Shown: positions 1 to 64,000 of the stretch, in pieces
Layout of the letters: each line of letters starts with the position of its first letter
Numbering within the stretch: the first letter of the stretch is position 1
Source: an uncultured Candidatus Saccharibacteria bacterium
Lineage (GTDB): Bacteria > Patescibacteriota > Minisyncoccia > Phycocordibacterales > JACOZG01
Reading direction: 5' to 3'
Length of the DNA: 64,000 bases
Assembly: GCA_964360815.1 (NCBI GenBank)
Contig: CAYHYA010000001.1
Span: 5,574 to 69,573 of the forward strand
Translations under genes and position numbers: made by a program
Notes under the pieces: model-generated
Told to the model about the DNA's origin: nothing
The model's database searches: none
Seen by the model: the letters and a program-made list of their open reading frames with translations, nothing else

Positions 1-157
1 TTTTTTGCTATTACACAGATAGATCAACCGAATAAATCTTTTATAATCTTTATCACTAAGAAAAATCTTTCTCTTTTCGACTCCACGATTATAAACATGA
101 TAATACTCCCCGGGAGCAAAACTAAACTTTCTCTCCATACCACCAATTATACACCAA

Positions 158-250
158 GATCCACCAAGGGCTTTCCTTGGGAAATTGTGGGTGTGGTATA
201 ATTTTAATTTTCCATGCAAAAATCCCCCGCCGTGAAGCGAGGGATTTTTG
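158..250. repeat. ~93-bp direct repeat, copy A (promoter-like AT stretch plus terminal hairpin); flanks the MazEF-like cassette
   Basis: Near-identical to 948..1040 (atccaccaagggctttccttgggaaattgtgg...aattttaattttcca.gcaaaaa.ccc..cgccgtgaagcgaggg..ttttt). Read directly from the sequence. Confidence 0.7.
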
Positions 251-351
251 TTAGTCCCGACGCTTTGGTCGGGATCCCTATTTTACATCGGGACTACCCG
301 ATCAGGTCAACCCTGACGTCGGCACAAGAAGCTAGGGGTTAATACTGGTAC

Positions 352-675
352 CTAAAATTTATATAATTTATTCCAAATTGAAACTATCTGGTCCTTATCA
401 CTTAAACTAAAAACACCAAGCTGTTTATGGATATCGCTTTTATTCAAACATGTAATCTTTGCTAATCTTACCCATGAGTCAAGCAATAATCCTGATTGTT
501 GCCAGTTTTTAATTTTATAGTCTCCTTTATTTTTTCGTTCAGTGGTTGTTATCGGTGCTAAGATAATGTCATCATCCCCGGTATCTAAAATAACAAGGGC
601 GGGGCGTTGTTTTTTCTTTCCGTCCATCTGATTAAAAACAACTAGGACAACTTCGCCAAATTTATATTTGGTCAT
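352..675 (-). CDS. MazF/PemK-family endoribonuclease toxin (type II TA)
   Basis: N-terminus FGEVVLVVFNQ..G.KKQRPALVILD and APITT motif typical of PemK/MazF. A small partner ORF lies upstream and overlaps by 14 nt. Confidence 0.55.
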   Translation of the reverse strand: MTKYKFGEVVLVVFNQMDGKKKQRPALVILDTGDDDIILAPITTTERKNKGDYKIKNWQQSGLLLDSWVRLAKITCLNKSDIHKQLGVFSLSDKDQIVSIWNKLYKF

Positions 676-853
676 AAATCGCGTCGGATTTATTATAAGA
701 TTTCAGAAATTTATCTTTAGAAGCCCTCCGCCACAGATTTTCATGTTCTTCGTTAATAACGGCATAGTTTAAAAGATTTTGGTATTCCAAGCGAGGAATA
801 ATCATTAAATCTTTTTCCATGATTAAATTTTTCGGAATTGTTATTGTCGTCAT
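662..853 (-). CDS. Putative antitoxin partner of the MazF-like toxin (MazE/AbrB-like)
   Basis: 63-aa ORF immediately upstream of and overlapping the toxin gene. The ITIPKNL..DLMIIP segment resembles the swapped-hairpin AbrB/MazE fold. The call rests on operon position. Confidence 0.4.
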   Translation of the reverse strand: MTTITIPKNLIMEKDLMIIPRLEYQNLLNYAVINEEHENLWRRASKDKFLKSYNKSDAIYDQI

Positions 854-947
854 CTTTCCATCCTACCACCGGACTATTGAATTTTCAAGCAATTTTAGTT
901 GTACCACTTGGAACTTGGAAGTCGGACTTCCAAGTGGGAATACATCA

Positions 948-1040
948 TATCCACCGAGGGCTTTCCTTGGGAAATTGTGGATGTGGTGTAATTTTAATTT
1001 TCCACGCAAAAACCCCTCGCCGTGAAGCGAGGGGGTTTTT
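948..1040. repeat. ~93-bp direct repeat, copy B; its 3' part (1008..1040) is a perfect GC-stem hairpin plus T-run, an intrinsic terminator
   Basis: Copy of 158..250. Hairpin CCCCTCGC-cgtgaa-GCGAGGGG followed by TTTTT and preceded by AAAAA, so it is bidirectional. It lies just 3' of the minus-strand gene 1056..3011. Confidence 0.7.
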
Positions 1041-1055
1041 CTAACTATCCGAATT

Positions 1056-3011
1056 TCAAATCTGACGAAAAAAGAATAATTCTACCTCTGGGAAAGTTTT
1101 GATGGAATTTTCGACATAATCGACAATTTCCTGACTCTGCTTTATTTTTGGGTTGAGCGTCAACCCTTTTTTAGCATACTCTCTTGCCTCTTTAAATTTA
1201 CCCATATAAATATAGGCCACGGCCTTTATCCAATATGATTGGGGATTTTGTGGTACTAATTCGATGGCTTCATCTAAAATTTTTTGGGCTTCATCTAATT
1301 TATTTACTTGGAATAAATTTTGGAAAATTAAAATATCCGCCAGGTTTAATTTGGCTCGAAAATGATCTGGATTATTCTTGATATAATTCTTGTATTCAGT
1401 TTCTATAACTACTAGCTCCTTTTTAAGATTCAGCGCAGTTGATGGACTAGAAAGCACTTCGGGATCAACGGTGATTGCGCGCTGGAAATCAGTTGATATT
1501 CTCCATAAAAAGGCGTGTGGATCAACCGGAGAAGAAATTAGTCTCGGATAAAGCGGGATACGTTCTTCGGCAGATTTTACCGCTCGCATTTGCCCATTAA
1601 CTATTTCGGCTTGCAGTAGGGGCGACAACCCCCAGACCGTTGACCAAATTACAAAAAACAACAAGAACACGGATAGGGGGTATGTGATTGCCGGCCTACC
1701 GGTCTCCCAGTTTACAGTTTTTCTAACTCTTTGAAACAGTATCACCGCCGAAACCATCATAAAAGCTAAGATTGGATAGGAAATCGAGGTTTCGAAAGCG
1801 GTTTGTAATTCTATAAAATGAAGTGGAAAATAAACTAACAAAATAGCCGACAATATTCGATCATTTTTTTCTGGGGAATTTAGGGCCGAGTAAACAAGAG
1901 AAAAAATAATAACAAGATAAACCAAAATATAAAGACCTAGGCCAACCGCTCCACCATCAACCAAATGATCGATGACCACATTATGTGCTCGATCAAGCCA
2001 CGCCTCATTTCCATATTCGTCTTGCAATACCCGATTATCGTAATGCGCCTCAAAGACTCGTTCAAAATTATCCATACCCCAACCAAAAACAGGTCTTTCT
2101 AGAAAAATTTTATTTGAAACTTCCCAAGTTATCGGTCTTACAGCCGTTGCCTGCTTAAGATATATTCTTTGTAGAAAACCATTTGGGGTTACGAGTGAGT
2201 AAGACGCCCAGGATATTAATAAAACACCGAAGCTCAAAATTGAGTAAGTAAAGATTTTTTTGTTTCGTTGATTTCTTATTTTAGAAATTAACCAAATTAA
2301 AATTAACGCGAACAAAGACAGAAAGATCACATAAGCCGACGCCCTAGCCTCTCCGACAAAAACCCCAGAAAAATCGCCAGACCAAACCTGACGGTTTAAT
2401 ATGTTGGGATTTATAATAAATGAGATTGGCAAAGCATACATCCACCACTTTTTGTGTTCAGATTGAAATAAGTAATATATAGATAACAAAAAAACGCCAA
2501 AAAGATACATCCCGGCAAAAGTGGAGTTACTCAAGGTAAAAGCATTGCCGGGATAATCTTTAAAAATTACACCCAGCCCGCCAGGGCCAAATAAAGAAAG
2601 AAGGGAATAAAATGAGGTTGAAAGTATAATTATTAGTAATATTTTTCTATATTTTTCTCGATCGGAAAATACTAACCACAAAATCCAAGCAAACAAACCA
2701 AGGTTGAGAAAATACCATAACCCCGTTGTTCTTGTCGCCAAAGACCAGAAAGAGTTGTCGAAATTAAAACCGACAAAAGCAGAAATAATGAGGGAAATAA
2801 AATAAAGAAGTAACAGGAGAAGAATTGGAGATTTTGGAATAACTAAAGTCTGTTTTTTTTTGAAAAGTTTGACAGCAAACCAGATAAGCAAAAGTGAAGT
2901 TGTAGCGATTAAAAAAATCGATCGCGTTGACGAACCACCATAAAGAAAAGATTGTATATTAATAAAAGGGAATAAGACAAAAAACAAATATATTAGATAT
3001 TCTGCAAACAT
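1056..3011 (-). CDS. Polytopic membrane protein with O-antigen-ligase-like (Wzy_C) domain and C-terminal TPR repeats; possible O-oligosaccharyltransferase
   Basis: About 12 predicted TM helices. The LDRAHNVVIDHLVDGGAVGLGLY block resembles the Wzy_C/PglL/PilO loop. The C-terminal ~200 aa are TPR-like (AIELVPQNPQSYWIKAVAYIYMGKFKEAREYAKKGLTLNP). The gene is AT-rich relative to its neighbours. Confidence 0.5.
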   Translation of the reverse strand: MFAEYLIYLFFVLFPFINIQSFLYGGSSTRSIFLIATTSLLLIWFAVKLFKKKQTLVIPKSPILLLLLLYFISLIISAFVGFNFDNSFWSLATRTTGLWYFLNLGLFAWILWLVFSDREKYRKILLIIILSTSFYSLLSLFGPGGLGVIFKDYPGNAFTLSNSTFAGMYLFGVFLLSIYYLFQSEHKKWWMYALPISFIINPNILNRQVWSGDFSGVFVGEARASAYVIFLSLFALILIWLISKIRNQRNKKIFTYSILSFGVLLISWASYSLVTPNGFLQRIYLKQATAVRPITWEVSNKIFLERPVFGWGMDNFERVFEAHYDNRVLQDEYGNEAWLDRAHNVVIDHLVDGGAVGLGLYILVYLVIIFSLVYSALNSPEKNDRILSAILLVYFPLHFIELQTAFETSISYPILAFMMVSAVILFQRVRKTVNWETGRPAITYPLSVFLLFFVIWSTVWGLSPLLQAEIVNGQMRAVKSAEERIPLYPRLISSPVDPHAFLWRISTDFQRAITVDPEVLSSPSTALNLKKELVVIETEYKNYIKNNPDHFRAKLNLADILIFQNLFQVNKLDEAQKILDEAIELVPQNPQSYWIKAVAYIYMGKFKEAREYAKKGLTLNPKIKQSQEIVDYVENSIKTFPEVELFFFRQI

Positions 3012-3028
3012 AATCTCAATGATAACAC

Positions 3029-3057
3029 AAAAACTCCCCCATGAAGGGGGAGTTTTT
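3029..3057. terminator. Bidirectional intrinsic terminator (AAAAACTCCCCC-atgaa-GGGGGAGTTTTT)
   Basis: Perfect 12-bp stem with flanking A-run and T-run, between the 3' end of 3107..5245 (-) and the start of 1056..3011 (-). Confidence 0.7.
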
Positions 3058-3106
3058 GCTAGCTAGTAACTAAAGCTATTCTACTAGACTTCTATCTAAT
3101 CTAAGT

Positions 3107-5245
3107 TTAGTTCAAACCAATATATGGTGTGACAAACTCATCAAGGTTAGAAGAATAGACAATGTCGGTAGTGTCATCGGTGCTGGTATCATCCCAGTAG
3201 AAACCACCGAGCGACAAACGATACTGACCAGCGGCCCCAACAGTCGGCAAGATAGCCGTTGCCGTTAAGGTGAAGGTCTCGGTCTGACCGTCAATAATCT
3301 CGTAGAGACCAGCGGCATTAAGAGTCGTGTCGGAATTAACCAAGGTCATAGTAACGCCACCAGTGGTACCCGTACCAGCTCGATCGACAACACCTGAAGT
3401 CTTGGCCGCTGTTACACCGGAAGTCTTGGCGTCAACAAGCGACGACACATAGATATTGCCACCGAAAGCGGTAATGCTGTACTTAAGCGTGAAGGTACCT
3501 TGATCATTAGGATCAGTGGTACTACCTCCTTCAGCCCCAACAGGCATAGGGGCACTCACCAATTTAAGCTGAACTCCCTTACTGCGAAGCTGATTGGCAT
3601 CAGTAGAAACCGAACCGGTCATATCGGCATCAGCTAACTTCGTATTGGACTCATCGCGGATATCAGCCAAACCAGTGTTGTCGGTTTCGGTCTCACCTAG
3701 AACGACAGCGATAGTATCGCCCTCGGAAAGAAGATTGCCGGCAGTAGCGCTAACGGGATTAATGTCAGCCCGAATCACAACCGTAACCGTATCTCCGGCT
3801 GGGATAGTGAAGTCAACATCATCAAAGAGTACCAGCTCCGTCAGATTAGTGCTGTCATCAGTGCTAGCCAAGGTGTAAGAAGTCGTAGTATCTCCACCAT
3901 AAGTAGCAGAACCGTAGGACTGACCGTCAATGATCAATTCAATGGCCGGAGACATATCACCAGCAATCACATCATCAACATCAACAGCATCACCAGTAAT
4001 AGTAACCATGACACCTAACTTCTTGATCTCTAAGGCGGAATCGCCTTCCGCTTCAAGCGTAAAGGAAGCTAGTTCCACATCCTGTTTAGTATCAGTGGTG
4101 CTGATTTCAGCAATATGGAACTTGTTAATGGCATCATCGTCTTCGGTAATCTTAAACTCTGAATCAGCAGCAGACGCGAAACTCTTGAAGTTAAAGGTAC
4201 GAGTACCAGTGCCTGGATCCTCGGAAGTGGAATCACCCCGTCCATCAACATAGCGAACGCTAGTGATATCAGCTGTCCATGAATCGGGATCATCATCGCT
4301 GGAATCCAAGTTGCTGACTGCCGACACGGCAATCGTTAATTCGGCCGTTTCGCCAGCCTTAATGATTGCTCCATCGTCCAAAGCAATCGTCTTGGTCCAG
4401 TTGTTCTCATCAGTAAACCCAGTACTATCAACGCGACCAACTTCTTCGCCATCGAGCCAAACAGATACTTCAGTCGCATAATCCTCGAAGTCAGAGGTGG
4501 TATTTGTGCTCTCATTGAAGACAACGCGAACGGCCGTGAGTTCGAGATCAGAATTATTATCTGCCTCAACCTCAAGACCAATCACCGGAACATCATCTTC
4601 ATCCTCACCAACAGGCTCGTTAGTGAGATCAGACATTAGGGTGTAATTCTCAACAACTCCTGTGCTACCGGTCAAGCCGGTGTCTGGGGTTGTACCGCCA
4701 CCTGTGGACGGCATACAGTTGTTCGAGAGCAAATTGCCGTTCGGACAAGTGGTGCCAGTCTGCGCCGGCATACAGTTGTTCGAGAGCAAATTGCCGTTCG
4801 GACAAGTGTTGCTAGACGAACCAGGACCCGGATTTACCGGCGGATAAGTACCACCAGTCGTCGCCATGATGGCGTTGTAGGTGATATTACCGTAATAACC
4901 GACAGCCGGAGCAACTCCGTGGTCGCCCTGCCATTTGGCCAAAGCGGCCTTGGTCTGCGGACCGAATGTACCGGTCGCGCCAGCCGGAATGGCATAGCCC
5001 TGCGACATTAACCATTGTTGGAGTTTGGTTACCTCCATACCGCTATTACCAACTGTCAAAGGCGGCATCGGCACAATGTCTGCGGACATTGAACCACCAC
5101 CCTGCAAAGCACCGATTTGGGCAGTCAGTTGGGCAATTTGGGCCATTAATTGATCAACGGTCATCGTCTGGGCGCTAACCGCACCAGAGACACCGAAGAT
5201 CAAGGCCAACGCGGCCAAACCGAAAATAAATTTCTTAATACTCAT
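3107..5245 (-). CDS. Secreted cell-surface protein: signal peptide, peptidoglycan-binding (PG_binding_1-like) domain, tandem CPNGNLLSNNCMP repeats, long acidic Thr/Asp-rich region
   Basis: N-terminus MSIKKFIFGLAALALIFGVSGAVSAQ is a signal peptide. TKLQQWLMSQGYAIPAGATGTFGPQTKAALAKWQ resembles a PG-binding domain. A 57-bp tandem DNA repeat at about 4709..4820 encodes the Cys motif twice. Confidence 0.55.
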   Translation of the reverse strand: MSIKKFIFGLAALALIFGVSGAVSAQTMTVDQLMAQIAQLTAQIGALQGGGSMSADIVPMPPLTVGNSGMEVTKLQQWLMSQGYAIPAGATGTFGPQTKAALAKWQGDHGVAPAVGYYGNITYNAIMATTGGTYPPVNPGPGSSSNTCPNGNLLSNNCMPAQTGTTCPNGNLLSNNCMPSTGGGTTPDTGLTGSTGVVENYTLMSDLTNEPVGEDEDDVPVIGLEVEADNNSDLELTAVRVVFNESTNTTSDFEDYATEVSVWLDGEEVGRVDSTGFTDENNWTKTIALDDGAIIKAGETAELTIAVSAVSNLDSSDDDPDSWTADITSVRYVDGRGDSTSEDPGTGTRTFNFKSFASAADSEFKITEDDDAINKFHIAEISTTDTKQDVELASFTLEAEGDSALEIKKLGVMVTITGDAVDVDDVIAGDMSPAIELIIDGQSYGSATYGGDTTTSYTLASTDDSTNLTELVLFDDVDFTIPAGDTVTVVIRADINPVSATAGNLLSEGDTIAVVLGETETDNTGLADIRDESNTKLADADMTGSVSTDANQLRSKGVQLKLVSAPMPVGAEGGSTTDPNDQGTFTLKYSITAFGGNIYVSSLVDAKTSGVTAAKTSGVVDRAGTGTTGGVTMTLVNSDTTLNAAGLYEIIDGQTETFTLTATAILPTVGAAGQYRLSLGGFYWDDTSTDDTTDIVYSSNLDEFVTPYIGLN

Positions 5246-5540
5246 AATTTTTACTTAATCTAATAATTTTACGCCGTATCGAACCGAAACGGCTATTGCT
5301 ACTAATTTTCTAAAACCTCTTGCGTCTCACGTAATTTTAAGATGCGAAACCAAGAGGACTTTAGCAAGATAAATAGGAGTAACAGGAATATTTGGTTGTC
5401 AAAGACCGCCAACGCGAAACAGTATACTACAACCTGGCAAGCGCTCGGCAAAACCCTTGTGGATAAATAGCCGATCGGCCAAGTTAGAGCAGTATAGCGG
5501 AAGCGACTAGAGGCGTCAATCCGTCAAACGCTCGGGGCGA

Positions 5541-6197
5541 CTAGACTTTACTATAGCGGCTCCAGCGCCGTTCGCCGGTTTTCTTAACCAAGCCAGCAGT
5601 GGTGAGATCAGTTAGTTCCCGTTGAACGGTTTTACCGCTAAATTCGGGTAAACTTTTAGCCACTTCTTTAATGGAGAGCCAGGCGCCCGGCCGAAGCGAT
5701 TGTAGGATGGCCGCCCGGCGATCGGCTTTGGTTTTCTTGTTTCCAGCCGTCGGTCCTAGCCGACGGGCTTTAGGGCCAGTTTTTAGCCGGCGCGCGGGCA
5801 AAACTTTAGCGGTTGGGGTCGGTAAGGTTGTCGCCGACTCAAATAGAGCCGAAAGATTGTTCGGTTCATGATTAAGCCAGTTTTGAAGCACCAGATATTC
5901 TTGACGCAACAGAGCAAAATTCATGGCTGAGGCCTGACGATCAAAAGTGGTAACATCAATCAAGGACAGCAATTTGGTGATATCGGACAAAGATTGGCCC
6001 GAGTTAGTGGCGAGCAATGCGAGCAAAACATCTAACGCCTTTTCTCTTAACCGCCACTTGATCTGGTCGTTGTCTGATAGGAAATTGGTGACTAAATATA
6101 AAGCCGAGGCGAGTTTTTCGGCTTTAAGGACAATTGGAGTTTTGTCTTTTATGTCCTTTTCTGGCATCTTGTCCTTTATTGAGCGTTCACCGGTCAT
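5541..6197 (-). CDS. Hypothetical protein with C-terminal winged-helix DNA-binding domain
   Basis: C-terminus WLSIKEVAKSLPEFSGKTVQRELTDLTTAGLVKKTGERRWSRY resembles an ArsR/DeoR-type wHTH. No family was recognised for the N-terminus. Confidence 0.35.
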   Translation of the reverse strand: MTGERSIKDKMPEKDIKDKTPIVLKAEKLASALYLVTNFLSDNDQIKWRLREKALDVLLALLATNSGQSLSDITKLLSLIDVTTFDRQASAMNFALLRQEYLVLQNWLNHEPNNLSALFESATTLPTPTAKVLPARRLKTGPKARRLGPTAGNKKTKADRRAAILQSLRPGAWLSIKEVAKSLPEFSGKTVQRELTDLTTAGLVKKTGERRWSRYSKV

Positions 6198-6277
6198 TTG
6201 TCTTTTATTATATCTAGGACAAGAGAAATGTCCATTAAATTAGGGCGGGGTGAGTCGGTTTGCTATAATCGTCAGTA

Positions 6278-8368
6278 ATGAAGCGATCGAAAACCCTGGA
6301 GCAGGTTGGCGAGGGGACGAAACATGGCGTCTTAGCGATTGCCGCTTTCGTCTTGGGGATCTTTTTCGTGTTGGCCAGTTTTGACCGCGCCGGCCGGGCC
6401 GGCGCTGGTTTACACCAATTTTTACGTCTGGTTTTTGGTTGGGGGTTTTTCCTATTTCCGGCCGTGCTGTTTTTCATCGGTTTGGCTTTACTGAAAGCCC
6501 TGCGTCCGCAAACTTTGAAACTGAAGCTTTGGGGTGGCGCGGTGTTTTTTATCGGCGGTCTCGGCCTGCTCGACCTCCTCTTTAACGCCGGTGGTTTGGT
6601 TGGTCAACTTCTGGCTAAACCGCTAATCGCTCTCTTTGATCGTTCGATCAGTGTGGTCTTTTTCGGTGCTTTAATTGTGACGGCGGTGTTAATTATTTTC
6701 GACACCCAGTTAACGCTCGAACGTTCGCTTTTTGGTTGGCGCCGCCGACCGAAAGTCGTTGCCGGTGAAGACGAAATGACCGTCAACGATCAGTTTGTCG
6801 GCGACAATAAATCGTTGCCGATCAAAGACTCCGGTTCAAGCGTCAGCAAGAGTCCAAACATCAAAGAAAACATCGAGTCGGAAACCGCCCCGCTCACGGC
6901 GGCGATTAAAAACAGCGGTCAAGGGAATCCATCGGAGTTTCGACCCCTGCCGCTTTCATTACTCGAGCGCGACGTGGGCAAACCGGTCTCGGGCGACATT
7001 AAAGCCAACGCCAACATTATTAAACGGACGCTGGCCAATTTCGGCATCATGGTGGAAATGGACGAAGTTTCGATCGGCCCCTCGATCACCCGCTACGCGC
7101 TCAAGCCGGCCGAGGGCGTGAAGCTCTCGCGAATCATTGCGCTCCAAAATGATTTGGCCTTGGCCCTCGCCGCGCACCCGATCCGCATCGAAGCGCCGAT
7201 CCCCGGCCTGTCGCTCGTTGGCATCGAGATCCCAAACCGCACCAAAGCGACGGTTGGTTTGGCCCCACTGCTCGGTTCCGCCGCCTTCTTGAATTCGCCA
7301 CTGTCGCTCTTGGTCTCGCTTGGCCGCGATATCTCCGGCGCGCCGCACTTCGCCAACCTTGCGCGCGCGCCACACATTTTAATTGCCGGTTCAACCGGCT
7401 CCGGCAAATCGGTGGTCATCCACACTTTCATCACTTCCCTGCTTTATCGCAATTCGCCGCAAGCATTGCGCCTGATTATGATTGATCCGAAACGCGTCGA
7501 GCTCACGCTGTACAACAAAATTCCTCATCTCTTAACGCCGGTGGTCACTGACGCGAAGAAGGCCATCGCCACGCTCAAGTGGGCCACGCAGGAAATGGAA
7601 CGGCGTTACGGCGTGCTCGAACAAGAAGCGGTGCGCGACATTCAGTCTTATCACAAAACCAAACCGGAAAACGTTTCTGAAATGCCTTACATCGTGATCA
7701 TTATTGACGAATTAGCCGACATTATGACCCGTTACCCACGCGAGCTCGAGGCGGTGATCGTCCGCTTGGCCCAAATGTCGCGCGCGGTCGGTATCCATCT
7801 CGTACTCTCGACGCAACGGCCATCGGTGGAAGTGATCACCGGTTTGATTAAAGCCAACATCTCCTCGCGCGTGGCTTTGCAAGTGGCCTCGCAGATTGAT
7901 TCGCGAACCATCTTGGACATGGCCGGCGCCGAAAAATTGCTCGGTTCGGGCGACATGCTTTATCTCTCCGGCGAACGCTCGAAGCCGTTGCGTTTGCAAT
8001 CGGCGTTTGTATCGGAGCCGGAGGTGAAGAAGGTGGTTGACTGGCTGGCGAGGAATTATAGCGACCGCCTGCCGGACGAATTACCGATCACCGAGCTTAA
8101 TCAAAAAAACGATTTAGGGTCGGGGTTGGATGAAGCGTTTGGCGACAATGGCGATGATGACGAACTTTATGAGGAAGCGCGCGAGATCGTCATCAGCGCC
8201 GGCAAGGCCTCGGCTTCTTATCTCCAGCGCCGCTTAAAAATTGGCTACGCCCGCGCGGCGCGACTACTCGATCTGCTCGAAGAGCATGGCGTGGTCGGTC
8301 CGGGCGAGGGCGCTAAACCACGGCAAGTTTTTGAAAGTTCGACCACGAACTCGGCCGAGACGGTGTGA
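6278..8368 (+). CDS. ftsK: DNA translocase FtsK/SpoIIIE
   Basis: N-terminal TM segments, a linker, then the motor domain with Walker A IAGSTGSGKSV and IMIDPKRVEL, and a C-terminal gamma-domain-like wHTH. Confidence 0.85.
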   Translation: MKRSKTLEQVGEGTKHGVLAIAAFVLGIFFVLASFDRAGRAGAGLHQFLRLVFGWGFFLFPAVLFFIGLALLKALRPQTLKLKLWGGAVFFIGGLGLLDLLFNAGGLVGQLLAKPLIALFDRSISVVFFGALIVTAVLIIFDTQLTLERSLFGWRRRPKVVAGEDEMTVNDQFVGDNKSLPIKDSGSSVSKSPNIKENIESETAPLTAAIKNSGQGNPSEFRPLPLSLLERDVGKPVSGDIKANANIIKRTLANFGIMVEMDEVSIGPSITRYALKPAEGVKLSRIIALQNDLALALAAHPIRIEAPIPGLSLVGIEIPNRTKATVGLAPLLGSAAFLNSPLSLLVSLGRDISGAPHFANLARAPHILIAGSTGSGKSVVIHTFITSLLYRNSPQALRLIMIDPKRVELTLYNKIPHLLTPVVTDAKKAIATLKWATQEMERRYGVLEQEAVRDIQSYHKTKPENVSEMPYIVIIIDELADIMTRYPRELEAVIVRLAQMSRAVGIHLVLSTQRPSVEVITGLIKANISSRVALQVASQIDSRTILDMAGAEKLLGSGDMLYLSGERSKPLRLQSAFVSEPEVKKVVDWLARNYSDRLPDELPITELNQKNDLGSGLDEAFGDNGDDDELYEEAREIVISAGKASASYLQRRLKIGYARAARLLDLLEEHGVVGPGEGAKPRQVFESSTTNSAETV

Positions 8369-8382
8369 TTACTTGACTGGTC

Positions 8383-8742
8383 ATGCGAACGATTTTTTTC
8401 CCCCGTTACTTGCTCCTCGTTATCTTTTTTATTTTGGTGGCCGGCTATACCGTCTACCAGTTGTCTGGGCTCTTCCGTCAACCGACTCTCGTGATTGAGC
8501 AACCGACCGATGGCCAAACCGTCACGGACGAACTGCTTGTGATTCGCGGACAAACCACCGGCTTGTCTGGCCTGACGGTCAATGACGAAAAATTGATTAT
8601 GGACGAGCGGGGTCAATTCGAGACTAAATTGCTCCTCGCCGCCGGTTATAATACAATCAGGGTCACGGGAACCGATCGGTTTGGCCGGATAATTACTAAG
8701 AAATTACAACTTGTTTATGCCCAAGAAAGAGAAGGAAGTTAA
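8383..8742 (+). CDS. Small membrane-anchored hypothetical protein
   Basis: N-terminal TM helix ([17 protein letters not shown]) followed by a beta-rich ~80-aa domain. It lies between ftsK and recA. Confidence 0.35.
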
Positions 8743-9748
8743 GTCAAGTGGTGTTGGGATTGAAGAAACTATTCATTCGATCCAGAGCCGCTTCGGCGAA
8801 GGCGCGATTATGAAGCTCGGCGACCAGCCGAAAGTTGGGGTCGGAGCGATGCCGACCGGATCGCTCGGCCTCGACCTCGCGCTCGGGATCGGCGGCGTGC
8901 CTCGCGGCCGGATTATTGAAATTTACGGTCCGGAATCGTCGGGTAAAACCACGCTCGCCCTGCACGTTGTGGCCGAAGCCCAACGCGCCGGTGGCATCTG
9001 CGCCTTTATTGCCGCCGAACACGCGCTCGATCCCGATTATTCGCGCCGGATCGGGGTGAAGGTGGACGACCTTTTGATTTCCCAACCCGACTACGGTGAA
9101 CAAGCCCTCGAGATCGCCGAGAGTTTGATCCGCTCGGGCAAAATTGACGTGATCGTGATTGACTCGGTGGCCGCCCTAACGCCGAAAGACGAGATCGAGG
9201 GCGACGTGGGTGCTTACCATGTGGGCAAGCAGGCCCGTTTAATGTCGCAGGCCCTGCGGAAGATGACGGCGATTGTGGCTCGATCGAAAACTGTGGTTAT
9301 CTTTATTAACCAGATCCGGATGCAGATCGGCGTGATGTTTGGCAATCCGGAAACGACGCCGGGCGGTAAAGCCCTGAAATTTTACTCCTCGGTGCGGCTC
9401 GACATTCGTCGCATTGCCCAAATTAAAAAAGGTGAAGAGGTGGTGGGTGGTCGCGTGCGGGTTAAGGTGGTCAAGAATAAAGTGGCCGCACCGTTTAAGG
9501 TGGCCGAATTTGATATTCTCTACAATGAAGGGATCTCACCCGAGGGCGAAATTATCGCGCTCGGCGAAAAGCAGGGTCTGGTGACAAAAAGCGGCACCTC
9601 CTACAGTTATCAACCGAAAGACAAAGACGGCAAGCCGCAGGGCGAAGAGATCAAGCTCGGGCGCGGCTATGACGCGGCGCGCACGTTCCTTCGCGATAAT
9701 CCGAAAATAAAAAGCGAGCTAGAAAAAAAGATTCGACTTCATGCTTGA
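8711..9748 (+). CDS. recA: Recombinase RecA (the start is more likely the ATG at 8717)
   Basis: [26 protein letters not shown] Walker A region, and L2-loop and C-terminal regions typical of RecA. Confidence 0.9.
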
Positions 9749-10322
9749 TTACAACGACATTAAACCGAAGAAGTTTATTATTCTCGATGGCGATCCTTAC
9801 GAGGTGCTCGAGTCGCACGTCTTTCGAAAACAACAACGCAAGCCGGTTAACGCTACCAAGCTAAAAAATCTAATCACCGGCGGCGTGCGCGAACATTCGT
9901 TCGCCGTAAGTGATAAGGTTGAAGAAGCCGGGCTCAACGAGCGCGAGGTCACTTATCTGTTCAGTAAAAAATGCCTGCCTGCCGGTGGGCAGGAATACTG
10001 GTTCTGCGAGGCGCAAGATAAAGCCAAGCGATTTAAACTGGAACCGGAAAAAGTCGCCGAGCAAATTAAATACCTTCGACCGAATGTTAATGTCCGACTA
10101 CTCACTTTCGGCGAGACCGTCCTTGGAATTAAAATTCCGATCAAGGTCGAGCTCAAGGTTAAAGAAGCGGCGCCGGCCGTGCGCGGCAACACCGTGCAGG
10201 GTGCCACCAAACAAGTGACGCTCGAAACCGGCTTCGTGGTCAACGTTCCAATGTTCGTTAACGAAGGCGACACGATTGTCCTCAACACCGAGACGGGAGA
10301 ATACGTGGAGCGAACGCAGTAA
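9741..10322 (+). CDS. efp: Translation elongation factor P
   Basis: 193 aa. [28 protein letters not shown]...[11 protein letters not shown] matches the N-terminal KOW domain and the three-domain length of EF-P. Confidence 0.8.
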
Positions 10323-10340
10323 TAATTATTATTATTCCGT

Positions 10341-10360
10341 ATCTCTACGATCGTAGAGAT
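10341..10360. promoter_or_regulatory. Perfect 20-bp palindrome ATCTCTACGATCGTAGAGAT between convergent genes (efp and a hypothetical)
   Basis: Read directly from the sequence. There is no adjacent T-run, so it is not a classic intrinsic terminator. It may be a protein-binding site or a weak bidirectional terminator. Confidence 0.3.
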
Positions 10361-10424
10361 GTGGCATATTTCAGCCAAACGAAAACCCCAAACAAAGATT
10401 TGGGATCTTCGCTTGGGGGTTGGA

Positions 10425-10907
10425 CTATGCACTGACATCGATGAGCTCAAGCGGGCTGATCGCCAACTCGTCAACGCCCCTGTTGTCGTTGTTGCCAACG
10501 ACAACAAACTTGGTGCCTTGGTACTCGACAACGTCACCAGTCTTGGATTCCGAGTTGATAGTTGGTGGGAGTGCCGGGTGAGGACCAGAAATTTCACCGT
10601 CCAAAGTTCGCCCGAAATAGAGGTACGGGATGTTGTGAGCGTCCAAAACTCCCCAACAGTCAAGCAACGGACCGTAGAAATTAGAACCACCAGACTCTGC
10701 CCTGTTCTTGATCGCCCGCTCCCTGTTCTCGTAAACTAGCACGGACAAAGGAATTGGCCCCTTGATCGGTTCGACGCAGAAACACTCATTGAACTCTCTG
10801 GTGAGACGCTTGCCGATGTCGGTGTTGAGGTCGACAGTGGCAAGTAAGTGCATGAGCAGTTGGTTCTTCGCGCCAATCTGACAAAGGGCTGGCCAATTAC
10901 GCTGCAT
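10425..10907 (-). CDS. Hypothetical protein (160 aa), no family recognised
   Basis: Long ORF whose coding potential is consistent with its neighbours. It is adjacent to the HicAB module. Confidence 0.3.
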   Translation of the reverse strand: MQRNWPALCQIGAKNQLLMHLLATVDLNTDIGKRLTREFNECFCVEPIKGPIPLSVLVYENRERAIKNRAESGGSNFYGPLLDCWGVLDAHNIPYLYFGRTLDGEISGPHPALPPTINSESKTGDVVEYQGTKFVVVGNNDNRGVDELAISPLELIDVSA

Positions 10908-11062
10908 GGCAATCTCCTCAATTTACAAAGAAACTAGTTTGGTAACCCAGAAACTCCAGATTTACAAACCAAACACTACCTTTACCCTAGCATGTTTCCA
11001 GTGATTTTGTCAAGCGATTTTTGGGATTACTATCGGAAAAGTTAAAAAATGCCTCAATGGAG

Positions 11063-11314
11063 CTATTTCATCCACTCGTTTTTCGGAATACCTGATTGAA
11101 GAATTATGCTTTTCAATGTTCTCGGCTTGAGGGCTTTGCGACCATGAAATTGCACCTGCACTTGTCTCGGGATACCGCCCTGATGACCGAAGTAAAAGTG
11201 GTGACTTCCCTCAACATGAGTTAGTGAAAAATTATGTTCTTTTAAAAAATTTACAACGTCATCGAATGTCCAGTTAAAAACTCTCCTAGGCATTAGCGAG
11301 CAACTGTGTCCCAA
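11063..11314 (-). CDS. hicA: HicA-family mRNA interferase toxin
   Basis: FLKEHNFSLTHVEGSHHFYF...TLKSIILQSGI matches the HicA/YcfA consensus (GSHH, TLKSILKQAGI). Confidence 0.7.
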   Translation of the reverse strand: MGHSCSLMPRRVFNWTFDDVVNFLKEHNFSLTHVEGSHHFYFGHQGGIPRQVQVQFHGRKALKPRTLKSIILQSGIPKNEWMK

Positions 11315-11609
11315 AACTAATTTCTTGATAAGGAGAAGGGATTGGCTTGTTATTGTTTAATTTAAACCAAAGATTTTCATATTCCGAATCCGTAACTTGA
11401 TTTAAAATATGTGGCCGAGATTTAATTTTTCTGGCCGAGTTGATATAACCGGTAATAGCACTGAATAGATTGTTTACCACTTCCTCCCGAGACTCACCGT
11501 CCACAACAATATTAAACTCAAGACCAGCCCCATACCAAACACCGTCTTCTCTAAAGACAATGAAACGAACCTTACCTTTCTGAAGAGTATTTTTGTATTT
11601 CATAATCAA
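11286..11609 (-). CDS. hicB: HicB-family antitoxin
   Basis: N-terminus FIVFREDGVWYGAGLEF is typical of the HicB N-terminal domain. It overlaps hicA by 29 nt and lies immediately downstream of rpsR. Confidence 0.65.
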   Translation of the reverse strand: MIMKYKNTLQKGKVRFIVFREDGVWYGAGLEFNIVVDGESREEVVNNLFSAITGYINSARKIKSRPHILNQVTDSEYENLWFKLNNNKPIPSPYQEISFGTQLLANA

Positions 11610-11626
11610 TTTCGCTCGGGACCGGA

Positions 11627-11827
11627 CTAACTCGAAGAGAAAGGTAACAGGGCGAGGAAGCGGGCGCGTTTAACGGCGATCGTTAGTTTGCGCTGATGCC
11701 GCGCGCAGAGACCGCTACGTCGTTTGCCGCTAATCCGTGAATATGGGTCCAGAAACTTCTTCAGTGTTTCCACTTCTTTGTAATCCGGATAACGGATGTT
11801 GTTGTTGCAAAAATAACAGTGCTTCAT
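11627..11827 (-). CDS. rpsR: 30S ribosomal protein S18
   Basis: CYFC...IRYPDYKEVETLKKFLDPYSRISGKRRSGLCARHQRKLTIAVKRARFLALLPF is the bS18 signature. Confidence 0.85.
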   Translation of the reverse strand: MKHCYFCNNNIRYPDYKEVETLKKFLDPYSRISGKRRSGLCARHQRKLTIAVKRARFLALLPFSSS

Positions 11828-11855
11828 TTTCGTTGATGGGTTTAGGTGACGGTAA

Positions 11856-12311
11856 TTAAAATGGAATATCGTCCGGGTTAATTTCTTCCCCCGGGTATTG
11901 GATGGTTTTCAATTCTTCCGGCGCCGGTGATGGACTACCAGCGCTTGGTCCACGGGGCGCGTCGGCGGGAGCACTGCCGGCGCCGGCTTTCGGTCCGAAC
12001 TGCACGCGATCGGCGACCACTTCCGTGCGGTAACGCTTACTGCCGTCTTGGGCGTCCCAACTGCGAGTTTGCATTCGGCCTTCCACCAAAACCGACTGCC
12101 CCTTTTTCAAATACTGATTGACGATCTCGGCCTGTTGGCCGAAAACGACAATGTTGTGGAACTGGGTGTCTTCTTGTTTTTCGCCGTTTTTATTTTTAAA
12201 TACCCGATTGGTCGCCAAACCGAAAGTCGTGACCTTGATGCCGGAGGGTAGGGCCTTGAGTTCCGGGTCACGCGTTAAGTTACCGATTAAAATCGCTTTA
12301 TTTAGATACAT
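11856..12311 (-). CDS. ssb: Single-stranded DNA-binding protein
   Basis: OB-fold N-terminus (MYLNKAILIGNLTRDPELK...), Gly/Pro-rich linker and an acidic C-terminal tail ending DDIPF. Confidence 0.85.
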   Translation of the reverse strand: MYLNKAILIGNLTRDPELKALPSGIKVTTFGLATNRVFKNKNGEKQEDTQFHNIVVFGQQAEIVNQYLKKGQSVLVEGRMQTRSWDAQDGSKRYRTEVVADRVQFGPKAGAGSAPADAPRGPSAGSPSPAPEELKTIQYPGEEINPDDIPF

Positions 12312-12843
12312 AGGTTCCGGTGGTTAAAAGTTGTTCAATTTCTTTGTCCATTTCGTCGGTGCTCATAACCGGTTTGTCTGGCGGATTGGCCACCGCTTCG
12401 CTAGTTGACGCCTCGTCGGTTCTCTTCTGCCGGTTTTGTAAATGTTTCTCTTGGGCTAAAGCCGCTTGGGAAATTTCGAGGAGAAGAAACCGGATCAACT
12501 CCGGAGTTTGGCGGAAGGTGGTCGCTAACTTAACCGCCGCCGCCGGTTGACCGCGGAAACGCAAGGCGCCAAAGTAGCTATCACGAAAAGTCACTCGTTT
12601 GTTCTCAATCAGTTTACGAATCGGATAGGAGAGAGACAGTTTCCGCGCTGGCCAATCCCCAACCACTTCCGCATTAACGGCACTAATAACTTGTTTGAGA
12701 TATTTATTCGTGGCCTCGTCCAATCCCTCGGCGGGAATTAGCGGCGACAAAAGATAACCGATTTCGTAGGTTTTATTATCGGTTTCGGGCTCAATCTCGA
12801 GCTCGTCATTGATCGGCTTTTTTTCGTGGTTTTCGCTCATCAC
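12298..12843 (-). CDS. rpsF: 30S ribosomal protein S6 (with N- and C-terminal extensions)
   Basis: YEIGYLLSP...RKLSLSYPIRK...VTFRDSYFGALRF matches the bS6 core. The rpsF-ssb-rpsR operon order is conserved. Confidence 0.7.
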   Translation of the reverse strand: MMSENHEKKPINDELEIEPETDNKTYEIGYLLSPLIPAEGLDEATNKYLKQVISAVNAEVVGDWPARKLSLSYPIRKLIENKRVTFRDSYFGALRFRGQPAAAVKLATTFRQTPELIRFLLLEISQAALAQEKHLQNRQKRTDEASTSEAVANPPDKPVMSTDEMDKEIEQLLTTGTYVSK

Positions 12844-12869
12844 TAGGTTGGCTCGATCGTAACATATCG

Positions 12870-13700
12870 TCAGCCAACGGGCAAACTGACGGCCGGCAAG
12901 TTAAAGAAGCGCCGTGCGTTAGCCAGAGTGGCTTCCTCGATCGCGGCTGGGGTTAAGTGACGCAAAATCGCCAACTGCTTAACCACTTCTTCAACATAAA
13001 CCGGTTCATTCCGCCGGCCGCGCTGTGGCACTGGCGCCACGAACGGACAATCGGTCTCGACCATTAACCGATCGAGGGGCAGCTTTTTAATTACTTCTTC
13101 AGCGTCAGCCCTCGGCTGACCCGCCTTGGGCGGGAAGGTGATCACACCGGTAAAAGACAAACTGAAACCCCGATCGAGAAACTGGCTGGCCGTTGACCAG
13201 TCACCGGCGAAAAAATGAACATTCGCCCGCAGGTCAACGGCCTGATTTTTAAAATTGGAAAGAACGCCGAGAACTTCGTCGTAGGCCCGACGAATATGAA
13301 GCATGAGCGGCTTCTTCACCTTGATCGCCAATTCGATTTGTCGTTCGAAAATTTCGACCTGTCGCCGCCCACTCTCGCTCGATAGGTCAAACTTAGGTTC
13401 TCGTGTGTCTAGTCCGCATTCGCCGATCGCCACCACTTTAGGCTGACTGGCTAACTTGGTCAGTTCGGAAAGAATATTGGCCACCTCACTCGGCGCAGGC
13501 AAGTCGGTTGGATGAAGGCCGACCGTCGCCCACATCTCCGGGTTCGCTTCGGCTAAAGCCACGGCCGCCTGCGAAGTTTCGAGATCAGTGCCAACGTTGA
13601 TCACGCCAATCCCCGCGGCCCGCGCTCGGCCAATCACCCGCTCCCGATCCTCGTCAAACTCCGGAAACTGCAAATGGGCGTGAATGTCGATTAGTTTCAT
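12870..13700 (-). CDS. tatD: TatD-family metal-dependent hydrolase (DNase)
   Basis: MKLIDIHAHL...GLHP...ECGLD motif pattern of TatD/YcfH. Confidence 0.8.
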   Translation of the reverse strand: MKLIDIHAHLQFPEFDEDRERVIGRARAAGIGVINVGTDLETSQAAVALAEANPEMWATVGLHPTDLPAPSEVANILSELTKLASQPKVVAIGECGLDTREPKFDLSSESGRRQVEIFERQIELAIKVKKPLMLHIRRAYDEVLGVLSNFKNQAVDLRANVHFFAGDWSTASQFLDRGFSLSFTGVITFPPKAGQPRADAEEVIKKLPLDRLMVETDCPFVAPVPQRGRRNEPVYVEEVVKQLAILRHLTPAAIEEATLANARRFFNLPAVSLPVG

Positions 13701-13724
13701 CCGTTCGATGATAACATAAAAAAA

Positions 13725-14123
13725 CCCCTGAAATCACGAAAGTGATTTCAGGGTACCTCACATCGCTGTTCACGCTTAGGGATGACAGCTCAAATGTGTT
13801 TTCCTGAAGTCAGGATTTTTAACTTCAGTAAGCCTTCTTGATAACGGCCAAGTGGCGAAGCCGGCATCGAAACATTTTTTTATCATCCTTGCGGTTTGGA
13901 AGTTCCAAAGTCGATGCGCGCCTTTTCCCAACCTTACCGCAAGAGTCAATTCACCTGGTGGCGGATGAATTAACGGTGTAACTCGTTGCCACCAATCCCT
14001 TTCTTGCTTTCGGCCATACGAGTTTTATGGGCGAAAGGAGGAGGGACAAAAAGGTTCAGGATTTCAGGGCTGTACCTCGTGCTTCCCTGAAGATTCGTGC
14101 TCGAGTTCCTGCAACCTCTTCTA
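13725..14123 (-). ncRNA. Candidate ~400-nt structured non-coding RNA (class unknown) with its own promoter and intrinsic terminator
   Basis: A 510-bp gap lacks any ORF of 60 aa or longer. A sigma70-like promoter lies on the minus strand (TTGACA, 16 nt, TATACT). The 3' end is a perfect 12-bp GNRA-capped hairpin (CCCTGAAATCAC-gaaa-GTGATTTCAGGG) plus U7. Several internal inverted repeats and a repeated GAUUUCAGGG(CU)GUACCUC motif are present. Confidence 0.35.
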
Positions 14124-14129
14124 CTTTTA

Positions 14130-14157
14130 AGTATACATGAGACATTGATTCTGTCAA
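14130..14157 (-). promoter_or_regulatory. Sigma70-like promoter for the candidate ncRNA (-35 TTGACA, 16-nt spacer, -10 TATACT)
   Basis: Read on the minus strand as cacTTGACAgaatcaatgtctcatgTATACTtaaaag, 50 bp downstream of the metG stop. Confidence 0.4.
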
Positions 14158-14210
14158 GTGTTTATTTATGATTGAGTGATCGGGTTACTAAAATACGCCT
14201 AAAAACAAGG

Positions 14211-15671
14211 TTATTTCCGTGGAAATAGCGGTGGGGTCGGTGGCTGATTGATCTTAATACCGTCAATGATTTTTTCAGCGGTTGCCGGCATAAAAGGTTT
14301 GAGCGCGACAGCCAGATCGGCCAAACCTTGAACCAGTTTGGCGATGTCGGCGCGGGCGGTGGTCGGATCAGTTTTGATTAAATTAAACGGTTGAGTTTTC
14401 TGGATGTAGGCATCGTGGAGACCAATCTGCCGCCAGATTTCGTCCATTGCCTGACTAAACTGATAACCGGCGAGCGGCGTGGTTAAATGACTAAAAGCCG
14501 AGATTGATCGGCGTTCGTAGACGAACGGTTGGGATAAATGCGCGCTCGCAAGCGTCATCACCCGACTAACTAAATTACCCAAACCGTTCGCCAGATTGGC
14601 GTTGTAACACTCTTTAAATTTTTCCAACGTGACATCAGTATCTTCGAACGGTTGGACGTGACGGAGGAGAAAATAGCGCACCGCGTCAGTGCCGTATTCT
14701 TCGACTAGCTTGAACGGGTCAATCACGTTGCCGAGCGATTTCGACATTTTCTGACCGCCGCTCGTGATAAATCCATGAATCACAATTTGCCGCGACGGTG
14801 GCAAACCAACCGACAAAAGCATCGCTGGCCACATTGCCGCCTGCTGACGAAGATTATCTTTGCCGGCAAACTGGGTGACTGGCCACCACTTGTTGAAGCG
14901 GTTTTCGTCAGCGGGCCAACCGATCGCGGAAATATAGTTGACGAGGGCATCAAACCAAACGTACATCGTGTGCGCCGGATCGTCCGGTACTGGCACGCCC
15001 CACGGTTGCTTGGCCACCGAACGCGAAATGGAAAAATCTTCCAGTCCCCGACCAACAAACTCCCGAACCTCGTTTAGCCGAGAATTCGGCACGACGAAAT
15101 CTGGCCGTGTTTCGTAAAGTTCAAGCAGTGGTTTTTGAAATCGCGAAAAACGAAAAAAGTAATTTTCTTCGGCAATTAGTTCGAGTGGTTGGTTGGGATG
15201 AAGGGGGCAGAGATTGTTCGTGAGTTCGGATTCCGTTTTTTCCAGCTCGCAACCAACGCAGTATTTAAGCTGGTAATCTTTTTTGTAAATATCACCGGCG
15301 GCGGCCGCCCGCCGCCAAAATTCTTGGGCCGCGGCGACATGGGCAGGGTCAGTGGTTCGAACAAAGTTGGCGTCCGGCAAAATGCCAAGCATCGGCAATA
15401 ATTGCTTGAAGCGACCGGCCGTCCGAGTGACGTAGGTCGCCGGATCAAGTCCGGCTTGACTAGCCGCTCGAAAAATTTTTAAACCATGCTCGTCGGTGCC
15501 AGTGTTAAAAAAAACTTCCCGGCCAATCAAACATTCGTAACGAACCATCGTGTCAACGAAGACCAACTCCAAAGCGAAGCCGATATGAGGATCAGCGTTA
15601 ACGTAGGGTAGGGTGGTGGTAAAATAACGCGGCTCAAGCATTCTCGGCAGCGATCCGCTTTCTCTGTTCAA
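14211..15671 (-). CDS. metG: Methionyl-tRNA synthetase (short form, no C-terminal tRNA-binding domain)
   Basis: PYVNADPHIGF (HIGH-like) and KMSKSLGNVIDP (KMSKS). Class I catalytic core with a MetRS-type connective peptide. Confidence 0.85.
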   Translation of the reverse strand: MNRESGSLPRMLEPRYFTTTLPYVNADPHIGFALELVFVDTMVRYECLIGREVFFNTGTDEHGLKIFRAASQAGLDPATYVTRTAGRFKQLLPMLGILPDANFVRTTDPAHVAAAQEFWRRAAAAGDIYKKDYQLKYCVGCELEKTESELTNNLCPLHPNQPLELIAEENYFFRFSRFQKPLLELYETRPDFVVPNSRLNEVREFVGRGLEDFSISRSVAKQPWGVPVPDDPAHTMYVWFDALVNYISAIGWPADENRFNKWWPVTQFAGKDNLRQQAAMWPAMLLSVGLPPSRQIVIHGFITSGGQKMSKSLGNVIDPFKLVEEYGTDAVRYFLLRHVQPFEDTDVTLEKFKECYNANLANGLGNLVSRVMTLASAHLSQPFVYERRSISAFSHLTTPLAGYQFSQAMDEIWRQIGLHDAYIQKTQPFNLIKTDPTTARADIAKLVQGLADLAVALKPFMPATAEKIIDGIKINQPPTPPLFPRK

Positions 15672-16683
15672 GATCGTTTAACAGTTCCATGAGCAGCGTT
15701 GCCGCCGGCACGGCAAGGAGAATACCCAAGAAACCGGCCAGTTTAGCGCCAGTGATTAGAGCCAAAATAACAATGATTGACGGGACCCCGACAATTTTTC
15801 GAACCACCAACGGGTAAAGTAAATGATTTTCAAATTGTTGGATTATGATGTAAAGACCGGCGACCAAGAGACCAGTGGCGGCACTCGCCGTAAAACCAAT
15901 CAAGACGGCCGGCACGGCCGAAAGCACTGGCCCGAAAACCGGAATCAACTCGAAGCCGGCGGCCATCAGGGCAAGAATCAGGGCGTGTTCAATTTGCAAG
16001 ATGCTTAAACCCAAATAGACAATCACGCCGACCAACAAGCCGAGCAGCATTTGTCCTTGCATCCAACGACCGATCTTTTGTTCGGAACGATGCCAAAGAT
16101 TGAGAACATATTTTTCGTGGCGGGCGGGAACAATCAAACGCAGAAAGTTCCCCACTCCATCGTCTTGAACCGCTAAATAAAACGAAACAACCACGATCAT
16201 CACGAAACTGAAAAAGCCACCGAAAACCACGCTGACTGCCTCAAAAAAACCTTTGGATAAACCAGAAAAAGCTCCCTGAATACTGGTTGAGAGGTTGGCG
16301 AAATAATTTAAATCCGAAATTTTAGAAATCAAGCCGCCGGGTGCGTTTAAGAAAGATAGCGAGCCAAGTTTGGCTGGTAGGGTAGCGGAGATTTCGATTA
16401 AGTCGCTAAAAACCGGAACGAAAAATAACGGCAACAAACTAAACAATAGAGCGAAGACGAGCACATAAACAACGAGCACGGCCGGGACACGCGGCAAACG
16501 ATAACGTCCCAACCAGCGCACCGCCGGTTCAATCGCCGAGGCGATCACCACCGACAGCAGGATAAGTAACACCAAGTCGCGAAGGTAGTAAAGAAACCAG
16601 AACAGGGTCAGCCATAAAACCACCCGGATAATTGAGGCCGAGGTTATGTCGATGGTCATCCCCTCCCGACGAGTTTCCAACAT
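15634..16683 (-). CDS. AI-2E family transporter (PerM/UPF0118-like membrane protein)
   Basis: About 8 TM helices. The length and hydrophobic pattern are typical of the AI-2E family. Confidence 0.6.
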   Translation of the reverse strand: MLETRREGMTIDITSASIIRVVLWLTLFWFLYYLRDLVLLILLSVVIASAIEPAVRWLGRYRLPRVPAVLVVYVLVFALLFSLLPLFFVPVFSDLIEISATLPAKLGSLSFLNAPGGLISKISDLNYFANLSTSIQGAFSGLSKGFFEAVSVVFGGFFSFVMIVVVSFYLAVQDDGVGNFLRLIVPARHEKYVLNLWHRSEQKIGRWMQGQMLLGLLVGVIVYLGLSILQIEHALILALMAAGFELIPVFGPVLSAVPAVLIGFTASAATGLLVAGLYIIIQQFENHLLYPLVVRKIVGVPSIIVILALITGAKLAGFLGILLAVPAATLLMELLNDLEQRKRIAAENA

Positions 16684-16723
16684 GGCCCAATTCTACTACA
16701 AACCGGCCAGCGATGGAAAGACG

Positions 16724-18169
16724 CTAATTCCCGATTTGGAAAATCCCCGACCCGCCGTAAATCGTTTCGCCGTTGACCACCGTGGAGAGACGGAACCAGT
16801 AAGAACCAGGTGTAATCGAGGCGAAAGCCACATTTTTACTACCAGTGTTCTGATTTAAGGAAGGAGTAAAATTACTAACTAATTGGTTATTGGGCGTCAT
16901 CAGTTCGACTCGAATTAGATTGCCATTGGGGACATTACTTGATGTCCAAGTCACCATTTTGGGCGAATCGGCCTGACGCCAAAGATTGTTCGCCAACGGG
17001 GCTGTCACATTGATCGAGGCGGTGGTTTGAGCTGGCGGCGGATTAGTACACTGGGTCGTATTGAGAGTGCAACTACCACTACAAATTAGAGAACCGAGAG
17101 AGTAACCATAAGAACCGCAAGTCAACGAACCGAAATTGTTGCCATCACATTGTTCTCCACCTTCAATTAAACCGTTACCACAAGTAGTCGCGGGCGGCGG
17201 CGGAACGGAAGTCGGAGCGGCGGTAAATTGGAAAATCCCCGACCCGCCGTAGATGTTTTGCCCGTTAACGACAGTGGAAAGACGGAACCAATAGGCGCCA
17301 GTCGGCAAACTGGAGTTGGTCAAACGACCAGACTCAACGCCGTCGTTTGCGGTAGTGAAATTAGAAAAACCAGTGGCCGGCTGATTGTTGGGGGTCCAGA
17401 GCTCAACCAAAATCGTGTTGCCGTCTGGAATGTTTGTGTCCGACCAATAAATCACCGGTCCGTTATTCACCGTCCATGAGCTGTTAGCCGGCGGCGAAGA
17501 CACATTGATCGTGACGGGACCAGGAGGAATCGGAGGTGAGGGTGGTGAAGTGAAATCGTTGCCGGTACTACCGCTTGCCGGCAGACAACTGTTCGAGAGT
17601 AAGTTGCCGTTCGGGCAAACAGAAGTCGAAGAGGGTGAACTGGCGGTAATGGTGAACCAGCGACTCCAACCGGTGATGGTCTCGCCGTTAACCGTAGTGG
17701 TGATTCGGACGCGATATTGGCCCGGCGCGGGCTGACTGTTCAAAACAAGGTTCTGCCGGCCGTCGTTTATAGTATTGAGAACACTTGTCGCACCGGTAAA
17801 TCTATCGGCCGAATTTAAAACTCGGACATCAACTAATGTTTCTGGCGGTAGGTCTTGACTCCACCACCGTACCGGCAATTCCGATCCGGCTTCATAACTA
17901 CCACCGCCCGGTACCGTGACGGTGATACTGGAGGTGGTGGTGGAATTATTAATGCTGGTTGAAATTCGTTGACCGATTGCTTGTCCCTGTAAAACTAGCA
18001 ACTGTTGTTGAAGTTGGGCGATCAAAGCATTGAGCTGGCTGATCAGTTGTTGCAAATAAGCCGCTGAGATGTTTTGCGTCTGCGCTTCGACTGGAGGTAA
18101 ATTGATAAAACCGATCGAGACGATAATTAATAAAAGACTAACAAAAACAAACCTTGATTTTCTATTCAT
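16724..18169 (-). CDS. Secreted repeat protein with three ~95-aa beta-domain repeats, a Myxococcus-type cysteine-rich repeat (CGNGxxExGEQCDxG) and the CPNGNLLSNSCLP motif
   Basis: Signal peptide MNRKSRFVFVSLLLIIVSIGFINLPPVEAQ. Internal repeats end ...YWFRLSTVVNG(Q/E)(N/T)IYGGSGIFQ. The DNA repeats at 16738..16803 and 17230..17296 were read directly. Confidence 0.55.
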   Translation of the reverse strand: MNRKSRFVFVSLLLIIVSIGFINLPPVEAQTQNISAAYLQQLISQLNALIAQLQQQLLVLQGQAIGQRISTSINNSTTTSSITVTVPGGGSYEAGSELPVRWWSQDLPPETLVDVRVLNSADRFTGATSVLNTINDGRQNLVLNSQPAPGQYRVRITTTVNGETITGWSRWFTITASSPSSTSVCPNGNLLSNSCLPASGSTGNDFTSPPSPPIPPGPVTINVSSPPANSSWTVNNGPVIYWSDTNIPDGNTILVELWTPNNQPATGFSNFTTANDGVESGRLTNSSLPTGAYWFRLSTVVNGQNIYGGSGIFQFTAAPTSVPPPPATTCGNGLIEGGEQCDGNNFGSLTCGSYGYSLGSLICSGSCTLNTTQCTNPPPAQTTASINVTAPLANNLWRQADSPKMVTWTSSNVPNGNLIRVELMTPNNQLVSNFTPSLNQNTGSKNVAFASITPGSYWFRLSTVVNGETIYGGSGIFQIGN

Positions 18170-18182
18170 GGTCCCAATTCTA

Positions 18183-18191
18183 CCCCCCCCC
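18183..18191. repeat. Homopolymeric C9 (G9 on the coding strand) tract 21 nt upstream of the start codon of secreted repeat protein 16724..18169
   Basis: Read directly: tacccccccccctgaatt. Confidence 0.8.
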
Positions 18192-18215
18192 TGAATTAGC
18201 GGGCAAGGTGGAATG

Positions 18216-18259
18216 TTGACAACCGAAAATCGGTCGAGTATGTTTATGATATTATCATA
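18216..18259 (+). promoter_or_regulatory. parDE promoter (TTGACA, 17 nt, TATGTT) with an overlapping 15-bp palindrome TATGATATTATCATA, the likely ParD operator
   Basis: Read directly, 16-60 bp upstream of the parD start codon at 18275. Confidence 0.45.
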
Positions 18260-18274
18260 TTAAATTATAGTACT

Positions 18275-18499
18275 ATGTCTACCTTATCCGTCCCCCTGTC
18301 GCCCACCCAAGAAGAATTTATCAAGAACATGGTCAAATCCGGTGCGGCGGCCAACAAGGCCGACGTGGTGCGCAAGGCCCTTAAACTGCTGGCCGAAGAA
18401 GAGGCCGTGATGACCGTGCTCAAGGCCGAGGAAGAATTTCGTCAGGGTAAATATTTCACCGGTGACCTAGAAAAAATCATTAGGAAATTTCCCGGCTAA
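18275..18499 (+). CDS. parD: ParD/RelB-type ribbon-helix-helix antitoxin
   Basis: SVPLSPTQEEFIKNMVKSGAAANKADVVRKALKLLAEEE matches the ParD consensus. Its stop overlaps the toxin start (ATGA). Confidence 0.65.
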   Translation: MSTLSVPLSPTQEEFIKNMVKSGAAANKADVVRKALKLLAEEEAVMTVLKAEEEFRQGKYFTGDLEKIIRKFPG

Positions 18500-18762
18500 T
18501 GAACTACTATTACGCGCCGTCATTCTTAAGGCAACTTAAAAAACTTGATCCAGCCATTCAAGCTGAAGCCATCGAAAAAATAAGTTTATTTAAAACCGGG
18601 GACTATGGTCGGCAACTAAAAGTTCACAAGTTAAGTGGTTGGCTAAATGATCGCTATAGTTTTTCTGTTGATTATCGCGTTCGAATCGTTTTCACCTACG
18701 TACACAAAAGAAAAGGTATCCTTTTTGTCGCAATCGGTGACCACGACGTGTACAAAAACTAG
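18499..18762 (+). CDS. parE: RelE/ParE-family toxin
   Basis: 87 aa. YRVRIVFTYVHKRKGILFVAIGDHDVYKN matches the C-terminal RelE/ParE signature. Confidence 0.65.
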   Translation: MNYYYAPSFLRQLKKLDPAIQAEAIEKISLFKTGDYGRQLKVHKLSGWLNDRYSFSVDYRVRIVFTYVHKRKGILFVAIGDHDVYKN

Positions 18763-20063
18763 CTTAAGCGTTTGGCCAGTTCATTAATTGGCACTCGTTC
18801 TTGTTTTCCGGTGTCGCGATCGCGCAGGGTCACCGTGTCGTCATCGAGGGTTTGAAAATCAATGGTGAGACAGGCCGGAGTACCAATCTCGTCCTGACGG
18901 CGATAGCGCTTGCCGATGTTGCCATGGTCGTCCCAAGCAAGCGCCGGTTGTTCTCTTTTAAGGGCGGTGTAAACGGTTCGGGCTTTGGCCACCAACTCCG
19001 GCTTATTTTTCAAAAGCGGAAAGACGGCCGCTCGAACCGGCGCGAGGCGCGCCGGCAAACGGAGAAACGTTCGCGGTTCGCCCCCCAACTCATCTTCGGT
19101 ATAGGCGCTGACGAGCACGGCTAAAATGGCGCGGCCGACCCCAAGCGAGGGTTCGATCACGTGCGGCACAATCTTTTCGTTGGTTTCTTGATTTAAAAAA
19201 GAGAGGTCAACACCACTCGAAGTCATGTGGCTTTTCAAGTCGTGATCAGTGCGATAGGCCAAGCCAAATAATTCTTTCTGGCCAAATGGAAACTCAAACT
19301 CGAAATCAACCGTTCGCTTGGAGTAATGGGCGCGATCGCCGTCGGTAATTTCTAGCTCGTGGATTTTTTTTGGATCAATTCCCACCGCCTCAATAAAACG
19401 CCAGATCTCCTTTTGCCACATCTCGAACGCGCCGCGCCAATCTTCCGGTTTAACGAAATATTCCACCTCCATTTGTTCCAGCTCGCGAACTCGAAACAGG
19501 AAATCGCGAGGCGCGATTTCATTTCTAAAGGCCTTGCCGATCTGGGCGATACCGAAAGGTAATTCCGGATGAAACGAGTCGACGATATTTTTAAAATTAG
19601 TAAAAATCCCCTGCGCCGTTTCCGGACGAAGATAGGCCAAAGAAGATTCGTCTCGGGTGGCACCGAGATTCGTTTCCAACATCAAATAGAACTGTCTCGC
19701 TTCACCCAACTTCCCACCACAGTCCGGACATTTTTCCGAGTCGGTTAAATGGTCGGTGCGAAAACGTCGTTGGCACTTTTCGCATTCAGAAAGCCGGTCG
19801 GCAAAACCGCGAGCGTGGCCACTGGCTTGGAGAACCTCCTGCTTAGTGACGATCGCCGAATCAAGACCATACATTTCCTCTCGGTCGGTGACAAACTGCT
19901 TCCACCACAATTGGGTTAGGTTGTTTTTGAGCGAAAGTCCATATGGTCCGTAGTCAAAAAAACCGGCCAGCCCACCGTAGATATCCGCGCTCGGATAGAT
20001 AAACCCGCGCCGTTTACACAGCGAGACTATTTTTTCCAATAATGACTGGTCAGAAGTAATCAT
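18759..20063 (-). CDS. glyQS: Glycyl-tRNA synthetase (alpha2 type)
   Basis: Class II motifs, a zinc-knuckle insertion (CEKCQRRF...CPDCG) and a C-terminal anticodon-binding domain. The length fits dimeric GlyRS. Confidence 0.85.
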   Translation of the reverse strand: MITSDQSLLEKIVSLCKRRGFIYPSADIYGGLAGFFDYGPYGLSLKNNLTQLWWKQFVTDREEMYGLDSAIVTKQEVLQASGHARGFADRLSECEKCQRRFRTDHLTDSEKCPDCGGKLGEARQFYLMLETNLGATRDESSLAYLRPETAQGIFTNFKNIVDSFHPELPFGIAQIGKAFRNEIAPRDFLFRVRELEQMEVEYFVKPEDWRGAFEMWQKEIWRFIEAVGIDPKKIHELEITDGDRAHYSKRTVDFEFEFPFGQKELFGLAYRTDHDLKSHMTSSGVDLSFLNQETNEKIVPHVIEPSLGVGRAILAVLVSAYTEDELGGEPRTFLRLPARLAPVRAAVFPLLKNKPELVAKARTVYTALKREQPALAWDDHGNIGKRYRRQDEIGTPACLTIDFQTLDDDTVTLRDRDTGKQERVPINELAKRLS

Positions 20064-21997
20064 GGGGCCACACGGTCGTCACCGAAATTAAATTCCGGAT
20101 CGTTTAATAATTTGGTGTCGAGCGCCCGGCGCTCGTAATTAAGAACCTGTCCGGTGTAGCCGTCAATACCCGTAAGCGTTGAGGCCGTAACCAGAACCGG
20201 CGCCTGACTGATCTGACTAACGCTCGGTTTCAGGGCTACCTGAAAAGCCAGTTCGCGGGCGGCCGACGACACACCTCGACCGGCCTCGACGGTCTCGAGA
20301 TCCCAAGTCACCTCGCCGGTAGCTTCGTTGAAACTGACTTTTTCTGTGGTTGGACTGATTAGGCCAAGCCAACGAACGTAGGTTGGTAGGGTCGCCTTAA
20401 CCGTGGCCTCGTGAACAGCATTCGAAGAATTGACCACCGACCAAACAATGGCATAGCTCGTTTCTAGGCCCACGCGTGGCGGCAACGGGCCGGTATTCAC
20501 AAACGGGCCGTTCCGACGTAAGACCTCGGCGGCCAGTTGGAAAACCGAATTAACTTTGATCCGTTGATTGATGCTTGAGTCCACCGGCTCGTCCGGCAAA
20601 CCGGTGGCGATTTGTCGGCCGGTAAAGCGAAAGGAAAAATTGATGTTAGGATTTTCTATAATTGATCGTTGGTTGTCATTACCAATTAACGGTTTAGTGG
20701 AAAAGGTGAAGCTCGCTTGACCGGTGGCTCCCGGTGCTAGTCGTGCTAACGCTGATTTAGTCCCGCGATGCCAAACGATTTTGTCTTCCGACGACTGATA
20801 AAAACCGTCAGCGACATTCACCGAGCGTTCGTCGAGTACGGCACCATCAATTAAAACCTCGATGCGCCCATCAATAATTTCGGTTGGCAGATTGTTGACC
20901 CAGGATAAATCGAGCCGCAACAAGTCGCCACTCGAAGTCGTTCGGTCGCCGCTTGCCGCTTGACCGTTAACCGTTACCGCCAAACCAACTTGCGGTCGTT
21001 TGATCGTCACCGGTTGAAACAATTCATCGTAAACCAGGTCAAGTTCCTCTTCCGTGGCACCGGTTTTAACCGAGCCGACAGAAAAGCGAAAAGACTTTGA
21101 ATCGTCCTGCTGACCATCAAGCGCGCCAACGAGCACAATTTTCTTTTGGCCGCCGGCCAGTAATTCTCCGAGGCGCCAAAAATTGTGGTTGGCCGCCGGC
21201 GCGGGTGTGGCGTTTTTGAAAGTAAAGCCCGGCGGGTAATCGGCTCGCAAAGCGAGATCTTTGACCGGGGAAGTTGAGTTGGCCAAAACTTCAAGCGTCA
21301 ACGTTAAGGGTTGACCGGCATTGACCTCGGCTGGCGAATCGATCGCCAAGGAAACCGGCGAATCAGTAATCAGATAGCGATACAGAAAAACCTTGTCGAA
21401 AATGGCGTTGGAATCAGCCAGACGATATTCGGCGGTAACTTTTATTTCTTGTTCGGCTTCTTTCTCACCAAAAACCACGGCTCGAATATCTTGACTAATC
21501 ACCGCCCCGGGTTTGATCGTGCCGAGCGCCCAACGCTCGCGAGTTAAAACTTTGGCTAGGTCGGTCGCCGCGCGCGTCCCGGCCGGATATTCCACCACCA
21601 AATCAACCGCCTGAAGAGCGGCGGTGTTGTGATTGCTGACCAAAATTTGTAACGACAGAGTTTCACCTGCGGCCACGGTTTTTTCGCCGGCGACGGTCAG
21701 ATCAACATTGGCTGAAGAGACCACGTTGCTGCCATGATAAAAAATGTAAGTTGCCGTCCCCACCGAACCAAGAAAGAACGCTAGCGCGATCAAGAAAATA
21801 AGGCGGAGAAAAAATGAGCGACGGGGAGGCGAAATGCTTTCTGCTTGTGGTGAAGACTGATCGCTCGACCAATCCGGGACAGCGGTGTCGGCCCGGCTAG
21901 ACGACAGGGCTGATCGCCGAAGCGGCACTGGTTTGTCGCCCAGAGCATACAGTTTACGCTTAAAGCGCTCGATTCTTTCTTCGCCCCCGTTTAGCAT
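20060..21997 (-). CDS. Membrane-anchored hypothetical protein with multiple beta-sandwich (DUF11/CARDB-like) repeats
   Basis: N-terminal cytoplasmic tail, a TM helix (FFLRLIFLIALAFFLGSVG), then ~550 aa of repeated beta-rich segments. It overlaps glyQS by 4 nt. Confidence 0.4.
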   Translation of the reverse strand: MLNGGEERIERFKRKLYALGDKPVPLRRSALSSSRADTAVPDWSSDQSSPQAESISPPRRSFFLRLIFLIALAFFLGSVGTATYIFYHGSNVVSSANVDLTVAGEKTVAAGETLSLQILVSNHNTAALQAVDLVVEYPAGTRAATDLAKVLTRERWALGTIKPGAVISQDIRAVVFGEKEAEQEIKVTAEYRLADSNAIFDKVFLYRYLITDSPVSLAIDSPAEVNAGQPLTLTLEVLANSTSPVKDLALRADYPPGFTFKNATPAPAANHNFWRLGELLAGGQKKIVLVGALDGQQDDSKSFRFSVGSVKTGATEEELDLVYDELFQPVTIKRPQVGLAVTVNGQAASGDRTTSSGDLLRLDLSWVNNLPTEIIDGRIEVLIDGAVLDERSVNVADGFYQSSEDKIVWHRGTKSALARLAPGATGQASFTFSTKPLIGNDNQRSIIENPNINFSFRFTGRQIATGLPDEPVDSSINQRIKVNSVFQLAAEVLRRNGPFVNTGPLPPRVGLETSYAIVWSVVNSSNAVHEATVKATLPTYVRWLGLISPTTEKVSFNEATGEVTWDLETVEAGRGVSSAARELAFQVALKPSVSQISQAPVLVTASTLTGIDGYTGQVLNYERRALDTKLLNDPEFNFGDDRVAP

Positions 21998-22024
21998 TTG
22001 ACGTATTATATCACAGCCCTCGAC

Positions 22025-22618
22025 CTAAAGATGGCTATGATAAAGCGCTTGTTCAATCAGCTTCGCCGTCAGTTGACGATGTGGAGTAAATTTCGCGAGC
22101 GCCAACTTCGACCAAGCGGTTGGTGGAACGAATGAATCAAGCTGTTTCGCCCCGGGCCAATAACCAAGAACTCCGAGCAGGCGCAGGGTAGCGACAAGTT
22201 CGTAATTTAAAACATCCTCCGGCGATAACTGTTGCTTGGTTAAAAAAACTAAGGCCTGTTCTAATTCCCGATAAACCCTCGGTCGTCGCCCCTCGGCGAC
22301 CACCAACCGGCCAAGCAAGTTAAGTAGGGCGACAAACTTAACGTGACGTTCCCGAACTAGTCCGGAGGCGTTCAAGAAAAATTCGTCCGGCTCGGCATGA
22401 ATTAGCCGCCAACCCATTCGACCGGCGACCAAACCCAGACGAACCGGTCCAAGATACTGAAGGGTGTAACGCAGTTTTGATTTCAATTCCCGAACACTAA
22501 CCGCGAGGGCCGTGACCCGACCAAGACGACTAGTGAATAAATCAAACAATTGATTCGACTCACCCACCGCGCGGCGGTTCAAAATAAAACCCTCGGTTTG
22601 ATAGAGGTGGCGAGACAA
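22025..22618 (-). CDS. recO: DNA repair protein RecO
   Basis: TEGFILNRRAVGESNQLFDLFTSRLGRVTALA matches the RecO N-terminal OB-fold consensus. Confidence 0.7.
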   Translation of the reverse strand: MSRHLYQTEGFILNRRAVGESNQLFDLFTSRLGRVTALAVSVRELKSKLRYTLQYLGPVRLGLVAGRMGWRLIHAEPDEFFLNASGLVRERHVKFVALLNLLGRLVVAEGRRPRVYRELEQALVFLTKQQLSPEDVLNYELVATLRLLGVLGYWPGAKQLDSFVPPTAWSKLALAKFTPHRQLTAKLIEQALYHSHL

Positions 22619-22622
22619 GTTA

Positions 22623-25600
22623 TTAGGTCGGCTTGATGATTTCTAAATCGAAAACCGGCGTGGCGGTCGTTTCCGCTGTTTCCTTGTCGGCCCGAACAAT
22701 TTCGATCTTCGAAAGCGTGGCCGTTTGCCAAAGAAATGACTCGGCGGCCTTGATCAGTTTTTCGCCCGAAGTACTCGTCGTCACTCGCAAGCTAGCCAAC
22801 TCGCCAGCCAGTAATCCAGATTTTTTTCGCTGATCCTGAATCTGTCGAACGAGTTCTCGTAAATCGCCCTCGAACTTTAGTTCTGGTGTGAGGGTGGTGT
22901 CTAGCTCAACCGTCGCCGCCAAATCATTTTGCCAAACCACTTCCTTAACATTAACTTCATCTTTGATTAAACTGATTAGCTCGTCGGTCAAATCGGGAGT
23001 GACTCCCCTGACGGCCAATCGAGCCAACGGTTGCCTGATCTTTATTCCGGCTTTAACCCGCGCCTCAAGAGCCAAAGATGCTAACTGACGAACCTGTGCC
23101 ATGTCGTTCAAAAGTTTTTCGTTCGCTGTTTCGCCAACAGTGGTTGTTTTATTTTTTTCGAGATTAGGCCAATCGGTTAGATGGACGCTGGTTGGGTCAG
23201 TGGGGTAACGAAGTTTCTGGTAAATTTGTTCGGCGAGAAACGGCGTCAAGGGAGCGAGTAAACGAGACAGTCGTTTAAGAATCTGCCCGAGCGCGAGCGA
23301 AGCGTGTTGGCGCTCGGCCGGTGAGCCAACGCGGAAACGATCTCGTGACCGCCGCAAATACCACTGCGACAGATCAGCCACAAACTCACGCAAGGCGCGA
23401 GCGGCGGCGGTGATCTCGTAACGTTCGAGTCCCCGCGTGACTTCAACCGTTAAACGATCCAGCAACAAATTAATCCACCGATCGAGCACCGGGGTTGCCG
23501 CCCGATCGGGCGGCTTGACGGTTTCAAGTTCAAGGTCAACTGGATAAAGTTCGTAGAAAGATAAGACGTTGGTGATTGGGTTTATAAATTTCTTAACCAC
23601 CTCAAAAACGGTTTGCTCGTCGAAGTTCTTCGACTCGCCGGGTTGATTGATGCTATACATCCAAAAACGCAAAGCGTCGACACCGTATTTGTCTATCATT
23701 AATTGCGGATCGACCACGTTGCCGACCGACTTAGACATTTTCTTACCGGCCGCGTCCAAAATGTGCCCCAGGCAAACGACGTTTTTGTATGGCGTTCCGC
23801 GGTCAAGAATCACGCCAATCGCGAGCAGGGTGTAAAACCAGCCACGAGTTTGATCAATGGCTTCGGCAATGTAATCGGCCGGATAAAGAATTTTGTCGGG
23901 GGTAGAAATTTGGGAAGCGAGCGGCATGGCGCCGGAATCAAACCAAACGTCCAGCACCTCGGGCACTCGTTTAAGCACTTGGCCACTTTCACTAACCAGT
24001 TCGAGCTCGTCAATAAACGGCCGGTGCAGATCAAGTTCATAGTCGGCGTTGTGCGGGAGTGGGACAAAGGGAATTTCTTTCACCTCGGCATTATTCAACC
24101 ATAAATCTCTCGAGATCTGCCCACTTCTCTCGTCATCGGCTCCTTCTGTCACCATCATGAGGGACTCGTAGGTGATCGCATGACCAACAATCAGGATTAC
24201 TTCGTTGGCGTGTTTTTTCTCTAAATCATAAATAAAACTACCGAAACGCCGCTTGGCCTCTTTTAAACTTTCTCCGTCGGAAGGAATAGCGGTGAAATAA
24301 TCGGGTACACCAACTGACCAATTATTAAATTCCGAGCTTGGTTTATCGCTATAAATTCCGAAATCATATTCCCGCAAACGGTTATCAAAAATAATTTCGG
24401 TCGGATTAAATTTAAGCTCTCTTACTACCAAATCAGCCGTTTCGCGACAGCGCACCAGCGGCGAAGAAAAAATTTTCGTGACACCGAGTTTACGTAATTG
24501 ATCAACACTTGCTACGACCTGCTTTTTCCCTGTCTCGGTTAGGTGGTAAAGAACGTGCTCGTTGTTTGTGAATAAGTCTTTTACCTGATGCTCACCTTCC
24601 CCATGACGCATGACCAAATACCGATTGCCCGAACGTTTCGTGTGGGCTTTAAGTTCGGCGAGTGATCCAATCACCACCCTTTCTTGACCATCAGTCGATT
24701 GCCAAACCGGTAAAGGCGTCCCCCAATAGCGTTCGCGTGAAATCGCCCAATCTTTAACCTCCGTTAACCACTCGCCAAAGCGGCCATTTTTTATATGTTC
24801 CGGCACCCAATTAATTTTTTGATTTTCGGACAACAATTTTTCTTTGAGGGCCGACATCTTGAGGTACCAGGAATCGCGAGCGTAGTAGATCAGCGGGGTT
24901 TTACAACGCCAACAAAAAGGATAGGTGTGGACGATGGACTCGGCTTGGAAAAGTTTCTGCTGGTGCTTTAGTTCGGTGACGATAAGTGGGCTAGCATCAT
25001 TAACCAATTGGCCAGCCCACAATTTGACCTCCGGCTTAAAACGTCCGTCTTCGGCCACCAGATGATATTTCGGCAAACCAACCGCCGTGCCGAGCGCGAA
25101 ATCATCCACACCATACATCACCGCCGTATGGACAATCCCGGTCCCCTCCTCGGCCGACACGAAGTCGGCCGGATAAATTTGGAAGGCGTTGGGCAATTTA
25201 TTTTTTTCGGCGGGCGGCAAATTATCGGCCAGAGACGAGAAAAGAGGGTGGTATTTCTGGCCAACCAATTCTCGACCAGGAACCGTCGAAATAACTCTAA
25301 CCGTTTCGGTGGTAAATAATTTAGAAACAAGACTGGCGAGTAAAATATATTTGCTGTTCGCCGCCTGAACCAGCGCGTATTCCAAATTCGGATTAACCGC
25401 CAAAGCGACGTTGCCGGGCAGAGTCCACGGCGTTGTGGTCCAAGCCAAAAAATAAGTCCCCGGGTCGTTGACCAATTCAAACTTAACGTAAACCGCCGTT
25501 GCCGTGACTTCGGTATAACCCTGGGCCAACTCGTGACTCGAAAGCGCCGTCCCGCAACGCGGACACCACGGAACCACTTTGTAATCTTGATAGAGCAGGC

Positions 25601-26123
25601 CGCGGTCGGCCGCGTGTTTAATGATGCTCCAAACCGACTCGATGTATCTCGGTTCATAGGTGACGTAGGGATGATCTTGGTCAATCCAAAAACCGATTCG
25701 TTCGGTAAATTGCCGCCAGTCGGTTAAATATTTCCAAACGCTGTCGCGACAACGCTGGTTGAAGGCGACGAGACCATACTGTTCAATCTCTTTTTTTGAT
25801 TTCAGGCCAAGCTGTTTTTCGACTTCGAGTTCAACCGGCAAACCGTGCGTGTCCCAACCGGCGCGCCGCGCCACCCGATAACCCTGCATCGTGCGAAAGC
25901 GCGGAATAATATCTTTGAACGCCCGGGCTTCGATGTGGTGGATCCCGGGCCGACCATTGGCCGTCGGCGGCCCTTCATAGAAAACGAAGTCACCCCGCGG
26001 CGCGGATTTTGTCAGTGACTGTTCAAAGATTTTATTCTCCCGCCAAAACTGAAGAATGGCTTCTTCTTTTTTAGCTAAATCTGATGGTTCGTTATTTTTT
26101 GGTTCGATCATTAACGAACGCAT
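22623..26123 (-). CDS. ileS: Isoleucyl-tRNA synthetase carrying an inserted histidine-phosphatase (PGAM-like) domain
   Basis: HIGH region PTANGRPGIHHIEARAFKD and KMSKS. About 200 aa (residues ~497-700, nt ~24026..24635) contain RHGEGEH...LTETG...SSPLVRCRETA...VGHAITY, the histidine-phosphatase signature. Confidence 0.85.
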   Translation of the reverse strand: MRSLMIEPKNNEPSDLAKKEEAILQFWRENKIFEQSLTKSAPRGDFVFYEGPPTANGRPGIHHIEARAFKDIIPRFRTMQGYRVARRAGWDTHGLPVELEVEKQLGLKSKKEIEQYGLVAFNQRCRDSVWKYLTDWRQFTERIGFWIDQDHPYVTYEPRYIESVWSIIKHAADRGLLYQDYKVVPWCPRCGTALSSHELAQGYTEVTATAVYVKFELVNDPGTYFLAWTTTPWTLPGNVALAVNPNLEYALVQAANSKYILLASLVSKLFTTETVRVISTVPGRELVGQKYHPLFSSLADNLPPAEKNKLPNAFQIYPADFVSAEEGTGIVHTAVMYGVDDFALGTAVGLPKYHLVAEDGRFKPEVKLWAGQLVNDASPLIVTELKHQQKLFQAESIVHTYPFCWRCKTPLIYYARDSWYLKMSALKEKLLSENQKINWVPEHIKNGRFGEWLTEVKDWAISRERYWGTPLPVWQSTDGQERVVIGSLAELKAHTKRSGNRYLVMRHGEGEHQVKDLFTNNEHVLYHLTETGKKQVVASVDQLRKLGVTKIFSSPLVRCRETADLVVRELKFNPTEIIFDNRLREYDFGIYSDKPSSEFNNWSVGVPDYFTAIPSDGESLKEAKRRFGSFIYDLEKKHANEVILIVGHAITYESLMMVTEGADDERSGQISRDLWLNNAEVKEIPFVPLPHNADYELDLHRPFIDELELVSESGQVLKRVPEVLDVWFDSGAMPLASQISTPDKILYPADYIAEAIDQTRGWFYTLLAIGVILDRGTPYKNVVCLGHILDAAGKKMSKSVGNVVDPQLMIDKYGVDALRFWMYSINQPGESKNFDEQTVFEVVKKFINPITNVLSFYELYPVDLELETVKPPDRAATPVLDRWINLLLDRLTVEVTRGLERYEITAAARALREFVADLSQWYLRRSRDRFRVGSPAERQHASLALGQILKRLSRLLAPLTPFLAEQIYQKLRYPTDPTSVHLTDWPNLEKNKTTTVGETANEKLLNDMAQVRQLASLALEARVKAGIKIRQPLARLAVRGVTPDLTDELISLIKDEVNVKEVVWQNDLAATVELDTTLTPELKFEGDLRELVRQIQDQRKKSGLLAGELASLRVTTSTSGEKLIKAAESFLWQTATLSKIEIVRADKETAETTATPVFDLEIIKPT

Positions 26124-26146
26124 GCTAGCATTTTTTTACGCGACAA

Positions 26147-26178
26147 AAAAGCCCCCGCGTGATGAGACGCGAGGGGCA
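26147..26178 (-). terminator. Intrinsic terminator (imperfect GC hairpin plus T6) between the hypothetical gene and the ileS start
   Basis: Minus strand reads GCCCCTCGCGT-ctcatc-ACGCGGGGGC followed by TTTTTT. Confidence 0.4.
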
Positions 26179-26207
26179 AAAATCAATCAAGGTTCAACCA
26201 AGGAAGG

Positions 26208-26705
26208 TCAACGTGACAAAAAGGCAAAAGCCACGCGGTTTTGGTCATCGTGATCAAAAGAACCCAAGGACACGGTCATTGACTCTGCGCCCTCTCTTCC
26301 GTCAATCACTAAAAGATGGAGCGGGTTTTCGTTCACGACGACGATCCGAGATAGACCGCATTTCAACAAACTTTCGTTAGAAATTTCCAGACGGAGATAG
26401 CAAGCGGCCTCAAGCGGTAAGGGCTTTCTGTTCTTTTGATTTTTCGTCAAAAGAATAACGTCGTCAAAAGAAAAAGATTCTTTGGGTAAACTCAAACCGC
26501 AAGCCGTTACAATGTCTACCGCATATCCGACCCCGTTTGTTGGACAAAAATCTTCCGACCGAAGAACGCGGAGCACATCGCCACTCAACGTAAAACCATT
26601 CTCATTGAGATACTTGAGCAACCCTTCCCCAGTAATTCCCCTTGACCGAATACTGTAACCAAATATTTCTGAGCGACGGTAATCATATCGTTGTTTCTCC
26701 CCCAC
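26208..26705 (-). CDS. Hypothetical protein (165 aa)
   Basis: ORF between argS and ileS. No family recognised. Confidence 0.3.
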   Translation of the reverse strand: MGEKQRYDYRRSEIFGYSIRSRGITGEGLLKYLNENGFTLSGDVLRVLRSEDFCPTNGVGYAVDIVTACGLSLPKESFSFDDVILLTKNQKNRKPLPLEAACYLRLEISNESLLKCGLSRIVVVNENPLHLLVIDGREGAESMTVSLGSFDHDDQNRVAFAFLSR

Positions 26706-26782
26706 GCGAGATCACCTCCTTTCTTTTTTTAATTAACCAATCCGACCAAATAACTAGCACGAATAGCCAGACGGGTTAATTG

Positions 26783-28474
26783 TTACATCTCCTCGGGAAT
26801 TGGGATGGCCAAAAGACCCAAGCCGTTTTCAAGCACTTGGGCCGTGGCCTCGGTTAAGGCCAAACGGTAAGACGCCCCCGAGTCGGAATCAATAATCTGA
26901 TTTGCGGCGTAGAAAGTGTTGAACACCGAAGCCAGTCCCAACAGATAACTAACAATCTGTTGCGGCGCATAAGTGGCGGCCGCGCGCGCGGCCGTTTCGG
27001 GAAAACGACCAAGCCAACGTTCCAAAATAATTACCGCGTCAGTGGAAGCATTAACAAACGTGGCCGTTAGACCACGCGACGCGGCCTTCTTCAGCACGGC
27101 CCGCGCCCGAACCAGAGTGTATTGCAGATAAGGACCCGAGTCCCCGGCGAGCGACAAGGCGTGATCCGGATCAAAAATAATATCCTGTCCGGGAGCTTGT
27201 TTCAAGATCCAATACTTAATCGCCCCGAGCGCCACTCGTTCCACGGTCTCGCTTCGAATCTTCTCCGCCAAGTCACGTCCAACCATCTTCGCCTTCACCA
27301 GTGTCGCGACCTCCTCGATCAAACCCTCGCCAGTGATCACATTACCGGCTCGTGACGACATTTTACCAGTCGCTAGACGCAACAGGCCATGACTCAAGTG
27401 TTTGGTTTTCGCGCCAACCGCCGGCGCAATCAAGTTTAAAACTTTCAACACCACGGCAAAATAGGCGTTCTGTTCGTTAGCCGTAACGATCAGCGACTGA
27501 TCCAATTCCGGTTCGAGAGTAAACTTTTCAGTATTCAAACCCAAATCCTTTGCTTCGTAAGTCGGCAAACCAAGAGCGTTAATGAAAACCCGCGTATGCA
27601 AACCATCCTTCTCACCACGGAAAATTATTGCGCCGTCCGTGCCTATTTCAAAAACACCTTTCTCGCGCCACCTTTCAACCAATTCTTGACCAAGCGGCGC
27701 GACGACACTTTCCAGAAAATAGTAATCGAACGCGGTGCCAAGTCGATGATAAATTTCTTCGAAATGAGCCAGGCTGACCTTCTTCCCTTGATCGTACAGT
27801 GCGTTGATCGCCTCGTCGCGGCGTTCAAAAATAACTTTATTCAGAGTTTCGATCGCGATTCGGGCGGCGGGATCAGTATCGTAAGCTTGACTACCACGCG
27901 CGTAGGCCTCGCCCCAACCGCGAATGTCCTCCGGCGGCTGCGGCAATAATCTCGCCGCCCAGATGGCTTTGGCCACATGCAGACCAACATCACCCTGATA
28001 ACAGGCCCGTTTAACCTTCGCCCCTTGCCACGACAGAAGTCGTGCGATCGCTTCGCCGATCGCGTTCGACATCAGGTGGCCGATGTGAAATTCCTTAAAC
28101 GGATTCGGGTCGGTGTACTCAACCATTATTTTCTGGTTGGCCAAAGTCGTGCCCCGACCGTAATTAGTTTTTTCCTGAATAACTTTTTTAATTTCTCCGC
28201 TAAAAAAATCTTTGGTTAAACGGAAGTTAATAAACCCCGGGCCGGCCGGCTCGACCGTGGCCACCATAGTGGGTAATGATTTTTTTAGTTCGACGACAAT
28301 CGTTTCGGCCAACGCGCGCGGCGCACGCTGGCCGGCTTGGGCCAAAACTAGAGCCACGTTGCTTGAATAATCGCCGTGACTTAAATCGGCGGTCGGCCCA
28401 AGCCAAAAGTCGGCCACCGCGAGACCGAGCGCGGCAAGAGCTTGATTAACTTGTTGGCGCAAAATTTCTGTCAT
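26783..28474 (-). CDS. argS: Arginyl-tRNA synthetase
   Basis: HIGH-type motif (FHIGHLMSNAIGEA), the N-terminal Arg_tRNA_synt_N region and a DALR-type C-terminus. Confidence 0.85.
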   Translation of the reverse strand: MTEILRQQVNQALAALGLAVADFWLGPTADLSHGDYSSNVALVLAQAGQRAPRALAETIVVELKKSLPTMVATVEPAGPGFINFRLTKDFFSGEIKKVIQEKTNYGRGTTLANQKIMVEYTDPNPFKEFHIGHLMSNAIGEAIARLLSWQGAKVKRACYQGDVGLHVAKAIWAARLLPQPPEDIRGWGEAYARGSQAYDTDPAARIAIETLNKVIFERRDEAINALYDQGKKVSLAHFEEIYHRLGTAFDYYFLESVVAPLGQELVERWREKGVFEIGTDGAIIFRGEKDGLHTRVFINALGLPTYEAKDLGLNTEKFTLEPELDQSLIVTANEQNAYFAVVLKVLNLIAPAVGAKTKHLSHGLLRLATGKMSSRAGNVITGEGLIEEVATLVKAKMVGRDLAEKIRSETVERVALGAIKYWILKQAPGQDIIFDPDHALSLAGDSGPYLQYTLVRARAVLKKAASRGLTATFVNASTDAVIILERWLGRFPETAARAAATYAPQQIVSYLLGLASVFNTFYAANQIIDSDSGASYRLALTEATAQVLENGLGLLAIPIPEEM

Positions 28475-28476
28475 GA

Positions 28477-29178
28477 TTATTTTTTAGACGGTTTTAACAG
28501 TTTCGCCACTCGCCGGTAAACCAATTCGTGAATGACCTCTTTTGGTTTAACCTGATTGTCTTGCTGACACTCAATTTTATACCAATTATTGTAACGTTTA
28601 ATAATACCGGAAGCATTTTTTTGCGATTCGACCAAGTGCTTGAGATTGTCTTCGGCCACATCGCGGCGACCTTCGGCGTAGCGTTTTTTAAAAGCCAATA
28701 ATTTGTTCTTCAATAATTCCTGACTCAAAGCAACCGACAAATGAAGATATAAAATCAGGTCGGGGCGCGGAATTTTAAAAACTTCGTATTCCATTTTTTC
28801 GAGCCAATGGAGAAAAAGTCGGCGATCGGCTTCGTCGGTGATTTTACTTCCCTGGTGAATCTGGTTGGCGCTAACGTAGCGATCGGCCACCACCGTATAG
28901 CCGGCGGCCAACCAGCGGCGGATTTGGCCGCTTGACTCAAAACGGTCGGCGGCATAAAGCACCGAGGCGACATGCGGATCCATTTCGATAAAGTCACCGT
29001 ATTTACCCGAAAGATACTCGCCGAGCAGTTTGCCGAAAAAGTTTTTGTAATAATTAGGAAACTCAACCGCCTTAGCCTTCTTCCCCTCGCGCCGCAAGCG
29101 TTGGACGAGTAGCGCCGCCTGGGTTGCTTTACCCGTACCATCAATCCCGTCAATGACGATAAATTTACCTTTGGCCAT
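28477..29178 (-). CDS. tmk: Thymidylate kinase-like (dTMP kinase)
   Basis: P-loop FIVIDGIDGTGKATQ and LYAADR LID/NMP-region similarity to Tmk. It is adjacent to glyA. Confidence 0.55.
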   Translation of the reverse strand: MAKGKFIVIDGIDGTGKATQAALLVQRLRREGKKAKAVEFPNYYKNFFGKLLGEYLSGKYGDFIEMDPHVASVLYAADRFESSGQIRRWLAAGYTVVADRYVSANQIHQGSKITDEADRRLFLHWLEKMEYEVFKIPRPDLILYLHLSVALSQELLKNKLLAFKKRYAEGRRDVAEDNLKHLVESQKNASGIIKRYNNWYKIECQQDNQVKPKEVIHELVYRRVAKLLKPSKK

Positions 29179-30394
29179 TTTTAAGCTGAGAATTTAAAAT
29201 TCGGTTGATTCGTCTGGCAATTGAGATCATGTCTTTTTCCTTTCGACCGCGCGTAGTTTCAGCAGCCGTTCCAACCCTGATACCCGACGGATCGACTGGC
29301 GAACGAGTGTCGAAAGGAATGTTATTCTTATTAACAATAATACCGTGTTGCTCCAATAAGTCACTCGCGACCTTACCCGACAAGCCCCGACCGTCCTGCC
29401 AAGTATCAACGAGAAGTAGGTGGGAATCCGTGCCACCGGTCACCAAGCGGAAGCCACCGCGCGATAATTCCTTGGCCAACACTTTAGCATTTTTTACCAC
29501 TTGACGGGCATACTTCTTAAAGGCGCTAGTGCTGGCTTCCTTCAGCGTCACGGCCACCGCGGCAATCTGATTTAAATGCGGACCACCCTGAAGACCGGGA
29601 AAAACCGCTTTGTCTATTTTTTTGTTTAGTTCACGCGCGTCAATTTTTGAGAAAATTAAAGCACTGCGCGGGCCGCGCAAAGTTTTGTGGGTCGTCGTTG
29701 TCACCACGTCGGCAAACGGAAACGGTGACGGATAAACCCGGCCAGCGACCAAGCCAGCGAGATGCGACAGGTCAACCAACAAGATCGCGCCAACGGTGTC
29801 GGCGATGGTGCGGAATTTCTGCCAGTCAATAATCCGCGGATAGGCGGTGTAACCGGCGACGATGAGTGCTGGCTTTTCCCGCGCGGCCAGCGCGCCGATT
29901 GCCGCATAATCAAGTTGTTCCGTTTGACGATTAACGCCGTAATAAACCGGCGACCAAAACTGCCCGGTGATAGAAACCTTGTGTCCGTGCGTCAAGTGAC
30001 CGCCATGATCGAGTGCCAACCCCATGATTTTGGCGCCGCGTGGCACGAGACCTAAATACACCGCCAAATTAGCCGGCGAACCGGAAAGTGGTTGCACGTT
30101 CACCGCCCAATCGCTACTTTTCAAACCGAAAAGTTTTAGTGCTCGCGCTTGGCAAAGTTCTTCAATTTGATCAACAATTTTATTGCCGCCGTAATAACGG
30201 CGGCCGGAATAGCCCTCGGCATATTTGTTCGTTAGCTCCGAACCGAGCGCTGTTAACACGTCTTTGGAAACATAGTTTTCCGAGGCGATCAAATTGATAA
30301 CTCGCTTTTGTCGCCCCCGTTCGGCTTTAATTAAACGTTCAATTGGTTTATCCAACATTGGCCATAAATTAGCATAAAGAAGATAAAGCCCCAA
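29165..30394 (-). CDS. glyA: Serine hydroxymethyltransferase
   Basis: LIASENYVSKDVLTALGSELTNKYAEGYSG...TTTTHKTLRGPRSALIF carries the PLP-lysine motif. Confidence 0.9.
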   Translation of the reverse strand: MGLYLLYANLWPMLDKPIERLIKAERGRQKRVINLIASENYVSKDVLTALGSELTNKYAEGYSGRRYYGGNKIVDQIEELCQARALKLFGLKSSDWAVNVQPLSGSPANLAVYLGLVPRGAKIMGLALDHGGHLTHGHKVSITGQFWSPVYYGVNRQTEQLDYAAIGALAAREKPALIVAGYTAYPRIIDWQKFRTIADTVGAILLVDLSHLAGLVAGRVYPSPFPFADVVTTTTHKTLRGPRSALIFSKIDARELNKKIDKAVFPGLQGGPHLNQIAAVAVTLKEASTSAFKKYARQVVKNAKVLAKELSRGGFRLVTGGTDSHLLLVDTWQDGRGLSGKVASDLLEQHGIIVNKNNIPFDTRSPVDPSGIRVGTAAETTRGRKEKDMISIARRINRILNSQLKNGQR

Positions 30395-30445
30395 CCGTTC
30401 GCGGTTGGGGCTTTAATTAGCCGGAATTAGCGATCAAAATGGGAG

Positions 30446-31180
30446 CTAGGCCGCTCCCGTTCCAAACTGTGATTGTTCCAGAACAAGAGTACCACAATCA
30501 CACGGACACCGACGACACTCCGGACAACCCGGAAAATATCTAGTTTCGATGGCCTGATTCAGATCAATTCTGATCAAGTTGGCCAGTGATAAGAGCCAAC
30601 TAATGACATCTGCACATTCAAGGGCGTAGTTCATTTCAAGATGATCAACCGACAAACCGGGAAAAATGTCGGCCCCACCGACAATGGCTCCCATCTCGCC
30701 AATTTCCATAAAAATACGGTTCAAGCAAACCGTCACTCCTCCAGATTGATGGTTTGCTAAGCCATAAATATTTTCCAGTGCCACCTGCGATTCACGCAGA
30801 GTGCGTCCATAAAGTCGACCGTTTTCACTATCAACACACCAATCTTTTCTATTGAAGCGCAGATCTCTTGGCGGACGATCCTTGGGACATTCACAAGGAC
30901 GCTTACCACAATAACTACACGCCGATCCAGACCACTTGAAGGCGAATGCCTCCGGCAAGGGTAGATCGTCAAAATAATTGGCGACCGCCATTAACCAGGC
31001 AAAAACATCGGCCAGACAATAAGCAGTGATACCGTGTTGATCTTTTCTCAGTGTCTCACCTAGTTGTCGACACGCAACAAGTAAACGAGTAAACCTCTTT
31101 TCCAGGGAAATAAAATAGTTGTTCCGTCGACCGTAGATACGACGAAAATGCGCCTGCCATTCAGCGAGAGTTCGATTCAC
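30446..31180 (-). CDS. Tandem MazG-like nucleoside-triphosphate pyrophosphohydrolase domains, each followed by a Cys cluster; candidate dimeric-dUTPase-type enzyme
   Basis: Two repeats with the MazG EExxE/D-like helices (LGETLRKDQ...CLADVFAWLMAVANYF and ECADVISWLLSLANLIRIDL). CSYCGKRPCEC and CPECRRCPCDC clusters are present. Confidence 0.4.
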   Translation of the reverse strand: MNRTLAEWQAHFRRIYGRRNNYFISLEKRFTRLLVACRQLGETLRKDQHGITAYCLADVFAWLMAVANYFDDLPLPEAFAFKWSGSACSYCGKRPCECPKDRPPRDLRFNRKDWCVDSENGRLYGRTLRESQVALENIYGLANHQSGGVTVCLNRIFMEIGEMGAIVGGADIFPGLSVDHLEMNYALECADVISWLLSLANLIRIDLNQAIETRYFPGCPECRRCPCDCGTLVLEQSQFGTGAA

Positions 31181-31270
31181 GATGGTTCTCCTTTTCTTAT
31201 TTTCTTTTCAAACAACAAAAACCAAACCAGCTTTCAAGCTAACCCTGTTTGATCGAAAACGCAAGTCTGG

Positions 31271-32569
31271 TTACTTCTTCTCCGCGATCGTCTGGCGGCC
31301 ACGACGGACGTCCCAGTCGTCCGGATCGAGATCGGAATAAAGTTTCAATTTAGGAAAGCGGCGAGCGAGAAAGTGGTGCATTCGGTGAGCCAGACGACGG
31401 AGCGTTGGATGAACCATTTTCCCCGAACGTAGTTCGGTCACATAAACCGCCGCCGGTAAGCCGTAAGTGACCCGGCCGGAGATGTTGAAACCCATCGCCA
31501 AATAATACTGCCGGAGTTCGGGCGGTGCTTTCAGTTTGGCCACGACTGATTTTTGATCACGGATTAGCTTTTCGGCTGTCCGCCGCGCTTCCATCGGCAA
31601 CTGGTCGAGATACCACTGATTGAAACCAAAACGAGGCGTCAAAAGCGGCATCCGGCAAACACCGTGGCGATGGCGTTGGAGATCGCGGAAAGAACCGAAA
31701 TCGAGCAGGAAATCAAACGTGCATTGGCCAAGCTCGCTGAAGAAATGGGGTAGATTGGTTTTACCTGGTCGTCTGGTTAAGAGATCGTGATAACGATCAA
31801 GTTCCGAATTTTTGATGTTGGTTTTAGCGTGCCAATCACCGGTGTAATTTTTCTCCAAATAATAGGTGCGGCGATCGCCAAGATACTGCCAATATTTTTC
31901 CTGTTCCGGATAGAGTTTGTGACCAAAACTGGACTGATACTTTTTCTGCAACTCCCCGTGAATCAGCTTCGCCACCGCCTGTACCTCGGGCAAGGGCCAG
32001 TGACGAAGCAGGGCGAGCTTGTCCCAGGCCTGACGAAGGTTGGTGTGCCAAGACAGTTGAGTAGTAATACCAGCTGGCAAAAAACCGCGTAAGCTGTCGA
32101 AGGTTCGGGCCTTGATCGCCCGTTCGTAAACCGGCTCGTCTTCCGCCGGCTGGCGCGGATATTTCAGCCGGAGATGTTGGGCGACAATCTCTTGGTTCTT
32201 GGTATAAAAATCTCGCCATTTTTCCAAAACTGATTTCGAAACGGTCGTTTCAAGCGGATCAATCATGGCTTGTTTGGATAAATCAATGTAGCGCGAGCTG
32301 GTTTCCTGGCCGGAATAAAGCGGCCAATCTTGAAGTGCCTTGGCCGCCAACATGGAAACGCCTTCGACGAAAAGTGTGGTCGAGCCACAGTCGGCGATGG
32401 AAGCGTGGCCGTAACCAACATAATATTTTTCCATGAACTTACCCGAACCGCTCTGGCGCACCTTCGCGACGTGCTGAACCACCGACTCGGCCGAGCGCGA
32501 ATAGAGCGCCTGCATCATCGCCGTGTCCTCCGGATTAAACTCGTCGTAGATGAAAATTTTCATGCTCAT
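31271..32569 (-). CDS. thyX: ThyX-like flavin-dependent thymidylate synthase, apparently a fused tandem duplication with complementary motif retention
   Basis: The N-half aligns to ThyX (MKIFIYDEF..., YSGQETSSRYIDLS corresponds to ASYNELSGRYSKLS) but lacks RHR. The C-half has FDFLLDFGSFRDLQRHRHG (ThyX RHR block) but lacks SxRY. Confidence 0.5.
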   Translation of the reverse strand: MSMKIFIYDEFNPEDTAMMQALYSRSAESVVQHVAKVRQSGSGKFMEKYYVGYGHASIADCGSTTLFVEGVSMLAAKALQDWPLYSGQETSSRYIDLSKQAMIDPLETTVSKSVLEKWRDFYTKNQEIVAQHLRLKYPRQPAEDEPVYERAIKARTFDSLRGFLPAGITTQLSWHTNLRQAWDKLALLRHWPLPEVQAVAKLIHGELQKKYQSSFGHKLYPEQEKYWQYLGDRRTYYLEKNYTGDWHAKTNIKNSELDRYHDLLTRRPGKTNLPHFFSELGQCTFDFLLDFGSFRDLQRHRHGVCRMPLLTPRFGFNQWYLDQLPMEARRTAEKLIRDQKSVVAKLKAPPELRQYYLAMGFNISGRVTYGLPAAVYVTELRSGKMVHPTLRRLAHRMHHFLARRFPKLKLYSDLDPDDWDVRRGRQTIAEKK

Positions 32570-32581
32570 CTCTTATTCTAA

Positions 32582-33601
32582 CTAGATCGAGCCAAAAGAC
32601 AAAGAACGCAAAAGATGCTGGCGTATTTTGTGTCCACGACAATGCTTTAGCACACCTAGATACGAAGTAAGATTGGCGGGAGTGATCTCGTCCCGATCCA
32701 ACCGCCGTAAAATGCGCCTTTTGGTCCGCGTTCGCAAAACTCGATAATGCGGCCGGGCGACGTACCCCAGATAATCAATTCCTTGGTGCAACTTACGAAT
32801 GATAATTTTGTCGGGATGCAAAGAAAGATTTAATTTGTTTTTCAAAAAATCAGAAATTGGCCAAATCAGGTTTTCTAAATAATCACGGCTTTGATGGACG
32901 ATGACAAAATCATCACAGTAACGCAGGTAATATCTGGCCTTAATTTCGTGTTTAATAAATTGATCAAGTTCGTTGAGATAAATGTTGGCAAAAAGCTGAC
33001 TGGTTACATTGCCCAGCGGTAAGCCACAACCAGGGATGATAGCGAAGCTCTCAACGACCGATCGAATTAGAGTGATAACACGGCTATCACCGATTACCTT
33101 TTCAATCAATGACAACAAGATAGCATGATCAATATTATCAAAAAACTTTTGAACATCACATTTTAAGGCGTAGCTTTGTGAATGATAATTACCACTGATC
33201 TTGCGAACAAAGGATTCTAGACGACTTACTCCACGATGCACTCCTTTGTTGAAGCGACAAGAATACGAGTCGTAAATAAAATGCCGATCAAAAAAATGGT
33301 ACAGTCCACGGAAAAGTGCTTGGTGTAGAACTCGGTCGAGCACCGGGGCCTTGTGGATATGACGTATCTTTGGGTCCCGAACGTAAAAAGATTGGTAGGA
33401 GGAGGGATGGTAAGCGTCGGAGACCAGATCAGCATGAAGTTTAAACAAATTATTTTCTAAATCGAACCCGAACTCCAAAACTTTGATTTTTTTGATTTTG
33501 CCGCGCTTGAATTCTCGCCAGGCATTGAGTAAATTAGACAGCGACACAACATGCTCCCACAACGACCAAGTAGACCCCCCCCCAACAGATTTCCTTGCCA
33601 A
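32582..33601 (-). CDS. Diversity-generating retroelement (DGR) reverse transcriptase
   Basis: RT motifs 1-7 with YCDD. Motif 4 reads LGNVTSQ, the DGR-specific [ILV]GxxxSQ that replaces QGxxxSP. 339 aa. The cognate TR and VR lie directly upstream. Confidence 0.8.
   Translation of the reverse strand: MARKSVGGGSTWSLWEHVVSLSNLLNAWREFKRGKIKKIKVLEFGFDLENNLFKLHADLVSDAYHPSSYQSFYVRDPKIRHIHKAPVLDRVLHQALFRGLYHFFDRHFIYDSYSCRFNKGVHRGVSRLESFVRKISGNYHSQSYALKCDVQKFFDNIDHAILLSLIEKVIGDSRVITLIRSVVESFAIIPGCGLPLGNVTSQLFANIYLNELDQFIKHEIKARYYLRYCDDFVIVHQSRDYLENLIWPISDFLKNKLNLSLHPDKIIIRKLHQGIDYLGYVARPHYRVLRTRTKRRILRRLDRDEITPANLTSYLGVLKHCRGHKIRQHLLRSLSFGSI
33575..33583. repeat. Homopolymeric C9 (G9 on the coding strand) inside codons 7-9 (GGG) of the DGR reverse transcriptase
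   Basis: Read directly: tagacccccccccaacag. The minus strand atggcaaggaaatctgttGGGGGGGGGtct encodes MARKSVGGGS. Confidence 0.8.
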
Positions 33602-33939
33602 TTGTTCATCAGTTAGGAGAATTATATAAGCATGTTTACCAAATTGGAAAGAAATTAAGTAAGGGCGACAAACTCGGCGTTTGGTCTAAAATAGAAATAG
33701 TGTGTTTGGAATGTCTTGAATTATCGATCACGGCCAGCTTGTTGCCATTAACATCAAAAACAGAGCCGCTTCGGCGATTAGGGTTAAAAATAGAAGTGAT
33801 GAAAAGGTTGATTAGGTTGTGTTGCGAAATTAAGATCATTGAAGATCGGGTTTATTTATGTTTAACTCAACCGTTACAGGAAATTTCCAAGATGACAGCT
33901 GGCTGGTACAAATACGCCAACCAAAAAGAGCGCCCTTAA
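33595..33939 (+). CDS. Possible Avd-like four-helix-bundle accessory protein (23S-rRNA-IVS family), encoded divergently from the RT
   Basis: ELYKHVYQIGKKLSKGDKLGVWSKIEIVCLECLELS resembles the IVS/Avd helix-1/2 pattern. The orientation is opposite to the TR and RT, which lowers confidence. Confidence 0.3.
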   Translation: MPIVHQLGELYKHVYQIGKKLSKGDKLGVWSKIEIVCLECLELSITASLLPLTSKTEPLRRLGLKIEVMKRLIRLCCEIKIIEDRVYLCLTQPLQEISKMTAGWYKYANQKERP

Positions 33940-33957
33940 GACGCCCCGTTTTGGTAA

Positions 33958-34076
33958 CACTACCTCACGAGTCCGACCATTCGGGTTGGCGTCGTCGCGA
34001 TTCCACCAATTGATCTTGAACTGTCTATCGTTCCAGTTGGCGTAGACGGCCTTGCCATCAGAGTTACGCGAACTCG
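33958..34076 (-). repeat. DGR template repeat (TR), 119 bp, Asn-codon (AAY) rich
   Basis: Aligns without gaps to VR 34352..34470. 13 of 15 differences fall at TR adenines (coding sense on the minus strand). The track's ORF 33874..34176 most likely just spans this non-coding TR. Confidence 0.8.
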
Positions 34077-34339
34077 CGTAGTATCCTTTCCCATCCATTC
34101 CACCGGCAATCTTAAAGTAAAATTGCCTGCGTTGATCCCGTGGTGTGGGGCAAAGTTTGCGGCCTGGTCTTATCAATCCTTACCGCCAGGAAAAGACACG
34201 CAGTGCTATTTAATCTTCTTGGCAAATCGTTATTCCGTGAACGGAACCGATTTATCAGCCGGGTTAAATTTTACAAATAAAAAAATCACCGCGCAACTCA
34301 ACAAAGAGACACGCGGTGATCTAGGATTAAAGGAAGAAG

Positions 34340-35143
34340 TTACGAGTTTAGCACTACCTCACGAGTCCGACCATCCGGGTGTGCGCCGTCGCGAAGCCAC
34401 CAACCGACCTTGAACTGTCTACCGTCCCAGTCGGCGCCGACGGCCCTGCCATCAGAGTAACGCGAACTCGTAATGGTCACGTTAATTAGGTCGAGATGAC
34501 CGCCCTCGATTTTTTGGTGGTGCAATGCTTCCAACAACATCCGCTCGCCAATGGTTGAGTATATAAGGCCACGTTGATCGAGTTGGTCCGGCGAAAGATT
34601 GGAGTATTCTTCACTTGGTTCCACCGCCCCTTCGGTCCAGAGAGCATAAACACTCTCTGGCCGAGGTTGGTTTATGGTAACGGCCTGATCGAGATTTTTC
34701 GTGTAACGAAAACACGGAAAAGCGACTTCGTTAACGCGGTAAATTTGATCGAGCGACAAGTTGGGGTCAACGACGAGTAGCGTTGGTTGCCGAAACCTAC
34801 CTGTCGGCAGGGTCGGCACGGTCAGTTTGTTCAAATCTATTCGTCGTTGGTGCTGATCAAGATAATATTGTTCCCACCACTCGAGATCGTTACCAATATT
34901 GACAGCATCGTCAGTCGCACCGATTAAGAAATTACCGACCCTTCTCTGCCATTCTCTTTTTTCCTTGACCAGTTTTTCGGCCTGATCAAAATCTATCGTT
35001 ATCGGCATCGCGTGAACCAAAGCACTGCAAATTTCCCTCGTTTGACCGAACGTCATCGGTTTCTTAACCACCGCTGGAACAGTACCGCTTTTACTCATGG
35101 TCAGTTTCCTTTCACTTAATTCAAAGACCCCGGCTAAAGGCAC
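34340..35143 (-). CDS. DGR target protein (variable protein); the C-terminal ~40 aa are encoded by the VR
   Basis: C-terminus ...SSRYSDGRAVGADWDGRQFKVGWWLRDGAHPDGRTREVVLNS compares with the TR-encoded SSRNSDGKAVYANWNDRQFKINWWNRDDANPNGRTREVV. No signal peptide was detected. Confidence 0.7.
   Translation of the reverse strand: MPLAGVFELSERKLTMSKSGTVPAVVKKPMTFGQTREICSALVHAMPITIDFDQAEKLVKEKREWQRRVGNFLIGATDDAVNIGNDLEWWEQYYLDQHQRRIDLNKLTVPTLPTGRFRQPTLLVVDPNLSLDQIYRVNEVAFPCFRYTKNLDQAVTINQPRPESVYALWTEGAVEPSEEYSNLSPDQLDQRGLIYSTIGERMLLEALHHQKIEGGHLDLINVTITSSRYSDGRAVGADWDGRQFKVGWWLRDGAHPDGRTREVVLNS
34352..34470 (-). repeat. DGR variable repeat (VR) at the 3' end of the target gene
   Basis: See the TR entry. 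The final ~21 nt (ggtcggactcgtgaggtagtg) are identical to the TR, including its adenines, which is consistent with an IMH-like unmutated end. Confidence 0.8.
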
Positions 35144-35258
35144 TCGTCACACGACAAGACCAAATTTTAGCACTTTTTTAATGATAGTAAATATAGATGG
35201 TTTTGTCAATAGGCAGGGTCAGTTATTCGTACTAGAATTCGGGGTGAAATAAACCATT

Positions 35259-35930
35259 ATGGCCCTATCGGATAAGCGAATTTTGGCGGAGAAAGAACGT
35301 GGCAAGATCGTCATCGAGCCGTTTCGGCGCGAGCACTTGAGCACTTCGAGTTATGACGTCACTCTGGGCGAATGGTTTTTCCGTGAACAGCCGCGGCCGC
35401 ACTATCATCATAAAATTTATAACATCTTTGACGGCCGACACACCGAGGAAGTTTGGGGGCGGAAAGCCCTGCGAGCCGAGCCGGCGGCTAAAGTTTTCCA
35501 AAAATTTAACTTCGAGTGGCAAGGTCTAAAACCGACCGACAAAATTATTCTCCTCGAACCGGGCGAGACCGTTCTGGCGCACACCGAAGAATTTATCGGC
35601 GGCCGCGAGCATATTACAACCATGATGAAGGCCCGCTCCTCGCTCGGCCGCGTCTTCGTATCGGTATGCAAGTGCGCTGGTTGGGGCGACGTTGGCTATA
35701 CCAACCGTTGGACGATGGAGATTAGCAACAATTCCCAGCATTATCTCATCCCGCTCAAAGTCGGCATGCGAATCGCGCAAATTATATTCTTCGACACCGG
35801 AGAAATTTTGGACAAAGATTACACTCGAACCGGCAAATATCAGTCGGAAGGTGATTTATCGAAAATGAAAAAACTCTGGCGGCCAGAAATGATGCTCCCT
35901 CGCCTCCACCAAGACGCCGGGAAAAAGTAA
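35259..35930 (+). CDS. dcd: dCTP deaminase
   Basis: LSDKRILAEKERGKIVIEPF...SYDVTLG and ARSSLGRVFVSV...WGDVGYTNRWTMEISN align with the Dcd/dUTPase-fold family. Confidence 0.7.
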   Translation: MALSDKRILAEKERGKIVIEPFRREHLSTSSYDVTLGEWFFREQPRPHYHHKIYNIFDGRHTEEVWGRKALRAEPAAKVFQKFNFEWQGLKPTDKIILLEPGETVLAHTEEFIGGREHITTMMKARSSLGRVFVSVCKCAGWGDVGYTNRWTMEISNNSQHYLIPLKVGMRIAQIIFFDTGEILDKDYTRTGKYQSEGDLSKMKKLWRPEMMLPRLHQDAGKK

Positions 35931-35938
35931 CTACGAAT

Positions 35939-36364
35939 CTACCCCACCACCTCGAGACCCATCGAGCGCGCCGTGCCGGCGATGGTCGCGCTGGCCGCTT
36001 CGAGGTCGGCGGTGTTTAAGTCGGGCAGTTTGCGCGCGGCGATTTCTCTAATTTGTGCGCGCGTCACTTTGCCGGCGCGACTGACTAAATTTTTTCCCGA
36101 GCCCTTCTCCACACCGGCCGCCTTCAACAACAGGCGCGAGGCCGGTGGTGTTTTCAAAACAAAATCAAACGTCCGGTCACCGTAAACCGACAACTCAACC
36201 GGGATGATATCGTCGCCCAAATCCTTAGTCGCGGCGTTAAACTTGCTGACGAAATCACCAATGTTGACTCCGGCCGGACCGAGCACTGTGCCGACCGGCG
36301 GCGCCGGCGTGGCTTTACCGGCCGGAATTTGTAACTTAATTTTCTTCTCAACTTTTTTAGCCAT
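35939..36364 (-). CDS. rplK: 50S ribosomal protein L11
   Basis: [43 protein letters not shown] is canonical uL11. Confidence 0.9.
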
Positions 36365-36373
36365 AATTTTTGC

Positions 36374-36919
36374 TTAAATTTTTTTAACTTGCAGGAAGTC
36401 GAGTTCGACCGGCGTTTCCCGTCCAAACATCGAGACCAGCACCTTAACCTTACCGCGATTTTCGTCTACTTCGGCCACCTTACCCTCAAAATCTTTGAAC
36501 GGGCCGTCGGAAATCTGGATCGCTTCGCCCGCCACTAAATCAATCTTGTGCTTAACTGTTTCCTCGCCCATCAATTTAAACAAATTTTCAATCTCGGTTT
36601 TCTCAAGCGGCACGGGCACCACGCCAGCACCGACGAAACCGGTCACGCGCGGCGTGTTACGAACGATATACCACGAATCATCGGTGACGATCATGTCCAC
36701 CAAAACGTAACCGGGATAAATTTTTTCCTCAACCGTTTGGCGTTTACCGCCCTTCATTTTAACTTTTTTCTCGAGCGGTACGACGACATTGAAAATTTTG
36801 TCCTCCATCCCGAGCGACTCAATCCGCTGACGCAGATTACGCGCCACGGTGTTTTCGTAACCGGCATAGGTGTGGACAGCGTACCAATTACGCTCGGGCT
36901 GTAAAACTTGTTTGGTCAC
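36374..36919 (-). CDS. nusG: Transcription termination/antitermination factor NusG
   Basis: NWYAVHTYAGYENTV (NGN domain) and a C-terminal KOW domain (GEAIQISDGPFKDFEGKVAEV). Confidence 0.85.
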   Translation of the reverse strand: MTKQVLQPERNWYAVHTYAGYENTVARNLRQRIESLGMEDKIFNVVVPLEKKVKMKGGKRQTVEEKIYPGYVLVDMIVTDDSWYIVRNTPRVTGFVGAGVVPVPLEKTEIENLFKLMGEETVKHKIDLVAGEAIQISDGPFKDFEGKVAEVDENRGKVKVLVSMFGRETPVELDFLQVKKI

Positions 36920-36923
36920 GAAG

Positions 36924-37100
36924 TTAAATTATTAGCTTGAGTAAAGAAACGAAAACCAGATCAAAAACCCCCAAAAGCACCGCCGACAAGAGCGAAAGAG
37001 CGATCACCACCACGGTAAAATTAACCGCCTGATTTCGACTCGGCCAATTGACCTGCTTAAGTTCTAAGACCGTTTCCTTCAGATAAGTGCTGATACTCAT
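36924..37100 (-). CDS. secE: Preprotein translocase subunit SecE (58 aa; below the ORF-track cutoff)
   Basis: Translated by hand: MSISTYLKETVLELKQVNWPSRNQAVNFTVVVIALSLLSAVLLGVFDLVFVSLLKLII. It has a single TM helix and occupies the conserved position upstream of nusG. Confidence 0.6.
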   Translation of the reverse strand: MSISTYLKETVLELKQVNWPSRNQAVNFTVVVIALSLLSAVLLGVFDLVFVSLLKLII

Positions 37101-37154
37101 AACAGGGTCAGCATACCACTGAACGTTGTTTTGTCAATTGTTTTAGGCGTTTAG

Positions 37155-37832
37155 CTAGATTGGCTGACCATTAACTGAAACCACAACCGCTTTAACCGTG
37201 GAGAATTGTTTGAGTGTTTCTGTGATTTGCGCTTTCAAGGTCGCAGCCAAACAGGTTTGTTCGGCGGCCGGCTCAAGCGCCGCCAACTCGCGGCTGAAGT
37301 CGGCGCGCGCCACGCCGCCAGCAATCGTCAAACTCTGAAGTTTGGTTTCGGAATTGATCGCGGTCGAGAGGCCGATCGCGGCATCGCTTGGCGAAACACC
37401 CTTCAGTAATTCGAGCAGGGCCGCGCGACCGACCGCCGAAGTTCGGGCGACGGTTCGGGCGATCGGCAAAACCGCCTGGCAACGCTCGCCCTGCGGATCA
37501 AGATTTTTATTGCGGAAATAAACACGGATGACCAGCGGTCCGGAAGTCGGCGCGGCCACGGCCGCGAGGTTGGTGTTAACTGGCGGCGGGTTTGAAACTA
37601 CCGACACGGGGTTGTCGGTCAAAGAAGTCGGGGCGGTTACCGACTCATCGGCATTTGTTCCCGTCTCTGATTCCGGTGATTCTAATTCAGTCGGGAGATC
37701 GCTCGGGGAATCACTGGGACGCAGAATCGGCCAAAGAATTACGCCGACAACCAGAATAATAATGATGATTAACCAGAGATTGCTTTTGCTATTCTTACCG
37801 TTCGGTGCCTGCGTTGGTACTGGTGTGGCCAT
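37155..37832 (-). CDS. Membrane-anchored protein with C-terminal GerMN-like domain
   Basis: N-terminal TM helix, a Pro/Ser/Thr-rich linker, then VRVYFRNKNLDP...ARTSAVGRAALLELLKGVSPSD...VSVNGQPI, a GerMN-like pattern. Confidence 0.4.
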   Translation of the reverse strand: MATPVPTQAPNGKNSKSNLWLIIIIILVVGVILWPILRPSDSPSDLPTELESPESETGTNADESVTAPTSLTDNPVSVVSNPPPVNTNLAAVAAPTSGPLVIRVYFRNKNLDPQGERCQAVLPIARTVARTSAVGRAALLELLKGVSPSDAAIGLSTAINSETKLQSLTIAGGVARADFSRELAALEPAAEQTCLAATLKAQITETLKQFSTVKAVVVSVNGQPI

Positions 37833-38150
37833 GTTTAGATTTAGCTAACGAAAAAATTAATAATAACCCGCATTCTAGCAGATTGAAAAATTTAAGCAAA
37901 TTAGGGTCAAAGAAAGCACCGTTCTCCCATGAGGATGGACGGTGCTCTCCGGAGGGGAAAGAAGCTATTATTTAAACACAATTCCTATTTAAGGTTACAC
38001 CCAACGACGGCTCTGGTAAAGAAAAACTGTGCATAACCATCGAGAGCGAAAACTTGGACAAACCAGTTCAGATATGTTAGCGTGAGGGTGGGTCTTTTCC
38101 GGTGACGTTAGCCGGATCAGACTTTTTTGGTCTTTACGAGGAGGAACAGC

Positions 38151-38510
38151 GTGGGGCAATGTAAACGACTAGCAAGACGACTGAAGGAACTGCGGGATCG
38201 GGCCTATATAAGTACGGGTGATCCAGAAGGGATTATTGACGTTGTTGAATCGCTTCTCACTTCTGATTATCTATCCGCCATAGGAACAAGTAGGGCTGAG
38301 CTATTAAGGTTGGCCCACCTCAATCTGTCGGGGTGTATCTTGGCGTTGATGGTAAAAAGATTGCCACCGGAAGAGTTTGAGAAACTCGCGGAGACGACAA
38401 GGGGTGCGATAGACAGAGAATATCTTGTTCCAAAAAATCTAGCTTCCGAGGATGAACAGTTGATCGATAGTCTCATTAGACAACCACAAGGCGAAACGGT
38501 GCTTGTCTAG
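38151..38510 (+). CDS. Hypothetical protein (the start is likely the GTG at 38151, preceded by AGGAGG)
   Basis: ORF with a strong RBS (acgAGGAGGaacagcGTG). No family recognised. Confidence 0.35.
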   Translation: MGQCKRLARRLKELRDRAYISTGDPEGIIDVVESLLTSDYLSAIGTSRAELLRLAHLNLSGCILALMVKRLPPEEFEKLAETTRGAIDREYLVPKNLASEDEQLIDSLIRQPQGETVLV

Positions 38511-38559
38511 AAACAAAACATTCAATCCCCCGGCGAAAGCAAAACTTTCGCCGGGGATT

Positions 38560-39579
38560 TTATTTCTCCCCTAACTCCGGATAAACTTCGAGTAGTTTTT
38601 GTAGGAATAATTTTTTGGCCGCGGGCATAGGCATCTTTAACACGGCCCCGGCGGCGGCGCGATGGCCGCCGCCGCCTAGCGCGGCGGATAATTTAGAAAC
38701 GTCAAACCTCTCCGCATCGCGCGTCCGCAAGCTCACCCGGATAATCTCCGGTTCGGACTCGGTTAGCGTCGCGCCGATCTCCCAGCCAACCACCGACTTC
38801 AGACGGTTGGCGATACTGATCCCTTGAGTGTCTTCGTAACGCAAACCGTGCGCCGCCCGTTGTTCAAGCGATAGAGCCACCAACGCCACTCGCCCACCGC
38901 CAAATACTTCGATCGAGCTTAGGGCTAGGCCCTCGTAAGTTAGTTGGCCGCAGGAATTGTTATTTTCTAACTGGAAAAGCAAAGCTGGAAAATCAGGCGC
39001 CAGTTTGACCAGTTCGGCGGCGGCAAGGAAGGTAGCCGCGGTCGTGCCCGGGTAACGGAAGCCGCCAGTGTCGCCGAAAATGCCGAAAAATAAATTGGTG
39101 GCGCTGGCCGGGGTTAGTTTAATTTCCCAAAGTCGGAACAACTCATAAAGAATCTGGCTGGTGGCCGGATAATTTGTGGCCACCAGATTGATCTGGCAAA
39201 ACGGTTTAGTGGTGACATGATGATCGATCAGGATTGTTTTGAGCGTTGGCGGAAAAGTAACTTGGCCCAAGCTACTGATTCGTTCCGGCGCACCAACATC
39301 TAAAACCAAAAACAGGCCGAAGCTGGCCGGATCAATTTCCAAATAATTTTTTGGCACGATGCTTTCGTAACCCGGGAGAAAAGAGAGGTATTCGGGCATG
39401 GGCGAATCACCCTTGATCACGACGGCCTCTTTGCCGAGCGCGCGCAGAACGTGAGACATGGCTAGCGCCGAACCAACCGAATCCGGATCAGGGTGAGGGT
39501 GGAGGTGAAGCAAGACCCGCTTGGCTGATTTGATGACGGTAAAAATTTCTCGCGCCAGTTTCTCTTGCTCGTTAGTCAT
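38560..39579 (-). CDS. nrnA: DHH/DHHA1 phosphoesterase (NrnA-like oligoribonuclease / pAp phosphatase)
   Basis: HPDPDSVGSALA (DHH motif I), IDHH, and the C-terminal DHHA1 GGGHRAAAG. Confidence 0.75.
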   Translation of the reverse strand: MTNEQEKLAREIFTVIKSAKRVLLHLHPHPDPDSVGSALAMSHVLRALGKEAVVIKGDSPMPEYLSFLPGYESIVPKNYLEIDPASFGLFLVLDVGAPERISSLGQVTFPPTLKTILIDHHVTTKPFCQINLVATNYPATSQILYELFRLWEIKLTPASATNLFFGIFGDTGGFRYPGTTAATFLAAAELVKLAPDFPALLFQLENNNSCGQLTYEGLALSSIEVFGGGRVALVALSLEQRAAHGLRYEDTQGISIANRLKSVVGWEIGATLTESEPEIIRVSLRTRDAERFDVSKLSAALGGGGHRAAAGAVLKMPMPAAKKLFLQKLLEVYPELGEK

Positions 39580-39661
39580 ACTCTCAAGTAAAGCAGACGA
39601 AAAGAAAAACCACCAGCAACCTCTACGGTTACTGGTGGGTGTGGTGTGCGCTTGTATTCCG

Positions 39662-40309
39662 TTAATTTAGTGTTTTGATGATTTTGTTCCAGAAATCGCG
39701 TCCACGTCTGAACCAATCTCGTCGGCGGAGAACAGCAACACTCGCTCCCAACAGAGAGAGGGTTCCTGGTTCCGGAATCGGCGTGCCGCGGAGAACAAAA
39801 GAATCAAATCCCATTCGATCGCCAGCGGAGGAAAAATCTCCGATTAGACGAAAAGCGAAATTAGGATTATCGCTGGCTTCCGGCGGCAGGGCCAGAGATT
39901 CTAAAATCCAGTCGCTTTCGTTCATGTTCGTGTAGAAAGCAAGTGGTTTCCAATCTTTCGAATCGGGGGTCCACTCAACTCGCATCACGTCATCAATCTC
40001 GAGCGCCCCCCTAACCTGTTCGGCAAACTCCAAAATCAAACCATGAAAGCCGACCGTGGAAATTTCAAGAAGCAGCGTGCCGTCCGGCCCACCACTTATT
40101 CCACTAAAGTCGGCGCCCCAGTCTCCCTCGAAGGCCGCCGCATCAGACGAGATAAGTTGCCATCGCCCATTAGCACCGGTCCATCGATCAAATGCTTGAT
40201 TGGGGCCGCTGATTTCGAATCCATCCTCGAATAGAATATCGGCCGAAACCCCCCCCACCATCAACAGAGGTAAGAGTAAAACCAGTCGCGACTTTCTTCT
40301 TCCACCCAT
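39662..40309 (-). CDS. Secreted protein with C-terminal PEP-CTERM sorting signal
   Basis: Signal peptide MGGRRKSRLVLLLPLLMVGGVSA. C-terminus IPEPGTLSLLGASVAVLRRRDWFRRGR is PEP followed by a TM helix and an Arg-rich tail. Confidence 0.55.
   Translation of the reverse strand: MGGRRKSRLVLLLPLLMVGGVSADILFEDGFEISGPNQAFDRWTGANGRWQLISSDAAAFEGDWGADFSGISGGPDGTLLLEISTVGFHGLILEFAEQVRGALEIDDVMRVEWTPDSKDWKPLAFYTNMNESDWILESLALPPEASDNPNFAFRLIGDFSSAGDRMGFDSFVLRGTPIPEPGTLSLLGASVAVLRRRDWFRRGRDFWNKIIKTLN
40249..40256. repeat. Homopolymeric C8 (G8 on the coding strand) in the signal-peptide codons of the PEP-CTERM protein
   Basis: Read directly: gaaaccccccccacca. The minus strand gtgGGGGGGGtt encodes VGGV. Confidence 0.8.
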
Positions 40310-40425
40310 AAACTGTCTCCTTTTCTCAAAAACAAAACACTAAAAACCCAAGACACGCGCCCGGGTCTTCTTCAAGTTCAAGGATCAACTTAATCCGGTG
40401 AGGATACTAACACAACTAGATTAAA

Positions 40426-41043
40426 TTATCTAGAGTCAAACAAATCGCTGTTGGGAAAACGGATTTTCGGTTTCGGCTTCTCGCTCGCGTGACGGTAGCC
40501 AAGTGCGAGCAGGGCTTTCGGGAAAAAATGTTCGGGTAGCTTAAGAACGGTCTTCACGCCAGCCGGATTGAAACCCTCCATCGGGCAAGCATCAATTTCG
40601 AGTTCAGCGGCGGCGGCCAGAGCGAAGCCGAGCGCGAGATAAGTCTGGCGCGCCGCCCAACTCTCGGCGGCCGGCGCATCAAGACCAGCGGCGAAATCGG
40701 TCATCATTTTTTCATACCCCGCCAGCGTCGCCCGAAGGGCGGCTTGGCCGCCGGTGGCCAGTTCAAAATAAGCGTTGATCCGATCCGAGATGTCGGTGCG
40801 AGCCGAGAAAACGAGCAAATGCGAGCCGGTCGTCACCTGTTCCTGACCCCAAGCCAAATCCTTTATTTTTTCGCGCAAGTCTTTGTCCGTGACGATTGTC
40901 ACATGGAACGGTTGCAACCCGAACGAAGTCGGGGCCAAACGGACCGCCTCAAAGATTTTGGCCAGTTTGTCCGGCGCGATCGTTCGACCATCAAACTTTT
41001 TGGTAGCATAACGCCAAGAAAGATTATTTAAAAATGATGGCAT
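40426..41043 (-). CDS. Nitroreductase-family NAD(P)H oxidoreductase
   Basis: RYATKKFDGRTIAPDKLAKIFEAVRLAPTSFGLQPFHVTIV is the nitroreductase fold signature. Confidence 0.7.
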   Translation of the reverse strand: MPSFLNNLSWRYATKKFDGRTIAPDKLAKIFEAVRLAPTSFGLQPFHVTIVTDKDLREKIKDLAWGQEQVTTGSHLLVFSARTDISDRINAYFELATGGQAALRATLAGYEKMMTDFAAGLDAPAAESWAARQTYLALGFALAAAAELEIDACPMEGFNPAGVKTVLKLPEHFFPKALLALGYRHASEKPKPKIRFPNSDLFDSR

Positions 41044-41278
41044 GTTTTAAAAGTAAGTTAAGCGTAACAAAAAAAGGGCCCGAGTGCAAACAGCACCACG
41101 GGCCCCAGAAATATCACTCGCGACAACGACACAATCATCATACACAACCAACAACGACCAAAAATCAAATCATCGCTTTTTCCTCCTTTCTTTTCCCATT
41201 TAAAGACAGCTCGATTCTATGTCAGATACTATCGTAAACCATCACCAAATCAAAGTTGTCGCTTGTGGATAAATTGAT

Positions 41279-42364
41279 TTAGTGACCAAAGATGATGTTG
41301 GCCAGGTCGCGACGAACGGCATTGATTGCCCGACTATCGGCCGGCGGATGTGGATAGGTTCGATTGGTCAACATGACGAACGCTCGCCCGCCAACCGGAT
41401 CAACCGCGATCAGGGTACCGGTAAAACCGGACTTGTAGAAAATTCGCCGGTCGTCAGGTAAATCAATCATTTCTGACTGGCCGATGGCCCAACCCAATCC
41501 AGCTGTCCGATTTATTGACCCTTCAAGCTGGTTCGTGGACATCGCCTCGACCAGGTTTGCCGAAAAATATTTCCGGCCACCCTTAATCCCCTTGTTCAAG
41601 AGCATCGCCAAAAATTTAAGTAGGTCCGGCGCGGTCGAAAACAGGCCAGCAATGGCCGTGGGCCTCTTTTTCCCGAGAACGAAGGCGGCTTCATCGTGAA
41701 CCACGCCGCGGACCTCTCTCTTGCGCCAAATATCGTCAATCTCGGTCGGAGCAATGCCCGCGGACAGGTGTGTCTCGGGCGAATAGTTGGTCCGCGCCAT
41801 TCCCAGGGGGTTGAAGAATTTTTCGGCAGCGAGGCGGTCGAGGCGAGATCCGGTAACTTTCTCGACCACCAAACCGATCAGCAGGGCGGTCGGATTGGCA
41901 TAGACATGGTGACTACCGGGCGGGCATTTAAGCGGCGCCTTAAAAACAGTCTCCCAAATTGCCTCGGCCGAATGTCCGGTGCGAGCCAATTCCGAGAGTG
42001 CTGGCAGTTCAAGATCGAGGGTGTAGGTTAACAGGTGCCAAATTGTGACCGCCTGTTTGTTTTCCTCGGTTCCGAACTCCGGTACATAACGAACCAACGG
42101 ATCGTTTAGTTTGACCTGGCCACTGTCGATCAGCTGTAAGAGTAAGGACGTTCCGACAACCGATTTAGTCAGCGAGGCCAGATCATAGACCGTTTCTGTT
42201 TCAACCAACGGCGAGTCGAGGTCGTAAGTCAGTCGGCCGACTGGCACGATTTGCTGTCCACCATTGGAATGAACCAATCCGACCACGCCACCCGGGAAAA
42301 CCCGGTCGGCAATGGCCAGTGCCAATCGCTTGGTAATGAATGATAGAAGTCCGACTTCCATCAA
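41279..42364 (-). CDS. Serine hydrolase of the beta-lactamase/PBP4* family
   Basis: SxxK motif (DLASLTKSVVG) and class-C-like length. Confidence 0.65.
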   Translation of the reverse strand: MMEVGLLSFITKRLALAIADRVFPGGVVGLVHSNGGQQIVPVGRLTYDLDSPLVETETVYDLASLTKSVVGTSLLLQLIDSGQVKLNDPLVRYVPEFGTEENKQAVTIWHLLTYTLDLELPALSELARTGHSAEAIWETVFKAPLKCPPGSHHVYANPTALLIGLVVEKVTGSRLDRLAAEKFFNPLGMARTNYSPETHLSAGIAPTEIDDIWRKREVRGVVHDEAAFVLGKKRPTAIAGLFSTAPDLLKFLAMLLNKGIKGGRKYFSANLVEAMSTNQLEGSINRTAGLGWAIGQSEMIDLPDDRRIFYKSGFTGTLIAVDPVGGRAFVMLTNRTYPHPPADSRAINAVRRDLANIIFGH

Positions 42365-43299
42365 GTTTTTAAAAGCGCCCGCATCATTCGGGTTAAACCA
42401 ATCCCGCCGCCAAAACGAGGAAAAAATTTTAGCGATAAGAAATCTTCCAACTCACGTTCAACTCGCGCCCGGCCGAAGTGCTCGAAAAGTAGTTTGGCAT
42501 AAGCCCCGTCACTGATAGTGTGGAATTGTTTGCGCATTACCTCTGGATCGACGCTCCGTTCAGCCGAACCAATTGTCTCCATACCGGCGATGATCACGTC
42601 AATTTTGTGGGCATGTTTGCCATTCTTCATCATATTCCAAAACGGCGAGGTGTGAAGCGGAAAACGCTCCAGGAAAAAAACTGGCCCAAACTCTTCGGAC
42701 ATTTCGCGCTCGTGCTCGCTGGTTAATTCCGATGCTTCGTAATAATCGGCCATCTCGTCATAAGTGCGATGCGGATAATTCCGCCGGTCGCCGAAACCAA
42801 GATGTTCGCAGAGTTCGGCTTCGAGCTGGCGGAGGTCATCAATCGTACCAGCGGATTCAAATTCAAACATCGGGAAAATGATTTCGTGTCGACCAGGGAT
42901 CGGATTTTTCTCATTGCGATAACTGGTGCTGACACAAAAGACCCCGGGTAGAGACGGGTCGTTCAAAAGTTCGTATTCGAGCCACATTTGTCCGGTTTGC
43001 GGCAAGGGCCAAGTTTCTCCGGCGTAGTCGTAAGTGGCAATCGTTGTCGGATCCTCGCAGGCAGCCAAAATACTTAACCGATCTTGAGTGTGCACTTCGT
43101 GGAAACCTTTACCCAGGAAAAATTGTCGGAGCTTGTTCACTGTTTGGCTATAACCTTTCACGTTTTTTGTCGCTCGATAATTATTGATCATATTTTGGCA
43201 AAAAAATAACCCCGCGGTGGTGGGGGTGACTAACTTTTTAATAACTTGATTAATAAATACTGACCAAAACTTTTTTTCATATTCGCTAGATTGTAGCAA
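42361..43299 (-). CDS. Class-II aaRS-like catalytic-core protein without anticodon-binding domain; best guess is AsnA-type aspartate-ammonia ligase
   Basis: Motif-2-like YRNEKNPIPGRHEIIFPMFEFE and motif-3-like FGGGIGLTRMMRALL (close to E. coli AsnA GGGIGQSRLTMLLL). 312 aa. Confidence 0.4.
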   Translation of the reverse strand: MLQSSEYEKKFWSVFINQVIKKLVTPTTAGLFFCQNMINNYRATKNVKGYSQTVNKLRQFFLGKGFHEVHTQDRLSILAACEDPTTIATYDYAGETWPLPQTGQMWLEYELLNDPSLPGVFCVSTSYRNEKNPIPGRHEIIFPMFEFESAGTIDDLRQLEAELCEHLGFGDRRNYPHRTYDEMADYYEASELTSEHEREMSEEFGPVFFLERFPLHTSPFWNMMKNGKHAHKIDVIIAGMETIGSAERSVDPEVMRKQFHTISDGAYAKLLFEHFGRARVERELEDFLSLKFFPRFGGGIGLTRMMRALLKT

Positions 43300-43342
43300 C
43301 CCTGCCCCAAGCTGGAGAAGAAGAAAGGTGGATATCTACGAT

Positions 43343-45131
43343 CTAATGCAGTCCGATTTGATATTCGTAAAGTCGGCGATAGGCACCAGCCGGTCGCGTG
43401 ATCAGTTCCTCGTGTGTGCCCGTTTCAACGATTTTTCCTTTCTCGAAAACGAGGATCAGGTCGGCTCGACGAACTGTTGACAGGCGATGCGCGATGATAA
43501 AGGTGGTCCGTCCGCGCATTAGTGCTTCCAGCGCTTCCGTGACAATTTTTTCGGTCGCCGCACCAAGAGCGCTCGTTGGTTCATCGAGAATCAGGATGGC
43601 TGGCTCGCGCAGCATGGCTCGAGCAATCGCCACGCGCTGTTTCTGGCCGACCGACAACTTAATTCCCCGCTCGCCGACCACCGTCTCATATTTCTCGGGA
43701 AACTTTTCCACAAAATGGTCAATGTGGGCCTCTTTAACCACCCGCTTAAACACCTCGTCGGCTACGGCGAATGTGCCGTAACGAATATTTTGTCCAATCG
43801 TGTCGTTGAAAAGTGCGATCTCTTGTGGCACCACGGCGATCTGGCGGCGTAAACTGGTTAGGTTGAGCTTGCGGGTATCTATTCCGTCAACCAACACCGC
43901 ACCGGTCGTGGGAAAGTAGTAACCAGAAATCAAAGAAACGGCCGTTGATTTGCCAACCCCCGACTCGCCAACCAGCGCCACGGCCTGTCCGGGTTTAATT
44001 GCAAAGTTTAAATTTTCCAGCACTAGCGGTTGAGTCGGTGCGTAGGCAAAAGAAACGTTATTGAAAGAGACGGCGCCCTTCAAACTCTCTGGCGTAACAG
44101 CGTTAGTGGGAAGATAAATTTCTTCCGGTTCTTCAAAAATCTCTTCGGCGTGGGCGGCGGCCGTGATGCCGTTCTGGACCGTTTGCCAACTGTGCCCAAG
44201 CGCCACGAACGGCCCAAAAAACATCATCGCGTAACCGTTAAGCGCCACGAGCTCGCCAACACTAATCATCTGACTCGCGATCAAACGAACGGAAAAAATG
44301 AACACGGCCAATTGGGTGAGGAAAACAATTGTTCGCTGGAAAAAGCTAACGTTGTTCCAACGTCGTTCGAGCTTTAACCAAACATCACGCGTTTTTTCCA
44401 ATAAATTAGTTTCAACTTTTTTGGTCTCATAATCTTCACTGGAGGCCTGTTTAACACTTTCGATTTGCTGAACCACCGCGGCCGCGTCATCCCAACCCTG
44501 ATTCCAGGAACGATGCGCTAGCGAGTCCAGTGCCGCGACTGGTCGAATCATTTTGATTAAAATTATGGAGTAAAACAAAACTCCGAGAGCTAAAATTCCA
44601 GCCAACGAGTAATTAATCTTGGCGGCCAAAACAATCCCGATGATTACGCTTAAAAATTGCGGGGCCACAGCAACAACTCGATTCATAATTGCCGACACCC
44701 GCCAGCCGGCCTGACTAATTTTCAAGAGCTCACCGTTGATGTGCGTGTTCTTATGATAATTTAGCGGTAAGCGAAAGAGGCGGCTAAAACCATCGGTTTG
44801 AATTTTGAAGTGAAGTGTGATGTCTAGGTGACGGCGCAACCGATCCATGAACCAAAATATTGTTGGCCACGAGTTGGATGACGACCCAGATCAGAAGCAG
44901 AGACGTCCAGAGCGGCAAAGAATCAATGTTTTGATCCGCGACCCCCTTCGACACTTCAATCAGGGCATCAAAAAATCGTCCGGTGACATAAGGGACCGAA
45001 CCGTTGGCCAAAGCCGAGACCAACCCGAGAAAAGTTAGCAGAATTAATTCATTCTTAAACGGCCGGAGGTGGCGACGAATCGCTCGCAACCCTTTCCTAA
45101 CTTCACCTTTTTCCTTGATCGTATTTTCCAT
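43343..45131 (-). pseudogene. ABC exporter (fused TMD-NBD, MsbA/Sav1866-like) interrupted by a frameshift near 44784..44850
   Basis: The ORF at 44784..45131 encodes a typical N-terminus with TM1-2 and stops. The ORF at 43343..44848 continues in another frame with TM3-6 plus the NBD (Walker A GESGVGKST, LSVGQKQR, ILILDEP). The two ORFs overlap by 65 nt. Confidence 0.5.
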
Positions 45132-45159
45132 TTTAATGAAACCCCTCTATCTCTAGATC

Positions 45160-45468
45160 TCACCTTCGCTCAAGAGCACGCAACACCGTGGCGGAAACAA
45201 AATCCTTTCGTGCCTCACCTAACACGGGTAATACCGCCAGCACAGATGCGTTTTTTGTAGGAATAAGTTCAACCTTTCCTCCGTTAAACTCAGTGAGATG
45301 GGTTAAAAACTCATCAAGCCATGACGGAGTAACAGTAAGCACTCCATCAAAATCGACCTGAATTGGTGTATCAGGATTAAGTTGTGGACGAATAGCATTA
45401 AATGCCTCTAGTCCTGCTGGGCGAGAAACGAGTACTGTGCCAAATTTTTTAAGTTGAATAGTTTGCAT
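45160..45468 (-). CDS. STAS-like (DUF4325-type) small protein, a putative partner-switching antagonist
   Basis: 102 aa, with no recognisable motif beyond the STAS-like length and pattern. It lies immediately downstream of the GHKL-ATPase gene. Confidence 0.35.
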   Translation of the reverse strand: MQTIQLKKFGTVLVSRPAGLEAFNAIRPQLNPDTPIQVDFDGVLTVTPSWLDEFLTHLTEFNGGKVELIPTKNASVLAVLPVLGEARKDFVSATVLRALERR

Positions 45469-45480
45469 TTGTAATATTTT

Positions 45481-46206
45481 CTAAAACATTATAACCGCAT
45501 ATGCCCCACGAACATTCCCGTCAGCCATTTTGATGCGCATCGGTCCGGGGCTAGTGGGAATATTGACGACACCGACACCAGAGCGAAACAAGAGGCCGAC
45601 CTCCTTTGATTCAGCGACCCGGCGAACGACCTTGAGTCCATTACCGCGCTTCTCGGGATTTCTCCCTGAAACTATTTCTGTAAAAGCCACATTAAGGGCG
45701 TCGACATCGGTGTCGAGATTTGGCCTAACCTGTTTAAGTGTAGTTTTGACACCACGCCCCCGATCCGCAAGAACAATAATCCGCTTAGCAATACTATACG
45801 CGTAAAATATACCTGACACATCGGGCCAATTACCAACATTGTGGGCGAAGGAGTTGTCGCCAATTTCTCCTGCAACCAGGGTAACCAGCGAAGCTAAATC
45901 TTCTGAAACCTGGCCAACGTTCTGTAGTTCAGCACCCATCTTGGCAACTCGACTAGTGAAGCGATCTGATCGTTCGCAATAATACTCACTCGGGAGCTCT
46001 GGGGGCAAGGCGCTTGTTGCCCAGGCCAACCCCAATAACTGCAGGTTAAGGGCAAAACTCTTTAGATCGCCTAAGGCGTAATAACGTTGTTTCCCCACAC
46101 TCCGCTCGGAATTAAGCCGACCAGATTTCTCCCAGTTACGTAGGGTTTGCACTGATACGCCTAGTATCTTTGCGGCCTCTCCTACCCTCACTTTTCCCTC
46201 ATTCAT
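45481..46206 (-). CDS. MerR-type HTH fused to a GHKL (HATPase_c, RsbW-like) domain
   Basis: N-terminus VGEAAKILGVSVQTLRNWEKSGRL (MerR HTH). C-terminus GEIGDNSFAHN...ADRGRGV...GNGLKVV (N, G1 and G2 boxes of the GHKL ATPase/kinase). Confidence 0.5.
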   Translation of the reverse strand: MNEGKVRVGEAAKILGVSVQTLRNWEKSGRLNSERSVGKQRYYALGDLKSFALNLQLLGLAWATSALPPELPSEYYCERSDRFTSRVAKMGAELQNVGQVSEDLASLVTLVAGEIGDNSFAHNVGNWPDVSGIFYAYSIAKRIIVLADRGRGVKTTLKQVRPNLDTDVDALNVAFTEIVSGRNPEKRGNGLKVVRRVAESKEVGLLFRSGVGVVNIPTSPGPMRIKMADGNVRGAYAVIMF

Positions 46207-46393
46207 AACGTTATACTATACGATAAACCTATAAAAGTCAACAAATATTAGCAGGTTTAGTTGTAAAACCTACAATTTTGAGATAATGATGGAAGTCCGA
46301 CTTTCATCATTACAAAGGCCTTGCTACATTTTCACGAAGGCGATCTTTAAAACTTTCATTCCTTCTGTAGATTAGTATCAATTAAGACGGCGA

Positions 46394-47308
46394 TTAAATT
46401 TGATATACAACATGAGTCTTTTTGATAGTATCCACTCGTTTGAAACTTCTCTTCAAAAAATCCTGCCCCACATTTTCAGAACCCTGTAATGACAAAAGCC
46501 TGGTGTGAATAAGTTTTTCTTTCAGACATCTAAGACCTTCCCATAATAAATATCTCATTAAATTAGACTGATTTTTATTAATTATTGCATTAGCAAAAGT
46601 TACTATATCCATTGGAGTGTAGAATGAAACCGCGATCAATTTCCCATCGTTAAAATGAGAAAATCGTTGCTTGTTTTCTATTTCTTCCGAAAAGAAAAAA
46701 TTATGTGCATCTATGACTTCTTTAGAGTTTTCGGCTCCCTTCTTGTTCAGATGGTCAGCATAATCACGCAAAAGCTTTCTATCCTCATTTTCATGGTCTT
46801 TAGAATAATCACTGCTTACTATTCCCTGTTCTTTTTTAAACTTGCGGATAACTCGAATCGTAGAGTGACGTACTGAATCGGGCTTTAAATTTAAGATTGA
46901 ATCAAAATCAGATACATATTCCGGAAATGTGTTATCGTCTCTAAATGAAAATTTACTCCATGGTTCAGTAGTTTCTATAAAACCTACGGCTTTCAAATCT
47001 TCAAGTTCTTTGAGATCAACATTTTTAACTAAAATTGAGCACTTTTCCTTTGTGTCGGCAATAAAATTGCTCAATATTTGTTGCCGATCTTTCCCTAATC
47101 TATTTACTACAACAAGCTGATTGTCTTTTGGTCGAAAATATAAAATCGACCCATCTTTTTCATATACAAAGCCCGTATCTCTTGTTGATTGAATAATGTA
47201 CGGCCAGTTATTCTCAAATGATAACTTGCCTACTTTAGACTTTTTTAGATAGTCGTAAAATAGCTTCTCATCATTAGATTTAATTGGTCTTACATTTGGC
47301 ATATCCAT
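46394..47308 (-). CDS. AT-rich hypothetical protein (304 aa), likely horizontally acquired
   Basis: The ORF and its flanks (46210..47390) are visibly AT-rich compared with the neighbours. It sits immediately 3' of tRNA-His. No family recognised. Confidence 0.4.
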   Translation of the reverse strand: MDMPNVRPIKSNDEKLFYDYLKKSKVGKLSFENNWPYIIQSTRDTGFVYEKDGSILYFRPKDNQLVVVNRLGKDRQQILSNFIADTKEKCSILVKNVDLKELEDLKAVGFIETTEPWSKFSFRDDNTFPEYVSDFDSILNLKPDSVRHSTIRVIRKFKKEQGIVSSDYSKDHENEDRKLLRDYADHLNKKGAENSKEVIDAHNFFFSEEIENKQRFSHFNDGKLIAVSFYTPMDIVTFANAIINKNQSNLMRYLLWEGLRCLKEKLIHTRLLSLQGSENVGQDFLKRSFKRVDTIKKTHVVYQI

Positions 47309-47390
47309 TTTAGTATCCTCATATCCAAGTTTATCGGGTTGAAACTGATTTCACAGCTTAATAAAAAGCTATTTTTTAAAAATCCTCAAG

Positions 47391-47465
47391 TGGGGTGCTC
47401 GGAGGGAATCGAACCCTCATTACCGCCTCCACAGGGCGGAGTTTTACCACTAAACTACGAGCACC
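47391..47465 (-). tRNA. tRNA-His (anticodon GTG) with genomically encoded G-1 and 3' CCA
   Basis: Folded by hand: acceptor GUGCUCG/CGAGCAC, extra 5' G pairing with C73, D-stem GUUU/AAAC, anticodon stem CCGCC/GGCGG with loop CUGUGGA, T-stem GAGGG/CCCUC with loop UUCGAUU, and CCA. Confidence 0.85.
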
Positions 47466-47484
47466 ATCTTGATCGTCATCGCCT

Positions 47485-48039
47485 CTACCGATAGTGCGGC
47501 GATTGCTCCTTTATACCAGACCGGTGATTAACCAGTCTAGCGAGCGCGTAGAGTAAGGACGAGAGACGATTAAGATAAGCTAGCGTGGCTTCACCTATTT
47601 TAACCTGTTTTTCTTCACGGGCACGGACTACCCGTCGCTCGGCACGACGAGCGACGGTGCGAGCGTAATCTAACAGTGCCGCCAGTTCCGTGCCGCCAGC
47701 GATGAAAAAAGATTTGATTGGTGGCAATTCGTTCTCGATTTCGTCAATAATTTTCTCGAGCGCGCTGACTTTTTCGGTGACGATCATTTTAGCGGCGCCA
47801 GCCAGTTCGGCCTGAATGATAAAAAGATTGTGTTGAGCTTGTTCGAGAACCTGAACCAGTGCGAGCGACTTCGGTTTAACTTTTACCTTTTGACTTTTAA
47901 CCTTACAGAACCCGAGCAACGAGTTGAGCTCATCCATTGCGCCAAGCGCTTCGGCCACGGCTGAACTTTTCGATAATTTCTGATCACAACCAAAAATCTT
48001 GGTGGTGCCACCATCACCCTTACGGGTATATAAAGCCAT
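47485..48039 (-). CDS. PduO-type ATP:cob(I)alamin adenosyltransferase family protein
   Basis: MALYTRKGDGGTT...ALGAMDELNS corresponds to IYTRTGDKGET...GTVDELNS of Cob_adeno_trans. Confidence 0.6.
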   Translation of the reverse strand: MALYTRKGDGGTTKIFGCDQKLSKSSAVAEALGAMDELNSLLGFCKVKSQKVKVKPKSLALVQVLEQAQHNLFIIQAELAGAAKMIVTEKVSALEKIIDEIENELPPIKSFFIAGGTELAALLDYARTVARRAERRVVRAREEKQVKIGEATLAYLNRLSSLLYALARLVNHRSGIKEQSPHYR

Positions 48040-48153
48040 GACTCCATCATAACGAATCGTTTATTGTTTGACAAATAATCAAAGCGGTGATAGTCATGGG
48101 GCGGTGTTGATTTTAGTTCCTTACAAAAAACCAAGCCCTGAAAGGAGTTCGAG

Positions 48154-49431
48154 ATGATACCGATGCCAAGTATTGACCCGTATCTGTTTGAGAAAATCGA
48201 AGTGGACGGAGTGCCGGTTCACGTTAAAAATTGGCCAAACAACGTTGGTTGCTGCATTAGAATCATTTTTCACGTTGGGGCGCGACACGATCCAAAAGGT
48301 AAAGCTGGTCTAGCCCATCTGTTTGAACATTTACCGTTCAATGGTTGTGCGGATTACCATGACCACCAAACGATCAGCCGAGTAAACGATGACCTCTTTT
48401 ATGGATCCCTAAACGCCCATACCGGTTTTGAACAGACTTGTTTCCACGGCTGGATACCAGATCTGTCCCGAGCAACCGAAGCAATCACCTTCCTCTCTAG
48501 TTTGGTTAACCGTCCGCTCCTTGATAAAGATCAGTTCGCGCGGGAAATTGGTGTAATCGAACAGGAGATCTGGAAAGATTTTGCTAATGGCGCCGATGTT
48601 GAGTTTTGCAAAAGGGTTCGTCGTTTACTCTATGGTGATCATCCATTTAGTGAACAGGCGCGACCTTACGGTTGGCCAGACACGATTAACCAGATAACCA
48701 TAGGAGATTGTCTGGACCATCACAATCAATATTACCATCGAGGAAATTGTGAAATTGTTCTTGTTGGTAACATTACCTCGGAGATGGCTAGGCAATTCCT
48801 TCCTCCCCTCACGGGCGTTATGTCCGAAGGGTTGGGACGGGCGTGGCCGCGGATCTACGAATGTCCAGGCCCCCTAGAGAAAGAGGTGGTGATCTCTCGA
48901 GCTCGTGATCTGGGGCTAGCGAACACTCGGAATGCCCAGATCAGAATTAGCCGTTTGTGTTCAGTGGTGGATTGGTCGGATGCAACCGTCTGGGTAGCCG
49001 GGTCGATCATTAGAGAGCGTCTGTTTGAGATCATCCGCCAAGAAATTGGTGCGACCTATTCACCATCCTTCAATCACCAGAAATATTCAGACCATCAGTT
49101 TGTCACCGGCTTGATCGTGGTTGATCCATCCAGCGTAACCCGGTCCCGCCAAGCCGTCCGAGATTCAATTGACTGGCTTGCGGAAGATTCGTCTGAAGTT
49201 GAAAAATTGTTCAAAGACAAGAGGGCGCGGCGGATTGGCGAGCTGAAGGCGGCCGAACGAACCGCGGCTCAGATTGCCAGAAGCGCAGAGGAGGAGATTG
49301 TTACCACGGGAACTAAGACTTTGTTCCGGGAGATTGAAGAACTTGAACAATTAGGGCGGGAGGAAGTTGTTCGGTTTGCGGCCACCGAGCTGTCTGAAGA
49401 AAGACTGTTCTGGGTGATTGTTGAACCGTAG
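48154..49431 (+). CDS. M16-family (pitrilysin/insulinase-like) zinc metallopeptidase
   Basis: Inverted zincin motif HLFEHLPF (HxxEH) near the N-terminus. Two-domain length. Confidence 0.65.
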   Translation: MIPMPSIDPYLFEKIEVDGVPVHVKNWPNNVGCCIRIIFHVGARHDPKGKAGLAHLFEHLPFNGCADYHDHQTISRVNDDLFYGSLNAHTGFEQTCFHGWIPDLSRATEAITFLSSLVNRPLLDKDQFAREIGVIEQEIWKDFANGADVEFCKRVRRLLYGDHPFSEQARPYGWPDTINQITIGDCLDHHNQYYHRGNCEIVLVGNITSEMARQFLPPLTGVMSEGLGRAWPRIYECPGPLEKEVVISRARDLGLANTRNAQIRISRLCSVVDWSDATVWVAGSIIRERLFEIIRQEIGATYSPSFNHQKYSDHQFVTGLIVVDPSSVTRSRQAVRDSIDWLAEDSSEVEKLFKDKRARRIGELKAAERTAAQIARSAEEEIVTTGTKTLFREIEELEQLGREEVVRFAATELSEERLFWVIVEP

Positions 49432-49511
49432 CCCGTAACCATGGGCACAACCAAAACACCGTTCCGGAATTATCCGGCGCGGTGTTTTTTATTCAAACTA
49501 ATTCAAAACAA

Positions 49512-50054
49512 CTACCGGCTAACGCTGATCGTCTCGCCGTCTTCGGCATCACAGGCCCCAACGGTGATCGAGCCAGTAGAACTACGCGAGATATAGTAAC
49601 CAGTCATGTCATCGAGCGGGTCGGTGTCCCAAGTGGCGGCACCGGCCGGACTAACCGGAATTCGCGGCAAATAACCGTCGGTCACAAGACCAGCGGTGCC
49701 ACTTTCCAAAACCACGCAATTATTGCCATCGTTCACGATCGAACAAGAAGTATTGCAACCAGTGCTTGGCACCGTTGTTTCGTTGTTGCTGATCATAAAG
49801 TTCTCTCCGGCGGCCAAATCGGCAACACTGAAACCGGTCGGCCCATCCAAGTATCGTCCGCCGTTGTCGACTTGGTCAACTTTGATCGCGCTTAAAATCG
49901 CCGTCACGTCCGTCCAGCGTGCGGCATTGCGCGCGTCGGCAAAACGTTGTAGCGGATCAAGCGACACAAACACCACGCCGGCCAAAATGGCGATGATCGC
50001 AATGACGATCAAAAGTTCGATGAGGGTAAAACCTTTTTTCTTAAACATAAACAA
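49512..50054 (-). CDS. Type IV pilin / pseudopilin (prepilin N-terminal methylation domain)
   Basis: KKGFTLIELLIVIAIIAILAGV is a class III signal peptide with the G/F cleavage site and Glu+5. Confidence 0.75.
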   Translation of the reverse strand: MFMFKKKGFTLIELLIVIAIIAILAGVVFVSLDPLQRFADARNAARWTDVTAILSAIKVDQVDNGGRYLDGPTGFSVADLAAGENFMISNNETTVPSTGCNTSCSIVNDGNNCVVLESGTAGLVTDGYLPRIPVSPAGAATWDTDPLDDMTGYYISRSSTGSITVGACDAEDGETISVSR

Positions 50055-50056
50055 AA

Positions 50057-51577
50057 TTATGGGATTATTAATTTTTTAATCGCGTATTGTTTACTGATCC
50101 AACCAATCTCTATTTTATACCATTCACCATCCGTCTCCAAGAGTGGATAATTCTCCTCCGGATAAACCTTGCCCACAACCCCGAAGGTTGGCCCCGGACC
50201 AGCGCGAACGTTTAACCACCCGGTTGGCGTGACCGTGATGACGACCATCTCAACTTCCTCGACTGGCGGCGAAGTGGTGGCCAGCTCCGAAGAGATCGAG
50301 ATGGTGACTGGCGAGATCGCCGAGGGAACAGTTTCGACCGGACTCTCAACTTTCGCCGGCTTGCTTGGCTCAAGGATTTGTCGGTTTTGTCGGAAAAGAT
50401 ACCAACCGCTGCTAACCACTAAAACCAAAAAAACTCCCGTCATGGCCACCCTAAGTCCGTAGCGCGAACCACTTCGGTCGTGCTGACCGTCCAACCGGAA
50501 ATTTAGCTCTTCGCCACTACGCCAGCGCGATGAACTAAATTCTTTAAGCGCTAATCCAATCGCCTCAAGATAAACGAGCGGTTGATTGAGAAAAAACGAG
50601 TGCGCCAAATTAACTGGTAACTCCAAATTAGATTTAAGGTAGTCACTCAAACCCCGCAAATGGCTACCGCCGCCGGCCAGAAAAAGTGAATCAACCTTAC
50701 GCCCCGACCATTGTTCGTAGTAGTCGAGAGTCACCTTCAGTTCGTCGCGCAAGACCACCAAATTCTTGAGCAAAACGGTGAAAACTTGATGGTCGGGATT
50801 AGTTAAACCGATCTCCTTCTTCATTTCTTCGGCTTCGCTTGAGGTGATTTTTAAGTTTTTAACCAGGTCGGTGGTCAACATTTCCGCGCCGTAATTCAAA
50901 ATTCGCGAATAACGCAGGCCGCCGCGCTCAAAAATCGCCACATGGGTGGAGACCGCTCCGAAATCAACCACGGCAAGTGGGCCGGCGGGTGAACCATTAA
51001 TCGAGGCCTCGGCTGGCGCGACGCTCCGAAACAGCGCGCTCGTTTCAAGATCAAATTCAACCGCCCAACCAAACGACTGGAAAAATTTTTGCCACCGTTC
51101 AAGAAACGAGCGGCTAACCGCCGCTAAAAGAAAATTGTCGCCACTCAAACGCTTGTAAGTAACCACAAGATCGTCGGCCTCGATCGGGACATTCTCCTTC
51201 GCTTCGCGCAAAACGCGCGCCCGCCACTCTTCGGCGGTGTGGGGTTGTTGTTCAGCTGGGCAAACAAAGGCGTGGAGAAAAACTTGCGTCTCGGGCAAGC
51301 CGAAATAAAGGCGGCGCGGGGTGATTGGTTCAGGTTTGGCTAATTCCAAAACACTTTTGACCGCGGCGGCCAAGCGAACTTCGTCTTTAATCACTCCCCG
51401 CTCAACCACACCGGCGGGCAAAACTTGTCGACCGAGGGCCGTCACCTCAAGCTGACGGCCTCGTCGAACAATTTCAGCCACCTCAATACTTCGATCGGCC
51501 ACATCGAGACCAACCGCCGCTTTAGAAAAAAAGTTTAAGCGCCACATGTTAAAAATTATTCCGCTGGCTCGGACCAA
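50057..51577 (-). CDS. pilM: PilM-like actin-fold pilus assembly ATPase fused to a PilN-like TM segment and a C-terminal SH3b-like domain
   Basis: N-terminal ~330 aa resemble PilM (GLDVADRSIEVAEI...). A TM helix at ~aa 370 (VFLVLVVSSGWYLF). C-terminus GWLNVRAGPGPTFGVVGKVYPEENYPLLETDGEWYKI is SH3b-like. Confidence 0.6.
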   Translation of the reverse strand: MVRASGIIFNMWRLNFFSKAAVGLDVADRSIEVAEIVRRGRQLEVTALGRQVLPAGVVERGVIKDEVRLAAAVKSVLELAKPEPITPRRLYFGLPETQVFLHAFVCPAEQQPHTAEEWRARVLREAKENVPIEADDLVVTYKRLSGDNFLLAAVSRSFLERWQKFFQSFGWAVEFDLETSALFRSVAPAEASINGSPAGPLAVVDFGAVSTHVAIFERGGLRYSRILNYGAEMLTTDLVKNLKITSSEAEEMKKEIGLTNPDHQVFTVLLKNLVVLRDELKVTLDYYEQWSGRKVDSLFLAGGGSHLRGLSDYLKSNLELPVNLAHSFFLNQPLVYLEAIGLALKEFSSSRWRSGEELNFRLDGQHDRSGSRYGLRVAMTGVFLVLVVSSGWYLFRQNRQILEPSKPAKVESPVETVPSAISPVTISISSELATTSPPVEEVEMVVITVTPTGWLNVRAGPGPTFGVVGKVYPEENYPLLETDGEWYKIEIGWISKQYAIKKLIIP

Positions 51578-51963
51578 CGTCGCACCTCAACCGTTCGTTC
51601 GCCCAAACCAACCGTCACGACAACCGTTTTGGTGAAGGCGGCGAGTTGACCGGTTACCGTCACCACTCTTTGTTGTCCACCCGAGTTAACAACTTCTATT
51701 ATACACGAACCAGTAAGTAGCGGCAGGCCGGGCGCGGGCTGGCCCAGATAGTTTTGGTCTAGCCGCAAACGTTCGAGGGCCTCCTCAACACAGCCGTCCG
51801 CGAGCGCCCCGGCGCGCGCCGCGCCGATCAAATAACCAAAATCAAGCGCGCCCAAACCGAGCAACGAGGCGTTGAGCGATAAGATAAGAGCCGTGGCACC
51901 AATCACCACAATGGCCACCAGCGCCAAGAAGCCGCGTTGATTATTTTTTGCTTGTTTAATCAT
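51556..51963 (-). CDS. Minor pseudopilin-like protein (GspK/PilX-like N-terminal anchor)
   Basis: RGFLALVAIVVIGATALILSL is an N-terminal hydrophobic anchor. It lies in the pilus operon. Confidence 0.4.
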   Translation of the reverse strand: MIKQAKNNQRGFLALVAIVVIGATALILSLNASLLGLGALDFGYLIGAARAGALADGCVEEALERLRLDQNYLGQPAPGLPLLTGSCIIEVVNSGGQQRVVTVTGQLAAFTKTVVVTVGLGERTVEVRRWSEPAE

Positions 51964-52457
51964 TGACGCAAACTAATCACCGTTCTAACTTCGATTTCGT
52001 AAGCAAAATCGGCTGACGCGGGCTCACGATAACGAAGCGTAAAACTAGCGCGTAGATTATCTCGAGCGTCGTTGGGCTCGGCTAAATTAGTAAAAAGCAG
52101 GTTGGTCAGTTCAACGGCCCCGCCGGAAACTTGAACGGCGGCTTGACCAGCCGTGGTTAACCATAAGACTCCGTCGAGTAATTCAAATTTCCGACCTGGT
52201 TCCGGGCTGGGACGAGTCAATTCCAGCACAGTGGCCGCGCTACCCGCCGGCGGATTAACGATGGCCGTGGCGGCGCGCACTTCTCTGGCAATGATCGAGG
52301 TAACGATTTGCGCGTTCGCCTCGACTTCAACTGCGACATAATTCTTGTCCCGCACCGCACCAAGAGAAAGTATCCAAATCACCAAACTCGTCAACACCAA
52401 ACTGACGAGTGTGAGGTAAATTACAAATTCGACCAAAGTAAAACCTTTTTTCATCAT
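51960..52457 (-). CDS. Prepilin-type pseudopilin
   Basis: MMKKGFTLVEFVIYLTLVSLVL is a class III signal. Confidence 0.6.
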   Translation of the reverse strand: MMKKGFTLVEFVIYLTLVSLVLTSLVIWILSLGAVRDKNYVAVEVEANAQIVTSIIAREVRAATAIVNPPAGSAATVLELTRPSPEPGRKFELLDGVLWLTTAGQAAVQVSGGAVELTNLLFTNLAEPNDARDNLRASFTLRYREPASADFAYEIEVRTVISLRQ

Positions 52458-54295
52458 TTGTAATTTATTCTGACCGCTCCAACCACGGGCGTGGTGTTGC
52501 CGTCACCGGTTAAAAAGACGCGATATTGTAACCACTGGTTGCCGTTATAACTCTGATCAACCAGCGCGCCGCGCGCGACCGTAAAATCTGGCGACCAAAC
52601 CGCCGCGGCGAGACCGGCTTGGCTTGAAGCAACACGAATTTGAAAACGCACGGTGCAGGTCGGACTACAAGCGGGCAAAACTTCATCCCAACCAATCAGT
52701 TGAATTGGTGACGGGTTGCCGAGATCAAAGGCCGAAGATATCAGTTCGCCGGCCGTCTCATAACCACCGCCGGTCAAGCGTAAAATTACGCCGTTGTTAC
52801 CGACCGCCCAACCAGCGCCAACCGAAGGCAAGACCAAACCATTAAGCGTTCGAATTGTGCCGGTGAGCAAATCGTTCCAATTCGTGCCGTCAAATTGACG
52901 ACTCGTGCCATTTGAACCAACCACCAAACCACTAAGTCCGACCGAACCCTCAACTTCATTCCAGGTTTGACCGCCAGTCGAGTAAACGGTATTCCAGTTG
53001 CCGCCGTTCCAACGTCTGATTTGGCCATTCGTGCCGGCGACCCAACCATCGTTCGCGGTGAGCAGGAAAACGCTGTTCCAGGTGACACTGCCGAAGTTGA
53101 TAAAAGAATTCCAACTTGCGCCGTTCCAACGAACGATCGCGCCACTGCCACCAACCGCCCAACAATCATTAGGACTCACACACCAGACGCTGTTTAGGTT
53201 GACGTTCGGCGCGGTCGGAGCTGGCCCGATTCGCGACCAAGCACTACCGTTCCAGTGAAGCGTGAGTGGGCCGCCCGAGCGAATCCCGACCACCCAACAA
53301 TCGTTATTGGTTAGGCAAAAAATACTGTTCAAGCCAACATCGGGAATGGCCGCGACCGGATTGAACCGGGTCCAACCAGTGCCGCCAGTATTCCGAATAA
53401 TCAATTCACCGCCACTCGCGTTGCCAACGGCCAAGCAGTCGCCGGCGCTCACGCAAAAAACACTGTTCAGGTTAACATTCGGAATGCTCGCCGACGGGCT
53501 GACTCGTGACCAAGCGCTACCGTTCCAGTGTAAAATCATTTCGCCCTGGTTCGCCACCGGCCCACCGGTAATGGCATTACCGACCGCGAAGCAATCGTTA
53601 GCACTTCGGCAATGAACATCGTTCAGGGTTTGCGTGGTTGGAGAAATTTCGTTAACCCAAACCAACGGCCGAGAGCGCAACTTCAGTTCCCCGCCGGTCT
53701 GGTCTAACCGACCGTCATCACTTAAATAGCGCGTTGGATCAGACCAACTGACCTGTCCGGCGCCGCCCGACCAGTCGGTTTGCACCCAGTCATTCGAATC
53801 CCAGTTAGTGAAGAGGGTGGCCCGCTCGACTTCGTTGTTCGCCCCCGAAGCCGCCGACCAACTAACCATCACTCGAGCGGTCTGACTCTCAAGGTCAATG
53901 GTGCCGGCGGGACAAACAACGATGGCGCGAGTAGCGTCACGACACACTGGAGCGAAAGAAGTGGTGCGAGTAAATTGACCAACTGTTTCCGTGGTCCCCT
54001 CGCCCAAGAAACGCCATTGCCCGCTCGTCGAGGTGGCGACACTTTGCGTAAAAACTAATTCGTTCCACGCACCATCGCGAATCGAGCGCACTGCCTCGAG
54101 ACCCTCATCGGCTAAAGCCGCGGCGGCAAGATAGTCGCCGCCTTGAATTAAAGAAGTGAAACCGCCAAGCGTTAACGACACCATCACCGCGGCGAGCAAA
54201 GCGAAAATCGCCAAGGCGATAATCACCTCCATTAAGCTTTGGCCGCGGCGGCCAAAATTCGGAAAATTAATTTTCTTCAACCAAGCCAAGTTCAT
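52454..54295 (-). CDS. Large minor pilin with prepilin N-terminus and ~6 beta-propeller-like repeats; putative pilus-tip adhesin
   Basis: GQSLMEVIIALAIFALLAAV prepilin signal. Repeats of WNGSAW/WNGASW...N.LNSV.C....DC.AVG are YCF48/BNR-like propeller blades. Confidence 0.55.
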   Translation of the reverse strand: MNLAWLKKINFPNFGRRGQSLMEVIIALAIFALLAAVMVSLTLGGFTSLIQGGDYLAAAALADEGLEAVRSIRDGAWNELVFTQSVATSTSGQWRFLGEGTTETVGQFTRTTSFAPVCRDATRAIVVCPAGTIDLESQTARVMVSWSAASGANNEVERATLFTNWDSNDWVQTDWSGGAGQVSWSDPTRYLSDDGRLDQTGGELKLRSRPLVWVNEISPTTQTLNDVHCRSANDCFAVGNAITGGPVANQGEMILHWNGSAWSRVSPSASIPNVNLNSVFCVSAGDCLAVGNASGGELIIRNTGGTGWTRFNPVAAIPDVGLNSIFCLTNNDCWVVGIRSGGPLTLHWNGSAWSRIGPAPTAPNVNLNSVWCVSPNDCWAVGGSGAIVRWNGASWNSFINFGSVTWNSVFLLTANDGWVAGTNGQIRRWNGGNWNTVYSTGGQTWNEVEGSVGLSGLVVGSNGTSRQFDGTNWNDLLTGTIRTLNGLVLPSVGAGWAVGNNGVILRLTGGGYETAGELISSAFDLGNPSPIQLIGWDEVLPACSPTCTVRFQIRVASSQAGLAAAVWSPDFTVARGALVDQSYNGNQWLQYRVFLTGDGNTTPVVGAVRINYK

Positions 54296-54719
54296 TGATC
54301 GTGATCATCCTCTGACCGCTCGCTTCGTGATCCAAGGTGACGCTACCGGCGGCGAGCGGCGCGCCGAGAGAATTAAAATTGAGGTCGTTAGCTAGCAAAG
54401 TTGTCGAGACGCGAAGCGCTGGCGGCAAATCAACGATGCGATCGTATTCAACAATTCGACCGGTGCAGTCAACCCCTTGATAAAGAATGTAGCGATCGGC
54501 TGGCGGACTGGCTTCAAAACAAACGCCGTGATGAGCGGCGTTCAAGCCAACCACACTCCGTTCGCGCGCCAAACGCATGGTTTGGACGAGCTGGCTCGTT
54601 TCTTCGTTCAACTGTGTTGTCACCGCTAAGTTGCCGTAAAGCGGTAACACCGTCACTCCGACCAACAAAAAAATTGCCAACACTAAAAGCAGTTCGACCA
54701 AAGTAAACCCCGCGCTCAT
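54267..54719 (-). CDS. Prepilin-type pseudopilin (GspH/FimT-like)
   Basis: MSAGFTLVELLLVLAIFLLVG is a class III signal. Confidence 0.6.
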   Translation of the reverse strand: MSAGFTLVELLLVLAIFLLVGVTVLPLYGNLAVTTQLNEETSQLVQTMRLARERSVVGLNAAHHGVCFEASPPADRYILYQGVDCTGRIVEYDRIVDLPPALRVSTTLLANDLNFNSLGAPLAAGSVTLDHEASGQRMITINELGLVEEN

Positions 54720-54756
54720 GGGGTAAGTATAATCTAAATTGGTGATTTAATTAAAA

Positions 54757-55326
54757 TTACGGGAGAAACTGAAGCAGGAACCATTGTCTCGACGTGTCAG
54801 AGGAAAAAACCGAGATAACCTGATAGGTTAATGTATCATCAAAAAACGTGTCCACCATGTTGGTTGGGATATTATCTATGTTTTCTACTGTACCCATCAG
54901 AGCAACCTTGTAATCTCGACCCTGCGAATCTGTTTTGTACCAGTAACCCAAATCCGGATTACTGGATGGACCAGAGGGGTCAGCGGGTCTGGGGTCTAGA
55001 TATTGAGATATCGCCGCTAGTTTATTGGGGTCATGGTAATCGTTGTTCGTGGTGGGGCAATCCCAACAATCAAGTCCGGCTGACGTTATTTCGGTTCCGC
55101 CAATAAAAATATCATCTGGATAACGACCATAATCTGTCTTATACAACTCCAACGCGTTTCTTAATTGAATTAAGTCCTGCACACGTTTTGAGTCGCGGGC
55201 TTTGGCCCGGGCTTGGGCGAGGGAAGCAAACACAATGCTCGACAAAAGGGAGATAATCGCGATGACGACTAAAATTTCGATCAGCGTGAACCCCCCCCTC
55301 TTTTCTGTTCGTTCTGTGTTCTTCAT
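54757..55326 (-). CDS. pilA: Type IV major pilin (PilA/GspG-like)
   Basis: RGGFTLIEILVVIAIISLLSSIVFASLAQARAKARDSKRVQDL matches the GspG/PilA consensus. The leader contains a G8 tract. Confidence 0.7.
   Translation of the reverse strand: MKNTERTEKRGGFTLIEILVVIAIISLLSSIVFASLAQARAKARDSKRVQDLIQLRNALELYKTDYGRYPDDIFIGGTEITSAGLDCWDCPTTNNDYHDPNKLAAISQYLDPRPADPSGPSSNPDLGYWYKTDSQGRDYKVALMGTVENIDNIPTNMVDTFFDDTLTYQVISVFSSDTSRQWFLLQFLP
55291..55298. repeat. Homopolymeric C8 (G8 on the coding strand) in the prepilin leader of the major pilin gene, immediately before the G/F cleavage site
   Basis: Read directly: gtgaacccccccctctt. The minus strand agGGGGGGGGttc encodes RGGF. Confidence 0.8.
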
Positions 55327-55364
55327 TTTACACTTTAGATCGTAGCAGTTTTTGTTTGTCCTGA

Positions 55365-56441
55365 CTATCGCCTAATATTGCCCGTGATTTGGTAGATCGG
55401 CGTGATGATCGAAAGGGCCAGACCGGCGACGACAAAGCCGATCAAGAGCAATAGGATTGGCTCAAGAATGGTGGACAAAGATTTGGTGGTGGCGTCAACT
55501 TCGTCCTCATAGAAATCGGCGAGATAGAAAAAGGTGTCCTCAAAGCGTCCCGAGACTTCGCCAACTCGAACCATTCGGGCAAACAGGCGCGGGAAAAGTT
55601 TGGGAAACCGTTCCAACCCGTCCGAGAGCTTCAGGCCCCGACCGACCTCGCTCGTCACCTCGCGCAAGGCGCGACGGTAATAAAAATTGTTTAAAGTTTT
55701 TTCGGTAATCGTTAGGGCCTCGTCAATATTGATGCCACTTTTCAATAGCAAGCCAAGCGAACTGGCCGTGCGCGCTAAATTAAGGTTACTGGCAAGACGC
55801 CCCGAGCCAGGCGAACGCAAAATTAACCAATGGGTCAGCGGGGCCATAAAACCCTGATGGAGTAGCCAGCGCAGAAATGCGACAACCACAATGAACCCGA
55901 CAAGGAAGATGAGTCCGCGGCGATCAACGAAGTCGGCCAACCAAATCAGCCAACGCGTGGTGAACGGCAGATCAATTTTCAAACCCCGAAAGAGCGGGGT
56001 GATCTTCGGCAGGATAAAGAAGGCGATCGTTAAACCAAGACCGATCGTTGAAACTAGCACGATGGCCGGATAAATCATCGCGCCCCTAACCTTCGATAAC
56101 AGATTGCGCTCTTTTTCCAATTCGCGGGCGAGGTTGGCCAAATTGGTCGCCAGATTACCGGAACGCTCCCCCGCATAAACCGCGCTGACGAAAATGCCGG
56201 AAAAAATTCTGGGAAAGACGGTGAGGGCCTCGGCGAACGATGATCCCGACTCGACGGAACGCTCGACGCGAGTGAGCGTCCGCCGCAGGGCGCCAGTGGC
56301 AGAATCAATAGACACGGCGAGCGCTTCGGTTAGAGTTAAGCCGGCCCCGAGCATCACTGATAAGTGTTTGGCGAAAAGGGCTTTCTGGGTTAAGTTGACG
56401 CCGCCCCAACTGATTTCTTTTTTTAACCAACCGTTAGACAT
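55365..56441 (-). CDS. pilC: Type IV pilus / T2SS inner-membrane platform protein (GspF/PilC family)
   Basis: Two repeated GspF domains, 3 TM segments, 358 aa. Confidence 0.75.
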   Translation of the reverse strand: MSNGWLKKEISWGGVNLTQKALFAKHLSVMLGAGLTLTEALAVSIDSATGALRRTLTRVERSVESGSSFAEALTVFPRIFSGIFVSAVYAGERSGNLATNLANLARELEKERNLLSKVRGAMIYPAIVLVSTIGLGLTIAFFILPKITPLFRGLKIDLPFTTRWLIWLADFVDRRGLIFLVGFIVVVAFLRWLLHQGFMAPLTHWLILRSPGSGRLASNLNLARTASSLGLLLKSGINIDEALTITEKTLNNFYYRRALREVTSEVGRGLKLSDGLERFPKLFPRLFARMVRVGEVSGRFEDTFFYLADFYEDEVDATTKSLSTILEPILLLLIGFVVAGLALSIITPIYQITGNIRR

Positions 56442-56447
56442 ACCAGT

Positions 56448-58139
56448 TCAAATTTTAGTCACTCGCAAAACTTCTTCGAGCGTGGTGAGGCCGGATAAAA
56501 CTTTATCCACGCCGTCCTCGAGCATGGTCGTGAGCCCGGCGCGACGGGCCGCTTGAACAATTTCGTTCGACGCGGCCCGCGCTACCACGAGTGCCTTGAT
56601 CGCATCATCCATCTCGAGCACTTCAAAAATGCCGACTCGCCCCTGATAACCAGTCTGACTGCAGACCGTGCAACCCTGTCCATGATAAAAAGTTAATTTG
56701 GTTAAACTGCTATAACCGCGGTCTTTAAAAATTTGTTTCAGTTCCGGCTCATCGACAATCAATTTTTTAGTTTCCGCCGAAGGTGCGGCCGAGACCCGAC
56801 AACGATCGCAAACTTTCCGCACCAGCCGCTGGGCGATAATTACGTTGATTGTCGAAGCGACGAGAAATGGTTCGATCTCGAGGTCAAGGAGTCGCGGTAG
56901 CGTGGTGGCGGCATCGTTCGCATGGAGCGTGGAGAGAACGAGATGGCCCGTCATGGCCGAATTAACGGCAATACCGGCGGTTTCCTCATCCCGAATTTCT
57001 CCAACCACGATAATGTCCGGATCCTGACGCACGATTGCCCGCAAACCCAAAGCGAAAGTTAGGTTAGTTTTCGGGTTAACCTGAATTTGGCTCACCCCTT
57101 CGATGTCATACTCAACCGGATCTTCGATCGTGGCCACATGAACGTCTCGCGTATTTAAAATTTTTACGACGGCGTAAACCGTCGTGGTTTTACCAGAGCC
57201 GGTCGGACCAGTGACCAGAATCATCCCGTGCGGATTATCTATCGCCCGTTTAACCTTAACTAAATCGGTCTCGCCCAAACCCAAATCCGTTAAGCTGAAC
57301 TTCCGGCTCTGTTCAGAAAGTAGGCGGAGCACGACATTTTCGCCATCAGTCACCGGCACGATGGACACGCGCACATCAATCGGTTCATTTCGAACCATAA
57401 ACTGGAGCTTGCCGTCTTGCGCCGAACGGTGTTCGTCGGTGCGCATCCGGGCGAGAATTTTGATGCGCGTTAAAATGACGTCAGACAAACCCCGTGGCAA
57501 TTCCAAAACATCGTGCATGACTCCATCAATCCGAAAGCGCACCAGCACTTTCTGTCGCGTTGGTTCGATGTGGATGTCCGAGCACTTATTCTGGTGACCA
57601 TATTGGAAAAGTAGGTCAACCAAGCGAATCGTCTGCTCGTCGCGCCCTTCTTTACTCAAGCGTTCGTCGAGTACTCGTTCTAGGGTTGACTCAAACTCGG
57701 ATTTCAAACTACCTTTGTAATTATTTAGGGCTTCGTCAAGATCGCGCCGCGTAATCAATCCCGCGATAATTCGTTCGCCCAAACGCTTTTCGAGCAAGTG
57801 CACCGTCGCCAGATCAGACGGATCAACCATGCCGACCTTGATTCCCTCACGCGAGCGCGATACGGCAATCACCCCGCGATGTCGCGCCACCATTTCCGGC
57901 ACTCGACTAAAAATCGCCGACTCAATCTTTTCGCGCCGGAGATCAAACCAGTGAAGATCCTGCGCCTCGGCCACCAAGCGGGCCAGATCGCTATCGCGGA
58001 TCAAGTCTTTATCAACCAAGACATCCCACAACTCGCGGTGCTCGGCCTGACTGGCAGTGACGGCCAACTCGAAATCGGCCAGTTTAAGATGACCTGGGGT
58101 GACGAGAATATTTTTTAATTGAGCGGTGGTTAGAGGCAC
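56448..58139 (-). CDS. pilB: Type IV pilus assembly ATPase (GspE/PilB family); the start was revised to the GTG at 58139, 1 nt after the upstream response-regulator stop
   Basis: Walker A LVTGPTGSGKTTT, Asp and His boxes, and a C-terminal tetracysteine (CDRC...CTVC). The track's ATG start would overlap the upstream gene by 113 nt, so a coupled TAAcGTG start is preferred. Confidence 0.8.
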   Translation of the reverse strand: MPLTTAQLKNILVTPGHLKLADFELAVTASQAEHRELWDVLVDKDLIRDSDLARLVAEAQDLHWFDLRREKIESAIFSRVPEMVARHRGVIAVSRSREGIKVGMVDPSDLATVHLLEKRLGERIIAGLITRRDLDEALNNYKGSLKSEFESTLERVLDERLSKEGRDEQTIRLVDLLFQYGHQNKCSDIHIEPTRQKVLVRFRIDGVMHDVLELPRGLSDVILTRIKILARMRTDEHRSAQDGKLQFMVRNEPIDVRVSIVPVTDGENVVLRLLSEQSRKFSLTDLGLGETDLVKVKRAIDNPHGMILVTGPTGSGKTTTVYAVVKILNTRDVHVATIEDPVEYDIEGVSQIQVNPKTNLTFALGLRAIVRQDPDIIVVGEIRDEETAGIAVNSAMTGHLVLSTLHANDAATTLPRLLDLEIEPFLVASTINVIIAQRLVRKVCDRCRVSAAPSAETKKLIVDEPELKQIFKDRGYSSLTKLTFYHGQGCTVCSQTGYQGRVGIFEVLEMDDAIKALVVARAASNEIVQAARRAGLTTMLEDGVDKVLSGLTTLEEVLRVTKI

Positions 58140-58140
58140 G

Positions 58141-58539
58141 TTAAGAGTGACGAGCGCGAGCGAGTTCGGCTTTAATTTTTTCCACCACGGTTTTAATCTC
58201 CACGTCCGACTTAACCAAATAATCGCTCGCCCCGAGCGCTTTGGCTTTGGCAATATCGGTGTCCTGTCCCAGGTTCGACAACACGATCACGGGCGGGGGT
58301 TTCGCCACTCGTCCCAACTTCATTTCCGCTAAAACCTCAAAACCGTTTTTCCGGGGCATGATCAGGTCGAGTAACACCAAATCGGGCGCCTCGCTTTTAA
58401 TCTTGTCGAGCGCCTCTTCGCCGTTGATCGCTTTGATCACGGTAAAACCCGCGCGCGTCAGCTTGTCGCCCAGGGCGACGGAAAGAAACTTGTCATCCTC
58501 GGCGAGCAGGATTTTGCCCAATGTTTTTTCTTCAGACAC
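58141..58539 (-). CDS. Single-domain response regulator (CheY-like receiver)
   Basis: ILLAEDD...DLVLLDLIMP...VIVLSNL...K carries the receiver Asp and Lys signature. There is no output domain. Confidence 0.75.
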   Translation of the reverse strand: MSEEKTLGKILLAEDDKFLSVALGDKLTRAGFTVIKAINGEEALDKIKSEAPDLVLLDLIMPRKNGFEVLAEMKLGRVAKPPPVIVLSNLGQDTDIAKAKALGASDYLVKSDVEIKTVVEKIKAELARARHS

Positions 58540-58548
58540 AAAATTTAT

Positions 58549-59676
58549 TTAATTTAAACCCTTGATCCCCTCTTTTTTGCTCATTCCGCTAAGCGGCAAG
58601 GTAACAGTGAAAGAGGTGCCTTGGCCCTCGAGCGAATCAAACCAAATTTGGCCACCGGCCGCTTCAACAATCGCTCGAACGATATAAAGACCGAGGCCAG
58701 TCCCCTCGGCTTCTTTATCCCTAATATTATCAGCCCGAAAGAGTTTCGTAAATATTTTCCCACGGGCGGCGTTCGGAATGCCATAGCCGGTATCGGTCAC
58801 TTTAATTGAAACCTGCTCCCCAGCGCGACTAATCGTTAACGTAATCGTCCCGCCGGCCGGCGTGTACTTAACGGCGTTCGAAAGGAGGTTTTGAAAAATG
58901 ATTCGCACCAACTTGGGATCGGCGTTGATCACCGGCACGGCCGGATCGTATTGCTTGTTCAGAGAAAGATTTTTGGCCGCCACTGGCGGCGCCAGTTCGA
59001 CCAACACTTCGTCGGCCACGGCCGCGAAATTGGTCGGTGCCGGATCAATGGCGAAAGTGCCAAGTTCGATCCGCGAAACGTTCAACAGCGAATTCACCAA
59101 TTCGACCATCCGCCGGTTGGAGTCTTGCAAGTTATGGAGATACTCACGCTGTTTGTCGTTCAACGGACCAACCTCTTCTTCGAGCATCATCTCCGAATAC
59201 CAGTTAACGGCCGAGAGCGGGGTTTTCAGTTGATGCGAAGCCAAAGAAACAAATTCCGTCTTGGCCTGATCAATCTCCTTCTCTTTAGTGATATCGCGAA
59301 ACAAAATGATCGCGCCGGAAACTTCGTTGTGGGTTAAAAGTGGCGCGATCATCATCGCCACGGGAAACCAGCGCCCATTCTTGGCCTTGACCGAAATTTG
59401 GTCGAGCAAACTAATCGAGATGATGTTTCGTTCAGCCATCGCCTTCTCGATCGGCAAAGAATCGTAAGACAACTCTCGGCCGTCGCGGCCGGAAACTAGA
59501 ACCGTGCGAATGTCTTGACCGGTCGCCTCGGACGGCGCCGTACGCAAAAGAATGCCGGCGGCCTGATTCATTAAAATCACGCGGCGTTCATTATCAATGG
59601 CGATCAACCCTTCGGCCATTGACGACAAGATGGCATTGAGCTGATTTTGCTTGTCTTTTGATTCTTCGTCGTCCAT
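58549..59676 (-). CDS. Cytoplasmic PAS-domain sensor histidine kinase
   Basis: PAS region (LIAIDNERRVILMNQAA), HisKA H-box (FVSLASHQLKTPLSAV) and HATPase_c N/G boxes (NAVKYTPAGG...DTGYGIP...GTGLGL). Confidence 0.75.
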   Translation of the reverse strand: MDDEESKDKQNQLNAILSSMAEGLIAIDNERRVILMNQAAGILLRTAPSEATGQDIRTVLVSGRDGRELSYDSLPIEKAMAERNIISISLLDQISVKAKNGRWFPVAMMIAPLLTHNEVSGAIILFRDITKEKEIDQAKTEFVSLASHQLKTPLSAVNWYSEMMLEEEVGPLNDKQREYLHNLQDSNRRMVELVNSLLNVSRIELGTFAIDPAPTNFAAVADEVLVELAPPVAAKNLSLNKQYDPAVPVINADPKLVRIIFQNLLSNAVKYTPAGGTITLTISRAGEQVSIKVTDTGYGIPNAARGKIFTKLFRADNIRDKEAEGTGLGLYIVRAIVEAAGGQIWFDSLEGQGTSFTVTLPLSGMSKKEGIKGLN

Positions 59677-59769
59677 TAGTGGGAATTATAACGCATCAGC
59701 CAGCGAACAAAAAACGCCCCGTCTAACTTTAAGTTTAAGACGGGGCGTTACTGTCGCCGCTTCCCACTT

Positions 59770-59991
59770 TTATTCTCTTACCAAAAAATGCACCGTATAG
59801 TAGGGTCTATCCACTCCATCCGCCGAACCGTGCCATTGAAAACTGTCGAAAATGATCGCGGTTCCCTGTTTTTCAGATAACTTCCGAAACCTCCTGTTCC
59901 TTTTCTTCAAAACTTTAAATCCCAACTCGATAATTTCACCATCAACATCGCCATTTTTCCTGGCCGGAACGCGAGCAACAAACGGCTTCAT
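59770..59991 (-). CDS. Small hypothetical protein (73 aa)
   Basis: Its start overlaps the upstream small ORF's stop (ATGA). No family recognised. Confidence 0.2.
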   Translation of the reverse strand: MKPFVARVPARKNGDVDGEIIELGFKVLKKRNRRFRKLSEKQGTAIIFDSFQWHGSADGVDRPYYTVHFLVRE

Positions 59992-60176
59992 CTGACCCTC
60001 GCGACAAAACCAAAACCTAGAGGTAGGCGTAGCTGATCTTTCTCATTGCTCCTTTGTCGCAGCCGTTTAAGCCTCCGGGCACGTTCATTTTTACAATCAA
60101 GACATCCCGACCCCTCGATCGACCCCCTATTACCACATTTCCCGCAGATGCCAACGGTATACCCTTTTTTATTCAT
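59988..60176 (-). CDS. Small zinc-ribbon-like hypothetical protein (62 aa) with a basic tail
   Basis: CGKCGNRGSIEGSGCLDC is a C4 pattern. The C-terminus is Arg/Lys-rich. Confidence 0.2.
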   Translation of the reverse strand: MNKKGYTVGICGKCGNRGSIEGSGCLDCKNERARRLKRLRQRSNEKDQLRLPLGFGFVARVR

Positions 60177-60259
60177 GCCCGACTACCTCCAGTTGAATCG
60201 GAGCCCGGTTTTCGGGTTAACGCAACCCGAACTAATCCAACGCTAGTTTAACCAATTGG

Positions 60260-62716
60260 TCAAACCGCGTCAACCTCGGCCAACCGGCAGTAACGCTGCC
60301 GCGCGAAGAACTTTCGAATTTCTTCCACCACGAGAATCGAGGCGGCCACGGCGATTAGCGCGAACCACTCCGACCAACCAAGCGGCACGGTGTGCAAAAA
60401 CTTTTGTAACCACGGATTATAAATAACCAGTAGTTGTAAAGAGATGACGATCGCGGTGGCGCCGAGCAAAAACTTGTTGGTGAAAAAATTAATTTGAAAA
60501 ATTGACTTCGTTTCGTGTCGACAGTTCCAAGCATTGAACCACTGGAACACCGCTAGCCCGGTCAACGCGACCGTTTGCGCATGGGCCAGATCGACGGCAA
60601 AATATTTCTGAAACAAATATAGTGTCCCCAGCATCATCGGCAAAGACATCACCAACATCCTCTGAACCATCAACTTGTCAACCAAATATCTTTTCGGCCG
60701 TTCAAAATTCCCCTTCAGCAAGCCGGCCTCTTTCGGTTCCATCGCCAGAGCCACGTCGAGGAAGCCATCGGTGACAAAGTTCAACCAAATAATTTGCGCC
60801 GGCAAAAGCGGTAAGGGGTAACCAAGAAAAAGCGCGCCCACAATAGTTAGGACTTCGCCCCAACTGGTGGAGAAGAGATAAAGAATGACTTTCTTGATCG
60901 TTTTGTAAATACTTCGGCCCTCTTCCACCGCCGACACGATACTGCCAAAATTATCATCCAACAGAACGATATCCGCGGCCTCTTTGGCCACTTCGGTACC
61001 GATCCGACCCATCGCCACGCCAAGATCAGCCGCCACGAGCGACGGCGCATCGTTGACGCCATCGCCAGTCATCGCCACGACTTCGCCGCGCGCTCGATAA
61101 GCGTTCACGATGCGTAGTTTGTGTTCCGGCGTGACCATGGCAAACACCGAAGTCTTGGCGAGCGCCAATGATAAATCGTGAGCCGAAAGCTGGTCAATGT
61201 CTTGACCGGTGAGAACGGTGTCGCCTTCTCGGTAAATGCCCGCTTCGCGGGCAATCGATCGCGCCGTGACCTTGTGATCGCCAGTAATCATCACCACGCG
61301 GATGCCGGCCTCGCGGGCGCGCGCCAAGGCCGCCGGCACTTCGGCCCGCAAGGCGTCTTTCATCCCCAAAAAGCCGACAAAGGTCAGCGCGTGGATTTTG
61401 GTCGAGGATAATTCTTCCGCCGGATGATCATCCTTGGCCACCGCTACCACCCTTAAGCCCTCCCGCGATAAAGACAGAAAAACATTTTCCAGTTCATGTC
61501 GTTTTTCCACCGACAACTCATGTTGACCGGTTGAACTCCAGATTTTTCGACAGAGACCGAGAATGGTTTCCGGTGCGCCGACTACTGTCAATAATTTACC
61601 GCTACTCGACATCGCCTCGCGATGAAGCGTGGCGTGATATTTAAGATTGTAATCAAACGGGATTTCGCCAATGAGGGGTGACTCGCGTTCGAGATCGTCT
61701 TTATGGAAACCAAGTTTTTTGGCCAGAACGAGCAGGGCGGCTTCGGTCGGATCACCGGCCACGCGCCAAATTTTATCAGTGGCGGAAAAGATTACTCGCG
61801 CGTCGGCGCAAAACGCCGCCATTTTCCCCACCAACACCAGTTCGGGGTGATTGAGCGGATCAATCACGGCTCCCGCGAGCTGGATTTCCCCGGTTGGTTC
61901 ATAGCCAACGCCGCCGACCGTAAAGATTTTTCCATCAGAGTAAACCTTCCTGATGACTAATTCGTTTTTCGTGATCGTCCCAGTTTTATCCACGGCAATG
62001 ACCCGAGCTTGCCCCAGCGCCTCAACTGCCTGAAGTCTTTTAACCAGAGCGTGATTTTTAGACATTCGCCAAACACCCGTGGCCAAAACGAGCGTCATCA
62101 CGATTAACAAACCTTCGGGAATAATGGAAACGGCGAGCGAAACCACGGTGGTAAACATCTCCTTGGTTGGCTGACCGGAAATCGCCCCGAGAATAAACAA
62201 ACCGGCGCTGATGCCGGCCACGACCCAGATAATCAAGCGTGATAAGTTGCGGATATCGTTTTTGAGTGGGATCTCCGTTTCGTTTATCGCCACGGCTTTA
62301 GAGATTTGGCCGACGGCAGTATGGACACCGGTGGCCACAACCAACGCGCGACCACTGCCGGCCAAGACCTGCGTGGCTTTGAAAATCAGGTTCTTGTGCT
62401 CTGGGGTTTTGTGAACCGGCTGGGATTCGCCGGTTAGGGCGGCTTCGTCAATTTTCAAATTAGCGGCGGTGATAATTCGCGCGTCGGCTGGCACCTTCTC
62501 CCCGCCACGGAGAATAACGATGTCCCCGAGCACGACCTCATGGTCGGGCACGATCAGTTCTTCACCATCACGAACCACCGTGGCGGTTGTTTCAACAAAC
62601 TTTTTCAGAGCCAAAAGGGTGTTCTGTGTTCGACCTTCTTGAACTGTGCCGATCAGCGCGTTAAAGACCAAAACGGCGAAAATGATCGCGCCGTCAACCG
62701 TCTCCCCCAACGCCAA
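60260..62716 (-). CDS. Cation-transporting P-type ATPase (Ca2+/Mg2+-type). The N-terminal ~60 aa continue in frame upstream to ~62890 without a canonical start codon
   Basis: DKTGTITKN phosphorylation motif, TGDGVNDAPSL hinge, 10 TM pattern. The Cation_ATPase_N-like segment ITLTELFQTLESNERGLSRAEAARRLERHGRNKL lies in frame at 62717..62890 but is preceded by TAA with no ATG/GTG/TTG. Confidence 0.8.
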   Translation of the reverse strand: MALGETVDGAIIFAVLVFNALIGTVQEGRTQNTLLALKKFVETTATVVRDGEELIVPDHEVVLGDIVILRGGEKVPADARIITAANLKIDEAALTGESQPVHKTPEHKNLIFKATQVLAGSGRALVVATGVHTAVGQISKAVAINETEIPLKNDIRNLSRLIIWVVAGISAGLFILGAISGQPTKEMFTTVVSLAVSIIPEGLLIVMTLVLATGVWRMSKNHALVKRLQAVEALGQARVIAVDKTGTITKNELVIRKVYSDGKIFTVGGVGYEPTGEIQLAGAVIDPLNHPELVLVGKMAAFCADARVIFSATDKIWRVAGDPTEAALLVLAKKLGFHKDDLERESPLIGEIPFDYNLKYHATLHREAMSSSGKLLTVVGAPETILGLCRKIWSSTGQHELSVEKRHELENVFLSLSREGLRVVAVAKDDHPAEELSSTKIHALTFVGFLGMKDALRAEVPAALARAREAGIRVVMITGDHKVTARSIAREAGIYREGDTVLTGQDIDQLSAHDLSLALAKTSVFAMVTPEHKLRIVNAYRARGEVVAMTGDGVNDAPSLVAADLGVAMGRIGTEVAKEAADIVLLDDNFGSIVSAVEEGRSIYKTIKKVILYLFSTSWGEVLTIVGALFLGYPLPLLPAQIIWLNFVTDGFLDVALAMEPKEAGLLKGNFERPKRYLVDKLMVQRMLVMSLPMMLGTLYLFQKYFAVDLAHAQTVALTGLAVFQWFNAWNCRHETKSIFQINFFTNKFLLGATAIVISLQLLVIYNPWLQKFLHTVPLGWSEWFALIAVAASILVVEEIRKFFARQRYCRLAEVDAV

Positions 62717-62907
62717 AATTGTTGCCCCGGCGGCTAAAAGAATATAAATTAACGGACTTTGAAATTGGCGCAGAAAGATCAGCGCCAGATGGTCAGTTTT
62801 AGCACTGGGTAATTTGTTTCGACCGTGGCGCTCAAGCCGGCGCGCCGCTTCGGCGCGGCTTAAACCGCGCTCGTTGGATTCAAGTGTTTGGAAGAGTTCG
62901 GTGAGAG

Positions 62908-63312
62908 TTATGGATTGGAATTAAAAGACTTAAACCACTCTTTGGCGTTCCTTGGCCAACCCAGCATAAAGAGCAGAGCAAGCGGCGCACCCCAGTTGGC
63001 CGAACGTTCAACGAAATCCCAAGCGGGATCAGGCCCAATTGGCCAGCGAATCAGGGCTGTCCATAACCCCCAAAGGGCCATCCAGAGTACCGCCAAACGA
63101 ATCGGTTTGATGAGAACGAGGATTGCGAGCAGGAGGTCGACCAGTCCAACCAGAAACAAAAGGTTGACGATTAAGCCGGTTTCGGTAATCCCTACGGCGT
63201 TAAAATACTTAAACCAACCCTCTTTACCCTGCAAAGCGAAAACACCATGACCAATAAACTCGCCAGCGACCGCCACCCGCAAAATCCACTCGACTAATTT
63301 TGAATTATTCAT
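62908..63312 (-). CDS. DoxX-family membrane protein
   Basis: 134 aa, 4 TM helices, GHGVFAL region as in DoxX. Confidence 0.5.
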   Translation of the reverse strand: MNNSKLVEWILRVAVAGEFIGHGVFALQGKEGWFKYFNAVGITETGLIVNLLFLVGLVDLLLAILVLIKPIRLAVLWMALWGLWTALIRWPIGPDPAWDFVERSANWGAPLALLFMLGWPRNAKEWFKSFNSNP

Positions 63313-63334
63313 AGTGATTCAATTATATCTCGAA

Positions 63335-63961
63335 TCAAGCTTGTCTAATATAACGCCTGTTGATAGTGATCGAGGTATACCCGAGAGCAATAAACACGAA
63401 ACCAAGAATCACGAGGGCAATCGGCCAACCGACCGAGTCGTAAAAATACTCGCTGGTGATATAAGAGACATGCGCGATTAAAAAAAGCGTGCTCCAAAGA
63501 AGCAGGCTACGATTTTTGAGGCGGGCGGACAAAAAGAGCCCGATGAGCACGATCAAGAAGAAGAATCCCTGCCACGGCGGTGAATCGAAAACCCGCGAAA
63601 AAGCGGCGGCTAAAAATCCGCCACTACCAAAGAAATAAAGCACGTCGAGTAATTTTTTATTCCAACCATCACGGAAAGCTTGAGCGAGTAAAAGATAGCT
63701 CGCCCCCACCACCATGGTGAGGTAGGCATATAAATCGTCGTGTCGATACGCCGGTCCCGGGGTCAGGGCTTCGATCAAGAGGTAAATAAAAGCCGTGCCG
63801 TTGGCGATAGCAAAAAAAGTCAGTAGCGGATGCTTGTGAATAGTGCTTAGCAACAAATAAAAACCACAGATCACGCCAAACACCAGCGCCACCGGCCCCA
63901 AAGAAACGAAATCTACACCGAGCTCGTGAAGCGTGACCAGCGCGCCACCCGGAATCAACAT
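63335..63961 (-). CDS. Polytopic membrane protein, hypothetical (may extend beyond the window end)
   Basis: 6 or more TM helices. The ORF is open to the window edge. Confidence 0.3.
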   Translation of the reverse strand: MLIPGGALVTLHELGVDFVSLGPVALVFGVICGFYLLLSTIHKHPLLTFFAIANGTAFIYLLIEALTPGPAYRHDDLYAYLTMVVGASYLLLAQAFRDGWNKKLLDVLYFFGSGGFLAAAFSRVFDSPPWQGFFFLIVLIGLFLSARLKNRSLLLWSTLFLIAHVSYITSEYFYDSVGWPIALVILGFVFIALGYTSITINRRYIRQA

Positions 63962-64000
63962 CCCGCCGAGAAAGTGGAAAATTACTCCGAGCTTGTCCGC

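Follow-up and report, generated by a model that had tools for sequence, protein, structure and literature searches.

What kind of genetic element adjoins a tRNA-His gene in a groundwater ultra-small (CPR) bacterium, and do its parts share one origin? CPR/Patescibacteria have tiny genomes with few recognisable regulators, and the locus described here, part of a 64-kb stretch of DNA analysed as a whole (hereafter the window), holds a kinase gene and a STAS gene next to the tRNA together with a gene of unusual composition. With about even confidence in the explanation as a whole, we propose that the kinase/STAS pair is a self-contained two-gene phospho-switch, widespread in CPR/Patescibacteria, which stands here side by side with a foreign AT-rich gene of different origin.

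The locus and its two proteins

Open reading frame calls and ARAGORN placed the three genes and the tRNA exactly where the first-pass annotation had put them. The features of the locus are as follows.

47391-47464, minus strand: tRNA-His, anticodon GTG (ARAGORN)
46394-47308, minus strand: 304-aa AT-rich ORF (open reading frame call)
46286-46310, no strand assigned: 25-nt palindrome/hairpin between the 304-aa ORF and the operator region of the pair
46250-46274, minus strand: putative upstream inverted-repeat operator, TGTAGGTTT-N7-AAACCTGCT
46225-46235, minus strand: putative operator half-site TTTATAGGTTT inside the promoter spacer
46213-46241, minus strand: sigma-70-type promoter, TTGACT-17-TAGTAT (promoter scan)
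45481-46206, minus strand: gene of the 241-aa HTH-kinase (open reading frame call)
45160-45468, minus strand: gene of the 102-aa STAS protein (open reading frame call), starting 12 nt past the kinase stop codon
45462-47423, minus strand: block 100% identical to a second contig, L010 (DNA alignment)
43343-45131, minus strand: ABC exporter gene, frameshift-split (115 aa + 501 aa), 28 nt downstream of the pair

Residues 1-55 of the kinase form a MerR/Xis/BldC-type HTH with a solid match to PF00376 (5e-12), followed by a conserved helical linker (residues ~56-100, with W62 and YYCE-x-DRF) and a SpoIIAB/RsbW-like GHKL domain (residues ~100-241). The N box (E114..N118..H122N123), the G1 box (D148-R-G-R-G152) and the G2 box (G188-N-G190) are invariant in 67 sequences. 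HATPase_c_2, the sole GHKL Pfam model touched by the kinase, matches below threshold (E = 0.015, 15.7 bits versus a Pfam cut-off of 27.4), and a sequence search of solved structures returned MerR-type HTHs only. The predicted structure confirms the GHKL domain, with SpoIIAB/RsbW as the best solved-structure match; the HTH::GHKL fusion that had been proposed from the letters alone is thereby upheld. An internal STAS domain is absent from the 241-aa protein, in which residues 56-100 comprise two helices only and leave no room for one.

The partner of 102 aa consists of a STAS fold alone, of the DUF4325 type. Its match to the DUF4325 model lies below threshold (E = 0.0015, 18.6 bits versus a Pfam cut-off of 23), the Pfam models STAS and STAS_2 do not match it, and the sequence search of solved structures gave no match. 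The predicted structure confirms the fold, which agrees with the earlier description as a STAS-like (DUF4325-type) protein, and the best solved-structure match is SpoIIAA/RsbV. Among the solved structures the entries 9Z71-73 and 9Z7O (CapS, VapS) were not found. Helix 2 opens with a conserved T47-P48-S49-W50 motif, and both Ser49 and Thr47 are kept in at least 90% of 48 sequences. No wHTH or other DNA-binding domain is present in the STAS protein.

SpoIIAB/SpoIIAA and RsbW/RsbV being the best solved-structure matches, the resemblance to RsbW/RsbV suggested in the first-pass annotation holds, and it extends to both folds, the ATP-binding motifs and the candidate phospho-serine position. The pair differs from these systems in the fusion of the kinase to a DNA-binding domain, in the subthreshold HATPase_c_2 match and in the lack of a linked sigma factor or PP2C phosphatase, neither of which recurs among 639 neighbour proteins from 160 loci. 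A classical anti-sigma partner switch, with the GHKL protein sequestering a sigma or transcription factor encoded elsewhere, the STAS protein as anti-anti-sigma factor and the HTH for feedback only, would fit these structural matches and the single GHKL model touched; relatives without HTH that keep a STAS partner are consistent with a protein target, and strong constraint fits contact with conserved core machinery. We consider this reading quite improbable; besides the lack of a recurrent sigma factor or phosphatase among the neighbours, profile scores against VapK and CapK (1e-8 and 2e-6) are better than those of family members against the subthreshold anti-sigma Pfam model.

Promoter, putative operators and conservation of the pair

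The promoter is near-consensus and its -10 element ends 6 nt before the start codon of the kinase gene, so that the mRNA would be leaderless. Such a promoter occurs at 54 of 80 loci, and in 42 of these 54 the -10 element sits 6-9 nt from the start codon. The upstream inverted repeat is a degenerate copy of a family consensus, TATAGGTTT-N6-8-AAACCTATA, for which 71 sites (<=3 mismatches) were counted in 18 kb of the family's own upstream DNA versus 0 in 640 kb of flanks. The sole such site in the 64-kb window is at the pair's own promoter, and regulon sites away from that promoter were found neither in the window nor in the 640 kb of flanks. In the 52-82% subfamily the inverted repeat lies upstream in 54/58 loci (<=4 mismatches); the 45-49% subfamily has instead three direct repeats TTGCATAGATTT, about two helical turns apart, carried upstream in 17/22 loci. 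Since the operators overlie the pair's own promoter, are absent elsewhere nearby and co-vary with the protein subfamily, the pair appears to repress its own promoter.

BldC binds DNA head-to-tail, and the three direct repeats of the 45-49% subfamily recall this mode of binding by a minimal MerR-type HTH; BldC/Xis proteins are stand-alone, whereas the HTH here is fused to a kinase. Unlike in MerR, there is no coiled-coil dimerisation helix, and at 17 nt the promoter spacer is shorter than the 19-20 nt seen in promoters that MerR activates. These conserved, putatively autoregulatory operators had been overlooked by the first-pass annotation.

The 25-nt palindrome folds as a hairpin (RNA fold) and has its only other copy in the window at 42340-42364 (2 matches, 0 expected by chance). 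It was rejected as an operator of the HTH because it is missing upstream of the other loci read, where TATAGGTTT repeats are present instead.

The STAS gene lies directly downstream of the kinase gene at 78/80 loci of species-representative genomes and at 77/80 metagenome loci, HTH-less forms included; the two genes are an obligate two-gene operon. A conserved third gene was not detected among the 639 neighbour proteins, no PIN gene is conserved beside the pair at the 160 loci, and the module itself contains no toxin-type domain or toxin gene. Downstream genes are heterogeneous, 29 of 76 lying within 100 nt on the same strand. Other CPR loci carry the pair without an adjoining tRNA-His or 304-aa ORF.

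The pair occurs in many CPR lineages and classes and in hundreds of CPR species; at least 286 of 185,579 species representatives carry it, a lower bound limited by the search pattern. Across classes the identity is 65-88%, and identity to the window is out of step with taxon labels (76-80% in Magasanik- and Uhrbacteria, 68-72% in Kaiser-, Nomura- and Zambryskibacteria). Where the proteins are 80-86% identical, four-fold sites show an identity of 0.38-0.49, a pattern indicative of strong purifying selection. In comparison with locus L017, the one genome pair comparable, the pair is more conserved than NusG (66%) and L11 (60%). It is an old, strongly constrained two-gene module. A switch kept at such identity across classes is likely to matter to CPR biology. 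Strong purifying selection is unusual for a conflict-type regulator.

Recent inter-class transfer as the source of the high identity was rejected because synonymous sites are near saturation and the GC content is ameliorated. A reading of the pair as core genes, raised after the first homology search, was weakened by the variable neighbourhoods and by contig L010: neighbourhoods had been named in the first-pass annotation as a point on which acquisition could fail, and they proved variable, with no conserved neighbour even among the closest relatives. As to known defence families, PADLOC matched the HTH alone (mad1 and the N-terminus of a type II MTase) and left the GHKL part of the kinase, its STAS partner and the 304-aa ORF unmatched.

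Kinship with CapK/CapS and VapKSC and a proposed mechanism

The closest relatives on record, CapK/CapS and VapK/VapS, are DNA-damage switches reported by Chambers et al. (EMBO J 2026, PMC13373217). In systems of this type ssDNA activates the kinase, which phosphorylates the serine of the STAS protein. CapK is an HTH-STAS-GHKL protein of 368 aa whose HTH has no detectable role; CapS carries a wHTH and is itself the repressor, not the kinase, and capKS stands ahead of immune operons in 348/443 cases and directly downstream of an R-M system in 88/443 (PMC13373217). VapK begins with a STAS domain and lacks an HTH, the PIN toxin VapC is always present, and VapS (116 aa) was shown to be an antitoxin whose C-terminal tail inhibits the adjacent VapC; in both kinases the internal STAS domain forms a predicted ssDNA-sensing groove, with W68 in CapK and F54 in VapK (PMC13373217).

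The profile of the kinase family matches VapK with 21.2 bits (E = 1e-8) and CapK with 13.7 bits (E = 2e-6), both as single-comparison E-values, and the STAS profile matches VapS with E = 1.2e-5; these similarities are weak and significant in targeted comparisons only. A STAS-GHKL relative, P0382, matches the window kinase at E = 3e-15, VapK at 3e-6 and CapK at 1e-6 and so bridges both families; such distant relatives do possess the internal STAS domain. The profiles thus point to a remote homology of the kinase with CapK/VapK, and the pair is a putative stripped-down relative of the CapK/CapS and VapK/VapS switches. It has the STAS gene immediately downstream, with a conserved Ser/Thr where helix 2 begins, and lacks an output module on the STAS partner, be it a wHTH as in CapS or a VapC-inhibiting tail as in VapS.

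With CapK-CapS the pair shares an HTH-bearing GHKL kinase followed by a DUF4325-like STAS gene with a helix-2 serine, an operon that appears to be autoregulated via palindromic sites, and an occasional position directly downstream of R-M genes (L011 and L017). It differs in the HTH-linker-GHKL layout of 241 aa without internal STAS domain, in the sole HTH sitting on the kinase and none on the STAS protein, in the absence of a conserved downstream operon and in its CPR hosts. VapK-VapS-VapC offers the best sequence link of all, through both the kinase and the STAS protein, and has a similar single-domain STAS partner with a short C-terminal helix (116 aa in VapS, 102 aa here); unlike this pair, VapK bears no HTH and VapC follows as a third gene, for which no conserved counterpart exists here. 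The pair extends the kinase/STAS regulators of 2026 to another group of phylum rank and to a simpler layout, in which the kinase bears the DNA-binding domain.

In the mechanism that we propose, the MerR/Xis-type HTH of the kinase would bind the TATAGGTTT-type repeats at its own promoter and repress it, a step put forward because conserved operators co-varying with the subfamily occur only at that promoter. The STAS protein would dock on the GHKL domain as SpoIIAA does on SpoIIAB, and its Ser49 (alternatively Thr47) would be phosphorylated by the kinase; the folds, the invariant ATP-binding motifs and the alignment of Ser49 with the phospho-site Ser54 of CapS suggest both steps. Its bound or phosphorylated state would then toggle DNA binding by the kinase-repressor, the DNA-binding domain in effect standing in for the sigma factor of classical partner switching. 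Once derepressed, the operon would yield more of the pair and of a downstream gene on the same strand, here the frameshifted ABC exporter, a possible read-through cargo whose orthologue in L055 is intact (596 aa); the exporter lies on the same strand as the pair but is not conserved across loci. Kinase activity, phospho-site, HTH-operator binding and STAS-kinase contact are all putative. With its operators and leaderless promoter defined, the system lends itself to direct tests.

Relatives of ~195 aa lack any HTH and keep the STAS partner, so that transcriptional control is not the core function of the module, and the kinase may have an unlinked target. Analogy with CapK/VapK provides a lead towards ssDNA or DNA damage as the input signal. 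The window kinase, having no internal STAS domain, is without the predicted ssDNA groove that this domain forms in CapK/VapK. Further observations run counter to the preferred explanation: the HTH of CapK has no detectable role and the repressor there is CapS, similarity to CapK, VapK and VapS is weak, the strong purifying selection does not suit a conflict-type regulator, and the downstream genes are heterogeneous. A more far-reaching proposal, which we hold to be doubtful, is that the kinase itself is the DNA-bound repressor, with the STAS protein as its sole antagonist and substrate and DNA in the role of the sigma factor, in an ancient, strongly constrained sensor of stress or phage damage, the stripped-down form from or towards which CapK/CapS and VapKSC evolved by domain accretion or loss.

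A toxin-antitoxin or abortive-infection-like module was also considered, in which one protein inhibits growth (the kinase, for example, might phosphorylate an essential target encoded elsewhere), the STAS protein serves as its antagonist or pseudo-substrate, and the HTH autorepresses as in type II systems. The self-contained operon, whose genes overlap or stand close together and whose tight autoregulation is confined to its own promoter, would agree with this, as would variable genomic contexts without conserved neighbour. Some loci lie beside a type III R-M system plus T5orf172, Fic, DpdF, a type IIG R-M system, a GajB-like helicase, RT or mad2, and large serine recombinases adjoin the pair in 6 loci. 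VapS, of the same STAS type, is a proven antitoxin (PMC13373217). PIN.4 nucleases are coupled to DUF4325 genes, and a recent transfer is seen in L010. Against it stand the lack of a toxin-type domain and of a third gene, a very high conservation, purifying selection and host-ameliorated GC atypical for toxin-antitoxin or defence genes, and PADLOC models that miss the GHKL and STAS parts. GHKL kinases are not known to be toxins. The family is likewise absent from the phage collection, HTH-level matches aside, and from the plasmid and IMG/VR collections. On balance this reading is rather unlikely, and the two-gene phospho-switch remains the preferred one.

The tRNA-His junction and the AT-rich gene

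The first-pass annotation had regarded the whole region as an AT-rich islet. This applies to the 304-aa ORF, with a GC content of 0.329 versus 0.505 +/- 0.036 in 49 other ORFs (z = -4.9) and a GC3 of 0.289, and to its flanks, the low-GC stretch being limited to ~46150-47390. It does not extend to the pair: the kinase gene is host-typical (GC 0.501, GC3 0.479), the STAS gene has a GC of 0.44 with a low GC3 of 0.30, and over 61 loci the GC of the pair follows that of the host (difference 0.002 +/- 0.048).

Contig L010 and the window agree at every position over 1,962 nt; this block spans the 3' part of tRNA-His, the 304-aa ORF, the promoter and operators, the kinase gene and the opening codons of its STAS partner. 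The identity starts at 47423, inside tRNA-His just 3' of the anticodon stem, and its far limit at 45462 is set by the end of the contig, a single short one of low coverage. In blastn, 5 mismatches were found in 1,996 nt, all in the 5' half of the tRNA; this half and the flank of L010 are ~70% identical to the window, the upstream flank with a 16-nt indel, and the tRNA-His of L010 is a hybrid whose acceptor stem is mismatched. An identical block behind a diverged flank and a hybrid tRNA argues for recent transfer at the tRNA and indicates that two related aquifer populations have recently exchanged the tRNA 3' end together with the ORF and the pair, the breakpoint lying inside tRNA-His. The horizontal acquisition at the tRNA that had been suspected thus gains direct support from L010, and the compositional shift on which the suspicion drew is that of the 304-aa ORF and not of the pair.

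As in a genomic island, sequence foreign to the flank starts in the 3' part of the tRNA; an attR repeat and an integrase gene are lacking. The 3' end of tRNA-His, a direct repeat of which the first-pass annotation advised seeking as the mark of an att site, has no such second copy in the 64-kb window (repeat finder; 25-mer and 15-mer, <=3 mismatches). A Pfam scan of the ORFs >=150 aa downstream of the tRNA from 37155 to 45131, a stretch reaching to the core nusG gene, gave no integrase; these ORFs encode the ABC exporter, a class II aaRS-like/AsnA-like protein, a beta-lactamase-family protein, a nitroreductase, a PEP-CTERM protein, a DHH protein and a Germane-domain protein.

The pair could be an ordinary, vertically inherited CPR housekeeping regulator that lies by chance near a tRNA and a foreign gene, with L010 an assembly chimera. 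That its GC follows the host, that its synonymous-site divergence is old, that the family occurs in many CPR classes, that synteny with the ABC exporter is partly kept in L055 and that L010 is one short, low-coverage contig all favour such a regulator. Against it, the genes beside the pair vary even among its closest relatives, only the 286 species representatives given above as a pattern-limited lower bound were recovered, and identity to the window is not in line with the taxon labels. A chimera is also unlikely because the two tRNA versions would share a stretch of ~22 nt, provided that the true 3' strand of the host's acceptor differs, which falls short of an assembly k-mer assumed to be 31. 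This reading is distinctly unlikely compared with the phospho-switch beside a foreign gene, and the hybrid tRNA of L010 offers a rare base-resolved case of genes passing recently between uncultivated CPR populations of one aquifer.

The 304-aa ORF itself is probably a rare, foreign gene. A homology search yielded only 10 clusters of homologues at 32-46% identity, one named from Paraburkholderia, and among them no other instance in a CPR context. One family member matches PF09924 at 6.5e-5 and another matches Acetyltransf_4, which suggests that the product is distantly related to the LPG_synthase_C (DUF2156)/GNAT-like fold. The homologue in L095 is AT-poorer than the locus in which it lies.

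Composition of the locus and the tRNA-His junction

The genes of the locus are arranged as follows.

47391-47464, minus strand, tRNA-His(GTG)
46394-47308, minus strand, 304-aa ORF
45481-46206, minus strand, 241-aa ORF (HTH-GHKL kinase)
45160-45468, minus strand, 102-aa ORF (DUF4325-type STAS partner)

Metagenome contigs from the Hainich aquifer (well H51) match the window at 99.9-100% identity, and the gene content assigns it to a CPR/Patescibacteria genome. The first-pass annotation described an AT-rich islet at tRNA-His carrying the kinase and its partner, an observation confirmed in part: the 304-aa ORF has a GC content of 0.329 vs 0.505 ± 0.036 in 49 other ORFs (z = -4.9), whereas the kinase gene (0.501) is host-typical; the STAS gene lies on the low side (GC 0.44, GC3 0.30). 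As the low-GC stretch is confined to approximately 46150-47390, the islet consists of one gene and does not include the pair. The second-lowest GC content of the window (0.364) was found in a 651-aa ORF (1056-3011, minus strand), which may be another foreign gene, and a 339-aa ORF with a reverse-transcriptase domain (32582-33601, minus strand; RVT_1, 7e-21) has a lowish 0.425.

The 304-aa ORF has no match in Pfam, NCBIfam or PADLOC and only ten homologue clusters among 5.8 billion proteins (32-46% identity), with Paraburkholderia as the named source of one; these clusters contain no second instance in a CPR context. One homologue matches LPG_synthase_C/DUF2156 (6.5e-5) and one a GNAT model; a distant acyl- or aminoacyl-transferase of tandem-GNAT-like type is the probable, though weak, assignment of the protein. 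A homologue in an unrelated contig (L095, 6001-7014), near LigD, LemA and MFS genes, stands alone, flanked by long intergenic stretches, and is AT-richer than its surroundings (GC 0.31 vs ~0.40). The ORF is read as a foreign cargo gene.

Horizontal acquisition next to tRNA-His, the first-pass interpretation, is partly supported, and L010, a single, short contig of the Logan assembly of ERR3858113, is direct evidence for recent transfer at this tRNA. Compared with window positions 47457-45462, L010 shows five mismatches in 1,996 nt, all within the tRNA-His 5' half, and from 47423 to the contig end (1,962 nt) it is 100% identical. The identical block begins just 3' of the anticodon stem and takes in the 304-aa ORF, the kinase gene and its promoter; the upstream flank, interrupted by a 16-nt indel, shares only ~70% identity, and the C-terminus of the adenosyltransferase 73%. 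The L010 anticodon stem carries compensatory changes on both strands, but its acceptor 5' strand (GTACCTA) and the shared 3' strand (CGAGCAC) are unpairable (three mismatches and one wobble), so that L010 carries a hybrid tRNA. Judged from this one short contig, the tRNA 3' end, the ORF and the pair appear to have entered the L010 genome as one block, by site-specific or homology-driven recombination within the tRNA. No att-type direct repeat of the tRNA-His 3' end, for which the first pass suggested a search, was found within the window, and no integrase lies between tRNA-His and the core nusG gene. That the pair is an ordinary regulator passed on vertically, and L010 an artefact, is a quite improbable reading.

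Domains, distribution and divergence of the pair

The fusion of an HTH to a GHKL kinase and the STAS-like nature of the partner were borne out. The MerR HTH gives a clear match (5e-12), HATPase_c_2 (kinase) and DUF4325 (partner) match below the Pfam cut-offs, and the AlphaFold2 models are confident (pLDDT 86 and 94, respectively). The N box (E114..N118..H122N123), G1 (D148-R-G-R-G152) and G2 (G188-N-G190) of the kinase are invariant across 67 homologues; helix 2 of the partner begins with a conserved T47-P48-S49-W50-x-D-E-F motif.

Homologues of the kinase fall into 1,660 clusters; those listed are full length and 65-83% identical and come from Magasanik-, Uhr-, Kaiser-, Komeili- and Adlerbacteria, among others. 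For the partner there are 428 clusters (73-88% identity among those listed). A one-genome-per-species scan, which relied on exact peptide patterns and so gives a minimum, found at least 286 carriers of the pair, nearly all of them Patescibacteria, and they fall into two identity tiers (52-82% and 45-49%). Of the 80 loci kept, 78 have the STAS gene directly downstream of the kinase gene and in the same orientation; the other two are contig ends. Conserved core neighbours in relatives, which the first-pass annotation had named as evidence against acquisition, were not seen: the 396 flanking proteins form no cluster of more than six members. A tRNA-His upstream of the pair occurs in none of 47 scanned loci, and the 304-aa ORF is absent beside the pair in every locus from another genome. 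Adjacency to tRNAs recurs, yet with differing tRNAs: tRNA-Ile, tRNA-Leu or tRNA-Ala lies within about 300 nt of the pair in some loci, and in four Magasanik-/Uhrbacteria-type loci a tRNA-Ser lies 330-460 nt upstream, on the strand of the pair:

L018, 7585-7670, tRNA-Ser
L020, 7690-7778, tRNA-Ser
L028, 7584-7670, tRNA-Ser
L040, 7444-7533, tRNA-Ser

With the kinase domain as the sole query, exhaustive HMMER searching of 1.84 billion proteins gave only 281 clusters (50% identity). The N-terminal module of these relatives is a MerR HTH (~240 aa), none (~195 aa), a cytidylyltransferase, an ArsR-type wHTH or STAS, the last three represented by P0289, P0272 and P0382/P0383. The ~195-aa kinases likewise have a STAS gene directly downstream, and among metagenome loci of the other-form kinases it is the next gene in 77 of 80. 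Because HTH-less relatives keep the STAS partner, the core function is the kinase-STAS interaction, and an unlinked target is possible. No conserved third gene was found among 639 neighbour proteins from 160 loci. The commonest neighbour is a large serine recombinase (6 of 160 loci, the closest species representative included), as in L015 (9075-10817, minus strand; Resolvase + Recombinase + Zn_ribbon_recom). Searches of phage, plasmid and IMG/VR collections found no member of the family.

Between the window and the closest species representatives the pair shows 80-86% amino-acid identity and a four-fold-site identity of just 0.38-0.49, and its GC content tracks that of the hosts (0.31-0.58; difference 0.002 ± 0.048, 61 loci), which together indicate old divergence under strong purifying selection. 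In the sole genome pair with comparable housekeeping genes (window vs L017), NusG shares 66% and L11 60% identity, the pair 81% and 86%. Since identity to the window's pair does not match taxon labels and contexts vary, transfer over long timescales is likely.

An ABC exporter lies 28 nt downstream of the STAS gene (43343-45131, minus strand), broken by a frameshift into ORFs of 115 aa and 501 aa. L008 and L009, which are independent Hainich assemblies, likewise have the 115-aa fragment called as an ORF of its own; L055 carries an intact 596-aa orthologue (67% identity) 2.3 kb downstream of its pair. The 64 kb contain exactly two copies of a 25-nt palindrome, ATGATGRAAGTC-S-GACTTYCATCAT (42340-42364 and 46286-46310; 0 expected by chance), which bracket a 3.9-kb block of an AsnA-like gene, the split exporter and the STAS and kinase genes. 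The second copy opens a 17-codon mini-ORF (MMKVGLPSLSQ...) resembling the N-terminus (MMEVGLLSFIT) of the beta-lactamase-family ORF that holds the first; the palindrome may be a scar left by duplication, or else a terminator hairpin.

Promoter and candidate operators

A near-consensus sigma-70-type promoter (TTGACT, 17-nt spacer, -10) precedes the kinase gene at almost every locus. The distance from -10 to start codon is 6-9 nt in 42 of 54 loci, implying leaderless mRNAs. At the start of the spacer stands TTTATAGGTTT; in many loci it forms the left half of an inverted repeat, TTTATAGGTTT-N7-AAAC(C/T)TATAAA, with the right half serving also as the -10, and one or two further copies of the repeat lie just upstream. 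In the 52-82% tier an upstream site is present in 54 of 58 loci (≤4 mismatches); at ≤3 mismatches, 71 sites occur in the 18 kb of own upstream DNA vs none in 640 kb of flanking DNA. The 45-49% tier has instead three direct repeats, TTGCATAGATTT, 21-22 nt apart (repeat upstream in 17 of 22 loci), which in L073-L094 are placed ~100 nt ahead of the kinase gene, the last overlapping the -35. The site thus co-varies with the protein subfamily. BldC-type HTHs bind DNA head-to-tail, a mode which these direct repeats recall. The window contains:

46241-46213, minus strand, promoter TTGACT-17-TAGTAT (promoter scan)
46225-46235, operator half-site
46250-46274, degenerate inverted repeat

No further operator sites were found in the 64-kb window. 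The 17-nt spacer and the operator inside a strong promoter argue for repression rather than MerR-style activation. The likeliest reading, to which we give about even chances, is a kinase/STAS phospho-switch that represses itself: the kinase would be the DNA-bound repressor of its own promoter and the STAS protein would modulate it. A classical anti-sigma module with an unlinked sigma factor is distinctly doubtful. The cis-regulatory logic of the pair is well defined and open to testing.

Relation to CapK/CapS and VapK/VapS/VapC

In the CapK/CapS system, CapK (HTH-STAS-GHKL) is activated by ssDNA and phosphorylates Ser54 of CapS (STAS-wHTH), whereupon the phosphorylated CapS dimer leaves its palindromic sites and the downstream immune operon is derepressed; VapK (STAS-GHKL) phosphorylates VapS (STAS + tail), freeing the PIN toxin VapC (PMC13373217, published in 2026). 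CapK and CapS sequences were taken from the reporter plasmid sequence; for VapK and VapS the source was the set of AF3 model files in the supplement of PMC13373217. Over the N, G1 and G2 boxes, a kinase profile built from 102 family representatives and the window protein matches VapK (21.2 bits, E = 1e-8) as well as CapK (13.7 bits, E = 2e-6), and the STAS profile matches VapS (E = 1.2e-5). The STAS-GHKL relative P0382 bridges the window's kinase family and VapK/CapK, and when the STAS proteins are aligned without gaps, starting at the conserved DF-x-GV strand, Ser49 of the partner corresponds to CapS Ser54. These matches make the pair a remote member of the same kinase/STAS-substrate lineage.

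Unlike CapK and VapK, the window kinase lacks an internal STAS domain, and its partner has neither an output domain, such as the wHTH of CapS, nor an adjacent toxin as with VapS. A TA-like module is rather unlikely. The pair is a new architectural form of this recently described kind; neither Patescibacteria nor this architecture is mentioned in PMC13373217, and the library searched contains no other paper that does so. In the closest Adlerbacteria relative (L011/L017) the pair directly follows a type III-like R-M pair (N6_N4_Mtase + ResIII helicase, 2775-6811) and precedes a T5orf172/GIY-YIG gene (8359-9003), which echoes the R-M-capKS arrangement reported at 88 of 443 capKS loci (PMC13373217).

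Follow-up and report, generated by a model that had tools for sequence, protein, structure and literature searches.

Does a run of eight guanines within the leader codons of a type IV pilin gene serve as an ON/OFF switch for that pilin, or does it have another origin? The run lies in a 64,000-nt stretch of DNA from an uncultured Candidatus Saccharibacteria bacterium (hereafter, the window), whose gene content (many aaRS genes, RecA, FtsK, a type IV pilus cluster and a DGR) fits a CPR genome. Positions 55291-55298 read CCCCCCCC on the + strand, that is C8, which becomes G8 on the coding (-) strand of the following gene:

55291..55298, - strand: G8 tract, codons 10-12 of 189, AGG GGG GGG = R-G-G, abutting the cleavage site G|F
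54757..55326, - strand: type IV pilin gene, 189 aa, MKNTERTEKRGG|FTLIEILVVIAIISLLSS...; Pfam N_methyl 1.1e-7, T2SSG 2.4e-3 (weak)

The 5' end of this gene reads ATG AAG AAC ACA GAA CGA ACA GAA AAG AGG GGG GGG TTC ACG CTG ATC GAA and its translation starts MKNTERTEKRGG|FTLIEIL. As the initial annotation had proposed, the run supplies the Gly-Gly codons right before the prepilin cleavage site (RGG|FTLIEIL), which can be read directly in the - strand sequence. We defined a class III signal peptide as a short basic leader with a final Gly, followed by F or M at +1, by Glu at +5 and by some 20 residues of hydrophobic helix; all of these are found in MKNTERTEKRGG|FTLIEILVVIAIISLLSSIVFASL, and the N_methyl match (1.1e-7) is above the Pfam cut-off. 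The same annotation held that gain or loss of 1 nt shifts the frame of the pilin after the leader, and translation bears this out: G7 gives a product of 14 aa and G9 a product of 62 aa. It had also raised the question of whether G8 is the only in-frame length, which it is not, lengths of 5 and 11 being in frame as well. With eight nucleotides the run reaches the length at which G/C homopolymers are considered hypermutable (about 7-8 or more), as do the other tracts of the window (G8, G9 and G9). Both the pilin tract (codons 10-12) and a second tract in a promoter-like spacer (tract 1, below) are placed in the 5' coding region or promoter, where a change of 1 nt can toggle expression.

The genes around the pilin were annotated with Pfam profiles and are as follows:

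56448..58253, - strand: PilB-like assembly ATPase (T2SSE and MshEN), 5.4e-123
55365..56441, - strand: PilC-like platform protein (T2SSF), 8.3e-51
54267..54719, - strand: minor pilin, GspH-like, leader MSAG|FTLVELL; Gly codon GGG, no tract
52454..54295, - strand: 613-aa prepilin-like protein, leader ...FGRRG|QSLMEVI
51960..52457, - strand: 165-aa prepilin-like protein, MMKKG|FTLVEF
50057..51577, - strand: PilM-like protein with C-terminal SH3, profile match PilM_2
49512..50054, - strand: second pilin, leader MFKKKG|FTLIELLIVIAIIAIL, N_methyl 8.3e-10; no poly-G

The poly-G pilin gene is thus embedded in a pilus-assembly locus, directly downstream of pilB and pilC and upstream of four more prepilin-like genes, of pilM and of the second pilin, with T2SSE, T2SSF, PilM_2 and four further N_methyl proteins falling within 49.5-58.3 kb. 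A sigma-70-like promoter was looked for just upstream of the gene and none was found; the pilin is probably co-transcribed with pilB and pilC. No match to Peptidase_A24 (prepilin peptidase, PilD) was obtained among the 50 window proteins scanned; the peptidase gene may lie elsewhere in the genome, and its absence from the window is no argument against the pilin assignment. Only one of the six prepilin-like genes carries a G-run, the other five using a single GGT, GGC or GGG for Gly -1. The initial annotation had called the poly-G pilin the major one, a label that is unproven because a second pilin, itself a candidate for the major subunit, is encoded at 49512-50054.

G/C runs of at least 8 nt number exactly four in the window, as had been counted before: C9 at 18183-18191, C9 at 33575-33583, C8 at 40249-40256 and C8 at 55291-55298. 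All four are C on the + strand and consequently G on the sense strand of - strand genes. The three tracts outside the pilus cluster and the genes next to them are:

18183..18191, - strand: tract 1, G9; occupies the 18-nt spacer in a promoter-like site, TTGCCC-18-TAGAAT, and lies 14 nt upstream of ATG 18169
16724..18169, - strand: 481-aa secreted or anchored repeat protein with an N-terminal signal/anchor sequence and no Pfam match, downstream of tract 1
33575..33583, - strand: tract 2, G9, between divergent DGR genes, 12 nt upstream of the bAvd-like TTG start (+ strand)
32582..33601, - strand: DGR reverse transcriptase (RT), maximal ORF, RVT_1 7e-21
33595-33939, + strand: bAvd-like gene, divergent from RT
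40249..40256, - strand: tract 3, G8, GTG GGG GGG GTT = V-G-G-V in a signal peptide
39662..40309, - strand: 215-aa secreted protein carrying tract 3; weak PEP-CTERM-like C-terminus (9e-4, below the Pfam cut-off)

The initial annotation had placed all four tracts in surface-related or variation-related genes. Only two of them are clearly inside genes; of the others, tract 1 occupies a promoter-like spacer and tract 2 is found between the avd and RT genes of the DGR. What the four tracts share is their distance of about -22 to +61 nt from a start codon: the zone from -30 to +65 nt around starts makes up 8.8% of the window and holds all four of them (P ~6e-5).

The earlier estimate that far fewer than one such run would be expected by chance does not hold against an iid model of base composition, which expects 1.40 G/C runs of at least 8 nt in 64 kb (P(>=4)=0.05), but it does hold relative to the run-length spectrum of the window itself, which is bimodal (199 runs of 4 nt, 38 of 5, 2 of 6, 0 of 7, 2 of 8 and 2 of 9). 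When codons were shuffled so that all protein sequences and the codon usage of the window were preserved, coding sequences had an expected 0.66 runs of at least 8 nt where 3 are present (P=0.026); for coding runs P(>=2) came to 0.14, and runs of 6-7 nt are depleted (2 observed vs 10.7 expected). Markov nulls of order 3-5 were dropped, since such models learn G-runs from the tracts themselves. The genome otherwise avoids G/C runs, and the four runs of 8-9 nt persist, all adjoining starts. These numbers bear on the simplest alternative to a switch, namely that the pilin tract is a by-product of an R-G-G leader combined with codon drift, a neutral or mildly harmful homopolymer that has no role. 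Both the expectation from base composition and the shuffle probability for two or more coding runs leave room for such an accident, while the depletion of intermediate runs and the position of four of four tracts next to start codons argue against it.

Orthologous pilins bear on the same alternative. We found 595 homologs of the pilin, the named ones being prepilins of Patescibacteria, Paceibacterota and Vogelbacteria MAGs. The closest homologs are 46-56% identical to the query and many of their leaders end in RGG or GG; such endings are common in the family, so that the peptide forces five of the eight G's, as a chance origin would have it. The remaining wobble positions are free to vary: GGG represents 14.8% of the Gly codons and AGG 5.3% of the Arg codons in the window, and the probability that R-G-G is written AGG GGG GGG is ~0.001 under this codon usage. 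Patescibacteria orthologs that are 46-51% identical keep AGG GGG GGG. More specifically, two homologs, P0010 and P0032, were picked from their protein sequence alone, blind to DNA; P0010 (contig L211) reads ATG ATG AGG GGG GGG TTC and P0032 (contig L212, a Vogelbacteria MAG) reads GCT AGG GGG GGG TTC. The same three codons are found in P0016 (L115) and in a pilin from Hainich well H43 (L110/L129). In a five-way codon alignment, these three codons are invariant, and most conserved residues flanking them show synonymous variation. As an unbiased baseline, contigs were scanned with a pilin alignment, most of the matches listed being remote pilins, from groups such as Planctomycetota and Verrucomicrobiota. 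Among the 93 prepilin sites listed from other phyla there is no G-run longer than 5, and the three RGG leaders among them are written CGT GGT GGC, CGA GGC GGT and AGA GGA GGG. The peptide can therefore be encoded without poly-G and yet the tract is invariant in orthologs, which indicates maintenance at the DNA or RNA level. Conservation beyond codon expectation suggests that the tract is maintained by selection, and with all RGG orthologs examined, among them the two picked blind, repeating the three wobble G's at a probability of ~0.001 each, we disfavor a chance origin as improbable.

Conservation alone also accommodates a function in the transcript. All in-frame orthologs of the pilin family have exactly G8 and never G11, which also fits a constraint on RNA or peptide. 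An alternative explanation would then be that AGGGGGGGG, about 28 nt after the start codon, acts in the mRNA, resembling a Shine-Dalgarno sequence or forming a structure, and tunes leader translation or pausing, or that it is a transcriptional-slippage site that yields mixed products, frameshift alleles being a side effect in either case. Tracts 1 and 2, which sit 12-14 nt upstream of candidate starts, where a G-run could act as a ribosome-binding element, are in line with this explanation; however, no start codon lies downstream of the pilin tract at Shine-Dalgarno spacing. Tract lengths in relatives, described below, bear further on this alternative.

The initial annotation had suggested counting tract lengths in related genomes. 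This comparison yielded a G8/G9 difference in an ortholog from Hainich and out-of-frame alleles elsewhere, but none in the population of the window itself. The Hainich ortholog has G8 in contigs L110 and L129 (well H43) versus G9 in contig L209 (well H52); the first 300 nt of L209 are otherwise identical to those of L110/L129, the downstream pilin protein is 100% identical and the mature ORF is intact. The gene call from L209 (P0047) is truncated, its N-terminal part missing, and is 100% identical to the L110 pilin. The G9 of L209 would thus be an OFF allele of the predicted kind in an ortholog of the window pilin, read on a contig of only 2.5x coverage where a read error is possible. Poly-G tracts cause truncated or missed pilin calls in MAGs, of which P0047 is an example, and out-of-frame CPR pilins should therefore not be counted as gene loss. 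Another N-terminally truncated homolog, P0058, was considered as an OFF allele and rejected: the tract is missing, and the reading frame is broken by a GAA->TAA nonsense mutation of Glu5. At this locus (L210:215-300, leader MKSEKLKARTYKLKPTKG|FTLI*), it is the conserved Glu5 that is hit, and the remaining ORF is intact.

To look beyond orthologs, metagenome contigs were scanned for at least 7 G followed by TTY ACN YTN ATH GAR (FTLIE), a search that selects on poly-G and gives no rates. The scan returned at least 120 stretches, with lengths among the matches listed of G7 (76), G8 (24), G9 (7), G10 (8), G11 (8) and G12 (1). Each site was called in or out of frame by the presence of an in-frame start codon before the tract, and sites were de-duplicated before counting. 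Among the matches listed, out-of-frame alleles make up 4% at G7 (3/68), 10% at G8 (2/20) and 48% at G9 or longer (10/21; Fisher p=1.4e-5), so longer tracts are more often out of frame, which is expected of slippage. Both the +1 and the -1 states are present among these matches, with a clear upstream ATG in the shifted frame, preceded in several of the out-of-frame alleles by a ribosome-binding-like sequence. The out-of-frame alleles listed retain intact mature ORFs of 96-232 codons, two of which run off the contig end. They include RGG-type leaders at G9 (L094, L092) and at G7 (L200, L158), and also members of the pilin family of the window (L151, L094 and L119). L139 (G11) and L163 (G10) have identical downstream sequence and form an allelic pair.

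Part of this picture would agree with an RNA element, in that only 2/20 of the listed G8 alleles are out of frame, in addition to the constant G8 of the in-frame orthologs. In the other prepilin families listed, however, the tract varies between 7 and 12, as do the number of Gly and the distance from the start, unlike a fixed RNA element, and out-of-frame alleles become much more frequent in longer tracts, as expected of slippage. We regard an RNA role as rather unlikely.

Additional poly-G tracts were noticed on the contigs recovered. In JGI994J12354, contigs L102 (91-114 and 1508-1531), L098, L152 and L202 carry large prepilin-like genes of 350-425 aa with the leader MKQIKKMK+G(n) at G9, G10 and G11; two paralogs on one contig are out of frame, and the related L098 (G10) is in frame. 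The Vogelbacteria contig L212 (JAZDGA010000019.1) has a sense-strand G7 at 18097-18103, about 170 nt into an N6_N4 DNA methyltransferase gene that adjoins a HinfI-like endonuclease, possibly a phase-variable R-M system, and a sense-strand G8 at 19781-19788 in the 5' part of a 66-aa ORF. On a Paceibacterota contig (L062, DATDVS010000005.1), G8 at 12673-12680 encodes L-G-G-G in a pseudopilin-like gene (FTLVETLVAVSIFSV...VVLGGGIS), about 25 codons past the cleavage site, a second poly-G position in pilin-like genes of this group. A contig of an Akkermansia muciniphila MAG (L044) carries G10 at 6061-6070 and G16 at 7031-7046, about 200-1200 nt upstream of a prepilin-like match at 7233-7457; an ATG follows the G16 about 60 nt later.

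Within the population of the window, exact copies of the pilin were found on Hainich groundwater contigs from the 0.1 µm fraction of well H51. Independent assemblies from three replicates of this well are 99.9-100% identical to the window, and the comparison took in tracts 1 and 3 and the pilin tract. The pilin tract is G8 in L001 and L002; L003 (replicate R1, coverage 3) reads GGGGGGGGG TCACG at L003:1922-1930, a G9 that arises by a T->G substitution and not by insertion, so that TTC becomes GTC (Phe+1 to Val, F+1V) and length and frame are unchanged. Tract 1 is G9 in 3/3 replicate assemblies and tract 3 is G8 in two other assemblies. The search for tract-length variants in this population thus came out negative: across the window and three other assemblies, no length heterogeneity was found at the pilin tract, a weak test based on consensus sequences at 2-4x coverage from one well and one sampling. 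Logan contigs L005 and L006 begin at least 37 nt downstream of the pilin tract and are uninformative on its heterogeneity. Either the F+1V change in L003 is real and alters the methylated N-terminal residue, or it reflects a read error after the homopolymer. Positions 1-143 of L001 are unmatched in the window and GC-rich, which suggests a chimeric contig end.

These assemblies are also informative on whether the tract is a sequencing or assembly artefact, that is, a poly-G miscall or an error in homopolymer length. A base change right after a homopolymer is a typical Illumina error context; the T->G directly after the run in L003 and the low coverage of the related contigs (2-4x) are what this explanation can draw on. 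Against it, the tract is in frame and encodes the required Gly at -1, it is reproduced in independent assemblies from three replicates and in Logan run-level contigs, and it is also present in other species from other studies. We consider an artefact hardly credible.

The explanation we prefer is that the pilin G8 is a slipped-strand-mispairing ON/OFF switch maintained by selection, to which we assign, from sequence comparisons, a probability of roughly 0.6; the tract is probably a contingency locus, a new one of the classical kind. Replication slippage would add or remove one G in the G8 run. With G8 the leader MKNTERTEKRGG would be in frame with the mature pilin (ON), with G7 or G9 translation would end at 14 or 62 residues (OFF), and a later slip would restore the frame. 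The population would always contain a minority of cells lacking this pilin, or relying on the second pilin 5 kb away. Such heterogeneity may help an episymbiont, as pili would mediate contact with the host and be exposed to phages and hosts. We infer that the tract switches in this organism at a useful rate, reversibly and to this purpose. The comparison with contingency loci made in the initial annotation accordingly gains from the conserved tract, the G8/G9 polymorphism in the ortholog and the out-of-frame alleles elsewhere, but not from the population of the window, which shows no variation. G8 is at the low end of mutable lengths, with two of the 20 listed G8 alleles out of frame. No mutS or mutL is found among the window genes; the presence of mismatch repair is reported to vary among CPR, and one study found that Saccharibacteria lack MutS and MutL whereas Gracilibacteria and Absconditabacteria have them (PMC8406219).

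Such a mechanism has classical precedents. In Neisseria gonorrhoeae and N. meningitidis, pilC carries poly-G in its leader-coding region (Jonsson et al., 1991, as cited in PMC4471445). The pilin gene resembles pilC, also a type IV pilus gene, in that poly-G occurs at the 5' end where the leader is encoded and a change of one G shifts the frame, which in Neisseria has been experimentally proven to switch piliation on and off. It differs from pilC, which encodes the PilC adhesin/assembly factor with an ordinary signal peptide, in that the gene encodes a pilin subunit and the tract forms the residues before the prepilin-peptidase cleavage; organism and phylum differ as well. For Campylobacter there are measurements of length heterogeneity and of switching rates, and it lacks mismatch repair. 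The poly-G contingency loci of Campylobacter jejuni (PMC8355987) are similar in that several G/C homopolymers per genome lie in or between surface-structure genes, where they act as stochastic ON/OFF switches, whereas our window holds only four tracts of 8-9 nt. Homopolymers at the 5' end of genes, for example the poly(A) of Listeria monocytogenes inlA, allow efficient reversible inactivation and have been put forward as a mechanism general among prokaryotes (Orsi et al., 2010, PMC2831843); the pilin tract is likewise close to the start codon but, unlike the inlA poly(A), consists of poly-G in a genome that otherwise avoids G/C runs. Tract 1 is comparable to homopolymers in promoter spacers, such as the Bordetella fim poly-C and Neisseria promoter tracts (PMC1891110, PMC6389960): it fills the spacer between -35-like and -10-like elements, and its length would set both the size of the spacer and the strength of the promoter. 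Unlike those promoters, the one at tract 1 is a 9/12 consensus match predicted from sequence, and the comparison covers tract 1 and not the pilin tract.

Novelty lies in the host group, in the exact position (the codons that precede the prepilin cleavage site of a pilin subunit) and in the conservation across the pilin family. The mechanism being classical, the advance concerns where and how widely it occurs and not its kind. The initial annotation had stated that such switches have not been highlighted for CPR-like genomes, and our literature search on CPR/Patescibacteria agrees, as no report of repeat-mediated phase variation was found; the nearest CPR case, in a Gracilibacterium, is a hypervariable repeat of 9-mers that stays in frame (PMC6851277). 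Type IV pili are described as the best-supported host-contact organelles of CPR/Patescibacteria episymbionts (in PMC9894109 and PMC12206443). Pilus regulation in these organisms is largely unknown because few regulators are carried, and an ON/OFF switch in the leader, if true, would create heterogeneity of attachment at the population level without any regulatory protein.

A broader reading, plausible though short of probable, would be that poly-G in the prepilin leader is a family-wide, selected phase-variation device in Patescibacteria pilins and other uncultivated lineages, accompanied here by tracts in a promoter, in a secreted-protein gene and in the control region of a DGR to form a small 'phasome'. 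If so, an ultrasmall episymbiont would hedge its bets on host attachment, phage exposure and the timing of DGR target diversification, and CPR would have their first described system of contingency loci. Tracts 1-3 are probably of the same class as the pilin switch, lying in a promoter spacer, a DGR avd/RT intergenic region and a signal peptide, respectively. The -10 hexamer of the promoter-like site at tract 1 ends 7 nt before the ATG, in a 9/12 match to the consensus, and this match raises the possibility that the mRNA of the 481-aa gene may be leaderless. If translation of the RT begins at GTG 33547 (GGGAG 6 nt upstream), tract 2 would belong to its 5' UTR; with a start at TTG 33601 it would lie in codons 7-9. 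The GTG start appears most plausible and tract 2 is probably non-coding. In the gene of the 215-aa protein, tract 3 at G7 gives a product of 70 aa and at G9 one of 40 aa.

The DGR is complete (32582-35143), with a target gene at 34340-35143 (-) that carries the VR, a TR, the RT and the bAvd-like gene. The TR (33955-34076) and VR (34349-34470) differ at 17 positions, 14 of which are TR adenines. The bAvd-like gene is on the + strand, opposite to the RT, an unusual orientation for an accessory gene between TR and RT. Immediately upstream of tract 1, at 18275-18762 (+), a ParD-like antitoxin (74 aa) and an 87-aa partner form a toxin-antitoxin-like pair. Look-ups by exact protein sequence returned no record for PilC, for the 481-aa protein, for the RT read from TTG or for the 432-aa neighbour. 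Finally, a class I aminoacyl-tRNA synthetase of 1166 aa (22623-26123, - strand; tRNA-synt_1 and Anticodon_1) has a histidine-phosphatase domain (His_Phos_1, residues 503-670, 5e-26) inserted in the middle of its catalytic domain.
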